Shown piece by piece: positions 1 through 64,000 of a DNA stretch of 64,000 bases. Below the pieces are notes generated by a model. It had not been told where the DNA came from, ran no database searches, and worked only from the letters and a program-made list of their open reading frames with translations. The translations under genes were made by a program, and so were the position numbers. Positions within the stretch are counted from its first letter, which is position 1. Each line of letters opens with the position of its first letter. The DNA is from Planctomycetota bacterium. GTDB taxonomy: Bacteria > Planctomycetota > GCA-002687715 > DRQF01. The stretch lies in assembly GCA_036479435.1 (NCBI GenBank), contig JAZGFI010000017.1, positions 38,607-102,606 on the forward strand, read 5' to 3'.

Positions 1-154
1 GGAATCGCGAGTGCTTCCTCGCCCTCAGTTTCGGCATTCGAGCCGCCGGCTCATGCCAGGATCTTTATGCACTGTTGTTTTTTGCGGCGCTCGGACTCAA
101 GACCGCGATCGTTGTCGGACGAAGATTGGAGAGTTGGCAATCAGAGGAAATCGC

Positions 155-598
155 ATGTCTGCTTCACCTAAAGCTTTGAATACCGCCTTGCGCCGCACGG
201 AGTATCTGGTCGACCGACCGATGCAACTTAGGGCCGCCGTTTCCGTTGCGGGCTTGCTCGGAGTGGTCGGGGTGGCCTGCGCTCTGGTCATGTACATGGC
301 GCCGACCGAGGAGTTCTTCGCGCACCTGTCACCGCAGGAAGTAAAAGCCGTCTTCACCTACGCAACCGCCGCCTTCTTTTTTATGGGCCTCATCGTGGTC
401 GTGACCTGCGCCATTGTCTTTACTCACCGCGTGGCTGGTTCTTCCCGCGTGTTAGTGGCAGCACTCGAAGGCATGATGAAGGGCGACTATGGAAAACGCG
501 TCGGACTGCGCGACAAGGACTACTTGAAAGACCTTTCTGCTGCGATCGGCAAGATGCAGCGTCAGCTAAGCGAAGAACGTAGCACCAACGGCCAGTAA
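155..598 (+). CDS. Small membrane protein, two TM helices plus HAMP-like domain
   Basis: Two hydrophobic segments then THRVAG...LRDKD HAMP-like motif; ATG at 155 follows GAGGA. Confidence 0.6.
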   Translation: MSASPKALNTALRRTEYLVDRPMQLRAAVSVAGLLGVVGVACALVMYMAPTEEFFAHLSPQEVKAVFTYATAAFFFMGLIVVVTCAIVFTHRVAGSSRVLVAALEGMMKGDYGKRVGLRDKDYLKDLSAAIGKMQRQLSEERSTNGQ

Positions 599-630
599 AT
601 CAGGAATGAGTCGCGCTAAAGCCGTCCTCC

Positions 631-3588
631 CTAACGCAAGCTCATGACAACGTCGTCGTCTGCGTCCGCCTCAACCTGAACTCGTGCCGAGCGTCCCTGA
701 GGATCTTTGGCTTCGATGACAAAAACTTCTCGTTTCAATTGAAGCTTTAGGACTAAGACCTCGTCTTGGTCTCGCCATCGTTTGCGCAGAGTTCGGTAAA
801 TCTCTTCGCCCACTAGATTGCGCACGATGATTTCGACTTTCTCTGGCGCGTCACCTTCAGCTGCGAGAAAACTAAATTGCACCGGGCGCGCCGTCTCAAG
901 ATCGAAGGAAACTGATAAGACTTTTCCGGCGATTATGATGACGTCCTGGCTAAGGTCTTGAACGCCCGTCCCTCTCAGACGGAGGTGGTAAGGACCAGGC
1001 TCTAGTGGCTGCGAGCGTTGGGGGTCGTCTTTCAGATCCACGCTTAGATTGCCATTGTTCTTTGGGGACGTAAGCCAAAGCTTGGGCCGAAGATCCGCCG
1101 TTCCGATGCCACGTCGCAAGCTGATGTCGAGGAACGCCGGAGCGACTAGCGTCAGAACCCCGACGTCGACTATCCTGTCTTTGCTCACTTCAAAGGGGCC
1201 GAAAGTGCGCCGGCCATGAACCGAGGAGCGAATGTAGAGCAGGTAGCGCCCAGGTATGAGGTCCTTGATCTCGAAATCCGCAGCATCTCCTTTGCTGCGG
1301 TGATGCGCGCCGCCTCGGTTGGTCCCGCCGATTTGGTTGGCAATGATGCGAGCCGTCGTTACCGGGCGACCTTGATCGTCGTGAATCAGGCCCCGGATGC
1401 CACCGATGAGGAGGCGATCGCTGGGAACGACGATCCGGATGGGGGCTGATCCCGGTTTGACCATCTGACGATGTTGAACCAAAGTCGTCGTTCCTCGGAG
1501 GACCTGCAGGGCGTAGTCCCCATCAGCGAGGTTTTGGAGCGTGAATTTACCGTTGGCATCAGTCCTGTCTTGATAGTGCTGCACTCGGCCCTTGGCGAAA
1601 TGCTGAGAGCTGACGCTGACGTTGGCAACGGCATTGCTTGAACTGTCGACGACGATGCCTTCGATGTTTTTTCCCGACGGTTTGAGGCTTGTATCGAAGC
1701 GTGTAGTGGCACCAGCTATGACTTCGATGGTGTCGTGAACGTCGCCAAACTTGTCGGACTTTATCTCTATCTTTCGAGCTCCCGGTGCGAGACCTTCGAT
1801 GCGATACCGACCGTCCTTGTCCGTGCGAGTGAGATGACCATCGATGGCGGCGTACTCCCCAACCTGCACCAAGAGGGCTGGCGCGGGAGCGCCGCTCGCA
1901 AGTGTAATGCGGCCCTCCAGCTGTCCCGGTTCAGGCAAATGCACTTTCAGATGAGTGAGCCCTTGGGCCGGGATCTCGTCCTCACCGGCCCAGGGAGCGA
2001 AGCGCGGAGATCGGACATGGACGGCCACTTTGCCCGCGGCCGCTCCATAGATCCGGCAGATCCCCTTGCTATCGCTGCGTGCCGCAAAGCGGCTGCTCGG
2101 CATTTCAAGATGGCCGTCGGGCCGCCGATTCTGAGAGAATTCGCGGTTGCCGACTCGTACGAGTGCGTCGGGGACGGGTTGGTCTTCGAAATCTACGACG
2201 CTGACAATCAAGGTCGACGCGGGCGGCCCAAGCTTCAGCGTCAGCTCAAACTTAGCGCCCGGCGAGTTTTCAATGATCACATTGGGTGAAGCCTCAAACC
2301 CTTCCGCTCTTGCGCCCAGTGCGAAAATCGATTCGCCGGAGATGGATTTCAGATGGAAGTTTCCACTCGCGTCGCTGTGCGTGACGGGCTTGCCGCCGAA
2401 AGTGCCTGCCATGCCGCCGGCGTAGACCTCTGCGCCAGCGATGCCTCGGCCTTCGGGGCCTTGAACTTTTCCTTTGATCGTAGCACCCAAGGGGATCTTG
2501 AACTGCATTTTGGCAGTCTCGCCACCCTTGACTTTGATGCGTACTAGGCCGCCAAAGGGGCAAGAAAGATAGCCATGGCCCGCGTAGCAGCGGTCGAGAG
2601 TGAATTTGCCGCTGTTGTCACTTTCGTACCAACGTTCGTGGAGAAAGGGGTCTGGCGCTCCGAATGGTAAGACTCGCAGCGGTACATTTGCGGCTGGCGT
2701 ACCGTCCAGTTCCCAGATCACATCGACTTCTAAACGTCCAAATTTGGGGGACGCGGCGACGAGGGGACTTAGCGTCGAGGAGTCAAGATCCTCGGAGTTG
2801 TGGGCGGCGGCTTTTGCTCCTTCGACTGCTGTCTCGGCCGCGTTGCGTCGTGCCGCTTCGGTGTTGGGACCATCGGAACTGCTGAAACTTGAATTGGTCT
2901 CATTCCAGCTCGCATCGTCTTCGTCGAAAAACGCGAACCAAACCCCCGCTCCCAATAGAAGTAAAACTAGCGCCGAACCCAGGGCAACCTTGGATTTCAA
3001 TGACACGACAAAAGCTCCTTGGAGAAGGGACGCGCCAGCCGTGCTTGCCGTTGGCAAGAACGCGACCGCAAACGCGACGTTCCAGTTTTTGCGACCACCG
3101 AACTCTCGGTCGAGCGTGGAACGGAGAAGGTCTAATCCACGCTTTACTTGCGTGCGGGCGGTTTCCACGGGTAGATCCAAGCGCTTGGCGATCTCTCGCG
3201 GCGGCAGACCCTCAAAAAACCGCAAGAGTACGGCCGTTCGATAGGGTTCAGCCAGATCGACGACGACATCGACGACGCGTTGCCGAAGCGCTTGCTGCAT
3301 CAAGAATTCATCTACGGCAGATCCAGGCGGCCCGGGTTTCGCCGCGGATTCCCTCAGACGGCGGAGGCGACTTTGGCGCCGATCATTTGCTAGTAGTTTT
3401 CGGAGAGTGCCCGCCAACCAAGGCCGACGTGGGCCCTTGGGCGTCCCCTCGGCTCGCAGTGCGGCCAACCAAGCATCCTGTGCGAGATCGTCGCCGGTGC
3501 TGGAGTCGCCCACGAGGCGTTCCGCCAAGCGTCGCAGAAAGGCGTCGTCTTCGAGAACGGTTTGAGGGTCGACGTCGAAGCGGGGCAA
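631..3588 (-). CDS. ECF sigma-70 factor fused via a TM helix to multiple carboxypeptidase-regulatory-like beta-sandwich repeats
   Basis: Region 2 DDLAQDAW...RPWL; region 4 LAEPYRTAVLLRFFEGLPPREIAKRL; TM ALVLLLLGAGVWFAFF; repeated GxVxDxxGxPV...TDxxGxF motifs; TTG at 3588 follows GGAG (ORF open to 3765). Confidence 0.8.
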   Translation of the reverse strand: MPRFDVDPQTVLEDDAFLRRLAERLVGDSSTGDDLAQDAWLAALRAEGTPKGPRRPWLAGTLRKLLANDRRQSRLRRLRESAAKPGPPGSAVDEFLMQQALRQRVVDVVVDLAEPYRTAVLLRFFEGLPPREIAKRLDLPVETARTQVKRGLDLLRSTLDREFGGRKNWNVAFAVAFLPTASTAGASLLQGAFVVSLKSKVALGSALVLLLLGAGVWFAFFDEDDASWNETNSSFSSSDGPNTEAARRNAAETAVEGAKAAAHNSEDLDSSTLSPLVAASPKFGRLEVDVIWELDGTPAANVPLRVLPFGAPDPFLHERWYESDNSGKFTLDRCYAGHGYLSCPFGGLVRIKVKGGETAKMQFKIPLGATIKGKVQGPEGRGIAGAEVYAGGMAGTFGGKPVTHSDASGNFHLKSISGESIFALGARAEGFEASPNVIIENSPGAKFELTLKLGPPASTLIVSVVDFEDQPVPDALVRVGNREFSQNRRPDGHLEMPSSRFAARSDSKGICRIYGAAAGKVAVHVRSPRFAPWAGEDEIPAQGLTHLKVHLPEPGQLEGRITLASGAPAPALLVQVGEYAAIDGHLTRTDKDGRYRIEGLAPGARKIEIKSDKFGDVHDTIEVIAGATTRFDTSLKPSGKNIEGIVVDSSSNAVANVSVSSQHFAKGRVQHYQDRTDANGKFTLQNLADGDYALQVLRGTTTLVQHRQMVKPGSAPIRIVVPSDRLLIGGIRGLIHDDQGRPVTTARIIANQIGGTNRGGAHHRSKGDAADFEIKDLIPGRYLLYIRSSVHGRRTFGPFEVSKDRIVDVGVLTLVAPAFLDISLRRGIGTADLRPKLWLTSPKNNGNLSVDLKDDPQRSQPLEPGPYHLRLRGTGVQDLSQDVIIIAGKVLSVSFDLETARPVQFSFLAAEGDAPEKVEIIVRNLVGEEIYRTLRKRWRDQDEVLVLKLQLKREVFVIEAKDPQGRSARVQVEADADDDVVMSLR

Positions 3589-3990
3589 AAGAGTCTCCAG
3601 GACTTGGAAGAGCGGATGGGGCGCATGGCGCACCTCACCCCGAAGTGGCGATTCCGAATCAAATCGGTTCAAGAATTCACTATGTTCCCCGCGTTTTTGG
3701 CCTTTAGAGTCCGAAGCTTCTTCGCATGTAGAAATTTTCCGCATTGAGCCTGCATGAACACCCACTCGCGGTCGATGAGCGCGTCAGCGCCTTGTGTCCT
3801 CTCGTTTTTGGCTGGGGGCTAGGCCTAGACCGAAGACCTGGTTCTCTCGGTGCCAGGGCCGATATGCGACTCTTTGGGACGCTTCTAAGCCGGGTTGAGG
3901 ATAATTCCCTTGGTATTCTTGGATCTTAGATAGGCCTCCGCGCTCCCGGATCGTTAGACTAACGTTCGCGGAGCGAGGAGGCTTTTTTGC

Positions 3991-5340
3991 ATGCACAGCG
4001 TCAGCGGTCGTTTCTTTGGTCGGGAGTTCAGTGCTCTCGGCTTGTTCTGGATTCTTCTTTTTGGGTTTGCGTTCGCCTGTTCGGGTGCCCTGGTCGCTCA
4101 GGGCGAGATGGAAGAGGACGACGACGCCGCTGAAGACCCCCGGTTTAGGCGGGCTCAACGCTACCACCTCACTGGAGAGCTGGACGAAGCTTTCAACATC
4201 TACGACCAGATCCTCAAAGACCGTGGCGAGGACGCGCCTACCCTCATCACTTACGCCCACATGAAATGGAAGCGTGGTGACTACTTAGAAGCGGAGAAAC
4301 GCTTCAAGCGGGCCATCGAGTTGAATCCCAAACACATCAAGGCCAAGCAGTTTTTGGGCCAAATGTATCTCCACCAAGGTCGCCGCAAGGCCGCGCGTGA
4401 GACTTTCAACGCCCTCGTGGCTTTAAAGTGGGTTCGAGAAGATGTTCGCCATTCTGGCTACTTGAACTTGGGCAAACTGGAACTCCTTGATGAGCAATGG
4501 ATCAAAGCGCGGAAACACTTTCGCTTGCTCAAAAAAGAGGGCGGGAAAGCCGATCGCAAGTCGGGAAAACGCGGCATCAAACGCATGGCCGAAATGCGTA
4601 AGTTCAACGTCTGGCCGCGCATTGTCGGACCCAGCCTTTTTGTCCACTTTAACCCGGTGCTGACCAAGACCGTCTACAAAGACGAAGCCGCTCGCGAACA
4701 GCTCACGGCCTCGCTTTGTGATTGCGTGGTCTCCATCTGCGCGAAACTGAAAATCGTGGTACCTGAGCCTTGGCATCTTTATTTGTTCGAAAGTGACGAT
4801 CAAGCTCGCCAACTCACCGGGCGCATGGAAGCGCACGGCTGGGATTATTCCTGGTGGATCAACTACAACGCCCGTGGGTCAGGGCTCGACCCGCGTCACA
4901 CGATCGCCTGCCAGCTGGTAGCTCGTTGGTGTTCAGGGCGACCCTTGTCGAGGATGCTGGTGGAGGGCCTCGCCGCGAACCTGGCGGGCGTCGACACCGA
5001 TTTTCATTCTGATGCGCGCAAGATGTTGCGCGACAATCGCCTACGCTCGATGGTGGAATGCCAAAAACTGTTGCGGAGCCTCGACGAGCACGAGACGAGA
5101 TTGCAATACAAAGAGGGCAAGTCCTTCGTGAGGTTTCTGATCGACACTTACGGCTGGGAGAGTTTCGAAAAACTCTGGAAGAACTTCATCGTCACGGTGA
5201 ATGCGCCACGCTTCAAGTTAGGGACGACCAAGGGCATTGACTGGCAAGAAGCCTTTGACGCGATCTTTGAGAAGGGGCTTGGCGTCAAGCAGTCTGTTGC
5301 CGAAGCCCGCTGGCGCGAGTTTTTGCGCAGCGAAGGCTAA
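3991..5340 (+). CDS. Exported TPR protein with degenerate peptidase-MA-like C-terminal domain
   Basis: Signal peptide ending LVAQ; TPR-like repeats (AEKRFKRAIELNP); C-terminal HTIAC...LVEGLA...SFVRFLIDTYG. Confidence 0.6.
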   Translation: MHSVSGRFFGREFSALGLFWILLFGFAFACSGALVAQGEMEEDDDAAEDPRFRRAQRYHLTGELDEAFNIYDQILKDRGEDAPTLITYAHMKWKRGDYLEAEKRFKRAIELNPKHIKAKQFLGQMYLHQGRRKAARETFNALVALKWVREDVRHSGYLNLGKLELLDEQWIKARKHFRLLKKEGGKADRKSGKRGIKRMAEMRKFNVWPRIVGPSLFVHFNPVLTKTVYKDEAAREQLTASLCDCVVSICAKLKIVVPEPWHLYLFESDDQARQLTGRMEAHGWDYSWWINYNARGSGLDPRHTIACQLVARWCSGRPLSRMLVEGLAANLAGVDTDFHSDARKMLRDNRLRSMVECQKLLRSLDEHETRLQYKEGKSFVRFLIDTYGWESFEKLWKNFIVTVNAPRFKLGTTKGIDWQEAFDAIFEKGLGVKQSVAEARWREFLRSEG

Positions 5341-5372
5341 GCATGCGGAGCGCAGGCACGTGCGGAAAAGTC

Positions 5373-5974
5373 ATGCGTAAGCAAGTCGGGCGCGTCTTGA
5401 ATGATGCCTTCGCGCGAGTCAACTTTAGATCGCAAAGGCGGCTGGGCATCGCGTGTTTTTTTCTTTCGCTTTCCGCAGCTTTCTCGTTTGCCCAAGATGT
5501 GACTTCAGCTTCGGCCAAAACGCCAGAGCCAACGGCGGCTGCGATCAAAAAGATGACGGTCGCCGAACTGCGAATCGCGGTGATGCGGGCAAAGGACTGG
5601 CCCGTGCGCTTGCCAGCGCCGGTAGAGACCGTCTCAGCGTCGCCAAGCGGCTTCTTAAGTTGACCCACGACGAGTCCCTATTGATTCGGGCTAATGCGGC
5701 TTGGGGGCTCTTTCACTTTCCCCAATTTGAACGCGGCGAAAAGCGTCTCATCGCGATGACCCTTTTTCTGCGGGCGTCGAAGCCCTACGTGGTGGCTGCG
5801 CTCAATGTTTACCTTAAGACCTTCAATGACCCGATATCTCCAAAGGAACTCGTCGAGTTTCGCAGAGTCTACCTGGCGGATATCATCGCTCGCGACGTTG
5901 GTCCGCAGCCGGCAAAAGAGGATACCCCTACGGTCGACGAGGGGAAATTCAGCGACTCAACGGAGCCAGAGTAA
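5373..5974 (+). pseudogene. Apparently frameshifted exported HEAT-repeat-like protein
   Basis: ORF 5343-5663 carries a signal peptide (FSFAQ); overlapping ORF 5453-5974 carries HEAT-like DESLLIRANAAWGL; frames appear to join near 5600. Confidence 0.4.
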
Positions 5975-5977
5975 TTC

Positions 5978-7177
5978 GTGTTGTTCGACCTTGCTGCCGC
6001 TCGATTCTTAATTTCCGATCTTGGTCGCGCCGCGGCAGTGGAACTGGAGGGCAAGGATACGGCCTCCATTTCTTTGGCTAAGTCGTTGCGCAAGAAGTTT
6101 CCGGCGGCGTTTGCGCGTGCGCTCATCGATCAAGAATCAGGGCGGCGTTCCCTGCGCGGCAAACACCCGCGGGCATCTGAGCTGTTTGCTTCCAAAGTTG
6201 CCGCCGAGCAGTCTTCAGCTTTCGAGATCGCCTCTTGGCGGGCGCGACGTTTTGAGGGCTGTGGACTCGTTGCGGACATTGGCTGTGGCATCGGTATCGA
6301 CTCAGAAGCGCTCGCGCAGCGAGGGCCGGTGATTGCCGTTGATGCTGACCCCGGCAAGCTGGTGTTGGCCCGCGCGAATCTCGAAGGGGCTCCGCATGAG
6401 ACTTGGTTTGTGCGCGCACTAGTGCCGCCCTTGCCGGCTGAGGTGGATTACTTCTTTGCCGACCCGGATCGACGCATCGACGGTCGACGTCAAGTTGACC
6501 CCGAAAAGGGCTCGCCAGCATTGAGTATCTTGTTGCGTGAGGTGAAGTCTCGCCGCGGGATGGGGGTCAAGCTCGCACCGGGCTTGCCCATCGATAGTAT
6601 TCAGGAGTTTGGCGAGCTGGAGTTCATTTCGCGTCACCGTCAACTTCGAGAGGCGGTGCTTTGGACGGGGGAACTCGCGACGGTAAACCGGCGGGTGTCC
6701 TGCCCAGATTCAGGGCTCAGCCTGACGGGCGATCCCAAGGAAGAAGCAAGGTCAACAGATCACTTAGGCCGGTTTCTTTTGGAGCCCGATCCCGCGCTAT
6801 CACGCTCTAAACTTTTCGCCGCTGCGACCGCAGGTACGGACATTGAAATGTTGCGCGGAGCGCATGGCTACGCGACGGTCGACGAGCCTTTTGAGACCCC
6901 CTGGTTCAAGCTTTGGCCCGTCGAAACGACTCTGAAAGCCGACGCGGCCCGGCTCAACGCTCACCTACGAGATCGCGGTGTTGGCCGAGTAGATCTTTCC
7001 CGGCGAGGCGTCGATGCTGACATGAAGGACTGGGCGCGCAAGCTGCGCACTCCCGGTAAGCCGTCGGTGGGGCGCCAGATTCACTTTGTCAATCTCGAGG
7101 GCCGCGTGCGCTGTGTTGTGGCCGAGATCCCCAATAGCCTCGATGGCGACGGAACTCATCGTTCTAACCGGGGTTGA
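5978..7177 (+). CDS. Class I SAM-dependent methyltransferase with THUMP-like C-terminal domain
   Basis: EQSS, VADIGCGIGIDS, DPDRR, GVKLAPG and EPDPA motifs. Confidence 0.75.
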   Translation: MLFDLAAARFLISDLGRAAAVELEGKDTASISLAKSLRKKFPAAFARALIDQESGRRSLRGKHPRASELFASKVAAEQSSAFEIASWRARRFEGCGLVADIGCGIGIDSEALAQRGPVIAVDADPGKLVLARANLEGAPHETWFVRALVPPLPAEVDYFFADPDRRIDGRRQVDPEKGSPALSILLREVKSRRGMGVKLAPGLPIDSIQEFGELEFISRHRQLREAVLWTGELATVNRRVSCPDSGLSLTGDPKEEARSTDHLGRFLLEPDPALSRSKLFAAATAGTDIEMLRGAHGYATVDEPFETPWFKLWPVETTLKADAARLNAHLRDRGVGRVDLSRRGVDADMKDWARKLRTPGKPSVGRQIHFVNLEGRVRCVVAEIPNSLDGDGTHRSNRG

Positions 7178-7206
7178 TGAAGCACAGACCGATAGGAGAT
7201 CCCAAG

Positions 7207-7968
7207 ATGTTCCGTACTCTAAGTTTATGCCTCGCGTTTTTCGCCTTGATGCCGGTGGCCCTGGTCTTCGCCGCGTCTCCTCAGACTAGCCAGCCGGTCA
7301 AAGTGGCCCCGGCTTCTCGTCCGGCGGCGAGTGCGCCCGCTAGGACGAAAGCCTCGGCTAAGGCTCCCAAGCCCGAAGCGGCGCAAACGGCGAAGAAAGC
7401 CGAGTTGGAGCTCGAAAAGTGGATCACAACCTTGGGTGAGGGGGCGCAGCAAAAGCACGCGAAGATCAGATCTTCCGCCTTTGCCGGCCTCATCGCGGTT
7501 GGCAAACCAGCTCTTAAGCTGCTTAAGGTACTTAGGGCGAATTCGAGCGAAATCGTCAAGGCCTCGGCAGCTCGCGCCATTCGCAGAATCGAACGAGGAG
7601 GCGAAAACCGAGGTCGCGGCCGAAACCGCGGCCAAAACCGGGGTCGGAACCGATCTGCCTCACAGGATCCCAAGGTTCTCGGGGCCTCACTCGCGAAGGA
7701 TCTCAAGCTCGACGCCGAAAAGAGCAAGAAACTGACCAAGGTTCTTGTAGAAGCCCAAGCGCGGCGCCGCGAAGTGATGCAACAGATGCGCGATGGCGAG
7801 ATTAGCCGCGAGGAACTTCGTGAAGAAATGAAAGAGATGCGGGAAGACCTGCAGGAGCAGTTCGCTGGCTTTCTTGCCCCAGAACAGGCCAAAACCGTCC
7901 TGAGGAAGATGACCGGCCGACGCGGGGCAGGTGGTCGTAATCGCACACCACAGAATCGGGATGTCTAG
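7207..7968 (+). CDS. Exported protein with Ala/Pro linker, HEAT-like repeat, GxNR repeats and helical C-terminus
   Basis: AGGAG RBS; hydrophobic signal sequence; SSEIVKASAARAIRRI; GENRGRGRNRGQNRGRNR. Confidence 0.6.
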   Translation: MFRTLSLCLAFFALMPVALVFAASPQTSQPVKVAPASRPAASAPARTKASAKAPKPEAAQTAKKAELELEKWITTLGEGAQQKHAKIRSSAFAGLIAVGKPALKLLKVLRANSSEIVKASAARAIRRIERGGENRGRGRNRGQNRGRNRSASQDPKVLGASLAKDLKLDAEKSKKLTKVLVEAQARRREVMQQMRDGEISREELREEMKEMREDLQEQFAGFLAPEQAKTVLRKMTGRRGAGGRNRTPQNRDV

Positions 7969-8128
7969 ATAGGAGCAACCGGCCAGGACGCGCCTGGCGT
8001 CGCCAGAGCGAAAGATGCTGAGGTGCGGGCCCGTCCTGGAGCAAAAAAGCGGAGAACTCTAGGTGGCTACGAAAGGTGGCCGCCTTTCGTTCGTCTACGG
8101 TCATATGGGAGCTTCACGGCGGTACCGG

Positions 8129-8157
8129 TTGACCCTCTAGATTTGAAACTCTATGCT
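8129..8157 (+). promoter_or_regulatory. Putative sigma70 promoter of the amidohydrolase array
   Basis: TTGACC-17 bp-TATGCT in the intergenic gap upstream of the array. Confidence 0.5.
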
Positions 8158-8320
8158 CCCTTCGTCTTGGACCTTGTGTGATCCAAAGCCCGGTTAGATT
8201 GTCAGTTGTCGCTTGGAACCGATTCGTCGGTTTCTGGTTACTCTGTGGTCCAATTCTGAATCTGAAATTAGACTTTGGCCGACATTTCGTGCGAAAGTTG
8301 AGTCTTCCGAGAGTGTGCCC

Positions 8321-10399
8321 ATGACTGCGCGTTTCGCTGCGTGTCCAACCCTTGTTTTGGCCCTTGCCCTCGTTTTGCCCTCGATCGCGTTTGCCCAACT
8401 GGGGACCCGTGAATCGACGGTCTTAGAGGGGGCGACAGTTTGGGTCGATGGCGCGATGGTTGAGAATGCCAAACTCCTGTTTAGCGGACGCCGCATCCAA
8501 GGCGTCGGAGCCAAGATCAAGCTCCCGGATGGCGTCGACGTCATCGACCTCAAGGGTAAGTTCGTCCTGCCGTCGTTTATCGACAGTTCGGCATTGATTG
8601 CTGGCATGCAGCCAGCTCGCTCGCGCAACCCCGAGCATCTGGTCATCGATAACGTCAACCTTTACCACCGCGATCCTTTCCAGGACGCGATCGAAGGGGG
8701 CGTTGGCTATCTCTACTTGAGCGGGGCTGCGAACTCCGGAGTTGGGGCGCGAGGGCTGGCATTGAAGATGCCCGGAATGAAGGTCGACAAAGTGGCCGAC
8801 CTCGTTCTTAAGGGCAGCGAATCGATGCACGTTCGCTTGGGAACCAATTCCCGCGGGCCCATTGCGCGACTTGCCGAGATCAAGAGCTTCGAGAGCTACC
8901 TCAAGAACCTAAAGACCTACCGCGAAGGCTGGGAAAAGTACCGCGAGAAGCTCAAAAAGTACGAAGAGGAACTCGCCGAGTGGGCGAAGAAGAACAAGCC
9001 GAAAAGCAAAAAGTCCGGCGGCGCGAAAAAGTCATCCGGCGCTAAGTCGAAGAGCAAGCCCAAGGCGTCACCGCGTCCGAAGTCGCCGAGTCCCGTCAAA
9101 AAACCGAAGCGTTCGCGAAGCGCCCTCGGGCTTGCAGGCTTGTCATGGCCCGGATTTGGTCTGGGGCACGACGACGATGATGATCACGAAGACCATGAAG
9201 ACCACGATGATGGCGTTGAGGTTTGCGATCTCGACGGCTGCACCATTCCCGGTCAGCACGAAATTCATCTGCACGACGATTGGGTCTTCGAATCGGAGCT
9301 CGACGGGCAAGATCACGACCATGAGCGTGATCATCTCCCAGAACAGGTTGATCCTGGTTTCGCCGCGATCTTCATCGATCCCCCGCGCCTGAAGCCCGAA
9401 TTGAGCATCATTGGCGACGGCACCGAGACTCACCTTCGCCGCCCTTTGTTGGCCAGCGAGCGGCTTGCCAATCAGAAACGTTTTTCGACTTGTCCGCATT
9501 GTGGCGCCTCCGATCCCTTGGCACCGCAGCACATCGCCCACACCAATCCCTGGCCTGTCGACGAATTCGACCGGGTCGCGGCCGAATTGGAGCAGCGCTA
9601 CTTTGAGTCCTACAGGCTCGACATGGCCCTGGCGGATCCGAAGCCCGGCGGGCCGAAGAAGCGCGGGTCCAAGTCTTCGAGCAAATCGAGCAAGTCAAAA
9701 AAGGGAGCTAAGCCAAAAAAGCCCAAGGAGCCCGGCTTCAAGCCAGCGCTGGAAGTTGCAAGCAAAGCGCTCGATGGCAAGCTCAAGGTCCGAATCGAAG
9801 TGCACCGGGCTGAGGATATTCTGGCCGTCCTCGATGTTCTCGACCGCTATCCCCTCGACGCGGTCCTGGAGGGCGTTACCGAAGGTCACTACGTGGCTGA
9901 GGCGATTGCGAAAGCAGAATTGCCGGTCGTGCTAGACGCGGCACTCGCCACTCCGATTCAAGAACAGTCCCTCGGCGCGAATCGTCGTTTGGGTCGTCTT
10001 CCCTTCCCCGCATTGCCGGGCTCCAGTCGAACCCTCTCACCAAGCCGAACGCAAAGCGATCGCGGACCTGGAGGACTGGCACGCAGAGGCATTGCTCACC
10101 GTGAAAACGCCGCCAGGTTGGTCAGGGCCGGGGTCACGGTGGTGATCTCCAGTCTTGGAGCGGGTAGCGAGAGTCTACTCGCGCGAGCCGCCTCTGCCGC
10201 AAGCCGCGGTTTGTCCCGCGCGGAAGCACTGGATGCCATTACTCGCAATGCAGCCCTGGTGCTCGGCGTCGGCGATCAGATCGGCGAATTCAGCCCTGGT
10301 CGGCTGGCTAGCTTCACCGTCTTTGATGGTGACCCTTTTCTGGCGACTAGTCGCGTCGAAAAGGTCTACATCGACGGCAAGGAAATCTACGGTAAATAG
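8321..10399 (+). CDS. Exported amidohydrolase-fold protein 1 (no HxH), large His/Asp/Cys-rich insertion
   Basis: Signal AFAQ; IDLKGKFVLPSFIDSSA; ALDAITRNAA...IGEFSPGRLASF..GDP. Confidence 0.85.
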   Translation: MTARFAACPTLVLALALVLPSIAFAQLGTRESTVLEGATVWVDGAMVENAKLLFSGRRIQGVGAKIKLPDGVDVIDLKGKFVLPSFIDSSALIAGMQPARSRNPEHLVIDNVNLYHRDPFQDAIEGGVGYLYLSGAANSGVGARGLALKMPGMKVDKVADLVLKGSESMHVRLGTNSRGPIARLAEIKSFESYLKNLKTYREGWEKYREKLKKYEEELAEWAKKNKPKSKKSGGAKKSSGAKSKSKPKASPRPKSPSPVKKPKRSRSALGLAGLSWPGFGLGHDDDDDHEDHEDHDDGVEVCDLDGCTIPGQHEIHLHDDWVFESELDGQDHDHERDHLPEQVDPGFAAIFIDPPRLKPELSIIGDGTETHLRRPLLASERLANQKRFSTCPHCGASDPLAPQHIAHTNPWPVDEFDRVAAELEQRYFESYRLDMALADPKPGGPKKRGSKSSSKSSKSKKGAKPKKPKEPGFKPALEVASKALDGKLKVRIEVHRAEDILAVLDVLDRYPLDAVLEGVTEGHYVAEAIAKAELPVVLDAALATPIQEQSLGANRRLGRLPFPALPGSSRTLSPSRTQSDRGPGGLARRGIAHRENAARLVRAGVTVVISSLGAGSESLLARAASAASRGLSRAEALDAITRNAALVLGVGDQIGEFSPGRLASFTVFDGDPFLATSRVEKVYIDGKEIYGK

Positions 10400-10400
10400 G

Positions 10401-11609
10401 ATGCCAATGATCTCGACTTCACTGTTGCCCCCTTTACGGGTCACCCGAATCGTCGTCGGCTGTGTTCTTGCGACCTTGGCTTGCGCCGTGTCGCTCTCAG
10501 CCCAAAGCCCGAGTCAAAAACCGCAGCAGTTTGCGGTGCGCGCGAAGCGCATCGTCACTGGTGCCGGTCCCGACATCATCGACGGCGTCATCTTGATTGA
10601 AAAGGGCAAGATCAAAGCCCTGGGCCAAAAGCTTGAGGTGCCCAAAGGCTGGAAAGTCATCGATCACCGCGATCGGGTGCTGATCCCTGGGATGATCGAT
10701 ATGGCCTCCCGGGCGGGCGCACCAAAAGACTTGCGCGAATCCGCGGTCGCCGTCGACTCCAGAACTTGCGCGCTAGACGCGGTGGCATTGGATCACCGCG
10801 ATTTCGCGATGCTGTGCGAAGCGGGAATTACCGCGGTTGGCGTTTTGCCCGAGCGTCGCAACGCCTACAGCGGTCAAGGATGTGTGCTCAAGACGGGATC
10901 GGCGTACCAAAAGCGAGTCGTTGAGGTGCACGGTCCGGTGATGATGACTCTTGATGCATCCGCCTACAGCCGGTTGCGAATGCCAGCGTCCTACATCGGG
11001 CTCATCAAGCTGCATCGCCTTATCCTGGAGACCGCGAAGGGCGGCCGCGCCGGTCCGTCCTTGGTGGGCCTAGCGAGAGGTAAACGCAAGGGCGTTTTGT
11101 ACGCGCGCACCGAGCAGGCACTCAAGGACAGTCTTAAACTCAAGCGCAGATTTGATCTCGACATCACCTTGATGGCTGCCAATGCGATCCGCCGCGTGGT
11201 GGATGAGTTTGCCAACTCCGGAATGCGTGTGGCCCTACTGACGCCGACTTTTCGGAGCGGCAAGCGCAGGTTGACTTTGCCCGCGCTACTCGAGAAGAAG
11301 GGGATTCAGGTCGTCTTCTACGCGGACACTCCGAATCTTGCGCCCGCAGGCCTAAGGCTGGGGGCCGCGCTCGCGGCGCAGAACGGCCTGGGGCGTCGTG
11401 CGGCGCTTGCCTCGATCACCTCCGGGCCGGCGGAAGCGCTCGGCGTCGCCGCTCGCATCGGCAGTCTGGCTGTCGGCAAAGATGCGGACTTCGTCGTACT
11501 GAGCGCCGACCCCTTCGATTTTTCTGCCGCGGTCATCGAGACCTGGGTGGACGGTCGTCGTGAATACCGCAAGAAACCTAACGCGAAGAAGAAGGAGCTC
11601 GCGCCATGA
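10401..11609 (+). CDS. Exported amidohydrolase-fold protein 2 (no HxH)
   Basis: Signal LSAQ; LIPGMIDMAS; RIGSLAVGKDADFVV; ATG 1 nt after the previous stop. Confidence 0.85.
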   Translation: MPMISTSLLPPLRVTRIVVGCVLATLACAVSLSAQSPSQKPQQFAVRAKRIVTGAGPDIIDGVILIEKGKIKALGQKLEVPKGWKVIDHRDRVLIPGMIDMASRAGAPKDLRESAVAVDSRTCALDAVALDHRDFAMLCEAGITAVGVLPERRNAYSGQGCVLKTGSAYQKRVVEVHGPVMMTLDASAYSRLRMPASYIGLIKLHRLILETAKGGRAGPSLVGLARGKRKGVLYARTEQALKDSLKLKRRFDLDITLMAANAIRRVVDEFANSGMRVALLTPTFRSGKRRLTLPALLEKKGIQVVFYADTPNLAPAGLRLGAALAAQNGLGRRAALASITSGPAEALGVAARIGSLAVGKDADFVVLSADPFDFSAAVIETWVDGRREYRKKPNAKKKELAP

Positions 11610-12877
11610 GGCTCGGCCAACTCGCCGCTATGATGACCACTCTTGTTTTGTGGTCGGCTCTTTCCAGTCTCCTCGGCGCCCAGCAGACCCTGGCGATCAG
11701 CGCCGAAAAAATCTACGTCGGGGACGGGACGATCATCGAGAAGGGCGTCATCATTGTCAGTGGCGGCAAGATCCTTGCGATCGGGCCGGGATCTCAGATT
11801 GAGATCCCACGCGGCACGCGACGCCTTCGGGTTCGAGGCAGCGTGACACCAGGTTTCATTGATGCCGCCGCCGATGCTCTGCTGGGGGCGTCAAAAGACG
11901 AACAATCGTCAGAAGTAACGCCTGAAGGACGCGCCATTGACGGCTTGGATTTCGGTTCGTTGTTGATGAAGCGGCTGGCTCGTGAAGGCGTGACCACGGT
12001 CTACGCGACCGCCGGAAATTCCGCGGTCATCACGGCGCAAGGTGCCACAGTTAAGACCGGGACGGGCGACGTTCAGAACCGTATCCTGACTCGTGATGGG
12101 GCGCCGAAGCTGGTACTCATATCGGGGCCGGAAAGGGGCAACGCTCGACCCCGAAACCCCGCTGGCATTAGCGATTTCACTCGCCTCCCCTTGGGGCGAA
12201 TGGGCGGCATTTTCGTGGCACGAAGCGCTCTCGGTCAGGCAAAAGATCGGCTTCGGATCGCGAAGGCTGGCGGCAAAGTCGCCAAGAACGCGGCCTTTGA
12301 TGTGCTCGGCGAAGTCTTGTCCGGCAAGCGACGCATGCGGGTTTTGGCGCGACGTCAAAACGAAGTCTCGACGGCTTCGAGGCTCGCTAAAGAGTTCGGG
12401 TTTTCCTACGTCATCGAGCAGGGCAACGAAGCCTACAAGAACATCCGGGAGCTAAAGCGCGACCACGCGGCGGTCATTTACGGTCCCATGAGATCTTCGA
12501 GCCCCTCGATGGCCGGAGTCTCGCGACAATTACGACGCTTTTTCACTGATCCCAACTTGAACAAGATACTCTCGACCCCCCGCGTCCTCATCGATGCGAA
12601 GATCCCTACCGCGTTGACCGCGGGAGGGAATACGGGAGAGTACGGCCTCGCGCGGCAAGCGATGCTTGCGATGCGTTGCGGTCTTTCGCGCGCCGAGGCT
12701 TTAGCGGCGGTGACCACGGTCCCAGCCCAGTTGCTCGGGGTCCAGGACCGAGTGGGAACTTTAAAAGTGGGGCGCGACGCCGACCTGATCGTGTGGTCTG
12801 GCGAGCCTCTTGATGCCACCAGTATTCAAAGCCACGTCTTTATTGGCGGGCGTCGTGTTGCGGGGAAAGTCTTTTGA
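11606..12877 (+). CDS. Exported amidohydrolase-fold protein 3 (no HxH)
   Basis: ATGA overlap with previous gene; signal LGAQ; TPGFIDAAA; RVGTLKVGRDADLIVWSGEP. Confidence 0.88.
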   Translation: MRLGQLAAMMTTLVLWSALSSLLGAQQTLAISAEKIYVGDGTIIEKGVIIVSGGKILAIGPGSQIEIPRGTRRLRVRGSVTPGFIDAAADALLGASKDEQSSEVTPEGRAIDGLDFGSLLMKRLAREGVTTVYATAGNSAVITAQGATVKTGTGDVQNRILTRDGAPKLVLISGPERGNARPRNPAGISDFTRLPLGRMGGIFVARSALGQAKDRLRIAKAGGKVAKNAAFDVLGEVLSGKRRMRVLARRQNEVSTASRLAKEFGFSYVIEQGNEAYKNIRELKRDHAAVIYGPMRSSSPSMAGVSRQLRRFFTDPNLNKILSTPRVLIDAKIPTALTAGGNTGEYGLARQAMLAMRCGLSRAEALAAVTTVPAQLLGVQDRVGTLKVGRDADLIVWSGEPLDATSIQSHVFIGGRRVAGKVF

Positions 12878-12927
12878 ATTTCCGCAACTCACCATTAGCA
12901 CAAGCGAACCCATCCACGGGAGTTTCG

Positions 12928-14418
12928 ATGATGATCCGGCTTTTCGCGACCACGGCGGTGTTGGTCTTAGCAGTTTGCACCACAACGTGGGCTCAGTTCA
13001 CGGATAAGGTCCTCATTGAAGGGGCCAAGATCATTCCTGTCGTCGGCGATGTCATCGAGAAGGGCAACATCCTGATCGAAAACGGCAAGATCGTCGCCGT
13101 CGGAGTTGACGTTAAGGCGCCTTTTGATGCCAAGGTCATCGACGCTAGCGGGAAGACCGTCTTTCCGGGCATGATCGATCCCTATACATCTAGCGGCCTC
13201 GACATTCCCAACGAAAGCGTGCCGGTGGCGTCATTCGTCCGCGTTGCGGACGCGATCGACCCTTCGGCTCGCTACTTCGAGAATGCCCTGCGCGGTGGTT
13301 TGACCTCAATCCACATCGCACAGGGCGCGAATGCGGTCATTAGCGGCGTGACGCGCGTCGTGCGGCCCATCGGTATGATGGTCAGCGAGATTACCGTTGA
13401 AGCCGAAGGCGGACTCGGCATTGTTTTCTCGGCGGCGGGAGGGCGCGACGTCGCGGGCCAGCTCGCGACCTTGCGCGGCACTTTTCGCAGTTTTGACCGC
13501 TACCTGAAACGTTTGGCGGAAAAACTCTACGAAGAGGAACAGAAAAAAGACGGCGGCGAAGTTCGAGTCGGGCCGAAAGAAGCGCGCAAACTCGGCGCGA
13601 AGTTGATCAAGCCGAGCAAGATCGAGGATCGCTACCGTAACCTCTGGCGCATTCGGCATGGTGAGCTCGATGTCTATGCCCATTGCTCGCGAGCCATGGA
13701 TGTTCAGACGGCTTTGGATTTCGCCAAGGCTCAGGGATTTGCGGATAACATGACGATCGTGCTCGGTTCGGAAACTTTCAAGGCTGTGCGTCGCCTGAAG
13801 AAGCTCTCTCGTCCGGTCATCTTATCCAAGAGTCAGTTCGTTCACCGTGAAGCCGATCGAATGACACAGGAGCCGATCGACACCTTCGTTCCCGATGTGC
13901 TGATGAAAAACGGAATTGAGTTCGCGATCGCCGGTAGTGAAGAACCCTGGTACGAAGCGGCCCGATTGGTCCGCAACGGGATTCCTCGCCAAAAAGCTCT
14001 TGAGGCGATCACTCTCAATGCCGCGAAAGCCATCGGCCTGGGAGCACGCTTGGGCTCGATAGAGCCGGGCAAGGACGGAAACATCCTGATTCTCAGCGGC
14101 GACCCTCTCGACACGATGACTTGGGTCGAACACGTTTTCATCGAAGGGCGCCACGTTTACGACAACAAAAAGGACCTTCGATTGCGCCACCTTTTGCAAG
14201 GAGCCTTTGACACGAAGTTGGCCGCAGACAAGAAATCGGCGGCGGCGCTCGAGGCCAAAAATGCCAGGGCTGACAAGGAAGCCAAGGCAAAGACCGACGA
14301 AAAATCTAAGGCAAGCAAAGGCGACAAGCCCGCTAAGAGTGACGAGAAGTCCAAGGCCGATTCGAAACCGTCTGACGCCAAGAAGTCACCGGCTCCTGCC
14401 GGTGGCTCGAAGAACTAG
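12928..14418 (+). CDS. Exported amidohydrolase-fold protein 4 (no HxH), Lys-rich C-terminal tail
   Basis: GGGAG RBS; signal TWAQ; FPGMIDPYTS; LGSIEPGKDGNILILSGDP. Confidence 0.88.
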   Translation: MMIRLFATTAVLVLAVCTTTWAQFTDKVLIEGAKIIPVVGDVIEKGNILIENGKIVAVGVDVKAPFDAKVIDASGKTVFPGMIDPYTSSGLDIPNESVPVASFVRVADAIDPSARYFENALRGGLTSIHIAQGANAVISGVTRVVRPIGMMVSEITVEAEGGLGIVFSAAGGRDVAGQLATLRGTFRSFDRYLKRLAEKLYEEEQKKDGGEVRVGPKEARKLGAKLIKPSKIEDRYRNLWRIRHGELDVYAHCSRAMDVQTALDFAKAQGFADNMTIVLGSETFKAVRRLKKLSRPVILSKSQFVHREADRMTQEPIDTFVPDVLMKNGIEFAIAGSEEPWYEAARLVRNGIPRQKALEAITLNAAKAIGLGARLGSIEPGKDGNILILSGDPLDTMTWVEHVFIEGRHVYDNKKDLRLRHLLQGAFDTKLAADKKSAAALEAKNARADKEAKAKTDEKSKASKGDKPAKSDEKSKADSKPSDAKKSPAPAGGSKN

Positions 14419-14430
14419 GAGCGCCCTGCG

Positions 14431-17253
14431 ATGTTAAAGGCAAGCTCCTGGATGATGGTGCTGTGTGCCATCGCGCTTCTCTGGCCGGTCGAGTTCGGAA
14501 GCGCAGCGCAAGCTGGCGACGATGAAACGGGCCGCCCGGCGCAAGACTACGCCGTGCGTGCGCGTCGGATTTACGTCTTGGACAAAGTTGACTACCTCGA
14601 AGACGCTTGGATGATCATTCGCGGTGGCAAGATCGATTCTTTAGGCACCGGCGCGATTCCTGACGCTGATTTGCCGGTGGTTGATTTTCGGGGGGCGAGT
14701 TTGCTCCCGGGATTGGTTTCGACGGAAAGCCGGATTTTCGTCGGTGCCGATGCCACGGGGATGGGTGCCCGTTATGTCGCGGCCGACAAGTTCAATCCCT
14801 ACGCAAATTTTCAGGCGAGTTGGCGACACGGCGTCACCACGGCTCGCCTCACTTCGCCCGGCCGACGTTTTGTCTCCGGTATCGGTTCCGTCGTGCGATT
14901 CGGCGCGAATGCCGAGGATTCAACGGTTCTGGTTCGCCAGGCTGATTTGACGGTGAACTTCAATGACGAAGCGGGGCGCGGCGAGAGCCCTGATGCCGAA
15001 CTCGTAACGCCGAGTTCGATGGACGTTCCTTACCGGCCCGCCGAACGTCGTCGCCCCGAGACACGCCTCGGCCGCATCTTGGCACTCGAGACGCTCCTGC
15101 GTGATGTACGGGTGGCGAAAAACCAAGACGAACCCAGCTTGAAGTTGTTGGCCTTGGGAGAATTCCTCGAGTCGGGACGCCCGTTTCGATTCGATGCCGA
15201 GCGCCGTGGCGATATTTTGCAGGCGCTCGAGGCAGCCAAAAGAAACGGTTTGCCGATCTATCTCGCCGGTGCCACCGAAGCTCATGCTTTGGTGGACGAG
15301 ATCGCCGCCGCAAAAATCTCGGTTGTTGTCGACTTTGACAATGCGCTTCCCGATCCGAGCTTCAATGGTTTTGACCCGGTAACGCCCATCATTGAGGACG
15401 ACCGTACCGCCGCCGTTTTGGAGAACCGCGGGGTGCGCGTCATCATTGGCGGCCACAGTGACGACTTGCTCATGAGTGCGGCGCTCGCCGTCAAAGGCGG
15501 CATGACCGAAGGGGCCGCTCTGCGGGCCGTCACCGCACGTCCCGCGGACTTGTTGGGAGTTGGAGACCGCGTTGGTCGCCTCAAAGCGGGCATGGACGCC
15601 GATTTTGTGGTCATCAATGGTGACCCCTTGGGCACAAGTTCACGCGTTCAGCAGGCCTGGGTACTCGGTTCGCAGGCTTGGAGTTTGGCGGCCGTCGACA
15701 AGATGCCCGAGGCCGTGGTGGTTCGGGCCGGGAAGATCTATGACGGCAAGGGTGGCGTTTATTTGGACGCCGAAGTGTTGATTGAAGACGGCAAGGTTGT
15801 GGCTGTCGGACATCGAGTGCAGCGACCGGCCTACGCTCGCATGCACGACGCTGGCCCCGAGGCCGTGATCACTCCGGGATTCATTGATATCCACAGCACC
15901 CTTGGACTTGAAGGCGACAGCAGTACGGTCAAATCAGACCAAAATCTGAGCAAGTTGTTTTCAAGGGCTCGCCCAGAGTTTGCGGCCGTCGCGCGCGCCG
16001 GGATCACGACCGCCGTCGTCGCACCGGGGAAGGGATCGTCCAGCGGCTCACCGATCATCGCCATCAAGACCCAGGGAAAAAACCGCAAGGAGCTGATTTC
16101 GAAAGCTGCCGCCGGAGTGAAGCTTACCGTGAGAGGAAGCGGCGCCAGCGTGTTGAAGAGTCTGGAGTCGACACTGAACTCAGCTGACAACTACCACAAA
16201 AAGTGGCTCAAGTACGAAGCAGAGTTGGCCGCTTTCGAAGCCGCGAAGAAGAACGGCAAGCTGCCGAAGGCCGCAGCTCCCAAAGGCAAAACTCCTCCCA
16301 AAGTCAGCCCCAAGCCCAGCGCAGAGGCCAGCGACGCTTTGAGCGGCACCTGGGAAGCGACTCTCAGCGGAGGGCCCATGGGCGAGCCGATGAAGCTCAC
16401 GATGCGCCTCGCCTTAGAAGGGACTGACTTTACTGGCACGGTTACCGACCCCTTCGGTGGCAGCCAGGACGCGCCCATTACGGGTACCTTTGATGGGACG
16501 ACGTTCGAAGCAAAAGTCGAGCCCGAAGATGCGCCCTTCGAAAACGTTCGCGTCACCGCGAAAATGACGGAGCCTGAAGTGCTGAAAGGTAGCGTTGATG
16601 TCGATGGCATTTTCGAGATCGATCTCAGCGCAAAACGGACCTCCAAGGGCAAACCCAAGATCACCGTAAAGCGAGCGGTCACGGCTGTCGCTAGCGGACC
16701 AAAAGGCCCGAAGAAACCGAAGTACAGCGCGCGATTCGAGCCCTTTCGCAAAGTCCTCAGTGGCAAAGCGGGGATCATGGTCGCGGCAACCGGAGCCGAA
16801 GCTGTCGGTGCCGTGGTGCAGGCCTTTGGCAAACGTAAGTTGCCGGTCGTGATCCTCGGCGGGGCAGGGGCACACGAAGTGCTGGATAAGATCGATGGTA
16901 ACTCGGTTGGCATCGCGATCTGGCGCCAGTACACCCGCCAGGATAAGGCCCGCAATATCTTAATCCCCGACGAACTCGATCGCGCTGGCGTTTCGCCCTT
17001 GTTCCAGAGCAACGGCTCTTGGGGAGCGTCTCGATTGCCGCGTTTCGTTCGCGCGGCGGTGCGGGAGGGACTCAATCCTGAAACGGCGTTGCGGTCTTTG
17101 ACCTACGACGCGGCCCGTTTGATGCGCATGGACGATTCGGTCGGTTCTCTCAGTCGAGGATGCGATGGTGACTTGTTGATATTCGACGGCGAGCCTTTTG
17201 ACGCTCGTACCAGCTTGGTCGAAGTCTTGATTCGTGGAAAGGAAGTCCAATGA
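14431..17253 (+). CDS. Exported two-domain amidohydrolase-fold protein 5 with inserted beta domain
   Basis: AGGAG RBS; domain 1 LPGLVSTES...VGRLKAGMDAD; domain 2 TPGFIDIHST...VGSLSRGCDGD; insert LSGTWEATL... Confidence 0.88.
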   Translation: MLKASSWMMVLCAIALLWPVEFGSAAQAGDDETGRPAQDYAVRARRIYVLDKVDYLEDAWMIIRGGKIDSLGTGAIPDADLPVVDFRGASLLPGLVSTESRIFVGADATGMGARYVAADKFNPYANFQASWRHGVTTARLTSPGRRFVSGIGSVVRFGANAEDSTVLVRQADLTVNFNDEAGRGESPDAELVTPSSMDVPYRPAERRRPETRLGRILALETLLRDVRVAKNQDEPSLKLLALGEFLESGRPFRFDAERRGDILQALEAAKRNGLPIYLAGATEAHALVDEIAAAKISVVVDFDNALPDPSFNGFDPVTPIIEDDRTAAVLENRGVRVIIGGHSDDLLMSAALAVKGGMTEGAALRAVTARPADLLGVGDRVGRLKAGMDADFVVINGDPLGTSSRVQQAWVLGSQAWSLAAVDKMPEAVVVRAGKIYDGKGGVYLDAEVLIEDGKVVAVGHRVQRPAYARMHDAGPEAVITPGFIDIHSTLGLEGDSSTVKSDQNLSKLFSRARPEFAAVARAGITTAVVAPGKGSSSGSPIIAIKTQGKNRKELISKAAAGVKLTVRGSGASVLKSLESTLNSADNYHKKWLKYEAELAAFEAAKKNGKLPKAAAPKGKTPPKVSPKPSAEASDALSGTWEATLSGGPMGEPMKLTMRLALEGTDFTGTVTDPFGGSQDAPITGTFDGTTFEAKVEPEDAPFENVRVTAKMTEPEVLKGSVDVDGIFEIDLSAKRTSKGKPKITVKRAVTAVASGPKGPKKPKYSARFEPFRKVLSGKAGIMVAATGAEAVGAVVQAFGKRKLPVVILGGAGAHEVLDKIDGNSVGIAIWRQYTRQDKARNILIPDELDRAGVSPLFQSNGSWGASRLPRFVRAAVREGLNPETALRSLTYDAARLMRMDDSVGSLSRGCDGDLLIFDGEPFDARTSLVEVLIRGKEVQ

Positions 17254-18506
17254 TCGCACGCCCGATTGGATCACCCCTCATCGCTCTTGTCGCGGCCCTA
17301 GTCTTTGTGCTCGCGTTTGCGTCGCCAGGTATGGCGCAGGAGAAGCTGGCGCTAATGGCCGGCAAAGTCCTGACGATGGACGAAAAGGACACGGTCTTAA
17401 ACAACGTCATCGTCTTTTTGAAGGACAGAAAGATCGAGAAGATCATCCCTCAGCGTGGAGCCGTGATCCCCGCTGACTACCGGGTTATCGATCACCGCGA
17501 CAAGTGGCTCGTTCCGGGTCTTATCGATCCGCACAATCACACCTCGTCGGAGGAATTCGGCAGTCTCGTCGGTGAGTTCGGGTCGCTCACAAATCCGGGC
17601 CTTCGCGCCTTGGATCTCGCCATGCCCCGAACTGAGAGCAACATTCGCTCTTTGGCCGGTGGTGTCACTACGGTGCTGTTGATTCCGGGTTCGGCGACGA
17701 ACCTGGGTGGTTTTGGCGTCGTTGCACGTGTCGGCTGTTCCGAGATGGACGACTTTATCTTGAAGGAAATCGGATCGGTGAAGATCGCTCAGGCTGGCAA
17801 CCCGGAGCGCTTTTACTTCCGCAAAGGTCGTAGTTACATGAACTACAACCTGCGCCAAACCTTGCAGAAGGCCAAAGACTATCACGAGGCTTGGAATCGT
17901 TTCGAAAGCAAAAAGTCGAAAACACAGCCCAAGTTCGACGCGCACTGGGAGTCTTTTCGAGGGCTCTTTCGACGGACTTTTCCGGCCAGCGTTCACACTC
18001 AGATCTATCAGGTGGTGCACGCCTCTATCGCGATGCTGTCGGACGAGTTCGGCATCAAACTCATGATTGACCACGGCACTTTTGATGGCTACAAGCTCGG
18101 CAAGCAAGTTGCAGAGCGAGGTATTCACGCGATGATCGGGCCGCGCATGTGGTGGATGGACCCCGTGGATCGCACGATCAACGGAACGGCCGCCGGCTAT
18201 TGGAAAAACGGTGTCAAGAAGATCGGATTGAACACCGACGCCGGAGTGTTGCCCCAAGAAGACCTTCCGATGCAAGGCGCGATGTCCGTGCGCTACGGTT
18301 TCGACACCTACGCGGCGTTGAAGGGCATGACCTATTGGGCCGCAGATTCTCTGGGATTAGCCAATCGCATTGGCTCCCTGCAGCCCGGCTTTGACGCGGA
18401 CATCGTCGTGTGGTCGGGCAACCCTATCGATTTTCGTTCCAGCGTCGACAAGGTCTACGTTTTGGGAAGCGAAGTATACAACGCAGACGAACGGCGGATC
18501 TATTGA
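17250..18506 (+). CDS. Exported metal-dependent amidohydrolase 6 (metal ligands intact)
   Basis: ATGA overlap; signal GMAQ; PGLIDPHNH, VKIA (Lys), VHTQ, DHG, NTDAG. Confidence 0.9.
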   Translation: MIARPIGSPLIALVAALVFVLAFASPGMAQEKLALMAGKVLTMDEKDTVLNNVIVFLKDRKIEKIIPQRGAVIPADYRVIDHRDKWLVPGLIDPHNHTSSEEFGSLVGEFGSLTNPGLRALDLAMPRTESNIRSLAGGVTTVLLIPGSATNLGGFGVVARVGCSEMDDFILKEIGSVKIAQAGNPERFYFRKGRSYMNYNLRQTLQKAKDYHEAWNRFESKKSKTQPKFDAHWESFRGLFRRTFPASVHTQIYQVVHASIAMLSDEFGIKLMIDHGTFDGYKLGKQVAERGIHAMIGPRMWWMDPVDRTINGTAAGYWKNGVKKIGLNTDAGVLPQEDLPMQGAMSVRYGFDTYAALKGMTYWAADSLGLANRIGSLQPGFDADIVVWSGNPIDFRSSVDKVYVLGSEVYNADERRIY

Positions 18507-18551
18507 GATGCCGTGGTACTGTGATCTGCAAACAATCACGCGGAGTATGTC

Positions 18552-20063
18552 GTGAGTAGATTGATTGTTGGGATGGTGGCCTTGGTCTTTGTGATCGGCA
18601 CCGCCTTTGAGTCTGGGGCTAGCAACCTTATGCAAGGACGGGCGGAGGTTGCGCACAGCATTCCGCTGGCCTTCGATGCCAATGCTGAGAGTGGCCGCAC
18701 TGTCTTTGATGACGACATGGTCGTCGTCAAGGCTGGCAAAGTCATTACGCTCGCGGGTGAAGCCCTAAAAGACGTCACGATCGTCATCCGCAACGGCAAG
18801 ATCGAGGCCATTGGCGAGAACGTGGACTATCCCTTTGGGACCAAAGTCATCGACGCCACGGATCTCACGGTCATGCCGGGGATGATCAATCCCTTGTCGC
18901 GCCTGATTCGCAACGGATCAGGCGGGGGTGTGACGCCGAATCGTACCCAAGCTTCCAGCTTCCGGGGCAAGCCTGAGGATCTAGAGTCGATCGCCTACGC
19001 GGGCTACACCACGCTTGGAATCGTACCGCCTGGTTCGGGGATTCCCGGCCGCGTGATGGTGCTGAAGACGGGTGGTACGAGCCGCGAAGACCTTATCGTT
19101 CAAAACGAGGGAGCGGTACTCGTCACTTTCAACAGCCCCGGCAACGACAAGAGCCGTATCCTGCGTGCCTTCAAGTCGGCGCAAGGTGAGCTCGACAAGA
19201 TCGAGAAGGCTCGCAAGGCTTTTGACGCGAAGAAGAAAAAGGGGTCGAAGAAGAAGCCGACCCCAAAACCGAGCCCTAGGCCAACACCAAAGCCGAAACC
19301 CAAGCCAACACCGAAGCCGACGCCGAAGCCCAAACCTGGTCCCACTCCAAAGCCCAAACCAGGCCCGAAGCCTAAGCCCAAAGGCGGTGCCTCGAGCGGG
19401 ACTTTTAAGGCCCCCAAGATCAACCCCTTATACGCGCCCTTGGTGGACCTCATTCAAAAGAAAGAGGGTGCCACGGCCATCGTCGAGTTTGGAATGAGTC
19501 CCTATATGGTCTGGGCACCGTCGACGTCAGCGAGTAGTTCGTTCCTCCATTGGGAGGAGATACCCAAGACCTATGATTTTCGACATGCCTATCGGATCCG
19601 GAACAGCGTGGTGAAGCGCAACAGCGCCTTCAACGTTCGCCCGGAATCGGACCTGCACTTGGTAGCCGAAAAACTCGGCAAGGAAAAAGCTCTCATCGCG
19701 ATCTTCCCGGTGACGAATCACTTTCCCTACACCAAGGACAAGTTCAACCTCGGCCTGTTGCTGCATAGCAAGGGCTGTCGGGTGGTCTTCTTGCCTGAGA
19801 TGGAAACTTGGAGTTCGTATGCGGCGATGCGTGAGAACATCGCACGTATGGTTCGGAATGGATTTCCGCGCGACGAAATCTTGAAGACTGTAACTTTGCA
19901 CGCGGCAGAGATGTTGGGTCTCGAAAAGCGCCTCGGTTCGATCGAAGTCGGCAAGGACGCCAACTTGCTGTTCTTGACGGGTGACCCCCTCGATTTCAAC
20001 TCGACGGTCGCGAAGGTCATGGTCGAAGGCAAGATCGTAAAAACGAAAGCGCGCTTGCGCTAG
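18552..20063 (+). CDS. Exported amidohydrolase-fold protein 7 (no HxH), Pro-Lys repeat insertion
   Basis: GGAG RBS plus GTG; MPGMINPLSR; LGSIEVGKDANLLFLTGDP. Confidence 0.85.
   Translation: MSRLIVGMVALVFVIGTAFESGASNLMQGRAEVAHSIPLAFDANAESGRTVFDDDMVVVKAGKVITLAGEALKDVTIVIRNGKIEAIGENVDYPFGTKVIDATDLTVMPGMINPLSRLIRNGSGGGVTPNRTQASSFRGKPEDLESIAYAGYTTLGIVPPGSGIPGRVMVLKTGGTSREDLIVQNEGAVLVTFNSPGNDKSRILRAFKSAQGELDKIEKARKAFDAKKKKGSKKKPTPKPSPRPTPKPKPKPTPKPTPKPKPGPTPKPKPGPKPKPKGGASSGTFKAPKINPLYAPLVDLIQKKEGATAIVEFGMSPYMVWAPSTSASSSFLHWEEIPKTYDFRHAYRIRNSVVKRNSAFNVRPESDLHLVAEKLGKEKALIAIFPVTNHFPYTKDKFNLGLLLHSKGCRVVFLPEMETWSSYAAMRENIARMVRNGFPRDEILKTVTLHAAEMLGLEKRLGSIEVGKDANLLFLTGDPLDFNSTVAKVMVEGKIVKTKARLR
19230..19383 (+). 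repeat. Low-complexity Pro-Lys/Pro-Thr coding repeat
   Basis: KKKKGSKKKPTPKPSPRPTPKPKPKPTPKPTPKPKPGPTPKPKPGPKPKPK. Confidence 0.85.
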
Positions 20064-20099
20064 GCGTTGGCCTCGATGGCTAGACGCAAACAGGAGCTA

Positions 20100-21686
20100 A
20101 TGGTGAAAACCCCTTACGTGATGCGACTCGCAGTCTTTTGGTGTGCGACTTTTTTGATCGCCGGTGCCCTTGTCGCCCAAGCTGGCGGAAGCAAGCCGAC
20201 GAAATCGGCCAACGCTCCGGCGAAAGGCGAAGAGAAAAAGGACGACGACGACAAGAAGAAAGATCGCTGGTTGCACATTCACAACGTGGATGTGTATCCC
20301 GTGGCCGGACCGATTCGGCGCCGCGCGGAGATTCTCGTCAAGAACGAGAAAATCGAAGCGATCGGCCGCAATCTTGATGTTCCAGAAGACGCCGAAAAAT
20401 TAGACGGCATGGGATTTCGCGCCTATCCCGGCCTGGTCGCCCTCAATGGATCGGGCATCGTTCCGCGCGCGAGCGGCAAGATCGAAGACACTTCGCATCC
20501 GAGCGGTCTTTGGAACATCCTCGCGTTGGCCCATGGCATCACCACGGTGATCACGGGGACGACGGCGGTGAAAGTCCAGATGGACTCCATCGAAAACTAC
20601 GTCCTGCGTAAAAGCCTCTACCTTGCCATGGCGTATTCCGCCCGCAATCCGCGCGCGAAAGTGCAGCTGCGATCTGACCTCCGCAAGGCTTTCAACTTTC
20701 TTCGTCAAAAGCGTAGCGGCGAAAAGAAAAGTGCCAAAACTACGAAGTCGAGTGCAAAGGGTGGAGCTAAGTCCGCGAGCTCGAAGAAGCCCAAAAAAGC
20801 AGCGTCGGCTCAAAAACAGCTGGGGGGCGCGGCTCGCTACCTTCCCCTGTTGGAAGGCAAGACCACCGCGGTCTTCAACGTCTCCTCAACTCAGGAGATC
20901 CGCGACGTTTGCGACTTGGTGCGAACTTTTGGTTTCCGAACTGTCATTCGCGGAGCGGTACACGGGTGGACCGTGCCTGGCGACATGGGACGAGCGGGCG
21001 TGATGGCCATTGTTAGTCCTCGCGACCGTGATGACCCGGATGATGGACTCAACCGACCCACGGGTTCGACGGTGGCCAACGCCGCGATCTTGCACCAGCA
21101 CGGTGTCCGCGTTGCCATTTCTTCGATCGGCAATACCGTTGACCTGGACGGTAGTCCTGGACGCGATGCTGTTTCACTTGCCTTTGACGCGGGTGCCGCT
21201 GTCGGCGGAGGGTTGCCCAATGATGAGGCGATTCGCGCCATCACCCACACCGCTGCGCAGTGCTATCAACTTGACGATCGTGTTGGTTCGCTCGAAGTCG
21301 GCAAGGACGCCGATATTATCATTGTCGACGGCGAGCTTTTGCATTACGCCACCCATGTGCAATGGGCGATCGTAAACGGCAAGCTTTGCTACGACAAAGA
21401 GAAAGAATCGCTGTTGAGGTCGATCCGATCGCGCAACCCGAAGAAGGAAAAAGACAACGCGCCCTGGTGGCCGCGCCCCTTCGCGGAAATGCCAGACTCA
21501 TGGACTTACGATCCCGCCAAGGTCGCCGCTGAACGCGAAGCCGCGAAGAAGAAGGAAGACGGCGAGAAAAAGGGTGACGAGAAAAAAGAGCCCGAAGACA
21601 AAAAGCCCGCCGACGCCAAGGACAAGGGCGACGACGACAAGGCAACGAAGGAAAAAGCCAAAGGCGACAAGCCCGTCAAGGGCTAG
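20100..21686 (+). CDS. Exported amidohydrolase-fold protein 8 (no HxH), Lys/Asp-rich termini
   Basis: AGGAG RBS; signal LVAQ; AYPGLVALNG; RVGSLEVGKDADIII. Confidence 0.85.
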   Translation: MVKTPYVMRLAVFWCATFLIAGALVAQAGGSKPTKSANAPAKGEEKKDDDDKKKDRWLHIHNVDVYPVAGPIRRRAEILVKNEKIEAIGRNLDVPEDAEKLDGMGFRAYPGLVALNGSGIVPRASGKIEDTSHPSGLWNILALAHGITTVITGTTAVKVQMDSIENYVLRKSLYLAMAYSARNPRAKVQLRSDLRKAFNFLRQKRSGEKKSAKTTKSSAKGGAKSASSKKPKKAASAQKQLGGAARYLPLLEGKTTAVFNVSSTQEIRDVCDLVRTFGFRTVIRGAVHGWTVPGDMGRAGVMAIVSPRDRDDPDDGLNRPTGSTVANAAILHQHGVRVAISSIGNTVDLDGSPGRDAVSLAFDAGAAVGGGLPNDEAIRAITHTAAQCYQLDDRVGSLEVGKDADIIIVDGELLHYATHVQWAIVNGKLCYDKEKESLLRSIRSRNPKKEKDNAPWWPRPFAEMPDSWTYDPAKVAAEREAAKKKEDGEKKGDEKKEPEDKKPADAKDKGDDDKATKEKAKGDKPVKG

Positions 21687-21701
21687 TCCCCACGGACGCT
21701 C

Positions 21702-22298
21702 ATGACCGGGAACGTTCCCTTTGTACACGCCACCGCCCTGGTTGAAGAGGGCGCACACCTCGGGGCTGGCTGCAAAATCTGGCACCAAGTTCACATCATG
21801 GCGGGGGCTTGGATAGGACCCAGGGTCGTGATTGGCAAGAACGGGTTCGTCGCTTCGACAGTGGTAGTCGGCGAGAGTTGCCGCATTCAGAACAACGTGT
21901 CGCTTTACGATGGCGTGACTTTGGGCGCTGGGGTCTTTGTGGGACCGTCCGCGGTTTTTACCAACGTCAAGCGTCCGCGGGCCCGATTTCCGCGCCGGGA
22001 CACCTACGCTGAGACGCGTGTTGACGACGATGCCACCATCGGAGCCAACGCGACGATTCTGTGCGGCACTCACATCGCCGAAGCTGCGATGATCGCGGCG
22101 GGAGCCGTGGTGACCTGTGATGTACCGGCCTTTTGCCTGGTCGGTGGAGCGCCCGCTCGGCGCATGGGCTGGGTTTGTCGCTGCGGAGAAGCGCTTGTGG
22201 TCCGGGACGATGATTCTGATCATGAGGTCAGTTGTGACGAATGCGGGCGCGACTATTCGTTTTCGCATCGCCATTCATTGATGTCGGAATTGAAGTAA
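21702..22298 (+). CDS. Hexapeptide-repeat sugar N-acetyltransferase (WbpD/WlbB-like) with C-terminal Zn ribbon
   Basis: KIWH, IQNNVSLYDGV, GPSAVFTNV, IGANATILCG, GWVCRCG...CDECG. Confidence 0.85.
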   Translation: MTGNVPFVHATALVEEGAHLGAGCKIWHQVHIMAGAWIGPRVVIGKNGFVASTVVVGESCRIQNNVSLYDGVTLGAGVFVGPSAVFTNVKRPRARFPRRDTYAETRVDDDATIGANATILCGTHIAEAAMIAAGAVVTCDVPAFCLVGGAPARRMGWVCRCGEALVVRDDDSDHEVSCDECGRDYSFSHRHSLMSELK

Positions 22299-22313
22299 AC
22301 CGATCACTGTTTT

Positions 22314-23453
22314 TTGATCCCGGAGCCGAGCTTGGATGCCATCCCTTTTATCGACCTGAAAGCACAGTACGCCGGGACCAAAGATCAGGTTCGCGCCGTG
22401 GTTGATGCCGTTTTCGAAGATCAGGCTTTCATTCTCGGTGAGACCGTCTCCAGATTTGAAGAAGACTATGCGGCTTGGCTGGGTTTGCCGAAAGGGAGCG
22501 CGGTGGGAGTGTCCTCCGGGACCGACGCGCTGCTTGTTACGCTCATGGCGCTCGGGGTCGGACCGGGTGACAAGGTCCTAACCACGCCCTTCAGTTTCTT
22601 TGCGACGGCGGGGGTCATCGCGAGGCTGCACGCAACGCCGGTGTTTGTCGATATCGATCCGATCACGTTTAATCTCGACCCTGCCGCCCTGAAAGGGCTC
22701 GATCCCGAAGATTTTAAAGCCCTCATTGTCGTGCATCTCTACGGTCGCTGTGCTGACATGCGGTCGATCCGAGACTGGGCGGATGCGTCGGGCTTGCCGC
22801 TAGTAGAAGACGCGGCACAGGCTGTCGGTGCCAAAGATGAGGGAGGTGCGCCGGTTGGTGGCTTGGGGCGTGCCGCCTGTTTCTCTTTTTTCCCCACCAA
22901 AAATCTTGGTGCTGCAGGTGACGGCGGCTGTGTCACTTCTCTAGATCCTGAGTTCACATCGAAAATCCGTGCCTTGCGCACGCACGGTGCGGTCCGCCCC
23001 TACGACAGCGACATCATTGGCGGCAACTTCCGTTTGGATGCTCTTCAGGCCGCCGTACTCGGCGCGAAGCTTCCGTTTTTAGACGACTGGAATCGGCGAC
23101 GGCTCGAGAACGCCGCCGCCTACAACCAGTATTTCCGCGATCGCGGTCTTGAGGGGCGGATGGGCCTGCCGGAGCTTCCGCTTGACGACAGCTACGTGGC
23201 ACATCAATACGTGCTGAGATTGCCGAACCGAGATGAGGTTGCCGCAAAGTTGGCGGAGCAGGGCATCGGATGTGCGATTTATTATCCCAAGCCGCTACAC
23301 CTCATGGATTGCTTTTCGCGGCTGGGGTACGCAGAGGGCTCTCTCCCCGAGGCTGAGCGGGCGTCTCGGGAGGTCTTGGCGCTGCCCATTTTTCCCGAGC
23401 TTGGGCAAAAACGCCACCGGCGGGTCGCGGAGGCGGTCGCCGCCCTAGTTTGA
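22314..23453 (+). CDS. DegT/DnrJ/EryC1/StrS PLP aminotransferase (WbpE-like)
   Basis: IPFIDLKAQY, SGTDAL, EDAAQA, SFFPTKNLGAAGDGG, GNFRLDALQAA. Confidence 0.92.
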   Translation: MIPEPSLDAIPFIDLKAQYAGTKDQVRAVVDAVFEDQAFILGETVSRFEEDYAAWLGLPKGSAVGVSSGTDALLVTLMALGVGPGDKVLTTPFSFFATAGVIARLHATPVFVDIDPITFNLDPAALKGLDPEDFKALIVVHLYGRCADMRSIRDWADASGLPLVEDAAQAVGAKDEGGAPVGGLGRAACFSFFPTKNLGAAGDGGCVTSLDPEFTSKIRALRTHGAVRPYDSDIIGGNFRLDALQAAVLGAKLPFLDDWNRRRLENAAAYNQYFRDRGLEGRMGLPELPLDDSYVAHQYVLRLPNRDEVAAKLAEQGIGCAIYYPKPLHLMDCFSRLGYAEGSLPEAERASREVLALPIFPELGQKRHRRVAEAVAALV

Positions 23454-23648
23454 GGAATGAGCCCGTTTCATGGGCCCGCTCAAGAACAATGACCTCGTTA
23501 AACCGCACGGCGCCGTCTTTGCCCCTCGCTCCATCGCGAGATCCTCGGCGCAAGAAGCGAAAATGGGGGAGCAATTGTCGCGAACAACCGTTGTGTAGGA
23601 TAGAGGTTGGGATTCGCTCGACCTCGTGGCAGGGATGGCGGTCCTAAG

Positions 23649-24278
23649 ATGACGCTGAAGCGAGACTTCGGGTCCGAGACAGAACTTGCTGCGACCCGGG
23701 GCGAGAGTTCTGACGAGGTTCTGATGGTGCGGGTCGCCGAGGGCGATGTTGAGGCCTATGAGGCGCTCTATCACCGCTATCGCAACCGGATCCTGACCTT
23801 CGTGTTTCGATACGTCGGAGATCGTGATATCGCAGAGGATCTCGCCCAAGAGGTCTTTTTGAAGCTTTATCGCTCACCGAGGTCCTTTGATCCGCGCAAT
23901 CGCTTCATGACTTGGCTGTTCACGGTGGCGCGCAACCTCGCCATTGACCATTTGCGAAAGAAAAAGCCCGCTACGGCTTTGACGCAAGAGGGAGAGGACG
24001 GCGAGTTCTCGCTGGAGCCACCGGAACCCTTGAATCAGGGACCCGTCGACAAAACACTGCTGAAGGAAATGGAGGAGAACCTCCAGTCGATTCTGATGAC
24101 CTTAAGCGACAAACTTCGCGAGGTGTTTGTGCTCTGCGCCATGCAAGGATTGGCTTACGAAGAGGTGGCTCAGATTGTTGGTTGTCCGGCCAAAACGGTG
24201 AGTTCTCGTCTCGCGAGGGCGCGCCGGCGCTTCGTTGAAGAGCTGGACCCCTACCTCAGCGGAAAGAAAAGCCCCTGA
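23649..24278 (+). CDS. ECF RNA polymerase sigma factor
   Basis: AEDLAQEVF, FMTWLFTVARNLAIDHLRK, GLAYEEVAQIVGCPAKTVSSRLARAR. Confidence 0.9.
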   Translation: MTLKRDFGSETELAATRGESSDEVLMVRVAEGDVEAYEALYHRYRNRILTFVFRYVGDRDIAEDLAQEVFLKLYRSPRSFDPRNRFMTWLFTVARNLAIDHLRKKKPATALTQEGEDGEFSLEPPEPLNQGPVDKTLLKEMEENLQSILMTLSDKLREVFVLCAMQGLAYEEVAQIVGCPAKTVSSRLARARRRFVEELDPYLSGKKSP

Positions 24279-25483
24279 TGCCGTTGACCTGCCCCGACAC
24301 CGAAGAGCTGTTCAGCCGGCGCATTGACGCGCGTTTGAGTTCCGTGGAAGACCTTGCCTTTATCGAACACCTCGATGCTTGCCATTCCTGCGCGGACGCC
24401 TACTACCGCTACGAGACGATTTTTTCGGCGGTTTCAGGCGTCCCAGAGTTGACGACGGTGGCTCCTGCGCCGATGCCCGCCGATTCGACGAACTTCCTTA
24501 AGCCCGTTCAGAGAAAGCCTCTGGTGCCGCGTTGGATTTCGGCGGCGGCGCTAGTCTTGTTGCTGACGGGAGTCGGCAAGTTCGCCTTCGACTTCGGCCG
24601 CAAGACGCCGGCGGTGTTCGGGCCTGATCGGTTCTCATCCCTGGCCCAAGTTGACCCTACCTCCATCGAATTTCCGGCGGAGTCACCGGGAAGACGTTTG
24701 CGGCGCTTCCGCGAGAACGCTGACAATCTCTACCACCTCGCTAGAGTCTCGAAGACTCGCCAGGCTGATCCGAATCGAATGGTCCGAGTTTTTGACGACT
24801 ACATCTCGGGCAGTCCTTTGCGGGAAGATCTCCGTTTCCTCAGGGACATGGACCAGGTGAGCCTCGGCAGTTTTCGGGTGCCGGTTCGCCAGTTCACTGA
24901 TGACGTCGGTCGCCTGCTGGCTCAGATTGACTTTGAGATCAAGCGATCCGGGCGGGCTCAGTTGCGAATTCGCCGCATTCAGCAGGCGATTGAGCGGTCG
25001 GAAGTACGGCGGCAGTCGGTGCGTCTGCAACAAGTTAGTCGCTTCTATGATTTTCCCGAGATTTCAGAAGAACAGCGCGTGACACTCCGTGGCGAGAGTC
25101 AGAACCGAGGTTTTTCTGGTGCCTGCATTAGCCTCTCGTTTGGCTTTTTCGAAGACGCTTCCCGACGCCTTGAGGGCGTTGTCGAGGGTGGTGACGAGGG
25201 GCTCCGCGAACCAGCTGCCTTCTTTTCGCTCTTTCGCGGTCTTTCGGCGCGTATTGACATCAAGGGTGAACAGCTGAAAGGCTTCGGAGACATCTTTGGT
25301 GGGAGCAAACTCAAAGTCATTGCCACGCCGAGTGCGACCGACGGTCAGCTCATCATCGAACTCGAAAACCTAGGGCCCGATGGGCCCAAGCGACACCTGA
25401 TCCGCTTCGGTGGCCGCAATCGTCCCCAAAAAAGGGCTTTGCGCCTCCGTCCCCTAAGACAAGCCCGTTCCCGCCGCCTCTAA
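24278..25483 (+). CDS. Zinc-finger (zf-HC2/ZAS) anti-sigma factor with TM helix
   Basis: TGATG overlap with the sigma gene; C...HLDACHSC; TM WISAAALVLLL. Confidence 0.8.
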   Translation: MPLTCPDTEELFSRRIDARLSSVEDLAFIEHLDACHSCADAYYRYETIFSAVSGVPELTTVAPAPMPADSTNFLKPVQRKPLVPRWISAAALVLLLTGVGKFAFDFGRKTPAVFGPDRFSSLAQVDPTSIEFPAESPGRRLRRFRENADNLYHLARVSKTRQADPNRMVRVFDDYISGSPLREDLRFLRDMDQVSLGSFRVPVRQFTDDVGRLLAQIDFEIKRSGRAQLRIRRIQQAIERSEVRRQSVRLQQVSRFYDFPEISEEQRVTLRGESQNRGFSGACISLSFGFFEDASRRLEGVVEGGDEGLREPAAFFSLFRGLSARIDIKGEQLKGFGDIFGGSKLKVIATPSATDGQLIIELENLGPDGPKRHLIRFGGRNRPQKRALRLRPLRQARSRRL

Positions 25484-25580
25484 GAACCTGTCATACGGAG
25501 TCAGACTAAATTCTCCCGCTTTTTTAGGTCAGACCCAAAAAAGCGGGAGAATTTAGTCTGACTCCGTACAGCAGGTTTTT
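25482..25580. repeat. Long intergenic palindrome (REP/REPIN-like)
   Basis: Perfect 32-bp inverted arms 25494-25525 and 25537-25568, 11-nt loop AGGTCAGACCC; imperfect outer pairing AAGAACCTG/CAGGTTTTT. Confidence 0.85.
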
Positions 25581-25658
25581 TTGATTCTGAGAACTTTGGT
25601 CCTCGCCTTGCGTCTGAGCTTTGACGCCCGCGGAATTTTCGCCAAGGAGGGCCGCAAC

Positions 25659-27998
25659 ATGTTTATCCGATACTTGCTCAGTTCACTGCTCTTTTGCCTT
25701 TGCGCGAGCTTCGCGGCAGCACAGGGGATTAGTGACATTCGCCTTCACGAAGGCAAGCGTATTTGGCGCCCGGCACCCCGGCCGCAACCTCATGTGATCA
25801 TTAGTTCACACAAAGTGTCGGTGGCGATTCACGACGAAATCGCTACGACGACCGTGCGTCAGACTTTCCGCAGCAAATCACGCTACATCCTCGAGGGAAT
25901 TTACCTGTTTCCAATCCCGGCCGATGCGGTCCTCAAGGACTTTGCGATGACCATGAATGGGAAGATGGTGAAAGGTGAGGTGCTCGAGAGTGACAAAGCG
26001 CGCCGGATCTACGAGGGCATTGTGCGCCGCAATCGCGACCCGGGCCTTTTAGAATACGTCGGCAAGCGACTTTTCCGTGCCCGAGTTTTTCCTCTCAATC
26101 CGGGCGCGACGATCGACATTGAACTGAGCTACGTCGAATCGCTGCGACGCGAAGGCAACTTGGTTGAGTATCGCTACCCATTGAAGACCCAGACGTTTCG
26201 CCACGGTTCCGTAACGCAAGTGAGCGTTCAAGTCGCCATTGAGACCGCGTCGGAGCTGAAGACTGTTTTCTCGTCGTCACACGATATCGGTAAAGTGCGC
26301 AAGGGTGATCGCAAGATGACCTGCTCGTACGAAGCCAAGAACTCGGACGCCGAACGCGATTTCCAGCTCTACTTCAGCCGCAACGACCGCGCCTTCGGCC
26401 TCGACCTCCTCACCGAAAAAAGCGGCGATGGCCAAGGCCACTTCATGATGGTCTTGGCGCCGAAGCAGAATTTTACCGCCGATGAGATCCTGCCGAAGGA
26501 TGTCGTGTTTGTCGTCGACACCTCGGGCTCCATGCGCGAGGACGAGAAAATGGAGCAGGCAAAGAATGCTCTGCAATACGGCATTAAAGGGCTCAACTCT
26601 AACGATCGCTTTTCGATCGTGAGTTTCTCCACCGAGGCCCGGCCCATGAAGCCGGGGCTGACGGTCGTCAGCAAGGAGTCTGTCGCCGCTGCGATCGCGC
26701 ATATCAAGGGACTTGAAGCTCGCGGCGGCACCAACATCCACGAAGCCCTGACGAGTGCGATCAGAGGTTTTGCGAGCGAAGACGGCAGGGTCAACATCCT
26801 TGTCTTTTTGACGGACGGTCGTGCCACGGTCGGTGAAACGAGAATGCAGACCATCTTGAAGGAAGTAAAGACGTCGTCCAAAGTCCCGTTGCGACTGTTT
26901 TCCTTCGGCGTGGGCTATGACGTCAACACCGACCTCCTCGACGCTCTGGCCGATCAGAATCGGGGAACGCGAGATTACGTGACGCCTTCGCAGAACGTCG
27001 AAGTCGTGTTGTCGAGCTTTTTCGACAAGATCGCGAACCCGGTCATGAGCGACCTTGAGATCAGTGTCGACGGCGTCACGATCACTGACGTTTATCCAAA
27101 GCGGCTCCCCGATCTGTTCAAAGGCGGTGAGATCACGATCTTTGGTCGCTACGAGGGCACCGGCGTCAAGGCGATCCGACTCGAGGGGCGCATCGGCAAC
27201 ACGAAAAAGGAATACGTTTTCGAGGGCCGCTTTCAGAGCAAGTCGGACGGACGCGACTTCATTCCATTGCTGTGGGCGAAACGGAAAGTCGGCTACCTCT
27301 GGGATCAGATTCGCATCAACGGGAAGCAGGGCGAACTCCGCGATGAAATCGTTCGCTTGGGCAAAAAATACGGCATCGTGACGCCCTTTACTTCCTATCT
27401 CGTCCTTGAAGATAGCGACCGCCAGCAACTGCGACGGACCGACTCGGCGTCCAGACTTTTCGATCAGCGCAACCGCAGCGCCCGGTGGGGACGTCTTGGT
27501 GGAGTTAGCGGTAGTGACGGCAAGGCCAAGGATTCACCGAATGGCTCGCCTGCTCCCGGGTCGGCGGGTGGCTTCACGTCAGGCGGCGCCGTGCCTGCAG
27601 CGCGGGCGAAAGCGCCGGTCAATCTGGTGACCGGGACCAAAAAGGATGGCGTTCTGGACAGTCTCGTGCGCAAGTCTCTTCGCGAGGGAGGCCCGGCGGA
27701 ACAGTCGGAGGAAGAACGCGACCAAGCAAAGCGTGTTCGCATCAAAAGATTCGCTGCGCGTAGTTTCGAAATGAGGCAAGGCACCTGGGTTGACGTCGCG
27801 CTCGATAAGAAGTCGGACAAAGAGCGCGAGAAATTGCTGAAGAAGGTGAAGCCCTTCTCGACCGAGTACTTCGAGCTCATCGCGAAACACAAAGATCTCA
27901 GCAAGTTGCTGGCGGCCATGCCCAGTCTCATGATCGAGTTAGGCCACCAGATTATTTGGGTGCTGCCGGCGGAGACTCCGGCTCCTCCGGTGAAGTAG
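25659..27998 (+). CDS. Exported VIT + von Willebrand A domain protein
   Basis: AAGGAGG RBS; signal AAAQ; EGIYLFP...DPGLLEY (VIT); MIDAS DTSGS, GGTNI, LTDG; FGVGYDVN. Confidence 0.9.
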   Translation: MFIRYLLSSLLFCLCASFAAAQGISDIRLHEGKRIWRPAPRPQPHVIISSHKVSVAIHDEIATTTVRQTFRSKSRYILEGIYLFPIPADAVLKDFAMTMNGKMVKGEVLESDKARRIYEGIVRRNRDPGLLEYVGKRLFRARVFPLNPGATIDIELSYVESLRREGNLVEYRYPLKTQTFRHGSVTQVSVQVAIETASELKTVFSSSHDIGKVRKGDRKMTCSYEAKNSDAERDFQLYFSRNDRAFGLDLLTEKSGDGQGHFMMVLAPKQNFTADEILPKDVVFVVDTSGSMREDEKMEQAKNALQYGIKGLNSNDRFSIVSFSTEARPMKPGLTVVSKESVAAAIAHIKGLEARGGTNIHEALTSAIRGFASEDGRVNILVFLTDGRATVGETRMQTILKEVKTSSKVPLRLFSFGVGYDVNTDLLDALADQNRGTRDYVTPSQNVEVVLSSFFDKIANPVMSDLEISVDGVTITDVYPKRLPDLFKGGEITIFGRYEGTGVKAIRLEGRIGNTKKEYVFEGRFQSKSDGRDFIPLLWAKRKVGYLWDQIRINGKQGELRDEIVRLGKKYGIVTPFTSYLVLEDSDRQQLRRTDSASRLFDQRNRSARWGRLGGVSGSDGKAKDSPNGSPAPGSAGGFTSGGAVPAARAKAPVNLVTGTKKDGVLDSLVRKSLREGGPAEQSEEERDQAKRVRIKRFAARSFEMRQGTWVDVALDKKSDKEREKLLKKVKPFSTEYFELIAKHKDLSKLLAAMPSLMIELGHQIIWVLPAETPAPPVK

Positions 27999-28353
27999 TC
28001 TCTTCGTCGGAGTTCAGACTTTGAGGCGGCGCTGCACTTTCTTCGGAAGGTGACGCCGCCTCGGCTTTTTCTTTGGCCAGGCGGCGTTCGGTGGCGCGTT
28101 TCATCTCAGCCCGGGCAAATTCCTCGGAGAGTTGCCGACTCGCAGCCTCCGCGTCGTAACCGCGGTACTGGCGGGCGGCTCGCCAAAGCTTGAAGACGCC
28201 AAAAAGCAAGAGCGGCCAGATGAGGGCGTGAATGACCCAATCGTTGCTCAAAGCGAGCACCACAAAATGAATGCCCGCGCCGATTCCGAGGCCTAGCGCG
28301 AGCACCAAAAGGGCAAGGACCACGGTTCCGAGGCCAAATGGGCCATCTGACAT
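27952..28353 (-). CDS. Small two-TM membrane protein
   Basis: AAGG directly before ATG; two hydrophobic helices then charged tail; 47-bp convergent overlap with the VIT gene. Confidence 0.55.
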   Translation of the reverse strand: MSDGPFGLGTVVLALLVLALGLGIGAGIHFVVLALSNDWVIHALIWPLLLFGVFKLWRAARQYRGYDAEAASRQLSEEFARAEMKRATERRLAKEKAEAASPSEESAAPPQSLNSDEETTSPEEPESPPAAPK

Positions 28354-28474
28354 CCTTTTCTGCTCCTTTTGCCCGATTGTAGATGCTTCGTGGCATCCCT
28401 TTTGTGCGTCCTCGACCCTCCCTACAATGCTCCCGTATCGATAGGAATTCCAGCTTACGGAGAGTTCAGCTTCC

Positions 28475-30100
28475 ATGATCGCCAGCTCCAACGCATTCCG
28501 AGTCCTTTGCTTAGTCGGATTCGCGCTCGCCCTCGGGCTCATGCCAGCATCCCTGCTTGCTCAATCCTCTTCGACGCTCTTGATCGGAGACGATCTGGCC
28601 GACTTACGCGGAATGGCGCAGAAGAATCCCGCCAACATCGGGATGCGAATGCGCTTGGTCCAAAGAATGCTGTCGCTGGTTACGAGTGCGGACAACGTTC
28701 GCGCCAGAAGCAAACTGTTGGAAGAAGTCGAGAAAGAGCTTGAGGAGATCCGCAAGCTCGATCCCAAGTTTCCCTATCCCTACCGGTCTCTTGCGCGGCT
28801 GTATTACCGACGGGGCAAAAACGAGGAACTCATCAAGCTCCTGGATGCCTACAGCGAAATCGGAGCCAGCGACCAAGAGATGAAATCGCTCTACGTCAGG
28901 AACTTGTTGCGAATGGCAACCCGGCCCGAAAATCCGCAGCCTCGACGTAAAAAAGAGGCGGCGGCCTACGTCGGCGACTGGTTGGATTCCGGCGAGGCGC
29001 CGAGTTTCGGCCAAACTCTTGGTGCTTGCGCCGTGTGGCTGATCGATCGCGAGTTTCGCGAGGAACTGCTGGCGACTTTCAGCGATCGCTACGAAAAAGA
29101 CCACAGCAACCTCAATCTCGTCATTAGCTACGCGGCCTGCCTGCAGGCCCTCGGTCGCAACGAGTCGGCTTGGAAGCTCGTGAAGGACGCCGAGCAGTAC
29201 GGCCTGAGTGACACCATCACCGGCTCGCGCCATCCCGTCGCGCATTTGCTGCAGATGCAGTGCCCGGAGGTCAACGAGGAGGGTTCGTATTGGGACATGG
29301 ATGTTCCAAAAATTGACGAGCTCATGAAGGCCCACCCCAAAAATGCCTCTTTTCCTCTGCGCGCCGCGATCATCCACAAGCGTCGAGGTGATACCGCTTC
29401 GCGCCTCAAGCTGCTGTGCCAGCAAAAGATTGAGTTCGAGAACGAAAAAGCCGGGGGGAAGGCTCCCGCCGAGGCCGTTAAGGGCCTCAGCCAGCGTTGT
29501 ATTGACTTTGAAGCTAAGGCGAGAAATCACTACAAAGACGCCATTCCCTACGCCCTTAGGGCACGTGAGCTCAACCCCAAGCTTGAGGCGACACTCCTGG
29601 TTCTTGGCGATGCTCAATACAAGATCGGCAAGCTCGAGGAAGCCGTCCGTTACTTCAATGAGGGCTTGGTGCTCGTTCCTTTCTACCTCGATCTTCGCGA
29701 AGGGCTGGCCCAGGTTTACGTCGATCAGAAAAATTGGTCCGCTGCGGCTGAGCAACTGGCCGTGGTCTGCAAATCAACGGCGGTCGATGCCGACGGTTGG
29801 GACGACCTATCCGAGGACTCTCTGATTCCCGTGCCGCGCATTCCTCGTGAGAAACTCATGGTCTCCATGGCCGAGAACCCGGAAGCTCGCAAAGCGATGA
29901 TCGCGGTCTTCGAGAAAGCTGCTGCCGCGTCTCCCAAGAACCCCAACTTGCCCGGATTTTTGGCGATGATTCACTTCTTCGGCAAGGACAAGTCATCGGC
30001 ACAACGCTGGATGATGCAGGCCGAGCGAGTGGGGTTGTGCGGCGAAGAGGGCTCCGAACATCCCTTGGCAAGTTACATCGACAGTCGCGAGCGCTGGTAG
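28475..30100 (+). CDS. Exported TPR-repeat protein
   Basis: Signal LLAQ; TPR-like segments (LGDAQYKIGKLEEAVRYFNEGL). Confidence 0.75.
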   Translation: MIASSNAFRVLCLVGFALALGLMPASLLAQSSSTLLIGDDLADLRGMAQKNPANIGMRMRLVQRMLSLVTSADNVRARSKLLEEVEKELEEIRKLDPKFPYPYRSLARLYYRRGKNEELIKLLDAYSEIGASDQEMKSLYVRNLLRMATRPENPQPRRKKEAAAYVGDWLDSGEAPSFGQTLGACAVWLIDREFREELLATFSDRYEKDHSNLNLVISYAACLQALGRNESAWKLVKDAEQYGLSDTITGSRHPVAHLLQMQCPEVNEEGSYWDMDVPKIDELMKAHPKNASFPLRAAIIHKRRGDTASRLKLLCQQKIEFENEKAGGKAPAEAVKGLSQRCIDFEAKARNHYKDAIPYALRARELNPKLEATLLVLGDAQYKIGKLEEAVRYFNEGLVLVPFYLDLREGLAQVYVDQKNWSAAAEQLAVVCKSTAVDADGWDDLSEDSLIPVPRIPREKLMVSMAENPEARKAMIAVFEKAAAASPKNPNLPGFLAMIHFFGKDKSSAQRWMMQAERVGLCGEEGSEHPLASYIDSRERW

Positions 30101-30114
30101 GAAGGTCTCACTTC

Positions 30115-31167
30115 ATGCTTTTTGCATTTGCAGGGACTGATGGTGATGACACGGCATTGCGCTTGGAGGCCCGCCTTCAAGCCGGTGGCTTCGGCTATTG
30201 CCGCCGCATGGAGGCGTCCGGCCCCGCAATGTTTTGTCTGGAAAAAGCAGACGAGAAGATAGCGGCAGAGATTGAGGCTTGGCCCGAAGTCGCTCGAGTC
30301 TATTTGTCGTCAACGCCCTTTGCTCTGGTAACGCGGGATTTTCGATCGTCGGACACGGTGGTGCCCATCGGGGACACGAGCGTCGGTGGCGGTGAGGCGG
30401 TTGTGATCGCTGGTCCTTGCGGCGTCGAGGGCCGAGAGTCGCTCCTCGAAGTCGCAGCGGCGGTCAAAGCCGCCGGAGCCCACGCCTTGCGTGGCGGGGC
30501 TTTCAAGCCGCGTACGTCGCCCTATGCCTTTCAGGGTTTGGGGTCTGAGGGCTTGAAGTTTCTGGCCGATACTAAACTGAAGACGGGCCTCCCCATCGTC
30601 ACCGAAGTGATGTCGCCGGAAGATGTCGACGCGGTAGCCGAAGTTGCCGATGTCTTGCAGGTCGGCACCCGAAACATGCAGAACTTTCGACTGCTGGAGG
30701 CGGTCGGCAGAAGTCCCCGGCCCGTGCTCCTAAAACGCGGCATGATGGCGACGATTGACGAATTTCTGAGTGCGGCCGAGTACATACGATTGGGCGGCAA
30801 CGAACAGATCATTCTCTGTGAGCGCGGAATTCGAACTTTTGAAACCCGTACCCGTAACACTCTGGACTTGGCCGCGGTGGCCATCTTGAAGCGCGAGACC
30901 CATCTGCCGGTCCTCGTTGACCCCAGTCATGGGACGGGACTTTCAGAAATTGTGCCTGACCTTTGCCGCGCGGCGCTCGCCGTTGGCGCGGACGGCTTGC
31001 TGGTCGAAGTCCACGAGGCCCCAGAGCAGGCTCTTTCCGACGGGCGGCAATCTTTGCGCCTGGAGCGTTTTGCGAGTCTCATGGACGATCTGAGGCATCT
31101 TTCCCGGGCCTTGGGTCGGCCTCTGGCCCCGGCCGTGTCGTCCGAGATGCGGGCGCCAGCCCCTTAG
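30115..31167 (+). CDS. aroF: 3-deoxy-7-phosphoheptulonate (DAHP) synthase, type I-beta, with N-terminal regulatory domain
   Basis: IAGPC, RGGAFKPRTSPYAFQG, RNMQNF, LKRG, CERGIRTF, DPSH, EVH. Confidence 0.92.
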   Translation: MLFAFAGTDGDDTALRLEARLQAGGFGYCRRMEASGPAMFCLEKADEKIAAEIEAWPEVARVYLSSTPFALVTRDFRSSDTVVPIGDTSVGGGEAVVIAGPCGVEGRESLLEVAAAVKAAGAHALRGGAFKPRTSPYAFQGLGSEGLKFLADTKLKTGLPIVTEVMSPEDVDAVAEVADVLQVGTRNMQNFRLLEAVGRSPRPVLLKRGMMATIDEFLSAAEYIRLGGNEQIILCERGIRTFETRTRNTLDLAAVAILKRETHLPVLVDPSHGTGLSEIVPDLCRAALAVGADGLLVEVHEAPEQALSDGRQSLRLERFASLMDDLRHLSRALGRPLAPAVSSEMRAPAP

Positions 31168-31224
31168 GCTGACCGGTTCTTATCGCCACGATGGTCCGCC
31201 AAGACGAAAAAGCGACTCAAAACG

Positions 31225-31253
31225 TTGAAGACCGGCCTTCTGGGCCTTAATTT
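31225..31253 (+). promoter_or_regulatory. Putative promoter of tRNA-Met
   Basis: TTGAAG-17 bp-TAATTT, 10 nt upstream of the tRNA. Confidence 0.35.
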
Positions 31254-31263
31254 GTCTCGCTCT

Positions 31264-31337
31264 GGCGGCGTAGCTCAGTTGGTTAGAGCGAGGGATTCAT
31301 AAGCCCTAGGTCACTGGTTCAAATCCAGTCGTCGCTA
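31264..31337 (+). tRNA. tRNA with CAT anticodon, probably elongator Met; CCA not encoded
   Basis: GGCGGCG acceptor, TAGCTCAGTTGGTTAGAGC D-arm, AGGGA-TTCATAA-GCCCT anticodon arm, GGTTCAAATCC T-arm. Confidence 0.9.
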
Positions 31338-31341
31338 TTGA

Positions 31342-31421
31342 GAGAAAAGGCCAACCGCGCCAGTGCGGTTGGCCTTTTCTCGTTGAATCAACAGGCCAGA
31401 CGCACCCGCGTCTGGCCTGTT
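31342..31421. terminator. Two tandem hairpins between convergent genes (bidirectional terminator candidate)
   Basis: GAGAAAAGGCCAACCGC/GCGGTTGGCCTTTTCTC (17 bp, 31342-31381) and AACAGGCCAGACGC/GCGTCTGGCCTGTT (14 bp, 31390-31421). Confidence 0.75.
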
Positions 31422-31442
31422 CTCGTCGAATCGAATTTGAGC

Positions 31443-32105
31443 CTAAGTCCTCGCTGAGATCTGCAAGGACATGTGGCGGTCGCTGTCGATGGTGATCTCG
31501 AAGTCTTCGATTTTGGCGCCTCGGGCGGCCTCATCGAGTTCTTTTGGGGTCAGGGCAGCATGGAGGCTAGCCCGGAAAAGCTCCCGCTGCATGGGTGAGT
31601 CCTGGGCGGCGTGCTCGTCGACCAGTGCGAGGGCCGCTTCGGGATTCTGCGGGCGAAAAAGGTCGCGAATCAACAAGACCCCTCCGGGCCGAAGAACGCG
31701 CCAGCATTCGGCAAGGAAGGGCAGGGGATCGGGGATGTGGTGGAGAACGGTGTTGTTGACGACGGCGTCAAAATGACCGTCGGGAAAGCCCAGCGATTTT
31801 CCGTCGCCGAGAACGAAAGACAGGCGTGCCGCCTGATCTTTGGTGGTTTGGCGTCGATGTAACTCCGCGAGGTCCAACATGGTCTTGGCGGCGTCGAGGC
31901 CGACAACTTCTACGTCGCTCATGCGGGTGGCCATGAGGATCGACACTTGCCCCGGACCACAGCCGACGTCGAGGATGCGGCCTTTTGCCCCGAGACCAAT
32001 CAGGCGATCGACGAATGAGTTGTTCGGCACGCGGTGGTCCATCGCGTCGTAGCTACTCGCCTCGTCGACGGTGTCCATGTACTCGGGTTCAAGCGTTCGT
32101 TTCAT
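31443..32105 (-). CDS. Class I SAM-dependent methyltransferase
   Basis: RTLEPEYMD...YDAMDH; ILDVGCGPG; VLHH; LRPGG; GAGGTG RBS. Confidence 0.85.
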   Translation of the reverse strand: MKRTLEPEYMDTVDEASSYDAMDHRVPNNSFVDRLIGLGAKGRILDVGCGPGQVSILMATRMSDVEVVGLDAAKTMLDLAELHRRQTTKDQAARLSFVLGDGKSLGFPDGHFDAVVNNTVLHHIPDPLPFLAECWRVLRPGGVLLIRDLFRPQNPEAALALVDEHAAQDSPMQRELFRASLHAALTPKELDEAARGAKIEDFEITIDSDRHMSLQISART

Positions 32106-32120
32106 GACTTCAGTCACCTC

Positions 32121-34544
32121 TTAGTCACCCGAGTCGTTGGCGAGTTTGTGAAGTCGATCCAGGGATAATTGCGCGGCCTCATTGACCGTGTTGCGGGCCC
32201 ACTTGCCGGATTTGAGCCGCTTGCCGGCCTTAACTCCCGTGAGTAACTCGATGCCCTGATCGACATTTTCGATGGGATAGATGTGGAAAGTTCCCGCTTC
32301 GACGGCTTCGACGACGCGCTCCGCCAAACTGAGATCGCTGACGTTCGTATCTGGGATCATGGCGCCTTGCTTGCCCGTCAGTCCCATCATGACGCAGGTG
32401 TCAAAAAAGCCCTCGATCTTCTCGTTGACGCCGCCGACGGGTTGAACACGACCGAATTGATCAACGGAGCCGGTAACCGCCAAGTCTTGCCGCAGGGGCA
32501 AGCCGGTGAGAGCAGACAGCAACACGTAGATTTCTGTCGTCGATGCGCTATCGCCGTCGATGTAGCTGTAGGACTGTTCGAAACTAATCGAAGCGGAGAG
32601 CGTCAGTGCATGCTCTTGACCGTAGCGGCCATTCATGAAGCCTTGAAGGATCATGAGGCCCTTGTCGAAGGTCGAACCCGTCATCTCGACTTCGCGTTCG
32701 ACGTTCACGATCCCAGCCTTGCCGACACCAATAGAGCAGGTGATGCGCGCGGGCTTACCGAATTCGTGATCGAGCGTGCCCATGACCGTGAGGCCGTTTA
32801 TTTGCGCGACGCGTTGGCCGTCTGTGTCGATAAAAACGTCGCCCTCTTCGATCTGCCGATTGAGGATCTCTTCGAACAGGTTGTTGCGGTGGCGTTTCTC
32901 TTCGATCGCCTTGCGGACGAGCGCACAAGAAACCACCTTGGCACCGTCGGCGGCAGCTAAGTAGTCGGCTTCACGCATGAGGTCGGCAACTGGCGTAAAA
33001 ATGGTCGTGAGCCGTTTGCGATTCCCGGCGTATCGACCACTCTCGATCAAGATCCTCTCGAGAGCTCCGCGATCGAAGTCTCGCAGCTTTTCTTCGCGAA
33101 TGATGTGGACGAGCACGTCGACGTAGCGTTTCCGGTTTTCGGACGTGTTTTCGAGCGTGCTTTCGAAGTCGGCTTTGACTTTGAACAGCTTCCCGAAGTC
33201 CATGTCGTTTTCGAGCAAGGCGCCGTAGAGCCCGTGGCTGCCGATGACGATCACCTTCAGGTTGAGCGGCATTGGTTCGGGGATCATGCGCGGCACCCCC
33301 ATCAGGCTTTGCGCATCAGGCGGTTGAATGACGAGTTCAGAGGTGCGAAGACAGCGCGTTAGTTCCTCCCAGATCCTCTTGTCTCTGAGAAGGTCCTCTG
33401 CGTTGAGGATCAGGTACCCCCCCTGAGCCTTGACCAAGGCGCCGCCACGGATGCGTCTAAAATCGGTGCTGTAGGTGCCGGGGGCGACGGGATAGGTGTC
33501 AAAAGCGCCAAAGAGGTTTTGGTAAGTGGGGTTGTTCTCAATCACTACCGGGCAAGCTTCGCCGCGATTGCTCAAGATGACATTGACGTCGAACGCGGAC
33601 ATTTCTTCGATTGGCGTCTTTTCGGCCGGTGCGCCGTCGCCGTTTTCTTCCGGCTCTAGAAACTCAGCGAGGTTGTCGAGCAAGGACTTCTTGAGGGTCT
33701 TGGACCAACTAAGAATATCGCGACCGGCGAAATTGCGTTGGAGGTTTCGGACCAAACCCTCAATGAGCAAAGACACCGCTTCACGATCGCTATCCGCCAC
33801 TGCCGCCAAGTACTCACTGCGAACTTCTTGTTGAGTCGAGATGAGTTCGGTTAGCTCAGAAGCCAAGCCTTCGTAGGCTTGGCGAATCTTATCGGCGTCG
33901 TCAGCGCTGATCTTTTCCGCTTCAACCAGCGCGTCGATCTCCGAGACGTGAACGGTCTCTTCACCGTTGCGGTACAAAAGATCGGGGATGACCTGATTTG
34001 CGGTTTTTACCTGTGCGATGATGAACCCGGCGGCTTCAATCTTGTTCTTGAATTCCTCGGCCGGTCCGATGCTTTTCTTTTGATAGCGCTCTTCGATCCG
34101 ACTGCGGCGTTGCTTGGCATCGTCCGATCCCATGACCGCTTTGAGCTGGCGCGCAAAACTCTTGACCATCTCACGGACGGCCTCCTTGAATTTTGGGCCG
34201 CGGCCGCGCGGAAGCGATAGCAGGACTGGGCGGTCCGACTCCTCAAAGTTGTGGACGTAGCAAAAGTCATCGGTCAACGGGCAGCTGGGCTTCAGGCTTT
34301 CTACCAAACGCTTGAGCGTTCGCGTCCGACCGGTCCCGGCTAGCCCGCAGACAAAGGTGTTGTAGCCGCGATGATTGATCGCAAGCCCCATCCTTAGAGC
34401 CTTGAGCGCGCGCTCTTGGCCCAGGGGAATCGATGTCGCTTCGATTCCTAGGGTGCTTTCGTAGACATCCTCGGGGTTCTCGAGGGTCCACCGGATTTCA
34501 CTGGGACTGAGAGTGCGCGGGGCACGGTCACTCTTTTTACTCAC
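32121..34544 (-). CDS. Lon-family protease, LonC/LonB-like with degenerate AAA+ module
   Basis: GQERA; NPTYQNLFG; FKVKADF; QINGL; catalytic DGDSAS and GGVNEKIEGFF. Confidence 0.9.
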   Translation of the reverse strand: MSKKSDRAPRTLSPSEIRWTLENPEDVYESTLGIEATSIPLGQERALKALRMGLAINHRGYNTFVCGLAGTGRTRTLKRLVESLKPSCPLTDDFCYVHNFEESDRPVLLSLPRGRGPKFKEAVREMVKSFARQLKAVMGSDDAKQRRSRIEERYQKKSIGPAEEFKNKIEAAGFIIAQVKTANQVIPDLLYRNGEETVHVSEIDALVEAEKISADDADKIRQAYEGLASELTELISTQQEVRSEYLAAVADSDREAVSLLIEGLVRNLQRNFAGRDILSWSKTLKKSLLDNLAEFLEPEENGDGAPAEKTPIEEMSAFDVNVILSNRGEACPVVIENNPTYQNLFGAFDTYPVAPGTYSTDFRRIRGGALVKAQGGYLILNAEDLLRDKRIWEELTRCLRTSELVIQPPDAQSLMGVPRMIPEPMPLNLKVIVIGSHGLYGALLENDMDFGKLFKVKADFESTLENTSENRKRYVDVLVHIIREEKLRDFDRGALERILIESGRYAGNRKRLTTIFTPVADLMREADYLAAADGAKVVSCALVRKAIEEKRHRNNLFEEILNRQIEEGDVFIDTDGQRVAQINGLTVMGTLDHEFGKPARITCSIGVGKAGIVNVEREVEMTGSTFDKGLMILQGFMNGRYGQEHALTLSASISFEQSYSYIDGDSASTTEIYVLLSALTGLPLRQDLAVTGSVDQFGRVQPVGGVNEKIEGFFDTCVMMGLTGKQGAMIPDTNVSDLSLAERVVEAVEAGTFHIYPIENVDQGIELLTGVKAGKRLKSGKWARNTVNEAAQLSLDRLHKLANDSGD

Positions 34545-34651
34545 GTTGCTATTCCTTTTGGAGGCGATCTGCAGGTCTTGGTTCGGGTCATTTGAGCAGA
34601 AGTATCCCCGGTCGGCTACCCGACCCGCTGGCTGGGGATTACGATGCTGGC

Positions 34652-36109
34652 ATGCAAAGACAACCGTCTTCAAAAACCGCAGGGGATTACCCCCTCGAAG
34701 TCGACCCTCAACAACTTGAGAGTTGGTTTGTGGCCTTGAGCTCTCGGCTCGTCGCCCACATCGCCAGCCTCGGCGAGCAGCCGGCCGGATATCTTGGGGA
34801 TGGCCGAGAAGTTGCCCAGCTCATTAAGGCTCCGATGCCGGAAGAGGGAGAACGCGATTTCGAGTCGATCTTGACTTTTTTGTTCGACGACGTCGTTCCG
34901 ACGAGTTTCAACGCCGCGGGCCCCGGCTACTTGGGCTACATCCCCGGAGGAGGCCTGCCGCACACAGCCCTCGCCGACGCCTTTTCCGCCGGAGTAAACC
35001 GCTATGTGGGCGTTTGGGCGGCCGCACCGGGCTTGGCTCAGATAGAAATTGAAGTCGCCGATTGGTTTTGCCGCATGGTCGGCTACCCAATGAGTTCTTG
35101 TGGCATCCTGACCAGCGGAGGGTCGCTTTCGAACCTTTCTGCGATTGTCGTCGCCCGCGAGGAAAAACTCGGAGAGGACTTTGCGGACGGTATGGTCTAT
35201 TTCAGCGGCGAGGCACATTATTGTGTGCGAAAATCCGCCCGAATTGCGGGTCTTCGGGAGAGTTCGCTATCGCAGGTCGCTGTCGACGGCGAATACCGGA
35301 TGGATTTAGATGATCTAGAGGAGCGCATCGCCGCCGATCGAGCGCGCGGCAAAAAGCCCTTCCTGCTCGTGGGTAGCGCCGGTACGACGAATACCGGCGC
35401 AGTTGATGACCTTCTTCGTCTCAGTGAGATCGCCAAACGAGAAAACCTCTGGTTTCACGTCGATGCGGCCTACGGCGGTTTTTTTCAACTCACCGAGCGC
35501 GGGCAAAGTCAGTTGCGGGGAATAGAGAACAGTGATTCCGTGACCTTAGATCCCCACAAGGGCCTGTTTACTTCCTACGGTACGGGTGCTCTATTGGTCC
35601 GCGAGGCCGAACACCTGCGCCAAGCGCACAGCGAGCGTTCGGACTACATGCCGCCCTACCAGGAGACCGACGACGGCCCCCTTCGCTTTGATTTTTGCGA
35701 GTACGGACCCGAGCTTTCCCGCGGTTTTCGCGGTTTGAGAGTCTGGCTGCCATTCCAACTGCACGGGGCCCGCGCCTTTCGCGAGCAGCTCGATGAGAAG
35801 CTGGACCTTGCGCAGTACGCATTCGAAGAACTCTCGCAGTGGCCGGATTTGGAAATTCTCGCCGAACCCCAGCTCTCGACCTTCGCCTTTCGTTACCATC
35901 CGGCCGATTGCGCGGAAGATCGCCTGAACGCACTGAACGAGGCCTGGTTGTCAAAGATCATGTCGAGGCAGCGAGTGTTTTTGACTTCGACTCTGCTCCA
36001 AGGGCGCTTCGCCATTCGGATTTGCGTTCTTTCGTTTCGCACACATCGAGATCGAATCGATGAATGCTTAACGATCCTCAAAGAGGAACTCCCCGACCTT
36101 GATTGCTGA
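34652..36109 (+). CDS. Group II PLP-dependent decarboxylase (aromatic-L-amino-acid decarboxylase-like)
   Basis: TSGGSLSN, AGTTNTGAVD, HVDAAYGG, DPHK, GPELSRGFRGL. Confidence 0.9.
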   Translation: MQRQPSSKTAGDYPLEVDPQQLESWFVALSSRLVAHIASLGEQPAGYLGDGREVAQLIKAPMPEEGERDFESILTFLFDDVVPTSFNAAGPGYLGYIPGGGLPHTALADAFSAGVNRYVGVWAAAPGLAQIEIEVADWFCRMVGYPMSSCGILTSGGSLSNLSAIVVAREEKLGEDFADGMVYFSGEAHYCVRKSARIAGLRESSLSQVAVDGEYRMDLDDLEERIAADRARGKKPFLLVGSAGTTNTGAVDDLLRLSEIAKRENLWFHVDAAYGGFFQLTERGQSQLRGIENSDSVTLDPHKGLFTSYGTGALLVREAEHLRQAHSERSDYMPPYQETDDGPLRFDFCEYGPELSRGFRGLRVWLPFQLHGARAFREQLDEKLDLAQYAFEELSQWPDLEILAEPQLSTFAFRYHPADCAEDRLNALNEAWLSKIMSRQRVFLTSTLLQGRFAIRICVLSFRTHRDRIDECLTILKEELPDLDC

Positions 36110-37892
36110 CCTCAGAGCTTTCATCGAGATTCTGCGCCGCGAAGGCGAGATTATCGACATCGACGTCGAGGTCAGGCCTCACCTTGAAGTCGCTGAGATC
36201 CATCGCCGGGTCATTGCCGCCGGTGGACCCGCCCTGTTGTTTCACCGGGTTCAAGATTCAGACGGCGCCTTGGTGACAAACCTCTTCGGTACCAAACGAA
36301 GGGTCGACCTTGCCTTCGGTCAGCACGCAGAAAAAACGATTGCCGAGCTGAGCCGCCTTCCCGAAGAACTCATGCCGCCGAGCCTGGGGAAACTTTGGGG
36401 CAAGCGCGGGCTGTGGCGGCGTCTCGCCAAAGTCGGGCTGTCCCGTTCGCGCCGGGCCCCGGTTGCCGAGGTCGTTCAATCAGAACCCAAATTGACGCGC
36501 CTCCCGGCGCTCACGACCTGGCCCGAAGACGGGGGGCCTTTCATCACCCTGCCGCTGGTCTACACCGAGCATCCCGAAACCAAGGGGCACAACCTTGGAA
36601 TGTACCGCGCCCAGATTTTCAACGACCGTGAAACCGGGATGCACTTTCAGATCGGAAAAGGTGGCGGTCATCATCTCGCTGTCGCCGAAGCGAAGGGCGA
36701 GGCCTTGCCGGCGGCCATTATCATCGGCGGACCGCCGGCTCTGATTCTCGGTGCCATCGCGCCGCTGCCTGAAAACGTGCCCGAACTGATGTTGGCGTCT
36801 TTGGTGTTGGGGAAAAAGATCGCGATGCTAGACCGCGGTCCCCATCAGTTGGCGGTACCGGCGAATGCAGAGTACGTTTTGTCCGGAGAGATCCCCGCGG
36901 GTCTAAGACAGCCCGAGGGTCCTTTTGGCGATCACTACGGCTACTACTCACTTCGGCACGACTACCCGGTTTTTCGCTGTGCAGAGCTGCTGAAACGTAA
37001 AGACGCGATTTTTCCGGCCACCGTCGTCGGCAAGCCGCGGCAAGAGGACTTCTTCATTGGCGACTATCTCCAAGAGATGCTGTCACCGTTGTTCCCAGTC
37101 GTGATGCCGCAAGTCATCGATCTATGGTCCTACGGCGAGACGGGATACCACAGCCTCGCGGCCGCGGTGGTTCGCGAACGATTCGGACGTGAAGCCATGG
37201 CGGCCGCCTTCCGCATCCTCGGCGAGGGCCAACTCGCACTGACGAAGTTCCTTTTGGTGACGGATCAACGCGTCGATCTCAAGGACTTTGCCGCCACCCT
37301 CGAGTGCGTGCTAGAGCGTGCAGACCTGAGGAGCGATCTATACGTTTTCGCCAACCTCAGCATGGACACCCTGGACTACACCGGGCCGGAAGTGAACTTG
37401 GGAAGCAAGGGAGTGCTCCTCGGTGTCGGCGAGAAAAAGCGCGATCTAAGTCGTGAATTCAAGGGCCCGCTTCCCGCGGGCTGCTCTGATCTGCGCGTTT
37501 TCTGCGGCGGCTGTCTCGTCGTGAGCGGCCCAAGTTACGAAGGCGACCCCGCCTTCGCCGAAGTCCTTACTGGCAGTGAAGGCCTCGCCGACTGGCCCAT
37601 GGTCGTCTTGGTCGACGACGCCGAAAAGGCCACCCGAAGCGCGGTGAACTTTCTGTGGACGACGTTCACACGGTTCGAACCGGCGGCAGACATGTTCACG
37701 AAAAGCGAAGCTGTGCTCCGGCACCACCGGGTCTTTGAGGCCCCTTTGGTCATCGACGCGCGGCTGAAACCAAACTACCCTAAGGAACTCTTCGCGGACC
37801 CCGAGACGGCCAGCCTCGTCTCGAGGCGGTGGAAGGAATACTTTCCGGCGGGGCTCGAAATGGGAGATAGCGATGCAGCGCATCTGGACTGA
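36099..37892 (+). CDS. ubiD: UbiD-family prFMN-dependent decarboxylase
   Basis: GGPALLF, NLFGT, DGGPFITLP, NLGMYR, EGPFGDHYGYY, GKPRQED. Confidence 0.88.
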   Translation: MIADLRAFIEILRREGEIIDIDVEVRPHLEVAEIHRRVIAAGGPALLFHRVQDSDGALVTNLFGTKRRVDLAFGQHAEKTIAELSRLPEELMPPSLGKLWGKRGLWRRLAKVGLSRSRRAPVAEVVQSEPKLTRLPALTTWPEDGGPFITLPLVYTEHPETKGHNLGMYRAQIFNDRETGMHFQIGKGGGHHLAVAEAKGEALPAAIIIGGPPALILGAIAPLPENVPELMLASLVLGKKIAMLDRGPHQLAVPANAEYVLSGEIPAGLRQPEGPFGDHYGYYSLRHDYPVFRCAELLKRKDAIFPATVVGKPRQEDFFIGDYLQEMLSPLFPVVMPQVIDLWSYGETGYHSLAAAVVRERFGREAMAAAFRILGEGQLALTKFLLVTDQRVDLKDFAATLECVLERADLRSDLYVFANLSMDTLDYTGPEVNLGSKGVLLGVGEKKRDLSREFKGPLPAGCSDLRVFCGGCLVVSGPSYEGDPAFAEVLTGSEGLADWPMVVLVDDAEKATRSAVNFLWTTFTRFEPAADMFTKSEAVLRHHRVFEAPLVIDARLKPNYPKELFADPETASLVSRRWKEYFPAGLEMGDSDAAHLD

Positions 37893-39411
37893 TCGAATCT
37901 TGGGCGCGATCTTATGGCTCGCGGCCGGTGGTCTTTTTGCTCCGCAGTTAGCCCTGGGGCAAGGACCGCCCGACGAAGGTCCGCCGCCGGACGTTTCCGT
38001 GGCGGGCTTGGTGAAGGAGTTCGCGCATCCGCAGCTGTTGCTCATGCCGGGATCAAAAGACTGGCATCTCGTAAGCCAATTCCACAACCCGGCGGACAAA
38101 CCACTCGTCGCCGAAAAAACTGGCCGCGCCGCGGAGTACTCGCTGGCCAAGTTCGAGGGACCAGGAGCCTTGGTCAGGTTGTGGATCGCGAACGCCTCGG
38201 GGCATCTGTCCTTTTATCTGGATGGCGCTCCGAGACCGTCGCTGCGCGTTGACTTGAAGTTGCTCAGAAGCGGGCAGTTTCAGGTTTTCGAACCTCCATT
38301 TTCAGAGGCCGTCGGCAAGGGCGTCGTTTTCCGTTTTCCGATCCCCTTCATCAAGTCATTGGAAATTCGCACTGAGAACGACCCCGCGGCATGGACCGCG
38401 GACTGTCGTCGTTATCCCGACGGGTCCAGCGTCCACCCTTTTGACACCAAAAGCGCCGCCGCCCAGCTCTTTTTTGTGGTCCGCGAAGATGCGGAGATCT
38501 TATGGGCGTTGACCAAACCCAAAACAAAAGCCGCCAAGGTGCAGGGGTCTCATCCTGCCGCCGATGCGAGCTTGAGCCTGAAACCGAGTGAATCGAAGAC
38601 GATTTTTGAGGCCAGTGACGGTGGCCTTTTGGAGGAAGTCAGCTTCGAGCACTTTCTCCCGTTCTTGAGTGCCGACCAATTGGCGGGGCTCGTGATTGAA
38701 GTCGAAGCTGACGGCAAGCAACGCGTCTCGGTGCCCTTGATTGACTTCTTCGCCGAGGCCCGCAAGTTTCAGCCGGGGCGGGAACGCTGGACGAAACGCG
38801 AAGTCTTGTTTGAGGGGATTTGCCGCCGCCGAACCGCGCGCTGGCCGATGCCCTTTGAGAAATCTCTGAAGCTGAGCGTCGCGAATCGCGGCGATGTTGC
38901 CGTGCCCGCCATGCGCTTTTTCTTCCAGCAAGCAAAGAACAAGCCCGAGGCCTTCACGCACTATTTTCGAGCTGAGTCCTTTGAGCGCGAAATCGCTTTT
39001 TCTTCGGCGACGACACCGCTGGTGCTCTTGCCTCACTTGGCATCTAAGAGCCGAGTCGTGGCGGATCTCGTCCGCACGAGCTGGGGCCAATGGGATCGCA
39101 AGGGACCGGTTGTGAGCCGTGGCAGCGAAGAGACTCTAGATCCTCTCGCGGCCACGATGGCGCATTACCTCTCGATGAAACGCTTTGGCAAGGGCCGAGC
39201 GATCCGGGCTTTTGATCTCGTGTTTCAGCCGGGTGAATCGGAGACTCGTGTCATCGGACATGAATCTGAAACGCTGCTCATGAGGCAGCGTATGTCCGAC
39301 TACTTGAGTCTGCGAAAAGGAGACCGATTCTCAATTCCTGTGGGTTGGGATGGAAAAACGACACGTACTTTTCGCGGTTCGCTGTTCTACTTCGAAGCTC
39401 GAAAACTCTGA
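37873..39411 (+). CDS. Exported protein, DUF2961/GH172-like (divergent)
   Basis: Signal peptide; EGPGALVRLW...FYLDG...FPIPF and second PLIDFF...WPMPF motif. Confidence 0.5.
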   Translation: MQRIWTDRILGAILWLAAGGLFAPQLALGQGPPDEGPPPDVSVAGLVKEFAHPQLLLMPGSKDWHLVSQFHNPADKPLVAEKTGRAAEYSLAKFEGPGALVRLWIANASGHLSFYLDGAPRPSLRVDLKLLRSGQFQVFEPPFSEAVGKGVVFRFPIPFIKSLEIRTENDPAAWTADCRRYPDGSSVHPFDTKSAAAQLFFVVREDAEILWALTKPKTKAAKVQGSHPAADASLSLKPSESKTIFEASDGGLLEEVSFEHFLPFLSADQLAGLVIEVEADGKQRVSVPLIDFFAEARKFQPGRERWTKREVLFEGICRRRTARWPMPFEKSLKLSVANRGDVAVPAMRFFFQQAKNKPEAFTHYFRAESFEREIAFSSATTPLVLLPHLASKSRVVADLVRTSWGQWDRKGPVVSRGSEETLDPLAATMAHYLSMKRFGKGRAIRAFDLVFQPGESETRVIGHESETLLMRQRMSDYLSLRKGDRFSIPVGWDGKTTRTFRGSLFYFEARKL

Positions 39412-39421
39412 ACTTCGCCGT

Positions 39422-40996
39422 TCATCGTTTCCAAAGCCAAGTGCTGATATCGATCGTCTCGATGTAGCCTTTGTAGGGCGATCCAATTCTCAAGAGTTGA
39501 ATCCGCAGCGCCGCGTCGCGCCGTTGGGCGTCCGGGCTTGAGTCTGTCAGGGGGGCAACGATAAATAGGGCGCGCTGTCCTTTCAGGAACGCGAACTCTC
39601 TTTGGAGCCGCGGGCGAAGTTTCGAGTCGAGGTCGGCGGCAGTGAGCGTGGGAGCCGTCACCAGATCGGCGCCAAGATAGCTCCCAAGGATGTCGGCATC
39701 GTAGCCCGAATAATTGGTGACGATGAGGCGGCGGTCTTGAGGCTCAATCCAACGCCGCAGGCTCTCGGCGAGCTTGCGGTGGTTTTCTCCCGCCGCGACG
39801 GCCGGAGCGGGCAGGGGGCGAGACCAAGCAAACCAGCCAAATGCACCCATGGCGATGATCGCGACCAAGATGCCAGCATTGAATTTTAGGTGGGGTTGAA
39901 GAGTCTTGGCGATGATCTCGGCGCTCAAGGCGAAAGTCGCGGCGACGAGTGGAAGCCAGTAGATGGCGCGGAGATCGGTCACGCTCGTTGATGCCGGTGA
40001 AAGGGTGAAACCCACCAGGCCCCAAACGAGGCAGAAGAACCAGGGTTTTCGCCAAGGTTTTGCGTCCGAGCCGACCAAGACCTGAAGTAAACAGGCGAAG
40101 ATGAGCGCCAAAGAAGCGCGTCCAAAAAGCGCCATCAGACTCCAAAAAAGCGTTCTTGGTCCGGTCGCACGGTCTAACTCAGCAAAAGGAAAATCGCCGA
40201 GCCCTTTGAGGGCCAAAAAGAACTGACCGCTGGTGCCAGAAAAAACATCTGCATGAAGCCAAGTCACAACAAAGGCGGAGGCCATGGTCGAGAGTAGTCC
40301 GACCCAAACGCGTTTGCGGTCAGACGCAAGCTGCGCGAGCCCCAATCCCGCCGCAGCGGCGAGTAGTAAGGGTGCAGCGTAGCCCGCCCAAGCGCACTGC
40401 ATGCTCGCAAAAAACGAAGCCAACATGAGCCCATAATTCATCCGGCCAGGATTGTTTCGAAATCGGCAGTAAAACCAAATCCCACTGAGGGCTGCGGCCA
40501 TCGCCGTCGCCGACTGCACCGATGAGAGGACCATGATGCCGGCCGCGGGCAGGCTGAGCCAAGCGCAGAGGCCCGTGACCGAGCCAGCGACACCGGTTTG
40601 TCTTGCGAGTAGCAAGAACACCAACAGTCCCGCGATGAGCCAAGCGACGAAACTCGGCCCGCGCATGACTTTTTCGCCCTCGCCAAACTGCCGACGAGCG
40701 ACGGAGCGGAGCAAGTGATCGAGTACGGGTTGTTCGAAGGCGTAGGGCAGTTCCGCGGCAGAGCTGGCCGAAGGGTGAGGTGAGCCCACCGGCATGAAAC
40801 GAGTGGTGGTGAAGCCGAAGTGGACCGTCGTCTCCGCCATTTGCGCGTAGCGAGCAACTTTGGCGCCAGCTCGGCTGTGGGCGTAGGCGTCTCCAAGCTG
40901 CTGATAGACCGGATAAGCCAGAGTTACGAGGGCGAATCCGCAAAGTAGCCAAGCGAAGGCGGGACGCCGAATTTTCCGGTGAATGGGCTCTTGCAT
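39422..40996 (-). CDS. Multi-pass membrane protein, possible GT-C (ArnT/PMT-like) glycosyltransferase
   Basis: About 11-12 hydrophobic helices; loop QPVL...FGEGEKVMRGPS resembles the GT-C N-terminal motif. Confidence 0.5.
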   Translation of the reverse strand: MQEPIHRKIRRPAFAWLLCGFALVTLAYPVYQQLGDAYAHSRAGAKVARYAQMAETTVHFGFTTTRFMPVGSPHPSASSAAELPYAFEQPVLDHLLRSVARRQFGEGEKVMRGPSFVAWLIAGLLVFLLLARQTGVAGSVTGLCAWLSLPAAGIMVLSSVQSATAMAAALSGIWFYCRFRNNPGRMNYGLMLASFFASMQCAWAGYAAPLLLAAAAGLGLAQLASDRKRVWVGLLSTMASAFVVTWLHADVFSGTSGQFFLALKGLGDFPFAELDRATGPRTLFWSLMALFGRASLALIFACLLQVLVGSDAKPWRKPWFFCLVWGLVGFTLSPASTSVTDLRAIYWLPLVAATFALSAEIIAKTLQPHLKFNAGILVAIIAMGAFGWFAWSRPLPAPAVAAGENHRKLAESLRRWIEPQDRRLIVTNYSGYDADILGSYLGADLVTAPTLTAADLDSKLRPRLQREFAFLKGQRALFIVAPLTDSSPDAQRRDAALRIQLLRIGSPYKGYIETIDISTWLWKR

Positions 40997-41139
40997 GACG
41001 TTTCATAGAACGGGATTGGCCTCCAGGCAAGAGAATGAAGGTCGCGATTGTTGAAAGGTCTTTCCGAAGTAGGCTAGAAACGTAGAATCTGGCCATCACC
41101 CGCCGACCACTTTCGCCGTCCCTACTGACGAGAGAATTC

Positions 41140-42738
41140 GTGAAGAAACTCCTCATTGGCCTGATTTTGGCCAGCATCGCCACCTCCGCGTCCGCTCAGA
41201 TTCTCGCTATCAAGCTGAAAGACAAGAAAACTGAAAAGAAGTTCAAGAGGCACCTTACGGAGTTGGACGGTGAAATGGTCCTGCTCGGCGAGCACAAGTC
41301 AGGTTTTGATTTGAAGGATGGTGCCATCAACTTGCCGGGCCGGACCAAAGTCATCGAGCTTTGGGTCATCGATCAGGCGAAACCCAATCGGGTTCCTTAC
41401 CGAATCAAGAATGGCGTGAAAACGGCGCGGTCTAAAAGAAGCGTCTTGAAAATTCAGCGCGAGTTATTGCCGAAGAAGGAATTCGCGAAGTACTTCTCGC
41501 ACACGCAGAATCTCGCGGGTCTTGCCAAAGAATTTGAACTCAACCAGACTCGGCTAAAACAGATCGTGGCGGCGCGCGAATCGAATGAAGCTAATACTCA
41601 AGGTTGGATCAACTCCCAGCGGCTTCTGCTAGGTGCCCTACGTCGAGATATTCTTTGGTTGCGAACCCACGGATTCCTAAAGGCGGCCAAGCGCAAAGAA
41701 AAGTCGCTCGGCAAAGAAGAGAAAAGACTCCGCGAAGACGTCATCGAATCCCGCGGTCGGTCGGCCATCGCCTCGGTAAAGACGATCGAAATCCCTGCGG
41801 ACCTTCGTGAGGCATCCGAAAAAATCACCGGCGGTCGCTTGCGTTTTCACGGCTTTGAAAGCCGTCACGTTCGCCTGTTCGCGCCCAAATCAATCCCGGC
41901 CACGACGCTCAAAAAAGCGATCGAGTCGACCGAGAAAGTCATTGAGGGATTTCGCCGCGAGTTCGTCGATCCCTACGTCAGCGAAGACGAACCGGACATC
42001 ATTCCCGAAGAAGTGTTTGCTCTTTTTGTTTTCATCCCGGACGAAGCCAAAGCCTTTGAGGAGTTCTACCCTGAGTTCATGGGCGGTTCTTGGGGCAAGT
42101 TCAAAAAGAGCGCGATAGAAGGCTCAGGGCGGGCCACGCGCAATTTGCGCGGCATCAGTCACGCTTATTACTACAAAGAAAAAGAGGGCAGTGACTACGA
42201 ATGCTGGCTCGTCAACAGCCTGGGGCATGCCCTGGCGGATTGGCATTACGCTAAAGGGGGCGATGCGATGACTTGGCTGCAGGAAGGTATGGCCTACTAC
42301 CTTTGCTTTGAGTATCTCGGGCGCAACACCATCACTTGGTTTCAGCAAAAAGAGGGAAAGTACGACAAGCCAGACATCGGCGAGGAAGGTGCGAAGAATT
42401 TCGAGGATGGCGGTCAGCGTTCGACTTACAACCTCATGGCTCTCAAACGAGGGGTGCCCTTCGCAGACCTCGCACGTCGCGACCTCTACAAGATGGACGA
42501 GTTTGACTTTGCGAAATCGTGGAGTTTTGTTGACTTTCTGGCCCGCAACGATCGCGACAACATGCAGCGCTTGCTGCGTTCAGGTTGCACCTACGCCCGT
42601 CGCAAGTCGGGGTTTTTGCAGTCATGGCGCGAAGAGCTCCACGACATCTACGGCACGAAAAAAGGCAGCGACGCTTTCAAGGCCTTGGACGAACTCTGGA
42701 AGGCCTACGCCCGAGGAGTCCAGAGAAAGCGCAAGTAA
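41140..42738 (+). CDS. Exported protein with degenerate gluzincin-like segment
   Basis: Signal ASAQ; NSLGHAL...WLQEGMAYY...AKSWSFVDFL. Confidence 0.6.
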   Translation: MKKLLIGLILASIATSASAQILAIKLKDKKTEKKFKRHLTELDGEMVLLGEHKSGFDLKDGAINLPGRTKVIELWVIDQAKPNRVPYRIKNGVKTARSKRSVLKIQRELLPKKEFAKYFSHTQNLAGLAKEFELNQTRLKQIVAARESNEANTQGWINSQRLLLGALRRDILWLRTHGFLKAAKRKEKSLGKEEKRLREDVIESRGRSAIASVKTIEIPADLREASEKITGGRLRFHGFESRHVRLFAPKSIPATTLKKAIESTEKVIEGFRREFVDPYVSEDEPDIIPEEVFALFVFIPDEAKAFEEFYPEFMGGSWGKFKKSAIEGSGRATRNLRGISHAYYYKEKEGSDYECWLVNSLGHALADWHYAKGGDAMTWLQEGMAYYLCFEYLGRNTITWFQQKEGKYDKPDIGEEGAKNFEDGGQRSTYNLMALKRGVPFADLARRDLYKMDEFDFAKSWSFVDFLARNDRDNMQRLLRSGCTYARRKSGFLQSWREELHDIYGTKKGSDAFKALDELWKAYARGVQRKRK

Positions 42739-42742
42739 AAAA

Positions 42743-45544
42743 CTATCCGGCAAGCGAAGATGGCGCGGTGGCCTTCGTGCGAGCCGGGGGCACGACGATC
42801 AAACCGATGGCATAAGCCACCGCCGCCGCCAGCAGAGTGCGATTGAATCCGATCTCTTGGCTCAGAGCGATGGCAGCGATGGAGGCGAGGACGGAAGCAA
42901 AACCGTTCACCGCCCAAGCCCAAGGGACGAGACGCGGTTCGTTGGCATTGACGATGTCTAATCCCCAGGGGAAGGCTGTGCCCAAGGCGAGCCCCAAAGG
43001 TCCGATGGCCAGCATCGTCAAGGCGATGCGGAAGGCCATGTGACTTCCCAGCAGCAAGGGTCCCAAGAACTCAATGGTGACCATGGCGATCAAGACCCCA
43101 ACCCAGATTGCTGCGAGCAGCGCCCAGAGTCGTGGACGCGTGGGGGCTCCAAAACGCTGTGACCACCACGACCCAAGGCCGGCGAATCCGAGGATTGCGG
43201 GCAGAACGATGGCCATGGCGTAGGTCGGGTGGCCCAACATCACCAAAAGCTTTTGCATCAAGACGATCTCAATCGTCATGAAGCCCAGGCCGAGCGCGCC
43301 GAAGTAGACGAGATATCGCCAGGCACCGCGAACTCGGGGTGAGTCCTGCCGGCCCAAAGCGCGCAGTGGCATGATGATCAAAATGATGGCGAAGATGGCG
43401 ATCTGCAAAAAACTCGCCAGCAGGACCATGTGGCCGACGGGGAAGTCCGGGTGGTAGCGTTGCCGAGTATTGGCCGGCCCGCCGAAATCTCCAGCCTTGT
43501 CGAGCAAGGAATTCCAACGGTAGTAGTTGAAGAAGAAGGGTGAATCGTCGGTGCAAGCCGAGATGTCGTACTCGTAGTCGCGGATAAACTCCCGCCGCCG
43601 CTTGTCGTCGCGCCCCAAGACGGCAGCGAAGGCCTTGCGAGTTTCGGCAAAACTTTTTGCTTCTTGGCGGCCGCGCTCGACAACCTGCGCGAGTTCGTCT
43701 TTCAAAGTGGCGTAGGCCTTGTTGCGCAGAAGCCGCGGAAAGCGCTGAGATGTCTTCCTCAGTAGCTCTTCGCCGCGATCCGTGTCCCCTTTGAAATTTG
43801 CCACGAAGGCGGCCGCTAGATCATCGGCTGCAGCCTGACTGTCGATGCGACGAGTCATAAGCGAGGTCAGTCGCGCCAACCAAGAGCGGAAGTAGTGCGT
43901 GACGGGCATGGGAGAGGGGGCGGGTACTGCGAGCTCGGCCATCTTGTCCGCGGTGGTGGGATCGTAGATGATGCCTTTGAAGCCCTCGTACCAAGCGAGC
44001 GTTTCGAGGGATTTGATTTCGGCCGCAGTGAAGGGGCCTTTTTTGATCAGAGTGCTCGCCCAATCGATGCCCTGAAACACGACGATCTGAGACGAGGGAT
44101 CTGAAACTTCAAGTTCGACCAAAGCTTGACGCGCTATATTCGCGAGCCGCAACGTTTCGCGTGGTTTCTGCGAGCCGCTGAGAATGAAGCGCGAGTAGCT
44201 GACGAATCCGTTATCGGCTAGTCGAGCGTAGAGCGCGCGGACGGCATCCGTGGTGTAAAGATAGCTTTCGGACAGTGTGTACGCGCCCGTCGTCAAGGCA
44301 GTGAAGGAGTCGACTCCATTCAACTGAATAATGTCGTAACTTTCGTCGCTGTGTTCGAGGAAAGACCGGCCTTCCGCGTGGATGAGCTTGACGCGGCCGG
44401 CATGGGGCCCATCTTTTTCGTCAAAAAGTCCGCCGAGGTAGTCGTTGTATTCGTCTTTGACCATGCGAACCATGGCCTTGTTGACCTCGATCGCGGTGAT
44501 CTCTTTTGCCTTAAATGCCAGTCCCACCATGACGTCAATGCCGCCGCCATTGCCGATCACTAAAACCTTCGGCTCTCTGCGCCCAGAAGCGAGAAATGAC
44601 AGGTACGAACAACCGGTTTGGGAGTCATCCAAAAAGCTAAAAGAGTCAATATCGGCTGCGTTTTCATACAGCATGGTCGGTGCCGTTCCGTCTTGAGCGA
44701 CGAGGCGACCGTTGACCAGCCGTTTTTCAACTAAGCCAAAATCGCCGCCGATGACCGGCGCTTGGCGACCGGCGGTTCGAACTGAGATTTCGGCGGTAGC
44801 GCTCGGCAGATGCCGGTCTAGCGGCATGTCGTTCGTAAATTCCTTGCCGGGCGCGAATGGGACTCTCCAGCTGATCTCTGGGATCCCGATGCGTTCGCTG
44901 CCTCCGCTGAAGCCGATAGTGATGAACAAGAATGCGAGGAGCAGAGGCACCAAGCCCATCAAGACCCGCGCGGAAGCGGTGATCGCGAAGAAGACGGCGG
45001 CAAAAGCACCAAGCGTGGCGGCATAGACGATGGTCGTTGCACTGCCGAACTCGGCCAAGAGGGCGACGCTGAGAGCGGCGCCAAGGGCGGAGCCAATGAG
45101 ATCCGCAAAGTACATGCGATGGACCTTCTCTGGCCAGCGCATGAGGGCCAAGCCGATCGCCAGCCCGCCAAAAAACAAGGGCGTTGCCACCACCCCGTAA
45201 AGCAGCAAGAGCGCGGCGAGATTGCCCTTGTCTGTCCAGAGCTTAAGACTGTCGAGTCGGATGACGGTCGACATCGCGAAGGCGAGCAACACCGCGACGG
45301 CATACAAGGCGGAGTAGAACGCGAGCGGTCGCTGGGAGTCTTGCTCTAGCAGTCTCCGGCGGCGCAAGGTAAGAACGCTACCGGCGGCTCCGAATCCCAG
45401 CATGGCGATGGACACCACCATGTAGGTGAGGTGGTGCCACATCATGATCGCGAAAACGCGGGTTAGGGCGATTTCAAAGAGAATGATCGAAGCGGCGAGG
45501 AGAAAGACGCCGGCATAAGTCGTGGGTGTCGGTTGTCGCGCCAT
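42743..45544 (-). CDS. Membrane protein with central spermidine-synthase-like SAM-binding domain
   Basis: N-terminal TM block (EIALTR, YFADLIGSALG); VLVIGNGGGIDV, AIEVN, EGRSF, SESYLYT, TDDSPFF; C-terminal TM block (WAWAVNG). Confidence 0.8.
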   Translation of the reverse strand: MARQPTPTTYAGVFLLAASIILFEIALTRVFAIMMWHHLTYMVVSIAMLGFGAAGSVLTLRRRRLLEQDSQRPLAFYSALYAVAVLLAFAMSTVIRLDSLKLWTDKGNLAALLLLYGVVATPLFFGGLAIGLALMRWPEKVHRMYFADLIGSALGAALSVALLAEFGSATTIVYAATLGAFAAVFFAITASARVLMGLVPLLLAFLFITIGFSGGSERIGIPEISWRVPFAPGKEFTNDMPLDRHLPSATAEISVRTAGRQAPVIGGDFGLVEKRLVNGRLVAQDGTAPTMLYENAADIDSFSFLDDSQTGCSYLSFLASGRREPKVLVIGNGGGIDVMVGLAFKAKEITAIEVNKAMVRMVKDEYNDYLGGLFDEKDGPHAGRVKLIHAEGRSFLEHSDESYDIIQLNGVDSFTALTTGAYTLSESYLYTTDAVRALYARLADNGFVSYSRFILSGSQKPRETLRLANIARQALVELEVSDPSSQIVVFQGIDWASTLIKKGPFTAAEIKSLETLAWYEGFKGIIYDPTTADKMAELAVPAPSPMPVTHYFRSWLARLTSLMTRRIDSQAAADDLAAAFVANFKGDTDRGEELLRKTSQRFPRLLRNKAYATLKDELAQVVERGRQEAKSFAETRKAFAAVLGRDDKRRREFIRDYEYDISACTDDSPFFFNYYRWNSLLDKAGDFGGPANTRQRYHPDFPVGHMVLLASFLQIAIFAIILIIMPLRALGRQDSPRVRGAWRYLVYFGALGLGFMTIEIVLMQKLLVMLGHPTYAMAIVLPAILGFAGLGSWWSQRFGAPTRPRLWALLAAIWVGVLIAMVTIEFLGPLLLGSHMAFRIALTMLAIGPLGLALGTAFPWGLDIVNANEPRLVPWAWAVNGFASVLASIAAIALSQEIGFNRTLLAAAVAYAIGLIVVPPARTKATAPSSLAG

Positions 45545-45631
45545 GGCTGGGGGGTGTCTGCGCTCTTTCGAATTAGGTTATCGTCCGAACTCGGACCGCG
45601 ACAGCTTATCAGTTCCAGGGCCACAGGAAAC

Positions 45632-46117
45632 ATGCCGACCAAGCCTCCGTCCCTAGCTCTTCGCGACTTGGTTCGAAATCATCAATTGGCCGTCAACTGG
45701 ATCGAACGCCACCCAGACTCGCTCTCCCAAGGCGCTCCCCTGGGGACTTGGACCGCCGCCGAGCATCTTTTGCACCTTGCGCTTTGGATGGAGCACATCG
45801 CAGATGTGCTCGACCAAAGCCCTCCGCCGGCCGCGTCAGCGCACCCCAACCGCTCTTTCCATTTCCGTTGGATCCTTCTGACTTTTCGATTTCCGTCAAA
45901 ACTGAGCTGCCCTGACTTCTTGATCCCGCAAGTCATGCTGACCGCGGGCGAGTTGGTCTCGCGCTTCGATAGCGGCCGCGACCGGATCGCGAGGTCGTTG
46001 CGAGCCGGTGGCCATGAGCGAGTCCTTGCGGTGCCGCACTTTGGAGACCTAAGCCTCGAAGACACCATGCGAGTTTCGCTCATTCACTCTCGGCATCATT
46101 TGTCGAATCTTGACTAA
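45632..46117 (+). CDS. DinB-family protein
   Basis: WTAAEHLLHL and C-terminal HSRHH; AGGA RBS. Confidence 0.7.
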   Translation: MPTKPPSLALRDLVRNHQLAVNWIERHPDSLSQGAPLGTWTAAEHLLHLALWMEHIADVLDQSPPPAASAHPNRSFHFRWILLTFRFPSKLSCPDFLIPQVMLTAGELVSRFDSGRDRIARSLRAGGHERVLAVPHFGDLSLEDTMRVSLIHSRHHLSNLD

Positions 46118-46255
46118 AAGCGGCCACTACCCGCTGGCTTCAGCTTGTTGCTTGACCTCAGAGGAAAAGCGGACGAGAATGAGTGGTGGCAGTCCGGTCT
46201 CATGCCTCGGGTGAATCGAGGACGAAGGACAAAAGACAGAATTGAGGAGAAGCCC

Positions 46256-46660
46256 ATGAGTCATCCCACGCGAGTTCTCATCGTTGAGGAAAATGACTTT
46301 CACCGCGCCTTGATGACGGATGTTGTTGAATGCAACGACATGAAAGCAGTCGCCCTCCCGAACGACAACTGGATCGAGCGGATCGAGCAACTGTTCGAAG
46401 GCGGGGACTCCGTTTGCGATATCGTTGTCGTAGATCTTGACTTGCCGGAGGATCGCGGACTGAAGGTGGCGGAGCGACTAGCGGACCTTCCCGATGAAGT
46501 TCGGCCGCGAATCGTAGGTCTGCAAAATGCAGCGGGGGTGCTTCCGCGCCGTCGGGACGGCAGAGAACTCGATCTTGAGGACCTTTTATGCCGACCTCTC
46601 GATCTCGGAGGATTTGCGCGCTCAGTAAACAAGCAGGCCCTCAGCATTCGGTTGACCTGA
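46256..46660 (+). CDS. Single-domain response regulator, atypical receiver
   Basis: GAGGAG RBS; RVLIVEE, DIVVVDLDLP..G; conserved KP replaced by RP. Confidence 0.7.
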   Translation: MSHPTRVLIVEENDFHRALMTDVVECNDMKAVALPNDNWIERIEQLFEGGDSVCDIVVVDLDLPEDRGLKVAERLADLPDEVRPRIVGLQNAAGVLPRRRDGRELDLEDLLCRPLDLGGFARSVNKQALSIRLT

Positions 46661-46661
46661 T

Positions 46662-47411
46662 ATGAAGACAGAAAAAGAGCCCGAACGTGTGGATTCGAAA
46701 CTGACAAATGCGAGTTCGAAAATTGCGGTCGATAAGGCGGTCGCACTTGCCGCGCATCAATTGAAGACCCCCTTGGCGGCGATCAAGGGTGCCATCGACT
46801 TGTTGGTGAGCGATATTTTGGAGTTCTCAGCGGACCATGCTGACCTCATCAAATTGATTTGCCGTAACACCGACCGCAGCATTCGATTGGTTGAAAACTT
46901 GCTCTTGTTGTCGCGCGCGGAAAAGCGCGAGTTGGAGCTCAGGATCAGCGAGTTCACCCCGGCGGAACTCTTGCGCGAAGTTGTTTTCAACCGTGGCAAC
47001 GCGTCGTTGGCGCGTGGTGTCGATTTCGAAGTCGTCGCTGGCGCTGCGAACTGCGAATTTAGAGGTGACCGTGAACTCACCCTAAGACTGTTGGGCTACC
47101 TGGTAGAGAACGCCGCGCAGTTCGCGACGCCAGGTACGGTCACGACATTGAGCTGGCAAAGCCAGGCCATGGCGATTTGCTTTTCTGTTTCTGACCAAGG
47201 GCCCGGTATCCCCGCGGATGCGGCCAAGCAGATTTTCGAGCCCTTTTATCGCAAGGTGCACCACGGAGACCTCACTGTTGTTGGTGATGGATTGGGGCTC
47301 GCCGTCGCCAAGGCTCTGGCTCAGCTTTTGGGGGGCGAGCTCAGTCGCGTTGACAACGATAGCGGCGGATCGACATTCAGAGTCGATCTACCGGTCTTGT
47401 CGGTCACCTGA
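46662..47411 (+). CDS. Histidine kinase core (HisKA + HATPase_c), no sensor domain
   Basis: AHQLKTPL, LVENA, DQGPGI, IFEPF, GDGLGL. Confidence 0.85.
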   Translation: MKTEKEPERVDSKLTNASSKIAVDKAVALAAHQLKTPLAAIKGAIDLLVSDILEFSADHADLIKLICRNTDRSIRLVENLLLLSRAEKRELELRISEFTPAELLREVVFNRGNASLARGVDFEVVAGAANCEFRGDRELTLRLLGYLVENAAQFATPGTVTTLSWQSQAMAICFSVSDQGPGIPADAAKQIFEPFYRKVHHGDLTVVGDGLGLAVAKALAQLLGGELSRVDNDSGGSTFRVDLPVLSVT

Positions 47412-47459
47412 TATATACCGAAGGCGCGAACACCGCTTCCCGAGATGAAATGAGTTGAG

Positions 47460-47993
47460 ATGAATGGCGCCATGTCCTGTTTACGTCTAACGATGATCGT
47501 CGGCTTGGCTGCGTTTTTGGCGGTCGCCTGCAAATCCAATTCGGGTCAAGGTCAAGGATTGCAAGGACCCGATAAGGTCAATCTGGAGGGGCCGCAACCA
47601 GCGGCGGCCCAGATCCCCGGATGGATGAACGTTCGAACCCTGCAAATCCATCCCGCCACGACGGTGCCGGAAGAAGATGACCTGACCCTCGACGGAATCT
47701 TGGTCGGGTGGATTTTCGAACCTGGCGGCACGCTGAAGGGCAGCCTCAAACAACCGGAGAAGGAGATTGATCTGGAGGACTGTTGGCTTTCGCTTCGAGA
47801 TCGAAAACTGATCTCTAAGTCGTCGGGCGAACTGCCATCCGGGCCCTACCTTCCGGGTCGCTACGATCGAGAGAGTGAGCTTTTTTATCCCAGTCAAACG
47901 CAGGTTTTGCGGCCCGTGCTTCCAGAGCCGTTGATGCTCCCCGCAATCGATGTTTCTGGCACGGTGCCGACGGCCGACGACGAACGGTCTTGA
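47460..47993 (+). CDS. Putative lipoprotein
   Basis: Hydrophobic stretch ending in lipobox-like LAVAC. Confidence 0.55.
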   Translation: MNGAMSCLRLTMIVGLAAFLAVACKSNSGQGQGLQGPDKVNLEGPQPAAAQIPGWMNVRTLQIHPATTVPEEDDLTLDGILVGWIFEPGGTLKGSLKQPEKEIDLEDCWLSLRDRKLISKSSGELPSGPYLPGRYDRESELFYPSQTQVLRPVLPEPLMLPAIDVSGTVPTADDERS

Positions 47994-49093
47994 CCGAGGA
48001 CCATCGTCCCGACATCGGCCGACTTGCGGTTGCATGGTATAGCGACCGAGCGCGTGACCTCCCCTGGCGAAGGACTAAAGATCCCTACGCCGTTTGGGTT
48101 TCGGAGATCATGTTGCAGCAGACGACGGTGGCGACCGTCGCCCCTAGATTCGCCGCGTTCTTATTGCGGTTTCCAAACTTAGTGACGATGGCTCAAGCTT
48201 CCGAGGAGGAGCTTCTAGAAGAAGTGGTAGGCCTCGGCTATTACCGGCGCTTTCGGGCCATGAAGAAAACCGCGGATCTCTTGGTGTCTGAAAGCTTGGA
48301 CTCTTTGCCCACTGACTACCGAGCGCTCAGAGAACTCCCTGGTATCGGCGACTATACCGCGGGCGCCGTCGCCAGCATTGCCTTCAATGAACCCGTTGCG
48401 GCCATCGACGGCAACGCGATCCGTGTTCTGTCGCGCTTACTGGCGCGGGGCGGGCTTCACGTTAGTGCTGCGAGCAAGCGAGCCCTGGCGGTTGACGCGG
48501 TTGCGATGATTCCCTCGGGCCGGGCATCAGAGTTTACGCAGGCCTTGTTTGACTTGGGCGCGACCGTGTGCAGACCGCGTGAGCCCGATTGTGATGCCTG
48601 CCCGGTTCAAACGCACTGCGCGGCCCTTCAACAAGATCGCATTGACGAATTTCCTCAGCTCGCCAAGCGCCGGGAGTCGATCCCTCGCCTGGTCGCGGTG
48701 GCTTGGATTCAGGATGAAAGCCACCGCCGGGTCCTTTTGCAGCGGCGTACCGCGGACGCCAGCCGGATGCCGGGGTTTTGGCAATTGCCTGAGATTTGGC
48801 TGGCGCCTAGCGACGATGCCAAGTCAGCCTTGGCAGAGATGTTGAGTGACCTCGGTACTGATAGCTCGGTGGGGGAGGAACTCGCCCGCGCTCGGCATAG
48901 CATTACGCATCACCGGCTAGATTGCCGTCTTCACGCGGTGACGATCGGCGCTGGCCGCCTGGCCGCGTTGGCCGCTCGAGAAGAGTTCGAGTTTTTCTCC
49001 ATTGACGAACTCCAGGCCGCAGCGGCCCCGCTTTCAACGATAAGTCGCAAGCTCTGGCTCCAGAACATGAAAAGGCAAACCCCCAGCCCCTAA
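47990..49093 (+). CDS. mutY: A/G-specific adenine DNA glycosylase
   Basis: RDLPWR, WVSEIMLQQT, GLGYY, HhH LPGIGDYTA, DGN, C-x6-C-x2-C-x5-C FeS motif, NUDIX-like C-terminus. Confidence 0.93.
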   Translation: MTEDHRPDIGRLAVAWYSDRARDLPWRRTKDPYAVWVSEIMLQQTTVATVAPRFAAFLLRFPNLVTMAQASEEELLEEVVGLGYYRRFRAMKKTADLLVSESLDSLPTDYRALRELPGIGDYTAGAVASIAFNEPVAAIDGNAIRVLSRLLARGGLHVSAASKRALAVDAVAMIPSGRASEFTQALFDLGATVCRPREPDCDACPVQTHCAALQQDRIDEFPQLAKRRESIPRLVAVAWIQDESHRRVLLQRRTADASRMPGFWQLPEIWLAPSDDAKSALAEMLSDLGTDSSVGEELARARHSITHHRLDCRLHAVTIGAGRLAALAAREEFEFFSIDELQAAAAPLSTISRKLWLQNMKRQTPSP

Positions 49094-49716
49094 CGCAGCG
49101 GTCGCCTCAGACCATGCCGGCAACCCAGTTCGTCGAGAACGCTGGCGATGATCTCTTCTAAAGTCCACATTTCCGATGGCGGAGCCCAGTCACATCCGGC
49201 ATTCCAGGTGTCTGAGCCCCAGCGGTATAAAAGGGGTTCGACCCGGGAATCGCGATAGGGACAAACCAATGACTCAGACTCGCGATTGGGGCCAACGTAG
49301 CGCGTCATGACCTGCTGGAAGTCAAAGGCACGCACTTGATTCACGATGTCAGCCGGCATGGATTCGGGCAGCGCAATCTCGACGATGCGGGTCATGTCAA
49401 AACGAGTCTGCGTTAAGTTCGCACCGTCGAACCAGGCGCCATAGAGCCGTGCGCCGCGAAGATCAGCCCCGCTGAGGTTGCAAGCTCTGAGGTCGGCACC
49501 CTCGAGATTGGCACCCACAAGGGACCGACCGCCCAAGTCTCGACCCGCGAGTCTGGGGCCGAAGGGTTCTTTCCGACGACTAGGCCCTTTGGCGATTTTC
49601 CCCTCGCTGACGCTTCCGGCCTTTTCGCCAAGATCTCGTCTCAAGGTCCGAATCGATCGATTCGAGCCATAATCTACGCTGCCTGTCGCCATCCTCTGGT
49701 GCCTTTCCAAGCTCAT
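49090..49716 (-). CDS. Pentapeptide-repeat protein
   Basis: LAGRDLGGRSLVGANLEGADLRACNLSGADLRGARL; start uncertain (ORF open to 49782). Confidence 0.65.
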   Translation of the reverse strand: MSLERHQRMATGSVDYGSNRSIRTLRRDLGEKAGSVSEGKIAKGPSRRKEPFGPRLAGRDLGGRSLVGANLEGADLRACNLSGADLRGARLYGAWFDGANLTQTRFDMTRIVEIALPESMPADIVNQVRAFDFQQVMTRYVGPNRESESLVCPYRDSRVEPLLYRWGSDTWNAGCDWAPPSEMWTLEEIIASVLDELGCRHGLRRPLR

Positions 49717-49859
49717 TTTCGCTCGTATTCCCACTGCCTGGGCCGGGCCGGTCGATGCACTGGACTTTACAGTGCAGCCCATCGCTTGGGTAGTACAGAT
49801 GGCAAAAAAAGTGACTTTTGAGTCTGGAGGCTCAGCTGAGGCTCACGAAGAGGGGGAGG

Positions 49860-52367
49860 CTAGTGTCGCCAGGCCGAAAGTGCGGTGCCACCCCACAGAG
49901 CGATGTTCGAGACGATTTTGGATTCCGAGTTCGGGAAATTCCGCATACGCGTCGAGACCGTTCCGAGACCGCGGGGGCCTCGCGCCGCCACTTTGAAGAG
50001 CTGTCGCGACAGGTCCCGGTCGGCGGGCTCGCCAAAAACCTGGTAGGAGCGGGCGAAGCTGGCCGCCAGCGGCCAAAGCGAATGAGTGGAAGTGTGCTCT
50101 TGGGTTTTTTCGGTCACCAGTCGCCATGCCAGGACCCGGTTTCCCTCAGTCTTGAGGCCGCGCTTACGCAAAAAGTTAGCCATGCGCCGCAGTAGGGGAT
50201 GAAACTCCTTGGAGCCGGTCACGAGCGCATGCCGAGCGATGGCGTTGAACAAGATCGCGTGCATCCAAGGCTTGGCGGTGGGGATCTTGTAGCCGCGATT
50301 GAAAATAGCGCCGCGGCCCGCTTCGGCAACTTCGACGGCGCGGATGATACGCGTTGCGTACTCCAGGTCTTGGTGATCGCCAAAGGCCTCAAAAAGGTGC
50401 AAGAGGTTTTCGATGGTCCACCCGGGTATGCGAGCACCCCAGAGCCCGTCCCAATGATCGAGCTTGGTGCGGTAAAGGAACTTGCGCCCGGCGAGAGCGG
50501 CTTCTTTTGCCCCTTCGTCGGCCTCTAGTAACCAGTGCAAGATCGGCCCGCCAAGCCAGGTGTGACTAGGCGTCGGCGGCCCGAAGTTTCCGTGCCAGTG
50601 ACCCTTTTCATAAAACTGGCCCCCGCGGCGGGGGGATTTCGATTGGCGATCGTGATCTTGGTCAATGTCGCGTCGGTGCCGCGCCATCTCACGGCCCGCC
50701 GTAAGAAACCGTGGGTCGCCTCGGCGCAGAAACTGAAACAGAGTCGAAAAGGGAAGGTCATAGTGGTTCGAAGAGAAACCGTCGCCCCAGGGGAAGTCAC
50801 CCCAATTCATCCATCCGTAAAATAGCCTCGTCCCAAAAGTGCCTCCACGTTCGCGAAACGCGGGCAAACCGATGCGCCCCAAACCAGTTTGGAAATCCGC
50901 GGCCGAGTCGTCCACCAACTGAGTCATAAAACGTTCGTAAAAGCGAAGGGCCGGGGGAGAATTGCGGTCAAATGCGATGAGGGCTTGCCCCAACAAGTCG
51001 CGGTGACTCTTGGGCCATGGCGTGGCTAGCACGCCGATCGGCGCCCGAAGCCTCTGGGCGAAGCGCCGGTCAGCGGCGTCGATCGGCCCGCGCAGTCGGC
51101 CCAAGTGGATGCGCATGGTCTTGGCCCGCGCCCCCTCAAAGCGGTAGGCACGCGTGGAGCGCTTGTCGATCGGGCCCTTTTCGGGTGTGCCGTATTGGCC
51201 GCGGAACACCGGTCCGAACCCGCCTTCGGGAAAAAGATCAACCAAGATCGTCCCGGGCCGACAGCTCAGCGCTTTGGGCGCGTTCTCCCAAAATCGCTCG
51301 ACTCCAAAAGCGAAGATCTCGGATTCAGTGCGAAGGACGGCGGTTCCCGGCGCCCGTTGACCTCGTGCGATTAACTCTGAACCCTGCCAAAACTCGAATG
51401 GCAGCGATTCCCGCGGCTTCTTTTTCGAGTCGATGACGTGGTGCTGCAACAAGGTCTGAGTTTTCGGGTCACTCACCATGGCATCAACGCCGTCTAAGGC
51501 GCCAAAAGCCTGGCCGCCCAAAAAGCCTCCGGCGTACTTTTTGGGGCCGGGCAACTCGAATGCCAGGCGCCTGAAATAGCGATGAGCAGACTTGGCGTCG
51601 CGGTGGCCATAGGGGCCGGGGTTGAGCAAGCGACAATCGATCACGATCTCGTCCGCGCCGGGCGCGAAATGAAACCGAGCCTCGAACTGCAAGCCTTCTA
51701 CTTCGGTGGACGCCAAGACGGTAAGTGCTCCCCCGGCCGCGACGGATTCGTAGGTCAGGTGCCAGGGCTTGGGGCTCAGGTATTTGTTTTGCTCATCGGC
51801 GAAATGTAGTCGTCCGGAAGGAGCTAAAGACTCAAAGCAGTCCCTTACGGTCAGTTGTTCAATGAGGTTTTGCTGCCCGCTTAGGAACTTGACATCGAAC
51901 CGCGAAGTCTTGACCCGGATGTCGCCTCGGGGGTCTACTTCAAAACTGAGCGCGGGCCGTGGAGCTGTTTTCGGCTCAGCCGGCAAATACTCGTGAAGTA
52001 AAGTCATCTTGGGTCCCGCCGAGGCCGCTGGCGTCGGCGTGATGACTCCGAGCCAAGTGATGGCGATGGCTCGTCTTGGATCGGGATCGTCGGCCGGAGC
52101 TTGGTTTCTCGACATCACGAAAAACGTAGCTGGCAAACGATGTCCCTGGCCGTCTCGAAGGGAAAGGCCATCTACGGACATGAGCGCCGCGCTCGGCGGA
52201 ATGGGTACGCCAAAGCGCAGCCACTCGCCGCTCGACCACGATCTTTCCGACCTCATTTCGAGATTGCTGACGACGCTGGGGGCGGCGGTCTTCGGAGTGG
52301 ATTGGGCCCAAGTAGTGTGTTGGCCCATGACTAACAACAACAAAAACAAGGCAGCGAAACGCATCAT
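49860..52367 (-). CDS. Large exported protein, possibly RG-lyase/YetA-like alpha-alpha toroid
   Basis: Signal TWAQ; FGVPIP N-terminal; FWENAPKAL; GWMNWGD...NHYD...RHRRDID. Confidence 0.5.
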   Translation of the reverse strand: MMRFAALFLLLLVMGQHTTWAQSTPKTAAPSVVSNLEMRSERSWSSGEWLRFGVPIPPSAALMSVDGLSLRDGQGHRLPATFFVMSRNQAPADDPDPRRAIAITWLGVITPTPAASAGPKMTLLHEYLPAEPKTAPRPALSFEVDPRGDIRVKTSRFDVKFLSGQQNLIEQLTVRDCFESLAPSGRLHFADEQNKYLSPKPWHLTYESVAAGGALTVLASTEVEGLQFEARFHFAPGADEIVIDCRLLNPGPYGHRDAKSAHRYFRRLAFELPGPKKYAGGFLGGQAFGALDGVDAMVSDPKTQTLLQHHVIDSKKKPRESLPFEFWQGSELIARGQRAPGTAVLRTESEIFAFGVERFWENAPKALSCRPGTILVDLFPEGGFGPVFRGQYGTPEKGPIDKRSTRAYRFEGARAKTMRIHLGRLRGPIDAADRRFAQRLRAPIGVLATPWPKSHRDLLGQALIAFDRNSPPALRFYERFMTQLVDDSAADFQTGLGRIGLPAFRERGGTFGTRLFYGWMNWGDFPWGDGFSSNHYDLPFSTLFQFLRRGDPRFLTAGREMARHRRDIDQDHDRQSKSPRRGGQFYEKGHWHGNFGPPTPSHTWLGGPILHWLLEADEGAKEAALAGRKFLYRTKLDHWDGLWGARIPGWTIENLLHLFEAFGDHQDLEYATRIIRAVEVAEAGRGAIFNRGYKIPTAKPWMHAILFNAIARHALVTGSKEFHPLLRRMANFLRKRGLKTEGNRVLAWRLVTEKTQEHTSTHSLWPLAASFARSYQVFGEPADRDLSRQLFKVAARGPRGLGTVSTRMRNFPNSESKIVSNIALWGGTALSAWRH

Positions 52368-52409
52368 GGTGAGAATCCTAACAGCCTGGGACCTTGGTAG
52401 ACTTTGCCC

Positions 52410-52916
52410 ATGAGCGACGATATCGAAGAATGGGCGGCCCCCCCTTGGGCCCAAAATCACGATCGTTTCATGCGGCAGGCCCTAAAGGAGGCGGAAGCCG
52501 CTCTGGAGGCGGGTGACGTCCCGGTTGGCGCGGTCATCGTCAAAGATGGGCGCGTTATCGGTCGTGGCCACAATCAACGTGAAGTCCTCTGTGATCCCAC
52601 CGCCCACGCCGAGATGATCGCTATCACCCAGGCGGCTGCGGCTCTGGAATCATGGCGTTTGACCGGGGCCACGCTCTACGTCACCCTCGAACCCTGCTCG
52701 ATGTGTGCCGGGGCTTTGGTCTTAGGGAGGGTCAAACAGGTCGTTTTCGGGGCGGCTGATCCCAAAGCGGGAGCTTGCGGCTCCGTCCTCAACATCGTGC
52801 AGTCAAGGGCCCTCAATCACCGCTTGGACATCATCCCCGGCGTCCTTGTCGACGAATGCGCGGGGATCCTCAAGGACTTTTTTCGCCAGAAACGATCGCC
52901 CGATACAGGCCGTTGA
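52410..52916 (+). CDS. tadA: tRNA adenosine(34) deaminase
   Basis: VPVGAV, DPTAHAE, TLEPCSMCAGA, DPKAGA, LNH, FF. Confidence 0.93.
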   Translation: MSDDIEEWAAPPWAQNHDRFMRQALKEAEAALEAGDVPVGAVIVKDGRVIGRGHNQREVLCDPTAHAEMIAITQAAAALESWRLTGATLYVTLEPCSMCAGALVLGRVKQVVFGAADPKAGACGSVLNIVQSRALNHRLDIIPGVLVDECAGILKDFFRQKRSPDTGR

Positions 52917-52984
52917 ATAGGCCACATCGCCCGCATAAGATCCCCGCGGACCGCTCGGGTGGCGCATGCGCCGCTTGGAGGCCA

Positions 52985-53071
52985 GGAGGGATGCCGGAGT
53001 GGTCGAACGGGCTGGTTTCGAAAACCAGTGTACTCGCAAGGGTACCCAGGGTTCGAATCCCTGTCCCTCCG
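52985..53071 (+). tRNA. tRNA-Ser (CGA); CCA not encoded
   Basis: GGAGGGA acceptor; CTGGT-TTCGAAA-ACCAG; long variable arm; GGTTCGAATCC. Confidence 0.93.
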
Positions 53072-53123
53072 CTGCAAACGCTCGCTCAGCTACTGACCAG
53101 CTGATTGAGCTGAGGTCTCAAAA

Positions 53124-53213
53124 GGAGAGGTGGCAGAGTGGTCGAATGCGCACGCTTGGAAAGCGTGTGATCGTGAAAGCGATCCCAGGGTTCGAATCCC
53201 TGTCTCTCCGCCA
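53124..53213 (+). tRNA. tRNA-Ser (GGA)
   Basis: GGAGAGG acceptor; CACGC-TTGGAAA-GCGTG; long variable arm; ends GCCA. Confidence 0.95.
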
Positions 53214-53217
53214 AATA

Positions 53218-53251
53218 GCCGGCCCGGATCACTCCGGGTCGGTTTTTTTTT
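53218..53251 (+). terminator. Rho-independent terminator
   Basis: GCCGGCCCGGA-TCAC-TCCGGGTCGGT followed by a T-run. Confidence 0.8.
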
Positions 53252-53371
53252 GGCTAAGCCGCCCTTAGAGCTCCGCCTCGGTTGCCGTGACCGGCCCATG
53301 CTTTAAGATCCGCCGAGTTGACCAAGGTGGTCGAATGGCCTTTTGCTCGTTTTTCTCCGCAGGATCTGCCC

Positions 53372-55093
53372 ATGCCACGTCTTTTACTCTTTGCGGCTTT
53401 GGCCTTAGCTTTTGCTGTTTCGCCAGCCTTCGCTGCGACCGCTTCGCCAGCCCTTGGGGCGGGGTCAGAATCGTCAGCCAGCCTCCAACAGGGCGATGCC
53501 GAGATGCAAGCGGCCGAGGAGCCGAAACCTGGGGCCGAGGAGCCCGAAAAGGAAGAAGAACCCGGCCTGTTTCGAAGTCTCGAAAAAGACGTCGACCTGG
53601 TCATGGGCGATGTCAACGCCATCATGGACAAAGTCCTCTTTTTCGACCTCGTCTTTTGGGACGACGTCAAAGCGGACAAGTCGAGGGGTATCAAGGCTGA
53701 TTCCAAAATCAGGGTTCCCGCCATCGTCCTGTGGCTGATCGTCGGCGCGATTTTCTTCACGGTCTACATGGGCTTCATTAGCTTTCGCGGATTCGGTCAC
53801 GCCATCAGTGTGGTCCGCGGAAAGTATGACAACCCGAACGAAGTGGGCGAGGTCACCCACTTTCAGGCCTTGGCTTCGGCGCTTTCGGCGACGGTCGGGC
53901 TGGGGAACATCGCTGGCGTCGCCCTTGCGGTTACGGCTGGCGGACCGGGCGCGACATTTTGGATGATCGCCGCAGGCCTCCTCGGCATGTCGAGCAAGTT
54001 CACCGAGTGCACCTTGGGTCAAATGTATCGCGTCATCCAACCGGACGGTCACGTGTCCGGGGGGCCGATGCGCTACCTTGCCGATGGCCTCAAAGAACGC
54101 GGCTTGCCCACTTTTGGAAAGATACTTGCCTTCACTTTCGCCGGCCTTTGCATCATGGCGAGCTTCGGCGGCGGCAATATGTTCCAAGTTGTGCAGTCCA
54201 TGGGTGCTATCAAGTTCGCGGTCGGCAGTTACATGGATGTCGATCCGGCGAGCCTCGACAAATGGAATTGGATCTATGGGGCTTCGATGGCCTTGGTAGT
54301 CGGCATGGTCATCATTGGTGGCATCAAACGGATCGCGAGTACGGCCGAAAAGATTGTCCCGGCCATGTGCAGCGTCTACGTGCTGGCCTCACTCTTTATC
54401 TTGGTGACCAATTACACCGAGATTCCCCACGCCATCAGTTTGATCATCGGTGGCGCCTTTACCCCCAGTGCGGCCTACGGCGGCTTCATTGGAGTCTTAG
54501 TAATTGGTTTCCAACGCGCTGCGTTCTCGAACGAGGCGGGAGTCGGTTCGGCGGCGATTGCTCACTCTGCAGCCAAGACCGACGAACCCGTTCGCGAGGG
54601 CATTGTGGCTCTGCTCGAGCCCTTCATCGACACCGTGGTCGTTTGCACCATGACCGCCTTGGTGATCGTCATTACCGGAGCCTACGACAACCCTGACGAA
54701 GCCTACGTGGCGGCTCGCGAGACCAAAAACGGCGCCGGGCTCACATCGTTGGCGTTTGAGCAGGTAATCTCCTGGTTCCCCTTGCTGCTATCAGCCGCGG
54801 TGCTCTTGTTTGCTTTTTCGACCATGATCTCTTGGTCCTATTACGGCGAACGCTGTTGGACTTACGTCTTCGGGCCGCGGTCCTCGACGGCCTACAAAGT
54901 GGTCTTTTGTCTTTTCGTCTTCATCGGCGCCCTGGTTTCCGCGACCAATATTCTCGTCTTCAGCGACTCGATGATTTTGGCCATGGCCTTCCCGAACATC
55001 CTCGGGATCTACTTTTTGGTGCCAAAAGTCAAAGAGGCCTTGGGTGCCTACATGGACAAGTTGCGCTCGAACAGCTTCAAGACCTTTAAGTAG
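53372..55093 (+). CDS. Alanine/glycine:cation symporter (AGCS family)
   Basis: HFQAL, TVGLGNIAGVA, GGPGATFWM, GGPM, FSNEAGVGSAAIAH, EPFIDT, WSYYGE. Confidence 0.93.
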   Translation: MPRLLLFAALALAFAVSPAFAATASPALGAGSESSASLQQGDAEMQAAEEPKPGAEEPEKEEEPGLFRSLEKDVDLVMGDVNAIMDKVLFFDLVFWDDVKADKSRGIKADSKIRVPAIVLWLIVGAIFFTVYMGFISFRGFGHAISVVRGKYDNPNEVGEVTHFQALASALSATVGLGNIAGVALAVTAGGPGATFWMIAAGLLGMSSKFTECTLGQMYRVIQPDGHVSGGPMRYLADGLKERGLPTFGKILAFTFAGLCIMASFGGGNMFQVVQSMGAIKFAVGSYMDVDPASLDKWNWIYGASMALVVGMVIIGGIKRIASTAEKIVPAMCSVYVLASLFILVTNYTEIPHAISLIIGGAFTPSAAYGGFIGVLVIGFQRAAFSNEAGVGSAAIAHSAAKTDEPVREGIVALLEPFIDTVVVCTMTALVIVITGAYDNPDEAYVAARETKNGAGLTSLAFEQVISWFPLLLSAAVLLFAFSTMISWSYYGERCWTYVFGPRSSTAYKVVFCLFVFIGALVSATNILVFSDSMILAMAFPNILGIYFLVPKVKEALGAYMDKLRSNSFKTFK

Positions 55094-55111
55094 TTCACTC
55101 GCTTTCAAAAC

Positions 55112-55221
55112 ACGGCGCCCTTCGACCAGATCGCTGATCGAAGGGCGCCGTTTCTCTTTCTCCGCGTGACCAGGATAGTGAAGAGATGGCCTCTCCAGCT
55201 TAAAAGTCGGAGAGGCCATCT
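55112..55221. terminator. Two hairpins between convergent genes
   Basis: ACGGCGCCCTTCGA/TCGAAGGGCGCCGT plus T-rich tail (55112-55151); AGATGGCCTCTCC/GGAGAGGCCATCT (55184-55221). Confidence 0.65.
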
Positions 55222-55316
55222 GTCTATCATGAGTGGCGAAAGTAGGCTGAGATCAAGTTCTGGAATCCCTGAAGATCACTTGCCACTTGTCGACGGCCGT
55301 CTTTAGCTCCACGCTC

Positions 55317-57338
55317 TTAGAGTCGAATCTCGTGGGCGTCCGTGAGCATGGCGCTGGTGACCACGGTGGCGTTGGGATTGGGAAAGGAAACCGCTTGAAT
55401 GAAAAGACTGAGGCCAGCGAGTCCAGTTGGAACGCTAAAAAGTTCAGTGTTCTGACCGGGGAACAGCAGCTGAGTGAAGCCCAAGCTACCGCCAATCAAG
55501 TTGAAGGTCGGAAACGCAGGGTCATCGACATAGCTGTAGATCAGCGATCCATTCGGAACGACTCCGGTCGGGACCAGCTGCGCATAAATCCCGTAGTGAA
55601 TGAAGTCGGCTGCGCCGCCGGGTGATTCGACTTCCAGTGATAGCGCGTCACCGGGGTTGGCGAACTTGATGCTTGCACCCGGCCCCGTGGTCGGTGTTGA
55701 GTTGATTCCGGATCTGACAATAAAGTCCTCTTGGGTACCGCGATAGGGAACGCGAACCTCAAAGGGCAGAGTCGTTGACGAAACCGGCAAGGGACTCGGA
55801 CTTTGGACGTAGATGTCGACGTCGGTCGCCAAAATGCAAAGACTTGCGGCGACCGCCGCTTGGACGAGGGTGCCCGTTACGACGGTTGTCGGTAAAGCGA
55901 TGGCACTCATACCAAGTGGCTGCCAAAACACCGTGCTCCCGACGCAGAAGTTTGATCCAATCAAAGTCAAAGTAATCGAGGCTGAGCCTTCGATGACGAA
56001 GGCCTGAGAGAGCGTATTGAGGCCCGGGACACTGCAAATAACATCGAGACTCTGGAGATTTGAAACCAGGCCGCAAGCGGGGTTTTCTACACCGATGATG
56101 AGCGTTTGAGCGATGCTCGTGTCGTTAGTAGTCGGCAAGAAAGCGAGTTGAGTACTTGAGACAAAAGTGGTCGTGCGAGGACTGCCGTTGACCGTGACGA
56201 CGTAAGCTGAAGTAAAGCCTGAGCCGTTGACCGTAATGGCTGAAAGGCTGCCGACTAAGACCGGGGGGAAGGGGGAGATAGTGGCCGTGGGGGGAGCCAG
56301 AGAATTGACCGAAGCGTTCTGAGAATCTGAACCACCGCCGCCGCCAAGAACTGGGTTGGTTACGGTAACCGTGTAGATGTATCCAACCATCGGTGGCAGG
56401 GGAGCGGAAGAACTGGAAGGCAAGGGAATGACCATGGACGTAGGCGTTACCGACACCGGAGTTCTTAGAATGCCGTTGATCGTCACTACCGAGGAAGGTG
56501 TAAAGCCCGATCCCTGGATCGTGAGGGGCGATGAATCACAGGCCAACACCGTCGAGACGCTGTTAATGACGGGCACGGGTTGGGAAACTGCCGTCAGATT
56601 CAAACGAAAATTAGTGTTGATAGGAAGCCCATTGTTGAACACGGCGATCGCATGCCAGCCGGGTTTTAGCTGGATTGGTGCCGAGGGCGCGGAGCCAACC
56701 CCGCCCAAGATATTGGAGCTTCGGGCTCGCCAGGCTTGACTCGTGCCGGGATCGAAGACACGCCAGGCCAGCTGACTGACGTTACTGCCAGCGACTGGCT
56801 GGATCGAAACGACATAGTTTCGAGTTACCGGCAGGTCGAATTCGAACAGCCAGGCGACTTGATCGGGACCGAAGCTGCGATTGGCAGTTTGCCAGCCTTC
56901 TCCGGAGAAAATTGCGTTGGTGGGGAATGGCAGGCGCGTCGGCGCCACCTTAAGATAGGATGGGCCGTTGTTAGGCGCGCTGGAAACCAAATTGGTGTGT
57001 CCGGTATTGATCGAAATGTTTCCGAGACGGCCATTGGTGACGGCGAAATCGCACTGGCCATTGCCATTAACTGAAGAAATACCCCCGATGTTGAGGTCGC
57101 GATTCGGAAAGGGTGCCGTCCCGGATGGCGTCACCCCGACCAGGTTCCAACGCCCTTGGCAAGGAGTCAAGGAAAAGGGTGTGCAGATCATTGCGCTTGG
57201 AATCGTGTGGGCCGCACTGCCGTCTTGGCAACCGCCGATCGGAGCTAGTGGAACCACCGGGATTCCTCCGCATTGGGCAATCAGCGTCGGAGCGGCAGCG
57301 AGACAGAGGCACAAAGCAATTAGAAACTGGAGTTTCAT
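55317..57338 (-). CDS. Exported protein with three IPT/TIG-like domains and a distinct C-terminal beta domain
   Basis: GAGGA RBS; signal LIAQ; repeats LTIQGSGF, ITVNGSGF, LTLIGSNF. Confidence 0.75.
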   Translation of the reverse strand: MKLQFLIALCLCLAAAPTLIAQCGGIPVVPLAPIGGCQDGSAAHTIPSAMICTPFSLTPCQGRWNLVGVTPSGTAPFPNRDLNIGGISSVNGNGQCDFAVTNGRLGNISINTGHTNLVSSAPNNGPSYLKVAPTRLPFPTNAIFSGEGWQTANRSFGPDQVAWLFEFDLPVTRNYVVSIQPVAGSNVSQLAWRVFDPGTSQAWRARSSNILGGVGSAPSAPIQLKPGWHAIAVFNNGLPINTNFRLNLTAVSQPVPVINSVSTVLACDSSPLTIQGSGFTPSSVVTINGILRTPVSVTPTSMVIPLPSSSSAPLPPMVGYIYTVTVTNPVLGGGGGSDSQNASVNSLAPPTATISPFPPVLVGSLSAITVNGSGFTSAYVVTVNGSPRTTTFVSSTQLAFLPTTNDTSIAQTLIIGVENPACGLVSNLQSLDVICSVPGLNTLSQAFVIEGSASITLTLIGSNFCVGSTVFWQPLGMSAIALPTTVVTGTLVQAAVAASLCILATDVDIYVQSPSPLPVSSTTLPFEVRVPYRGTQEDFIVRSGINSTPTTGPGASIKFANPGDALSLEVESPGGAADFIHYGIYAQLVPTGVVPNGSLIYSYVDDPAFPTFNLIGGSLGFTQLLFPGQNTELFSVPTGLAGLSLFIQAVSFPNPNATVVTSAMLTDAHEIRL

Positions 57339-57456
57339 GATTTCCTCTAACTAGGGTTGATGAAGTGAATTGGCCCTTGTGGCGACTGTTCTCGCGCTGC
57401 GGTCGTGGGATTGGGGCCAAAAATCGCTCATTTGTTTTCGTGAGGTGAAAAAAACT

Positions 57457-58041
57457 GTGGCAACCATCACCGATCTCACGCTCCGCGTACGCGGGGGTGA
57501 TGACGAAGCCCGAGAAGAGCTTTCAAGGCGCCTCCTGAAAGTTGTCTCGTATTACGTCTGCTGTCGTTTGGGTTCGAACTTCTTGGCCGAGCAAGAGGAG
57601 ATCATTCAGGAGACAATGCTCGAGTTCTTGCGAGCCTTTGGTCGCTTTGATCGCAGCAAAGGAACTTTGGAGGCTTGGATAATCGGCTTTGCCAAGAACC
57701 TCATCGCAAGAACTTTGTCGAGGCCGCGATTCGCCGAGATCTCCGGCGATGTCCTAGGGAAAGAGCGGACGCCGTCCTCTGAGTTTCTAAATCGCGATGC
57801 CGTGGCAATGGTTCGGGCTGAAGTAAAAACGCTGTCGCCAGGCGAGCAGGAACTGGTCAGCGTCCATATCATGGATGAAGTCCCGCTGACGAAGTTAGCG
57901 CGCGAGTCGGGAAAGACTCGCGAGACCTTGCGTGTTCTGAAGTCGTCTTTGTTTCAGCGGATAGAAAAACTCGAAATTTGGTGTGAAGTCGCCGAGTCGC
58001 TGGGCATTAGAGGCTGGGAGCAAGATGAACGAGCGCAATGA
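57457..58041 (+). CDS. Divergent ECF sigma factor
   Basis: GDDEAREEL, EEIIQET, LEAWIIGFAKN, TPSS linker, LSPGEQELV region 4; GAGG RBS. Confidence 0.65.
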   Translation: MATITDLTLRVRGGDDEAREELSRRLLKVVSYYVCCRLGSNFLAEQEEIIQETMLEFLRAFGRFDRSKGTLEAWIIGFAKNLIARTLSRPRFAEISGDVLGKERTPSSEFLNRDAVAMVRAEVKTLSPGEQELVSVHIMDEVPLTKLARESGKTRETLRVLKSSLFQRIEKLEIWCEVAESLGIRGWEQDERAQ

Positions 58042-61000
58042 AACCCTCGACCGAGCGATAGTCAGTTACTTCGTTGCGAACAGGGAAGCTGAGTCTCTTG
58101 GTCGCGACTTCGTCCTTGAAGAATTCATCGCGCGTTTCGAAGAAAACCCAGAGATCGCATCTAATATTCGGCGCCTTCACGCTGAAGTGAACCAAAGAGA
58201 ATCGACGGGCGGCTTTCCCTCACGCATCGGCGACTTCGACATCGAAGCACAAGTTGGCCGAGGAGGGCAGGGCCTAGTCTTTCGAGCCAAAGACAACAAA
58301 CTCGGGCGCCTGGTAGCTCTCAAGATTCTGAATGGGAGCCGCGTTCAAGCTGTGAAACGGCTTTTTCGCGAGGCCCAAGTTCTAAGCTCGCTTTCCGGAC
58401 TCGGGTTTAGAGACGTCTACTCCCACGGCGTTTTCGCTGAAACCTCTTTTATCGCGATGGAGTGGCTGGAAGGGCATAGCCTGCGCGAGCACATGAATGC
58501 ATGGCGTGAGCGAGTTACGGGGATCAATCTCGCCCTTCCAGATGCGCCGTCGAGGTCCCTGGCGGCGCGTGATAAATTTTTGAAAGTGATGGCACAGGCC
58601 CTGCGGCTCATGGCCAAAGCTCATGGACGGCCCGAACCCATCATTCACCGTGACATCAAGCCCGGGAACATCTTTCTGCGCGAAGACGGCACTCCGGTCA
58701 TCATCGATTTTGGCATTGCAGTAGCTCCCAAGGAGGCGACGCAGCTCACTTACACCGGACAGCTAATCGGTTCGCTCCCTTCGATGGCGCCAGAACAGCT
58801 AAATAATTCTCCTTCAAGTCGCGGCATTGGCGTCGACATCTATGGCTTTGGCGCGACGATCTACGAAGGCCTCACCGGTTTTCCCATTTTCGAAGGCGAA
58901 GATCCCGAGGAACTCGCTAGTCAAATTCGGACTGAAATGCCGCGAAAGCCCTCCGAACTCAATGCGCAGTTGGGCTCTTTCGAAGACGCGGTTGTAATGC
59001 GTTGTTTGGCAAAAGAGCCGCAAGACCGCTACCGAAACCTCTCGGAATTGGCAGACGATCTCGACAGTCTCATTCAATCCAAAAAACCCCTGGCCGCAAG
59101 AGCTCGCCCGATAGAGCGCAGCTTGCGATTTGTGCGCCAACAGAGCCGACCACTCATCATTTTGGGCACGCTGGCCCTGCTGGTGACCGTCGGCTATTTG
59201 ACTCGGCAGCTCATGTCGGCAAGCGAAGACCAAAAAGACCTGCGGGAACGGGTGTTGTCAGAGCAGACTGATTCTGAAATTGAGCGAGGCTTCTTTGCGC
59301 TCACGACTCAGAATTTCCGATTAGCCGAGCGGCTGTTTTCAGTGGCCAGGATTGCTGAACCAGAACGCGTGGATATTCGGGTCGGGCAAGTCATGACTCT
59401 TGCGCGCTTAGGTCGCGAAGATGAAGCGCGGCGCTTGATTGAGGAAATGCCCGCGGGCAATGGCGTCGTTCTGAAGGGAGAACTCTTGTCTTTCCTTGAG
59501 GGTCTAAAGTCTCAGACTGCCAAAGGACTCGATCTGCCTACCTTGAGGGAACGGGCTTTTGAATCCGGAGAGAACGTCGATCTGGTGATGTTCGTTTTCG
59601 CCACGCGATGTTTGTTCCGCAAGGGCGGAACCACTCCGGTGGTGCAAGCCCGGCTGGCTTTGGACGCCGTGTTGTCCGGCATCAGATGGTCCAAGAGAAA
59701 AGACGCCATGTTGTATTTCGTCATGGCGCAATCCGCGGTGGAGGCCGGAGACCAATCCAGGGCCTTGGAGTGCGGTGCGATTCTCAAGTCGAGTTGGCCA
59801 GATTCCCAAGAAGCCTGGCACTATGCTGCCCTTTGTTTTGCGAAGTGGGATCCGCACCAATCACTCGAGATGTTCGAACGGATGGCCGGTGCCAACAATC
59901 TGCCTCAACCCATGCGAGAAAACCATATTGAGTTGATGACCATGTGTGAGCGTGGTGAAGAAGCCCTCGTTGCGGCCGACGAGCTTCTGGCCATCGAGGG
60001 CGTCGACCGTGCATCGGCTTTTCGCGTCAAGGCCAAGGTGCTTCGTTACCTCAAACGGCACCTAGAAGAGCGCGCCGCTTTGGAGGACTCGCTCCAGATC
60101 AAACCAGATCACCCCGATGTGCTGGCTTGGCTCGGCGATTCTTTTCGCAACGTTGAACCCAAGGAGCCAAGGCGCGCCATCGAATGTTATCGGCGAGCGC
60201 TCGAAGTTGATTCTCAACGAATGGAGACCTGGATTCATCTCGGGTCCTGCCTCCAGGATTCGAGGAAATACAAAGAGAGCGAGAGTTGTTTTATAGAGGC
60301 CCGAAATATCTCCCCCAAAAACGTTCAGGCCGCAGTCTGTCTGGGATATCTGTTTCGCCGAACCGGGCGGCCTAAGCAGGCGAAGAGCCTCTTCGAACAC
60401 TTGGTCGAAACTGCGGGTGATGACGAGCGGACCCACATTGGACTCGCAAATATTCAAATTGACTTGGGCGACATGGCGTCAGCGGCCCAAACGTACCGGA
60501 GAGGCCTCATCGATTCTCCGTCGTCCAGGCAAATCGCTCACAACGCTGCATGGGTTTTTCGGCAGACCCAACTGTGGTCGGAAGAGGTGGCCGCTCGCAA
60601 AGCGATCGAGAACCTTGGAGACAGCGGCCCGCAGCATCAAGCGCCCCTTGCCGCCGCCTTTCTGCGAGTCGGCGCTTTCGAAGAAGCGCTCCAGAAATTG
60701 GTCTCACTAAGAAAAATCCCCGGCATTCAACCGGCCCCCTACATCCTGGAAATGACGGCCTACGAAAAGAGTGGGCAAAGGGACTTGGCGATGGAATCCC
60801 GCAATAAAGTGCTGAGCAAGGTCCCCGCCGCTCCCAATGGGGCCATGTGTTGGCGGTTTTTGAAGGAGAATGTCGGAGTCGAGAGTCTCCAGGCCGACGC
60901 CTTTGTGAACCTCGGGAACTTGGCCGGGGATTCTGGCGACCCGGGGCCCATGCGAGCTCGTTGGTTGAAGTTCATGCTTGGGGCTCGGCAACCGGCGGCT

Positions 61001-61135
61001 CTCATCGCAGCCTGTTGCCGGGCTTTGTCGGCTCAGCAAGATGCAGCATCAACCAGAGCCCTCTCATTCCGAGATTCACTAAGAACCGCCTTGGGCATTT
61101 TGGTCTTGGCTTCTATTCCCCGATTCGGACTTTGA
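58025..61135 (+). CDS. Ser/Thr protein kinase with TM segment and TPR repeats
   Basis: GRGGQG, VALK, HRDIKPGN, DFG, APE; TM LIILGTLALLVTVGYL; TPR motifs; overlaps the sigma stop. Confidence 0.9.
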   Translation: MNERNETLDRAIVSYFVANREAESLGRDFVLEEFIARFEENPEIASNIRRLHAEVNQRESTGGFPSRIGDFDIEAQVGRGGQGLVFRAKDNKLGRLVALKILNGSRVQAVKRLFREAQVLSSLSGLGFRDVYSHGVFAETSFIAMEWLEGHSLREHMNAWRERVTGINLALPDAPSRSLAARDKFLKVMAQALRLMAKAHGRPEPIIHRDIKPGNIFLREDGTPVIIDFGIAVAPKEATQLTYTGQLIGSLPSMAPEQLNNSPSSRGIGVDIYGFGATIYEGLTGFPIFEGEDPEELASQIRTEMPRKPSELNAQLGSFEDAVVMRCLAKEPQDRYRNLSELADDLDSLIQSKKPLAARARPIERSLRFVRQQSRPLIILGTLALLVTVGYLTRQLMSASEDQKDLRERVLSEQTDSEIERGFFALTTQNFRLAERLFSVARIAEPERVDIRVGQVMTLARLGREDEARRLIEEMPAGNGVVLKGELLSFLEGLKSQTAKGLDLPTLRERAFESGENVDLVMFVFATRCLFRKGGTTPVVQARLALDAVLSGIRWSKRKDAMLYFVMAQSAVEAGDQSRALECGAILKSSWPDSQEAWHYAALCFAKWDPHQSLEMFERMAGANNLPQPMRENHIELMTMCERGEEALVAADELLAIEGVDRASAFRVKAKVLRYLKRHLEERAALEDSLQIKPDHPDVLAWLGDSFRNVEPKEPRRAIECYRRALEVDSQRMETWIHLGSCLQDSRKYKESESCFIEARNISPKNVQAAVCLGYLFRRTGRPKQAKSLFEHLVETAGDDERTHIGLANIQIDLGDMASAAQTYRRGLIDSPSSRQIAHNAAWVFRQTQLWSEEVAARKAIENLGDSGPQHQAPLAAAFLRVGAFEEALQKLVSLRKIPGIQPAPYILEMTAYEKSGQRDLAMESRNKVLSKVPAAPNGAMCWRFLKENVGVESLQADAFVNLGNLAGDSGDPGPMRARWLKFMLGARQPAALIAACCRALSAQQDAASTRALSFRDSLRTALGILVLASIPRFGL

Positions 61136-61230
61136 TCAATATTGAGACCTTGACTCAGCGCCATCTGAGGCTTATTCCGATGACCGCCGAATCAGCTGAG
61201 AACTCGCTGGGTTCCTGCCGACTTCGGCGA

Positions 61231-61258
61231 TTGACCCTTCTTTGGCCCGAGCTATGAT
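61231..61258 (+). promoter_or_regulatory. Putative sigma70 promoter
   Basis: TTGACC-16 bp-TATGAT upstream of GAGG RBS and ATG 61292. Confidence 0.5.
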
Positions 61259-61291
61259 CTTGAGACCTTCGGCCGTTCTCTGAGGAATTGC

Positions 61292-63889
61292 ATGTCCACC
61301 AGCACTCCCGACCCATTCGATCTCAGCCGTGACCCCTTTCTGCGAGATGTTCCGGAGGTGGAGGGGTTCAAGGTTCTAGAACCCGTCGTGCTCTACGCCA
61401 AAATTGGGCAGGGCGGCATGGGTGCCGTCTACCGTGGCAAGCACCTTTCTTTGGACATCGACGTCGCCCTCAAGTGTCTTAAGCCCAGCTTGGCGATGGA
61501 GAGCGCTGAATTCGTTACTCGTTTCAAACGCGAAGCCCGCGTGGCGGCTGGCATCAATAGCGAAAACCTCATCCGGGTTTTTGACGTCAACGAAAGCCAT
61601 GGCCTTCATTACCTCATCATGGAGTTCGTCAGTGGTGAGTCCGCCCGGGAGCGCGTCGAGCGCAAGGGTGCCTTGGGGGTCGTAGAATCCCTGATCATCG
61701 TGCGGGGCGCGGCCATTGGCTTAGCGGCGGCGCACGCCAAAGGCGTCGTTCACCGCGACATCAAGCCCGACAACATCATGATCTCGACTACCGGCGAGGT
61801 GAAAGTCGCCGATCTCGGCTTGGCGAAAGCGGCCGAGGGTCTAGACCAACTCGAAACCCGAACGGGCATGGTCATGGGCACGCCCAACTACATGCCCCCG
61901 GAACAGTACTCGGATGCGAAGCGAGTGGGCCCGTCCGGCGATGTCTATGCCTTGGGGGTCACGCTGTACTATTTACTGGCGGGAGAAAACGCGATCGCAT
62001 CCGGGGCCTTGGTGCAAGTCATGCACCGCGTCTGTAACGAAGCCTTCCCTGACATTCGCCTGAAGCGCAGCGATCTTCCCGAGGGCTTGGCTGATCTGCT
62101 GAAAGAATGCACCGACAAAGATCCGGAGCAGCGTCCGCAGCGAGCCTCTGAAGTTGCCAAGCGTCTGATGGCTTTCTTATCCGTCGGCGAAGATGACTTC
62201 GGCGGCGTTCTCAGCGATTCTGATTCCTTGCATGACTTCGACGCTCGTAGCCTCTTGGTGTCTCCACCGCCCCAAAAAACACTGGCTCGGATCAAAGTCA
62301 AGGTGAAGGAATCATCCAACCCTTTTCTGGTGCCAACCAAGACGGGGAATCGCCCCAACGATCCATCATCAGCGGGGCCGAAACCGAAGGTTCGGCGATC
62401 GAAGCCCGAGAAACGAGCGAAGGCTGAGCCCCGCTCTGCCAAGTCCAATTCATGGATATTATTCCTGGCGCTCTTTGTGGCTGCGCTGGGCCTAGGAGGC
62501 GGTTTTTGGTGGACGAATCGCTCCCAGCCGCAGGACGGTGGGCCTTTTGATCGTCAAGCGAATGGCGTCGCAAAACCTGCGGGGAAAACGGAGCGTTTAC
62601 CGATCGAGAAAGCCGAGGTGTTGGCTGCCGATGTGATTTCTCCCTCGCTTTCGTTATCGGGCCTACCGTCCGAGACGGAAGATTCAGAGATCACCGTCAA
62701 AGGCCTTGCCTTGGATGAGAATCTCTCCAGCGTGCTGGTCGATGGTAAGCGTGCGGTGGTCGCAAAGGACGGACGTTTCTCGATCGTGGTGAAATTGCGT
62801 CTTGGTTCGAACTCGATCGTAGTTGCGGCCCAAGATCAAGCGGGGAATCGTGAAGAAAAGACGATTCGGATCGAGATGATTGAGGTCGACCGAAAAGATC
62901 CAGTCTTGTCTCTCATGGTCGTGCCGCGGCAGACGAGTGAGTCTGAGTGGCTGATCAAGGGGCAGGTCCGTGATGACAATCCGGTAGAAATCCATATCAA
63001 TGATCGGCGGACGACAGTGTCCATGTCCGGCGAGTTCTCAAGGAAGGTTTCGCTGCGCCTTGGTACGAACTCGATCGCGGTTAGGGCCCAAGATCAAGCG
63101 GGGAATCGGGCGGAAAAGAGTCTGAGTATTGAGCGTGTTGATGACCCATCGCCGGTTTTACTACTCAGGCAGCTTAACTCGGATTTGGCGATGGACTTTA
63201 AGCTCATTCAATCGGGTTCCTTTCAAATGGGAAGCCCGAGCTCAGAAAAGAACCGCGATGACGATGAAAAACGGCATCTCGTGACCTTGACTCGGGACTT
63301 CTACATGGCGAAAACCGAGCTTACACAGGGGCAATGGAAAGGCCTGATGAAGAGTCAGCCTTGGTCGGGCAAGGCCTACGTCAAGACCGGTGCGAATATT
63401 GCGGCCAGCTATCTTTCATGGGAGGACGCGCAGAAATACTGCGCCGCTATGAACCAACGCTATTCACATGGGAGCTGGAAATTTCGGCTTCCGACGGAGG
63501 CGGAGTGGGAGTTTTGCTGTCGGGCTGACAACTCTTCGGTCTTTTGTTTTGGGGAAAGCGAGTCCGGATTGGGAGCTTACGCGTGGTACGACAAGAATGC
63601 TTGGGACGTGGGGCAAAAGTACGCGAACGCGGTAGCTGCAAAAAAAGCGAACGCCTGGGGGCTTTACGACATGCACGGGAATGTCTGGGAATGGTGCCAG
63701 GATTGGTACGGCGAATATGGGGGAACCTCGAAAAATCCGGAAGGCCCGTCGTCGGGCTCCAATCGAGTCTTTCGGGGCGGCAGCTGGTTCTACGAGGCTC
63801 AGTTCTGTCGCTCCGCGAATCGCGACAGGTTCACCCCGGACCTCCGGTACAACTACCTGGGCTTTCGTCTCGTCTTGGCCCCCAAGTAA
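61292..63889 (+). CDS. Ser/Thr kinase - TM - two Ig-like repeats - FGE-sulfatase (CLec-fold) domain
   Basis: GQGGMG, HRDIKPDN, DLG, GTPNYMPPEQ; TM WILFLALFVAALGLGGGFWW; 2x LRLGxNSI..AQDQAGN; FQMGS, RLPTEAEWE, NAWGLYDMHGNVWEW, RGGSW, GFR. Confidence 0.92.
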   Translation: MSTSTPDPFDLSRDPFLRDVPEVEGFKVLEPVVLYAKIGQGGMGAVYRGKHLSLDIDVALKCLKPSLAMESAEFVTRFKREARVAAGINSENLIRVFDVNESHGLHYLIMEFVSGESARERVERKGALGVVESLIIVRGAAIGLAAAHAKGVVHRDIKPDNIMISTTGEVKVADLGLAKAAEGLDQLETRTGMVMGTPNYMPPEQYSDAKRVGPSGDVYALGVTLYYLLAGENAIASGALVQVMHRVCNEAFPDIRLKRSDLPEGLADLLKECTDKDPEQRPQRASEVAKRLMAFLSVGEDDFGGVLSDSDSLHDFDARSLLVSPPPQKTLARIKVKVKESSNPFLVPTKTGNRPNDPSSAGPKPKVRRSKPEKRAKAEPRSAKSNSWILFLALFVAALGLGGGFWWTNRSQPQDGGPFDRQANGVAKPAGKTERLPIEKAEVLAADVISPSLSLSGLPSETEDSEITVKGLALDENLSSVLVDGKRAVVAKDGRFSIVVKLRLGSNSIVVAAQDQAGNREEKTIRIEMIEVDRKDPVLSLMVVPRQTSESEWLIKGQVRDDNPVEIHINDRRTTVSMSGEFSRKVSLRLGTNSIAVRAQDQAGNRAEKSLSIERVDDPSPVLLLRQLNSDLAMDFKLIQSGSFQMGSPSSEKNRDDDEKRHLVTLTRDFYMAKTELTQGQWKGLMKSQPWSGKAYVKTGANIAASYLSWEDAQKYCAAMNQRYSHGSWKFRLPTEAEWEFCCRADNSSVFCFGESESGLGAYAWYDKNAWDVGQKYANAVAAKKANAWGLYDMHGNVWEWCQDWYGEYGGTSKNPEGPSSGSNRVFRGGSWFYEAQFCRSANRDRFTPDLRYNYLGFRLVLAPK
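62797..63118 (+). repeat. Internal direct repeat (duplicated Ig-like domain, 258-bp period)
   Basis: Identical 24-mer GGCCCAAGATCAAGCGGGGAATCG at 62827 and 63085 within longer similar blocks. Confidence 0.8.
63755..63880 (+). other. Candidate DGR variable region
   Basis: Non-conserved residues of the RGGSW...GFR end are mostly NNC codons (TTC TAC..TTC..GAC..TTC..CTC..TAC AAC TAC); GC hairpins follow the stop. Confidence 0.5.
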
Positions 63890-64000
63890 GAACAGCTGCC
63901 GCGGAGCGGCTGCAAGTGAGAACAGGCGGAGCCGCGCTGCGCTTCGCCCCAAGAGTGAGGGCGGAGCCCGAAGCGATCGGGCGAAGTGCAGTGTGGCGGA

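What the first reader, a model, noticed from the sequence alone, without database searches (positions are those of the whole stretch)
8321..21686. Array of 8 exported amidohydrolase paralogues (9 domains) with one catalytically intact subunit
Seen: eight consecutive same-strand genes after a candidate promoter, with gaps of about 50 bp or less and two ATGA overlaps, all with signal-like N-termini. After PGxID the HxH site reads SSA, MAS, AAA, PYTS, STES, IHST, PHNH, PLSR and ALNG. Only gene 6 (17250-18506) has the full HxH/K/H/H/D ligand set. Known: these residues bind the metal centre, and some amidohydrolases (e.g. ochratoxinase) are homo-octamers. Inference: the paralogues are intact, highly diverged and apparently translationally coupled, which fits a stoichiometric hetero-oligomeric periplasmic particle with one catalytic and many structural or recognition pseudoenzyme subunits (analogous to the proteasome or CCT). 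I know of no characterised example.
Basis: partly seen in the sequence, partly recalled or inferred. Interest (0 to 1): 0.88.

Follow-up and report, generated by a model that had tools for sequence, protein, structure and literature searches.

The report
Conserved operon of mostly dead amidohydrolases
A planctomycete genome carries a tightly packed eight-gene operon encoding nine exported copies of one enzyme fold, of which only one can still bind its catalytic metals, and the same layout recurs across a large branch of the phylum, which suggests an undescribed multi-subunit periplasmic hydrolase.

Summary
Window 8321-21686 has eight co-directional genes (nine modules; gene 5 is a double). All pass Pfam's Amidohydro_1 and Amidohydro_3 cut-offs and all have hydrophobic N-termini. 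There are two ATGA overlaps. Only gene 6 has the HxH/K/H/H/D set.

- The order g1-g8 recurs in 62 distinct related loci.
- Each position forms its own clade in the trees.
- g6 and g8 co-occur in 82 of the 86 sampled genomes of the phylum that have either.
- All eight genes are under purifying selection (median dN/dS 0.07-0.16).
- The ligand columns of the dead modules drift among orthologues, so no substitute metal site is kept.

The nearest solved relative is PDB 3OOQ, an uncharacterised Thermotoga amidohydrolase with 10 chains, described as having dihedral symmetry.

"One catalytic subunit" is lineage-specific: other families carry 2-4 intact g6 copies beside the same eight dead modules. One genome splits the array between g5 and g6.

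Physical assembly remains inferred. The one complex prediction gave no verdict, no RNA data were found, and the substrate is unknown. Six literature searches found no description. Four earlier notes from this scan report the same array in other genomes.

The parts
8129..8157 (+). sigma-70-like promoter candidate (TTGACC-17-TATGCT) in the 352-nt gap upstream of g1
   Evidence: 1 site found against a mean of 0.1 in shuffles. This is a consensus match only.
8321..10399 (+). g1: exported dead amidohydrolase module, 692 aa. Carries a large insert at the helical insertion point: K/P/S-rich linkers at aa 208-273 and 433-489, and a His/Asp-rich CxxC segment at about aa 281-410.
   Evidence: Ligand columns read S,L,H,E,-,L. 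dN/dS 0.16.
10401..11609 (+). g2: exported dead module, 402 aa
   Evidence: Ligand columns read A,R,M,Y,A,D. dN/dS 0.16.
11606..12877 (+). g3: exported dead module, 423 aa; its start overlaps the g2 stop (ATGA)
   Evidence: dN/dS 0.15.
12928..14418 (+). g4: exported dead module, the best conserved of the dead ones (47 columns at least 95% identical). Has a K-rich C-terminal tail. Alternative start TTG 12874.
   Evidence: dN/dS 0.08.
14431..17253 (+). g5: exported double module, 940 aa. g5a is about aa 1-425 and g5b about aa 426-940; both are dead. g5b carries a long helix, a disordered K/P linker and a beta-rich insert of about 100 residues (aa 639-738).
   Evidence: AF2 model pLDDT 87.2, pTM 0.75. 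Best fold match 3ooq, TM 0.78 by target. dN/dS 0.09.
17250..18506 (+). g6: the only catalytically intact module, 418 aa (H95, H97, K178, H249, H275, D330). Its start overlaps the g5 stop (ATGA).
   Evidence: All six ligands present in 61 of 61 orthologues. E 5e-50 to PDB 3ooq. dN/dS 0.07.
18552..20063 (+). g7: exported dead module, 503 aa, with a Pro/Lys-rich linker at aa 212-296
   Evidence: dN/dS 0.12.
20067..21686 (+). g8: exported dead module, 539 aa, with a K-rich linker and an acidic/basic C-terminal tail. The start is probably ATG 20076.
   Evidence: dN/dS 0.12.

Best explanation
The eight genes are one ancient, vertically inherited functional module of a large clade of Planctomycetota; the titles of the related records name Phycisphaerae and allied lineages. 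The module encodes nine exported modules of the 3OOQ-type amidohydrolase fold. g6 is a working enzyme, most likely binuclear with a carboxylated lysine, and of the COG1228-like dipeptidase / carboxypeptidase / N-acyl-amino-acid hydrolase kind. The other eight modules are pseudoenzymes kept for their fold and surfaces. The most likely mechanism is that they are made together from one transcript with translational coupling and assemble in the periplasm into a hetero-oligomer derived from a homo-oligomeric ancestor. In that assembly the dead modules would hold fixed structural or substrate-handling positions around one or a few live g6 subunits. Shown: homology, loss of ligands, conservation of order, orthology of each position, co-occurrence, purifying selection, natural fusions. 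Inferred: export, co-transcription, physical assembly, chemistry and substrate.
For: (1) The order g1-g8 is the same in 65 of 97 fetched loci (62 distinct). Most of the other 32 are cut by contig ends.
(2) Neighbouring genes overlap by 4 nt very often. For g5 to g6 this holds in 59 of 65 loci, though the start codons were picked by a rule that favours tight packing.
(3) Each of the nine positions is one side of a branch in an IQ-TREE tree of 67 rows: 9 label changes, the minimum possible; SH-aLRT 96-100 for seven positions, 73 for g2 and 39 for g1. A FastTree tree of 103 rows gives the same grouping.
(4) In one sample of 301 genomes of the phylum, g6 orthologues occur in 84 and g8 orthologues in 84, with 82 shared. 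Families are all-or-none: f1 5/5, f3 7/7, f8 8/8, f24 8/8, against f7 0/16, f15 0/17, f28 0/11.
(5) dN/dS in nine close pairs has medians of 0.07 (g6) to 0.16 (g1, g2).
(6) g6 keeps all six ligands in 61 of 61 orthologues. The same columns are variable in the other modules.
(7) Natural fusions exist. g5a-g5b is fused in every complete array, and g1-g2 is fused in L012. In the window's own genome a separate live+dead tandem pair (L098) is orthologous to one fused 878-aa protein in G025.
(8) The nearest solved relative, 3ooq, has 10 chains in its entry and is labelled as a dihedral assembly in a figure legend of bioRxiv 10.64898/2026.08.06.736029. Many other matches are entries with 8 chains.
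(9) The flanking genes are not conserved beyond the family, so the array itself is the conserved unit.
Against: No result here shows contact between any two of the proteins. The number of live g6 genes varies from 1 to 4 among lineages while the dead set stays at eight. That is hard to fit to one closed particle with fixed 1:1 stoichiometry. In one genome (G307) g1-g5 and g6-g8 lie on different contigs, so linkage between g5 and g6 is not obligatory. Nine modules match neither the 8 nor the 10 chains seen in related crystal entries. Export rests on a hydropathy heuristic only. The operon may run on into two unrelated genes, because there is a 15-nt gap and no terminator-like site directly after g8.
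Confidence: 0.55

Rival explanations
1. The genes form a co-regulated toolkit without a stable complex. The dead modules would be separate periplasmic ligand-binding proteins that use the old substrate pocket to capture or sort different substrates, or to hold polyanions with their K-rich loops. g6, perhaps as a homo-oligomer like 3OOQ, would do the hydrolysis.
For: g6 copy number varies from 1 to 4 independently of the eight dead modules. The array is split between g5 and g6 in G307. The dead modules differ strongly from one another (20-24% identity to g6), as expected if each recognises something different. Five of the eight proteins carry K/P/S-rich disordered segments.
Against: The former pocket residues drift among orthologues, which is not what a conserved ligand site would show. 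The strict order, the 4-nt overlaps and the obligatory g5a-g5b fusion are more typical of subunits of one assembly. The statement that operon order tracks assembly order is recalled from Wells, Bergendahl and Marsh 2016 and was not read here.
Confidence: 0.25
2. Some of the 'dead' modules are still enzymes that use a different, non-canonical site (mononuclear, metal-free, or a new pocket). On this reading the operon is a multi-step or multi-substrate pathway.
For: g4 is nearly as constrained as g6: dN/dS 0.08, with 47 columns at least 95% identical, many of them Asp, Glu, Arg or Asn. Most g4 orthologues keep the first His (47 of 62) and the Lys (54 of 62). Most g5b orthologues keep the second His (50 of 61).
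Against: No module other than g6 keeps more than two of the six ligands in most orthologues. The window's own g4 has Tyr and Gly at the two positions that its orthologues mostly keep. No other catalytic family was detected in these proteins by Pfam or NCBIfam.
Confidence: 0.1
3. The dead modules are maturation or control factors for g6, acting only transiently. They might deliver metal through the His/Asp-rich g1 insert, act as chaperones, or inhibit g6.
For: g1 of this family carries a His/Asp-rich segment with a CxxC motif, shared with L001-L003. This is reminiscent of His-rich metallochaperones, a comparison made from recall.
Against: The His-rich insert is confined to a few lineages and is absent from most g1 orthologues (g1 length ranges from 243 to 870 aa). 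Eight different paralogues are far more than known maturation systems use.
Confidence: 0.07
4. The dead copies are decaying duplicates without function.
For: Loss of the metal ligands.
Against: All are intact ORFs in 62 distinct loci. dN/dS is 0.08-0.16. The orthologous clades span families whose g6 proteins are only 35-45% identical.
Confidence: 0.01

Closest known systems
PDB 3OOQ, 'amidohydrolase from Thermotoga maritima MSB8' (structural-genomics entry; no function given in its title)
   Same: It is the best sequence match of g6 (E 5e-50, residues 59-412, all six ligands aligned). It is also the best fold match of the g5 model (TM 0.78 by target, against about 0.5 for other amidohydrolases). 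It has the same helical insertion after the lysine strand. The entry has 10 chains and is called dihedral in a figure legend.
   Different: It is a single cytoplasmic-type protein built from one kind of subunit. Here nine diverged exported paralogues, eight of them without the metal site, are encoded together.
COG1228-like amidohydrolases with known substrates: Caulobacter Cc2672 Lys/Arg carboxypeptidase (3MTW), the prolidase-like 3FEQ/3N2C, isoaspartyl dipeptidase (1ONW, 5LP3) and the ochratoxin-degrading amidohydrolases (8IHQ)
   Same: Same superfamily and same HxH/K/H/H/D ligand type as g6. Several are deposited with 8 chains or as ring assemblies. They suggest that g6 cleaves a peptide-like or N-acyl-amino-acid amide bond.
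   Different: Scores lie far below family cut-offs: NF051886 gives 34-89 bits against a cut-off of 500, and HutI gives 30-60 against 298. All of these are homo-oligomers of active subunits.
Amidohydrolase-fold pseudoenzymes that serve as structural subunits: the inactive dihydroorotase-like PyrC' of Pseudomonas aspartate transcarbamoylase, and the CRMP/dihydropyrimidinase-like proteins that form hetero-tetramers (recalled; the start of the abstract of the CRMP-4 paper PMC4051505 was seen in the listing)
   Same: Same superfamily, loss of the metal site, retention under selection, and a role through oligomerisation.
   Different: Those are one dead paralogue with an unrelated enzyme, or all-dead cytosolic tetramers. 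None is an operon of eight distinct dead paralogues with a live one, and none is exported.
Hetero-oligomers of paralogues with active and inactive members in fixed positions: the eukaryotic 20S proteasome and CCT/TRiC (recalled)
   Same: Many paralogous subunits, each an orthologous clade. Only some are catalytic. They derive from homo-oligomeric ancestors.
   Different: The fold is unrelated, and they are eukaryotic and cytosolic. Assembly of the array here has not been shown.

Membership tests
Amidohydrolase superfamily (Pfam Amidohydro_1 PF01979 / Amidohydro_3 PF07969) | Significant match to the family profiles above the curated cut-off | tested here: met
   All 8 proteins score 35-79 bits against a cut-off of 25, and 32-66 bits against 29.7. 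The Pfam matches cover mainly the N- and C-terminal parts.
Amidohydrolase superfamily | Full-length (beta/alpha)8 barrel with a flanking beta-sandwich | tested here: met
   hhalign of each module profile against the g6 profile gives probability 100 over 355-393 columns. The g5 model has pLDDT 87.2, and its top fold hits are all amidohydrolases. Only g5 was modelled.
Catalytically competent binuclear amidohydrolase (HxH, carboxylated Lys, His, His, Asp) | All six metal ligands present: g6 | tested here: met
   H95, H97, K178, H249, H275 and D330 are invariant in 61 of 61 orthologues and aligned with 3ooq. Metal content and lysine carboxylation cannot be tested here.
Catalytically competent binuclear amidohydrolase | All six metal ligands present: g1, g2, g3, g4, g5a, g5b, g7, g8 | tested here: not met
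   No module has the set in the window. The columns are variable among orthologues.
Caulobacter-type Xaa-Pro dipeptidase (NCBIfam NF051886) and imidazolonepropionase HutI (TIGR01224) | Score at or above the curated equivalog cut-off | tested here: not met
   The best scores are 89 bits against 500 and 60 bits against 298.
Pseudoenzyme | Catalytic residues lost while the gene is kept under purifying selection | tested here: met
   loss; median dN/dS 0.08-0.16 in nine close pairs; intact in 62 distinct loci.
Fixed-position hetero-oligomer of paralogues (proteasome / CCT kind) | Each subunit position is its own orthologous clade and the subunits co-occur | tested here: met
   (nine clades). (g6 and g8 together in 82 genomes, one alone in 4, neither in 215 of 301).
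Fixed-position hetero-oligomer of paralogues | The subunits physically assemble | not testable with these tools
   The one complex job gave no verdict (see Tried and rejected). The only indirect support is from natural fusions and the oligomeric state of relatives.
Fixed-position hetero-oligomer of paralogues | Fixed stoichiometry | tested here: inconclusive
   The eight dead modules are constant, but g6 is present in 1 to 4 copies in different families.

The most novel reading that the evidence does not exclude
The array builds a ring-type periplasmic particle descended from a 3OOQ-like dihedral homo-oligomer. Eight positions have become fixed, non-exchangeable dead paralogues. The remaining catalytic positions are filled by g6, either as a homodimer where there is one gene or as paralogue pairs or isoforms where there are 2-4 genes. 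This would be a bacterial, extracytoplasmic counterpart of the proteasome/CCT route from homomer to obligate heteromer. To my knowledge (recall, not checked here) it would also have the largest number of distinct paralogous subunits in a bacterial enzyme. Lineages with two g6 genes have exactly ten modules, the number of chains in the 3OOQ entry.
Probability: 0.25. Interest if true: 0.9.

Novelty: new variant of a known kind. Interest (0 to 1): 0.78.

Why it matters
If the nine modules assemble, this would be a natural bacterial case of a homo-oligomeric enzyme turned into a many-paralogue hetero-oligomer that is mostly made of pseudoenzymes. It comes with dozens of sequenced lineages that differ in the number of live subunits. 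That would make the evolution of obligate heteromers and the roles of pseudoenzymes directly testable. Even without assembly, it is a conserved, strongly selected, completely uncharacterised exported system. It is present in about a quarter of the sampled genomes of the phylum (84 of 301), and its substrate may bear on how these marine and sediment bacteria use organic nitrogen.

Tried and rejected
Complex prediction of g5b (aa 426-940) with mature g6, using my own alignments A2 and A3: no verdict (score 0.00, controls not run). It counts neither for nor against binding.

Long open frames around g6 in other genomes (869-1948 aa) were checked as possible g6 fusions. Domain matches show that they are over-extended reading frames or frameshifts, not fusions. 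The g4-g5 'fusion' in L049 lies in a locus with 197 N and was not counted.

A scheme of sister-paralogue pairs (g1/g8, g2/g5a, g4/g7) that would suggest a pentamer of dimers: only g4+g7 recurs in both trees (support 95 and 88). The other pairings change between FastTree and IQ-TREE, so the scheme was dropped.

Conserved neighbours as a clue to function: none. The best flanking cluster occurs in 14 of 62 loci and looks like a housekeeping gene.

Literature: six searches gave nothing on this array. Only listings and the starts of abstracts were seen, plus one figure-legend passage of bioRxiv 10.64898/2026.08.06.736029. Its supplements were not seen, so the subunit number of the 3OOQ assembly is my inference from 10 chains plus the label 'dihedral'.

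Atlas look-up of g8: only generic automatic names (amidohydrolase, imidazolonepropionase family, hypothetical).

The second structure job, the homologue searches in the large protein sets and the metagenome scan were not used.
Full report
**What is in the window**

Between 8321 and 21686 the + strand carries eight consecutive ORFs:

| Gene | Coordinates | Note |
|---|---|---|
| g1 | 8321-10399 | |
| g2 | 10401-11609 | |
| g3 | 11606-12877 | |
| g4 | 12928-14418 | a TTG at 12874 is an alternative start |
| g5 | 14431-17253 | double module |
| g6 | 17250-18506 | |
| g7 | 18552-20063 | |
| g8 | 20067-21686 | gene callers seem to prefer the ATG at 20076 |

The overlaps g2/g3 and g5/g6 read ATGA. 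The other gaps are 1 to 50 nt. A sigma-70-like site (9 of 12 positions) lies at 8129-8157 in the 352-nt gap before g1. No terminator-like site follows g8 directly, and a hexapeptide transferase gene starts 15 nt later.

All eight proteins pass Pfam's cut-offs for Amidohydro_1 and Amidohydro_3, and g5 matches twice. In NCBIfam the best model for five of the eight (g1, g5, g6, g7 and, in effect, g4) is the Caulobacter Xaa-Pro dipeptidase, at 34-89 bits against a cut-off of 500. No specific family is reached. All eight N-termini have a hydrophobic segment. So do 48 to 63 of about 63 orthologues per position, against 2 to 21 of 63 for an internal control segment. This is a heuristic, not a signal-peptide prediction.

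**One live module, eight dead ones**

g6 matches PDB 3OOQ at E 5e-50 over residues 59-412. In 61 of 61 orthologues it has H95, H97, K178, H249, H275 and D330.

I built ortholog alignments for every position and aligned each profile to the g6 profile. All eight other modules align with probability 100, E 1e-59 to 1e-73, over 355-393 columns, at 20-24% identity. They are therefore full-length copies of the same fold.

None has the ligand set. The window reads:

| Module | Residues at the six ligand columns |
|---|---|
| g1 | S,L,H,E,-,L |
| g2 | A,R,M,Y,A,D |
| g3 | A,-,K,L,Q,N |
| g4 | Y,S,G,H,L,- |
| g5a | E,R,T,D,-,- |
| g5b | H,T,K,A,G,N |
| g7 | L,R,L,E,N,M |
| g8 | N,-,A,N,R,D |

Among orthologues these columns are variable. 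The partial exceptions are the first His and the Lys in g4 (47 and 54 of 62) and the second His in g5b (50 of 61). No conserved substitute metal site shows at the old positions.

An AlphaFold2 model of g5 from 57 sequences has mean pLDDT 87.2 and pTM 0.75. It shows two barrel modules. In g5b it also shows a long helix, a disordered linker and a beta-rich insert of about 100 residues. Its best fold match is 3OOQ (TM 0.78 by target, 24% identity). The next entries are other amidohydrolases with TM (by target) of about 0.45-0.6.

**Conservation**

g6 orthologues were found in all 22 genomes searched of the same order and in 5 of 18 from other families of the phylum. I fetched 17 loci around them and 80 more from the species-level genome collection.

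Of these 97 loci, 65 (62 distinct, since three are the same contigs fetched twice) carry eight ORFs in the order g1 to g8, each best matching its own window position. Of the other 32:

- Most are cut by a contig end or by my fetch limit, and show the expected part of the order.
- Several that my strict rule rejected are complete arrays when labelled with profile HMMs (L011, L061, and L049; L044 is cut in g7).
- L010 has three g6 copies and L013 has two.
- L012 has g1 and g2 fused.
- L016 and L017 are lone distant relatives.
- L095, and probably L078, hold only g6-g8.

For L095 the g5 orthologue and upstream paralogues lie on another contig of the same genome. The array there is split between g5 and g6.

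The 4-nt overlap is the commonest junction at five of the seven junctions (g2, g3, g5, g6 and g8; 25 to 59 of 65 loci). For g5 to g6 it occurs in 59 of 65 loci. My rule for choosing starts favours tight packing.

Flanking genes are shared only within the window's family. No neighbour is found in more than 14 of 62 loci.

**Phylogeny and co-occurrence**

In an IQ-TREE tree (LG+G4, short search, 67 rows) each of the nine positions is one side of a branch. SH-aLRT is 96-100 for seven positions, 73 for g2 and 39 for g1. The ten labels need 9 changes, the minimum possible. A FastTree tree of 103 rows agrees.

Rows left out were all representatives other than the window, L004, L005, L009, L010, L016, L017, L032, L072 and L098. 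Among positions, only g4+g7 is a stable pair (95 and 88).

In one sample of 301 genomes of the phylum, g6 orthologues (E at most 1e-55) occur in 84 and g8 orthologues (E at most 1e-22) in 84. Of these, 82 have both. G140 and G218 show g6 only; in G140 the array sits on a 7-kb contig. G275 and G180 show g8 only; G180 is borderline at 6e-23. Families are all-or-none, which fits vertical inheritance in one large clade.

**Selection**

In nine independent close pairs of loci (g6 identity 88-99%), Nei-Gojobori dN/dS medians are:

| g1 | g2 | g3 | g4 | g5 | g6 | g7 | g8 |
|---|---|---|---|---|---|---|---|
| 0.16 | 0.16 | 0.15 | 0.08 | 0.09 | 0.07 | 0.12 | 0.12 |

(dS is above 1 in one pair, and in one gene of a second pair, so these values are rough.)

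g6 is the slowest-evolving position (median identity to the window 0.44, with 66 columns at least 95% identical). g4 follows (0.42, 47 columns). g1 and g2 are the fastest (0.28 and 0.27).

In 13 further or re-examined loci, all 25 g6-type copies carry HHKHHD. Arrays hold 1, 2 (L013, L099, L103-L105, L107, L108), 3 (L010) or 4 (L106) of them. Where the locus is complete, the eight dead modules are each present once. The design is 'eight dead plus one to four live', not 'eight plus one'.

**A smaller parallel**

The window's own genome has a second tandem pair on contig C10 (L098). C10a has all six ligands and C10b has none. Their orthologues are the two halves of one 878-aa protein in G025 (L017). 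Both fall in the clade that also holds g6. Pairing of a live with a dead copy, and their fusion, therefore recurs in this subfamily.

**Interpretation**

Several things are what one expects of subunits of one assembly:

- the fixed order and the coupling;
- the obligatory g5a-g5b fusion and the g1-g2 fusion in L012;
- near-perfect co-occurrence;
- purifying selection on copies whose pockets have decayed.

The nearest solved relative is deposited with 10 chains and is called dihedral in a figure legend. Many other relatives are deposited with 8 chains. I therefore put the hetero-oligomer first, at 0.55.

Against it stand the variable number of g6 genes, the split array in G307, the mismatch of nine modules with 8 or 10, and the absence of any direct evidence. 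The main rival (0.25) is a co-regulated set of separate periplasmic proteins.

The chemistry of g6 is inferred from the ligand type and from its distant relatives (Cc2672, prolidase-like enzymes, isoaspartyl dipeptidase, ochratoxin amidohydrolases). The substrate is unknown.

**Novelty**

Six full-text searches found no description of the array. Four earlier AI notes of this scan describe the same array in other genomes and reach the same reading. They are not independent evidence, but their claims on order, on 3OOQ and on one to four live copies were reproduced here.

The fold and the idea of pseudoenzyme subunits are known. An operon of eight distinct dead paralogues around a live one is not known, as far as these searches show.

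Noticed in passing
G000 contig C10, L098:423-1631 and L098:1745-2953 (outside the window): A second tandem pair of 3OOQ-type amidohydrolases in the same genome. The first has all six ligands and the second has none. Their orthologues are fused into one 878-aa protein in G025 (L017:3798-6431).
   Followed up: partly
window 9161-9550 (g1 aa 281-410): An Asp/His-rich segment (13 His and 4 Cys in 120 residues) with a conserved DGTE-x-HL motif and a C-x-H-C-G motif. It is shared with L001-L003. L004 and L024 keep the DGTEP and CxxC motifs without the His-rich stretch. L032 has a His-rich stretch of its own, and the segment is absent from most other g1 orthologues. It may bind metal.
   Followed up: partly
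window 16345-16644 (g5 aa 639-738): A beta-rich insert of about 100 residues inside the g5b barrel, after a 37-residue helix and a disordered Lys/Pro linker. D635, G639 and W641 are nearly invariant among orthologues. The insert was not searched on its own.
   Followed up: no
window g1 aa 208-273 and 433-489; g4 aa 433-497; g5 aa 593-636 and 733-767; g7 aa 212-296; g8 aa 210-260 and 480-522: Lys/Pro/Ser-rich low-complexity segments sit at the same helical insertion point, or at the C-terminus, in five of the eight proteins. g2, g3 and the live g6 have none. They could bind polyanions or act as spacers.
   Followed up: no
window 21702-23453: A hexapeptide-repeat transferase gene and a DegT-type aminotransferase gene follow g8 after gaps of 15 nt each, on the same strand. 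No terminator-like site lies between g8 and the first of them. They may share the transcript, but they are found next to the array only in the closest relatives (7 and 6 of 62 loci).
   Followed up: partly
L095 and G307:C75:18339-28785 (L109-L111): In one 10.1-Mb genome the array is split. g6-g8 stand alone with 9.5 kb of unrelated DNA upstream, and g5 with upstream paralogues lies on another contig.
   Followed up: partly
window 631-3765, minus strand: A 1044-aa ORF combines ECF-type sigma-70 regions 2 and 4 at the N-terminus with three carboxypeptidase-regulatory-like domains. This is an unusual architecture for a sigma factor.
   Followed up: no

Follow-up and report, generated by a model that had tools for sequence, protein, structure and literature searches.

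In the diversity-generating retroelements (DGRs) of Bordetella and Treponema, the RNA of a template repeat (TR) is reverse transcribed with errors at adenines, and the cDNA replaces a variable repeat (VR). The targets of DGRs are usually interpreted either as attachment proteins or as NLR-like sensors in the cytoplasm. In HRDC-type DGRs of Architecture C, as described by Wu et al. (2018, PMC5758913), the HRDC gene overlaps the RT gene, as it does in the locus reported here. The Treponema denticola TvpA DGR (PMC4891356; PDB 2y3c) is also HRDC-type and, as here, targets an FGE-type C-type-lectin-fold (CLec) domain with a C-terminal VR; TvpA, however, is a lipoprotein without a signalling domain, whereas in the present protein a TM helix and Ig repeats link a kinase to the CLec domain. 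A Hanks-type kinase is likewise combined with a VR-bearing CLec domain in cyanobacterial targets (Wu category b12), for which a signalling role is proposed by Vallota-Eastman et al. (2020, PMC7517822). These proteins are mostly predicted to be cytosolic and two of the Wu rows are avd-type cassettes, in contrast to the HRDC cassette here. A supplement row for the remote targets of Anabaena WA102 gives kinase, TPR and transmembrane regions together, without assigning them to individual proteins, so that row may already foreshadow the receptor form in part. The DGR ‘antigen sensors’ of multicellular bacteria (Dore et al., 2024, PMC10907252; Kaur et al., 2020, 2021, PMC7159879, PMC8195603), for which the analogy to adaptive immune receptors has already been made, also carry a variable CLec sensor tip, and some are predicted to be periplasmic. 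These are STAND NTPase or MoxR-vWA conflict systems, however, and neither an NTPase nor a vWA domain was found in our target, its cassette or the upstream genes scanned; the second DGR of this genome (caspase-NACHT-CLec) is of that kind. Finally, PknB/Stk1 (NCBIfam NF033483) combines a cytoplasmic Hanks kinase, one TM helix and an extended extracytoplasmic stalk, as predicted here, except that its PASTA repeats are replaced by Ig repeats and a hypermutable CLec domain.

Kinase-CLec targets and HRDC-type DGRs have been published; we did not find in print a receptor form that spans the membrane once and stands on an Ig stalk. Since such systems have already been proposed, the contribution lies in a clean architecture and in a comparative pattern rather than in any new principle. 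In a kinase that crosses the membrane once and ends in a hypermutable outer tip, variable recognition and a readable enzymatic output lie in one chain, which makes the ‘antigen sensor’ idea directly testable. The locus also supplies a pair of natural alleles, each with a template of its own, a naturally occurring variant that differs in stalk length, and static homologues as controls. The gene is the target of an intact HRDC-type DGR that rewrote its last 44 CLec codons at template adenines, and its product is likely a receptor kinase of the single-pass type with a changeable tip that is predicted to be periplasmic; we rate this reading as a whole as probable. The gene lies near the end of the window, a 64,000-nucleotide stretch of a Planctomycetota contig (JAZGFI010000017.1), and is laid out as follows.

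61292..63889, + strand: DGR target gene, 865 aa, Hanks-type Ser/Thr kinase, TM, Ig, Ig, FGE-type CLec
61394..62146, + strand: kinase domain (aa 35-285), all catalytic motifs present
62450..62512, + strand: one predicted TM helix (aa 387-407), from hydropathy only
62627..63142, + strand: two Ig-like repeats, the stalk (about aa 446-531 and 532-617, 43% identical)
62827..62850, + strand: 24-nt perfect direct repeat, copy 1
63085..63108, + strand: 24-nt perfect direct repeat, copy 2
63155..63886, + strand: FGE-type C-type-lectin-fold domain, model pLDDT 94.6

The kinase-TM-Ig-Ig-FGE architecture given in the original prediction is borne out by the open reading frame, the Pfam domains and the hydropathy peak at aa 387-407, and the 3′ sequence quoted there is present in the frame. 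Pfam places Pkinase at aa 35-285 and FGE-sulfatase at aa 638-861, and Glucodextran_B, an Ig-like domain, matches twice (best at aa 461-528). The kinase motifs run from GQGGMG (39), VALK (58-61), the alphaC Glu and HRDIKPDN (154) to DLG (174), GTPNYMPPE (196), DVYALG (217) and the Arg of subdomain XI. No PASTA repeat matched the 865-aa protein, and the PknB-type model NF033483 scored 258 bits, below its cut-off of 450. Folded alone with an 82-row alignment, the CLec domain has TvpA (2y3c, TM 0.84) as its best match in both structure and sequence; a single-sequence fold of Ig-Ig-CLec was dropped (pLDDT 35). The domain does not have the features of a catalytic FGE: of the two catalytic cysteines, which we take to be those after RGGS / KGGS, the first position is the variable Tyr834, only Cys839 is kept, and three residues are absent after Cys839. 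By analogy with TvpA (PMC4891356), the variable residues would be surface-exposed.

The 3′ end of the gene and the sequence beyond it carry the features that tie it to a DGR.

63751..63882, + strand: VR, codons 821-864, from the TR comparison
63869..63882, + strand: GC-rich 14-nt end common to VR and TR, after the last mutated adenine, IMH / IMH*-like
63874..64000, + strand: 127 nt that overlap exactly with contigs C157 and C251 at their starts
63895..63913, + strand: GC-rich hairpin right after the stop codon (z -2.6; equalled by 3 of 200 shuffles)
63931..63997, + strand: larger GC-rich branched hairpin (z -3.9; 0 of 200 shuffles)

Contig C157 carries, on the same strand as the target, an HRDC gene (162-614, 150 aa; PF00570, E 9.5e-15) and an RT gene (611-1606, 331 aa; RVT_1 with a YMDD motif) that overlap by 4 nt. 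The TR follows at C157:1623-1754, 16 nt after the RT end, and then a convergent Rieske-domain gene. The predicted DGR was therefore found directly downstream on the next contigs, with TR, RT and accessory gene, although the accessory gene is HRDC and not the avd that had been named; the cassette has no avd, no Rfam match and no sigma-70 promoter. A near-copy differing at adenines had also been foreseen, and the TR sequence guessed for it matches C251, and C157 with two letters different.

Across the 132-nt repeat, VR and the C157 template differ at 14 of 31 adenines and at none of the 101 other bases; extended to 63751-63883, the counts are 14/31 and 1/102, and this single exception sits immediately beyond the end of the repeat (Fisher p 1.1e-9). 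Against the C251 template, 16 of 33 adenines and one other base differ. The variable codons of the C157 template (11 AAY and seven with a single A) would allow about 1e17 peptides, with no stop codon reachable. VR and TR diverge past the shared GC-rich end, whose position suggests an IMH / IMH*-like element. The excess of NNC/NNT codons from which adenine mutagenesis had been predicted proved right for this VR, but such bias alone is not diagnostic: NNY codons make up 32 of the last 45 in the target and 21-40 in ten FGE-domain paralogues, for which no template was found in the assembly. None of the 18 other FGE genes in the genome emerged as a remote target of the TR.

The same cassette is present in two strain versions, C157 and C251. 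At either end both contigs have 127 nt in common with the same neighbours (C17 and C175), a pattern also seen in five other strain bubbles of 3-5 kb in this assembly. That they are instead separate DGR copies, as their overall identity of only 93% might suggest, or that the TR match reflects chance or GC3 bias, has a negligible likelihood; the shared ends and neighbours speak against the former, and chance we count as already refuted. A genome-wide adenine-tolerant scan returned these TRs for the target gene only and none for 15 other FGE genes.

Public contigs revealed a second allele, B, which differs from the allele in the window (A) at 21 nt, all within 63761-63868. Twenty of the 21 differences fall at adenines of the C251 template (binomial p 1.5e-11), and allele B departs from that template by 13 mismatches, at adenines only. 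Each natural allele thus fits its own TR version by adenine changes alone. Allele B agrees at 44/44 codons with the independent protein P0002, which, together with a C251-type RT and a C251-type HRDC protein, is consistent with one record (a longest contig of 3,989,566 nt is listed for each); between the window and P0002, 13 of 44 residues differ in VR and 17 of 702 outside it (p 1e-9). P0002 is also a one-Ig variant lacking the 86 codons between the 24-nt repeat copies, and the public contigs of runs X2 and X3 both stop at 63085. In allele A, 12 of the 14 changes are A-to-T (p 8e-5 against equal rates), possibly because of selection for aromatic residues; allele B has no such excess (five T, four C, four G). 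In pooled RT relatives T and G lead (691 T, 684 G, 225 C), as expected from the Bordetella RT preferences (10.1101/2020.04.29.068544).

Only these two alleles were seen in the survey, which covered assembled contigs, where rare variants are invisible, and in which one run may be the source sample; among the runs listed, none is recorded as RNA. Allele A is identical in the window, X2 and X7 (over 63784-64000), and allele B in X2, X3 and P0002. As the alleles reappear without change from run to run, retrohoming is demonstrated for the past, but not hypervariation in the present; of the hypervariable site originally predicted, the adenine-specific variation stands, whereas contigs show no wider variation. 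Zero differences outside VR in X3 record 17 were rejected as proof of an identical background, since the Logan HRDC protein P0126, from a contig of the same size, is a mosaic of both cassette versions; this mosaic also led us to leave a mixed TR contig in X3 out of account.

We regard it as a real possibility, though a somewhat improbable one, that the DGR is genuine but dormant, with A and B written long ago in two strains and now a fixed two-allele polymorphism. Identical alleles appear in P0002 and in runs filed under different study codes, the RT of the two versions is 8.6% apart, so the strains split long ago, and the cassette lacks avd. RT, HRDC, TR and hairpins are nevertheless intact in both versions, and the TR is better conserved (3.0% differing) than RT and HRDC (8.6-8.8%). 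The genome's one avd sits in its other DGR, and about half of HRDC-type DGRs do without it (PMC5758913). The summed depth of the X2 VR contigs (42.5, against 69.1 and 55.4 on the flanks) and the lack of an X1 gene contig across VR are weak hints of unassembled rare variants. Overall, new tips seem to be fixed rarely rather than churned continuously. Dormancy departs from the reading of an adenine-rewritten receptor kinase only on present activity.

With respect to topology, the top 19-residue Kyte-Doolittle window lies at aa 387-407 (2.0), and a second, weaker peak (aa 127-146, 1.8) is within the kinase fold. The 25 residues before the TM helix contain ten K/R against two D/E, and those after it three against two; because of this excess an N-in / C-out orientation is predicted, and five other kinase-TM-CLec DGR targets show the same strong positive-inside bias. 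The extracytoplasmic ligand site originally proposed fits the predicted outside position of the C-terminus, but the tip most likely faces the periplasm and not the cell surface. A cytoplasmic protein, or one with its two ends both inside, as in most cyanobacterial kinase-CLec DGR targets, is very unlikely; in that case the CLec domain would pick substrates or autoinhibit the kinase. Such a model was put forward for the cyanobacterial targets (PMC7517822), the hydropathy peak is moderate and its end Gly-rich, and a convincing TM helix is missing at seven of the 13 kinase-CLec loci found among RT relatives. Here, however, a single uncharged 21-residue stretch with Trp-Trp at its end is preceded by a basic cluster and followed by Ig-like repeats, most close homologues have a helix at the same place, and the PknB-type alignment (aa 35-413) runs through it.

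For the predicted receptor kinase, TR RNA would give an adenine-mutated cDNA that replaces the VR of the kinase gene, and the Ig repeats would keep the CLec domain at a distance from the inner membrane. Clustering turns on trans-autophosphorylation in PknB-type kinases; ligand binding at the CLec domain may likewise cluster the receptor and switch on its kinase, with the signal perhaps read by FHA proteins, of which the genome has 25 matches. The likeliest ligands, at about even odds, are variable foreign proteins reaching the periplasm, for instance phage proteins or effectors injected by other cells; small molecules and the cell's own envelope rank behind them. FGE-like domains bind T6SS effectors in Acinetobacter (10.1101/2021.05.21.445229).

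It appears unlikely that the variable tip serves for adhesion or anchoring or as a decoy (an immunity-like toxin sponge, for instance) and that the kinase answers something else. Most cellular DGR targets do read as membrane-anchored binding proteins (10.1101/2020.04.01.020958), and the kinase-TM chassis bears varied outer domains: TPR and DUF7477 in a sibling protein on C175, and no CLec domain at 18 of 30 close homologue loci. Such swaps on a conserved chassis, however, have the look of a receptor family. The kinase-CLec fusion is also common (of 118 kinase-domain matches, 45 have a CLec-like motif at their end, and in 34 of these a TM helix lies between), and a short-stalked inner-membrane protein would hardly reach the surface of a two-membrane cell.

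The receptor kinase can also be placed among its relatives. An alignment query of contigs recovered RT relatives; 92 A-biased repeat pairs were found among the 126 loci, five or six of which have kinase-TM-CLec targets, on separate RT branches. No DGR stood beside any of 12 close kinase-CLec homologues, and the receptor therefore works without diversification in most relatives. We offer only as a tentative and rather doubtful generalization that planctomycetes repeatedly wired DGRs onto pre-existing single-pass receptor kinases, making adaptive periplasmic receptors for injected foreign proteins (secretion-system effectors, phage proteins), with a phosphorylation response via FHA proteins and possibly their own type VI system. 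In this species the variation would then be threefold: the tip mutated at adenines, one template version exchanged for the other, and the stalk switched between one Ig and two by the 24-nt repeat. No conserved partner gene lay beside the receptor at six other kinase-TM-CLec DGR loci; a conserved ECF sigma partner was not supported, the gene being directly upstream at only one of the six (L063). In a metagenome scan with Ig-Ig-CLec, none of the 80 loci had the Ig repeat by phmmer; four had an RT and six a kinase.

The window runs to the very end of contig C17, and its last gene had originally been predicted to be a target of a diversity-generating retroelement (DGR). A template copy differing almost only at adenines, near a DGR reverse transcriptase (RT), was looked for in the assembly and found on the next contigs: C157 and C251 both start with an exact 127-nt overlap with the window end and both run into C175. 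At 93% identity, C157 and C251 make up one of the assembly's six 3–5 kb strain bubbles and are therefore two versions of a single locus; the five other bubbles (C11/C16, C32/C33, C183/C184, C219/C230 and C258/C259) show 87–94% identity. The features of the locus are as follows.

61292–63889, + strand: target gene, last gene of the window, 865 aa
aa 35–285: Pkinase (Pfam)
between the kinase and FGE domains: two Ig-like Glucodextran_B repeats (Pfam)
aa 638–861: FGE-sulfatase (Pfam)
62827 and 63085 (62827–63108): copies of a 24-nt perfect repeat, one per Ig unit
on C157 and on C251: HRDC gene, 150 aa
on C157 and on C251: RT gene, 331 aa, overlapping the HRDC gene by 4 nt
on C157 and on C251: template repeat (TR), 132 nt, starting 16 nt after the RT gene

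Of the 31 adenines in the C157 template, 14 are changed in the variable region (VR), at 63751–63882, and every other base within the repeat is identical (p 1e-9); against the C251 template the changes are at 16 of 33 adenines and a single G. The VR is followed by two hairpins and a GC-rich end common to VR and TR. No avd was found in the target's cassette, and the genome's sole avd match sits in a second DGR. Overall, the DGR is genuine, complete and of the HRDC type, and its target is a predicted receptor kinase. Genome-wide there are 17 RT matches, mostly on short contigs or contig ends, only three of them DGR-type.

TR-C157 has 11 AAY and seven single-A variable codons, giving ~1e17 peptides with no stop reachable; TR-C251 has one AAG codon, potentially mutable to a stop. 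When the whole assembly was scanned with adenine mismatches tolerated, both templates served the target alone among 19 FGE genes tested. The codon bias that had first pointed to this gene was correct here but is not diagnostic, since NNY codons number 32 of the last 45 in the target and 21–40 in 10 paralogues without a template. Three kinase-TM-FGE paralogues (C252:36334–38967, −; C17:15837–18725, −; C195:30973–33819, +) have strongly NNC-rich ends (29–39 of 45 codons) and no template in the assembly; they are possibly orphan or frozen DGR targets.

Natural VR versions were compared over 63150–64000 in four of 11 public runs, all as assembled contigs. X2 yielded two VR contigs, one with the window's allele (A) at depth 16.4 and one with a second allele (B) at 26.1. 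X3, labelled invertebrate metagenome, carried B in a contig covering the whole stretch, X7 carried A across 63784–64000, and the assembled contigs of X1 included no gene contig across the VR. The alleles differ at 21 nt, all inside 63761–63868; 20 are TR-C251 adenines and the remaining one is a TR-C251 letter. Allele B shows 13 adenine changes from TR-C251 and no other mismatch, and equals P0002, a protein of another assembly, at 44 of 44 VR codons. The records of P0002, the C251-type RT and the C251-type HRDC each give 3,989,566 nt as the length of their longest contig. The window protein differs from P0002 at 13 of 44 VR residues compared with 17 of 702 elsewhere. Since A fits TR-C157 and B fits TR-C251, this pattern implies retrohoming after the templates diverged, in at least one lineage and probably in both.

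The claim that the site is hypervariable is borne out as two adenine-specific alleles. Against continuous variation, neither A nor B changes from run to run even where the study codes differ, although the source sample may itself be one of these runs and rare variants are concealed in contigs. The VR contigs of X2 total a depth of 42.5 compared with 69.1 and 55.4 on the flanks, a weak hint of unassembled rare variants. Logan contigs can be mosaics, as in the public protein P0126, so linkage inside them was distrusted. P0002 lacks one Ig repeat, with 86 codons missing between copies of the 24-nt repeat. Contigs of X2 and X3 both break off at 63085, as expected if one-Ig and two-Ig stalks are both present, which suggests that the two forms co-exist in these runs.

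On inspection, the target kinase has the complete set of Hanks catalytic motifs. The lone hydropathy helix outside the kinase fold (aa 387–407) is preceded by 10 K/R versus two D/E and followed by three versus two; because of this helix and charge bias, a topology with the kinase inside and the C-type-lectin (CLec) domain outside is predicted. The C-terminal domain, modelled from an 82-row alignment (pLDDT 94.6), matched Treponema TvpA best (TM 0.84), which is also the top sequence match. We rejected an FGE enzyme identity: of the two cysteines of FGE, the first falls on a variable Tyr in the alignment, so the domain is a putative binding scaffold. Directly upstream on the same strand, an ECF sigma factor gene overlaps a kinase-TM-TPR gene (57370–61135), a context not conserved at other kinase-TM-CLec DGR loci.

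A CLec-like motif ends 45 of 118 kinase-domain matches, with a TM between in 34 of the 45; all 18 taxon labels visible among the closest kinase matches are Planctomycetota or Planctomycetes. These labels, together with a PSD1 domain in the genome, make a planctomycete the probable host. Kinase and CLec are encoded at 12 of 30 fetched close-homologue loci, and RT, HRDC, avd and TR were found beside none of the 12 in the 4.5–13 kb fetched (one ends at a contig edge), so that the predicted receptor chassis without a DGR is common. The nearest homologue, in a relative's genome (G002; kinase 71% identical), is kinase-TM-Ig-CLec with the same final residues, and no TR for it was found anywhere in that 89%-complete genome. 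The DGR may have been gained at the target locus or lost in the homologues; the data fit both. About 18 kb past the cassette, C175:3510–8360 (−) encodes a 1616-aa sibling receptor kinase, 61% identical in the kinase, that has a TM, Ig-like repeats, TPR and DUF7477 but no CLec; an FHA-trypsin gene precedes it.

Of the 401 genomes sampled from the phylum, 40 contain RT relatives (own genome counted); for the order the figure is four of 23. Among 126 RT-relative loci (47 stretches from sampled genomes, 79 from an alignment-query search), a kinase-CLec gene is present at 13. A clear TM, positive-inside bias and an adenine-biased TR pair occur together in five of the 13, and a sixth is weaker; the rest are kinase-NACHT-CLec or lack a TM.

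TR mismatches at adenines at kinase-TM-CLec loci
L044: 27 of 27
L063: 23 of 23
L079 (PEGA stalk): 14 of 14
L083: 13 of 13
L110: 18 of 23
L106 (weaker sixth case): 17 of 21

A quick, midpoint-rooted RT tree of 130 rows included eight labelled kinase-TM-CLec: these six, the target locus and L216, whose contig contains no TR. The label needs seven changes, six forced by strongly supported branches, and the target-locus RT has a long branch, away from the RTs of its own family and order. On this tree, therefore, the pairing of DGR and receptor kinase looks to have arisen repeatedly rather than to have been inherited once. Other same-phylum targets (L066, two genes of L080, L072, L076) have kinase-NACHT-CLec, ParA-like-NACHT-CLec and SIR2-NACHT-CLec architectures.

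Parts of this arrangement appear in the accessible text of earlier work. HRDC-type DGRs form architecture C and kinase-FGE targets class b12 (PMC5758913); in Treponema, as here, the HRDC gene overlaps the RT gene, and the VR is surface-exposed (PMC4891356). Kinase-CLec targets are described as common and mostly cytosolic, one row of supplement 1 listing kinase, TPR and TM together for remote targets (PMC7517822). DGR-variable sensors, some periplasmic, occur within NTPase systems (PMC10907252), FGS domains have been likened to adaptive receptors (PMC8195603, PMC7159879), and kinase-annotated and membrane-bound targets are reported (PMC11661182, 10.1101/2020.04.01.020958). In the accessible text of the papers searched, no DGR target was described that is a single-pass kinase on an Ig stalk; the receptor form may be in the figures or preprint supplements of known work. 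The target is well supported and experimentally convenient, its concept already anticipated in print.

PknB-type kinases are activated by ligand-driven clustering. The target could act similarly, as an inner-membrane receptor whose short Ig stalk holds the CLec in the periplasm, with FHA proteins (25 matches in the genome) as likely readers of the signal. Because the tip has 1e17 possible variants, its ligand is probably itself variable and foreign. It is established that DGRs reverse transcribe TR RNA with errors and replace the VR (PMC5758913), and Acinetobacter FGE-like domains are described as binding type VI effectors (10.1101/2021.05.21.445229). A type VI cluster (C160:4389–15895: TssA, TssB, two TssC, ImpE, TssE, TssF, TssG and a ClpV-like ATPase) lies on a contig unlinked to the target locus, and no genomic tie between it and the kinase was found.

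The second DGR spans C4:1517–5203 joined to C190:1–4906 (127-nt overlap), in the order caspase-NACHT-CLec target, HRDC, avd, RT, TR and a convergent second caspase-NACHT-CLec target; C156:67–1776 is a third, remote target of its TR. Within the window, ORF translations pointed to two tRNA-like stretches at 52917–53253 that look Ser-type by eye; a deaminase-like gene lies on one side of them and an alanine/glycine transporter-like gene on the other.
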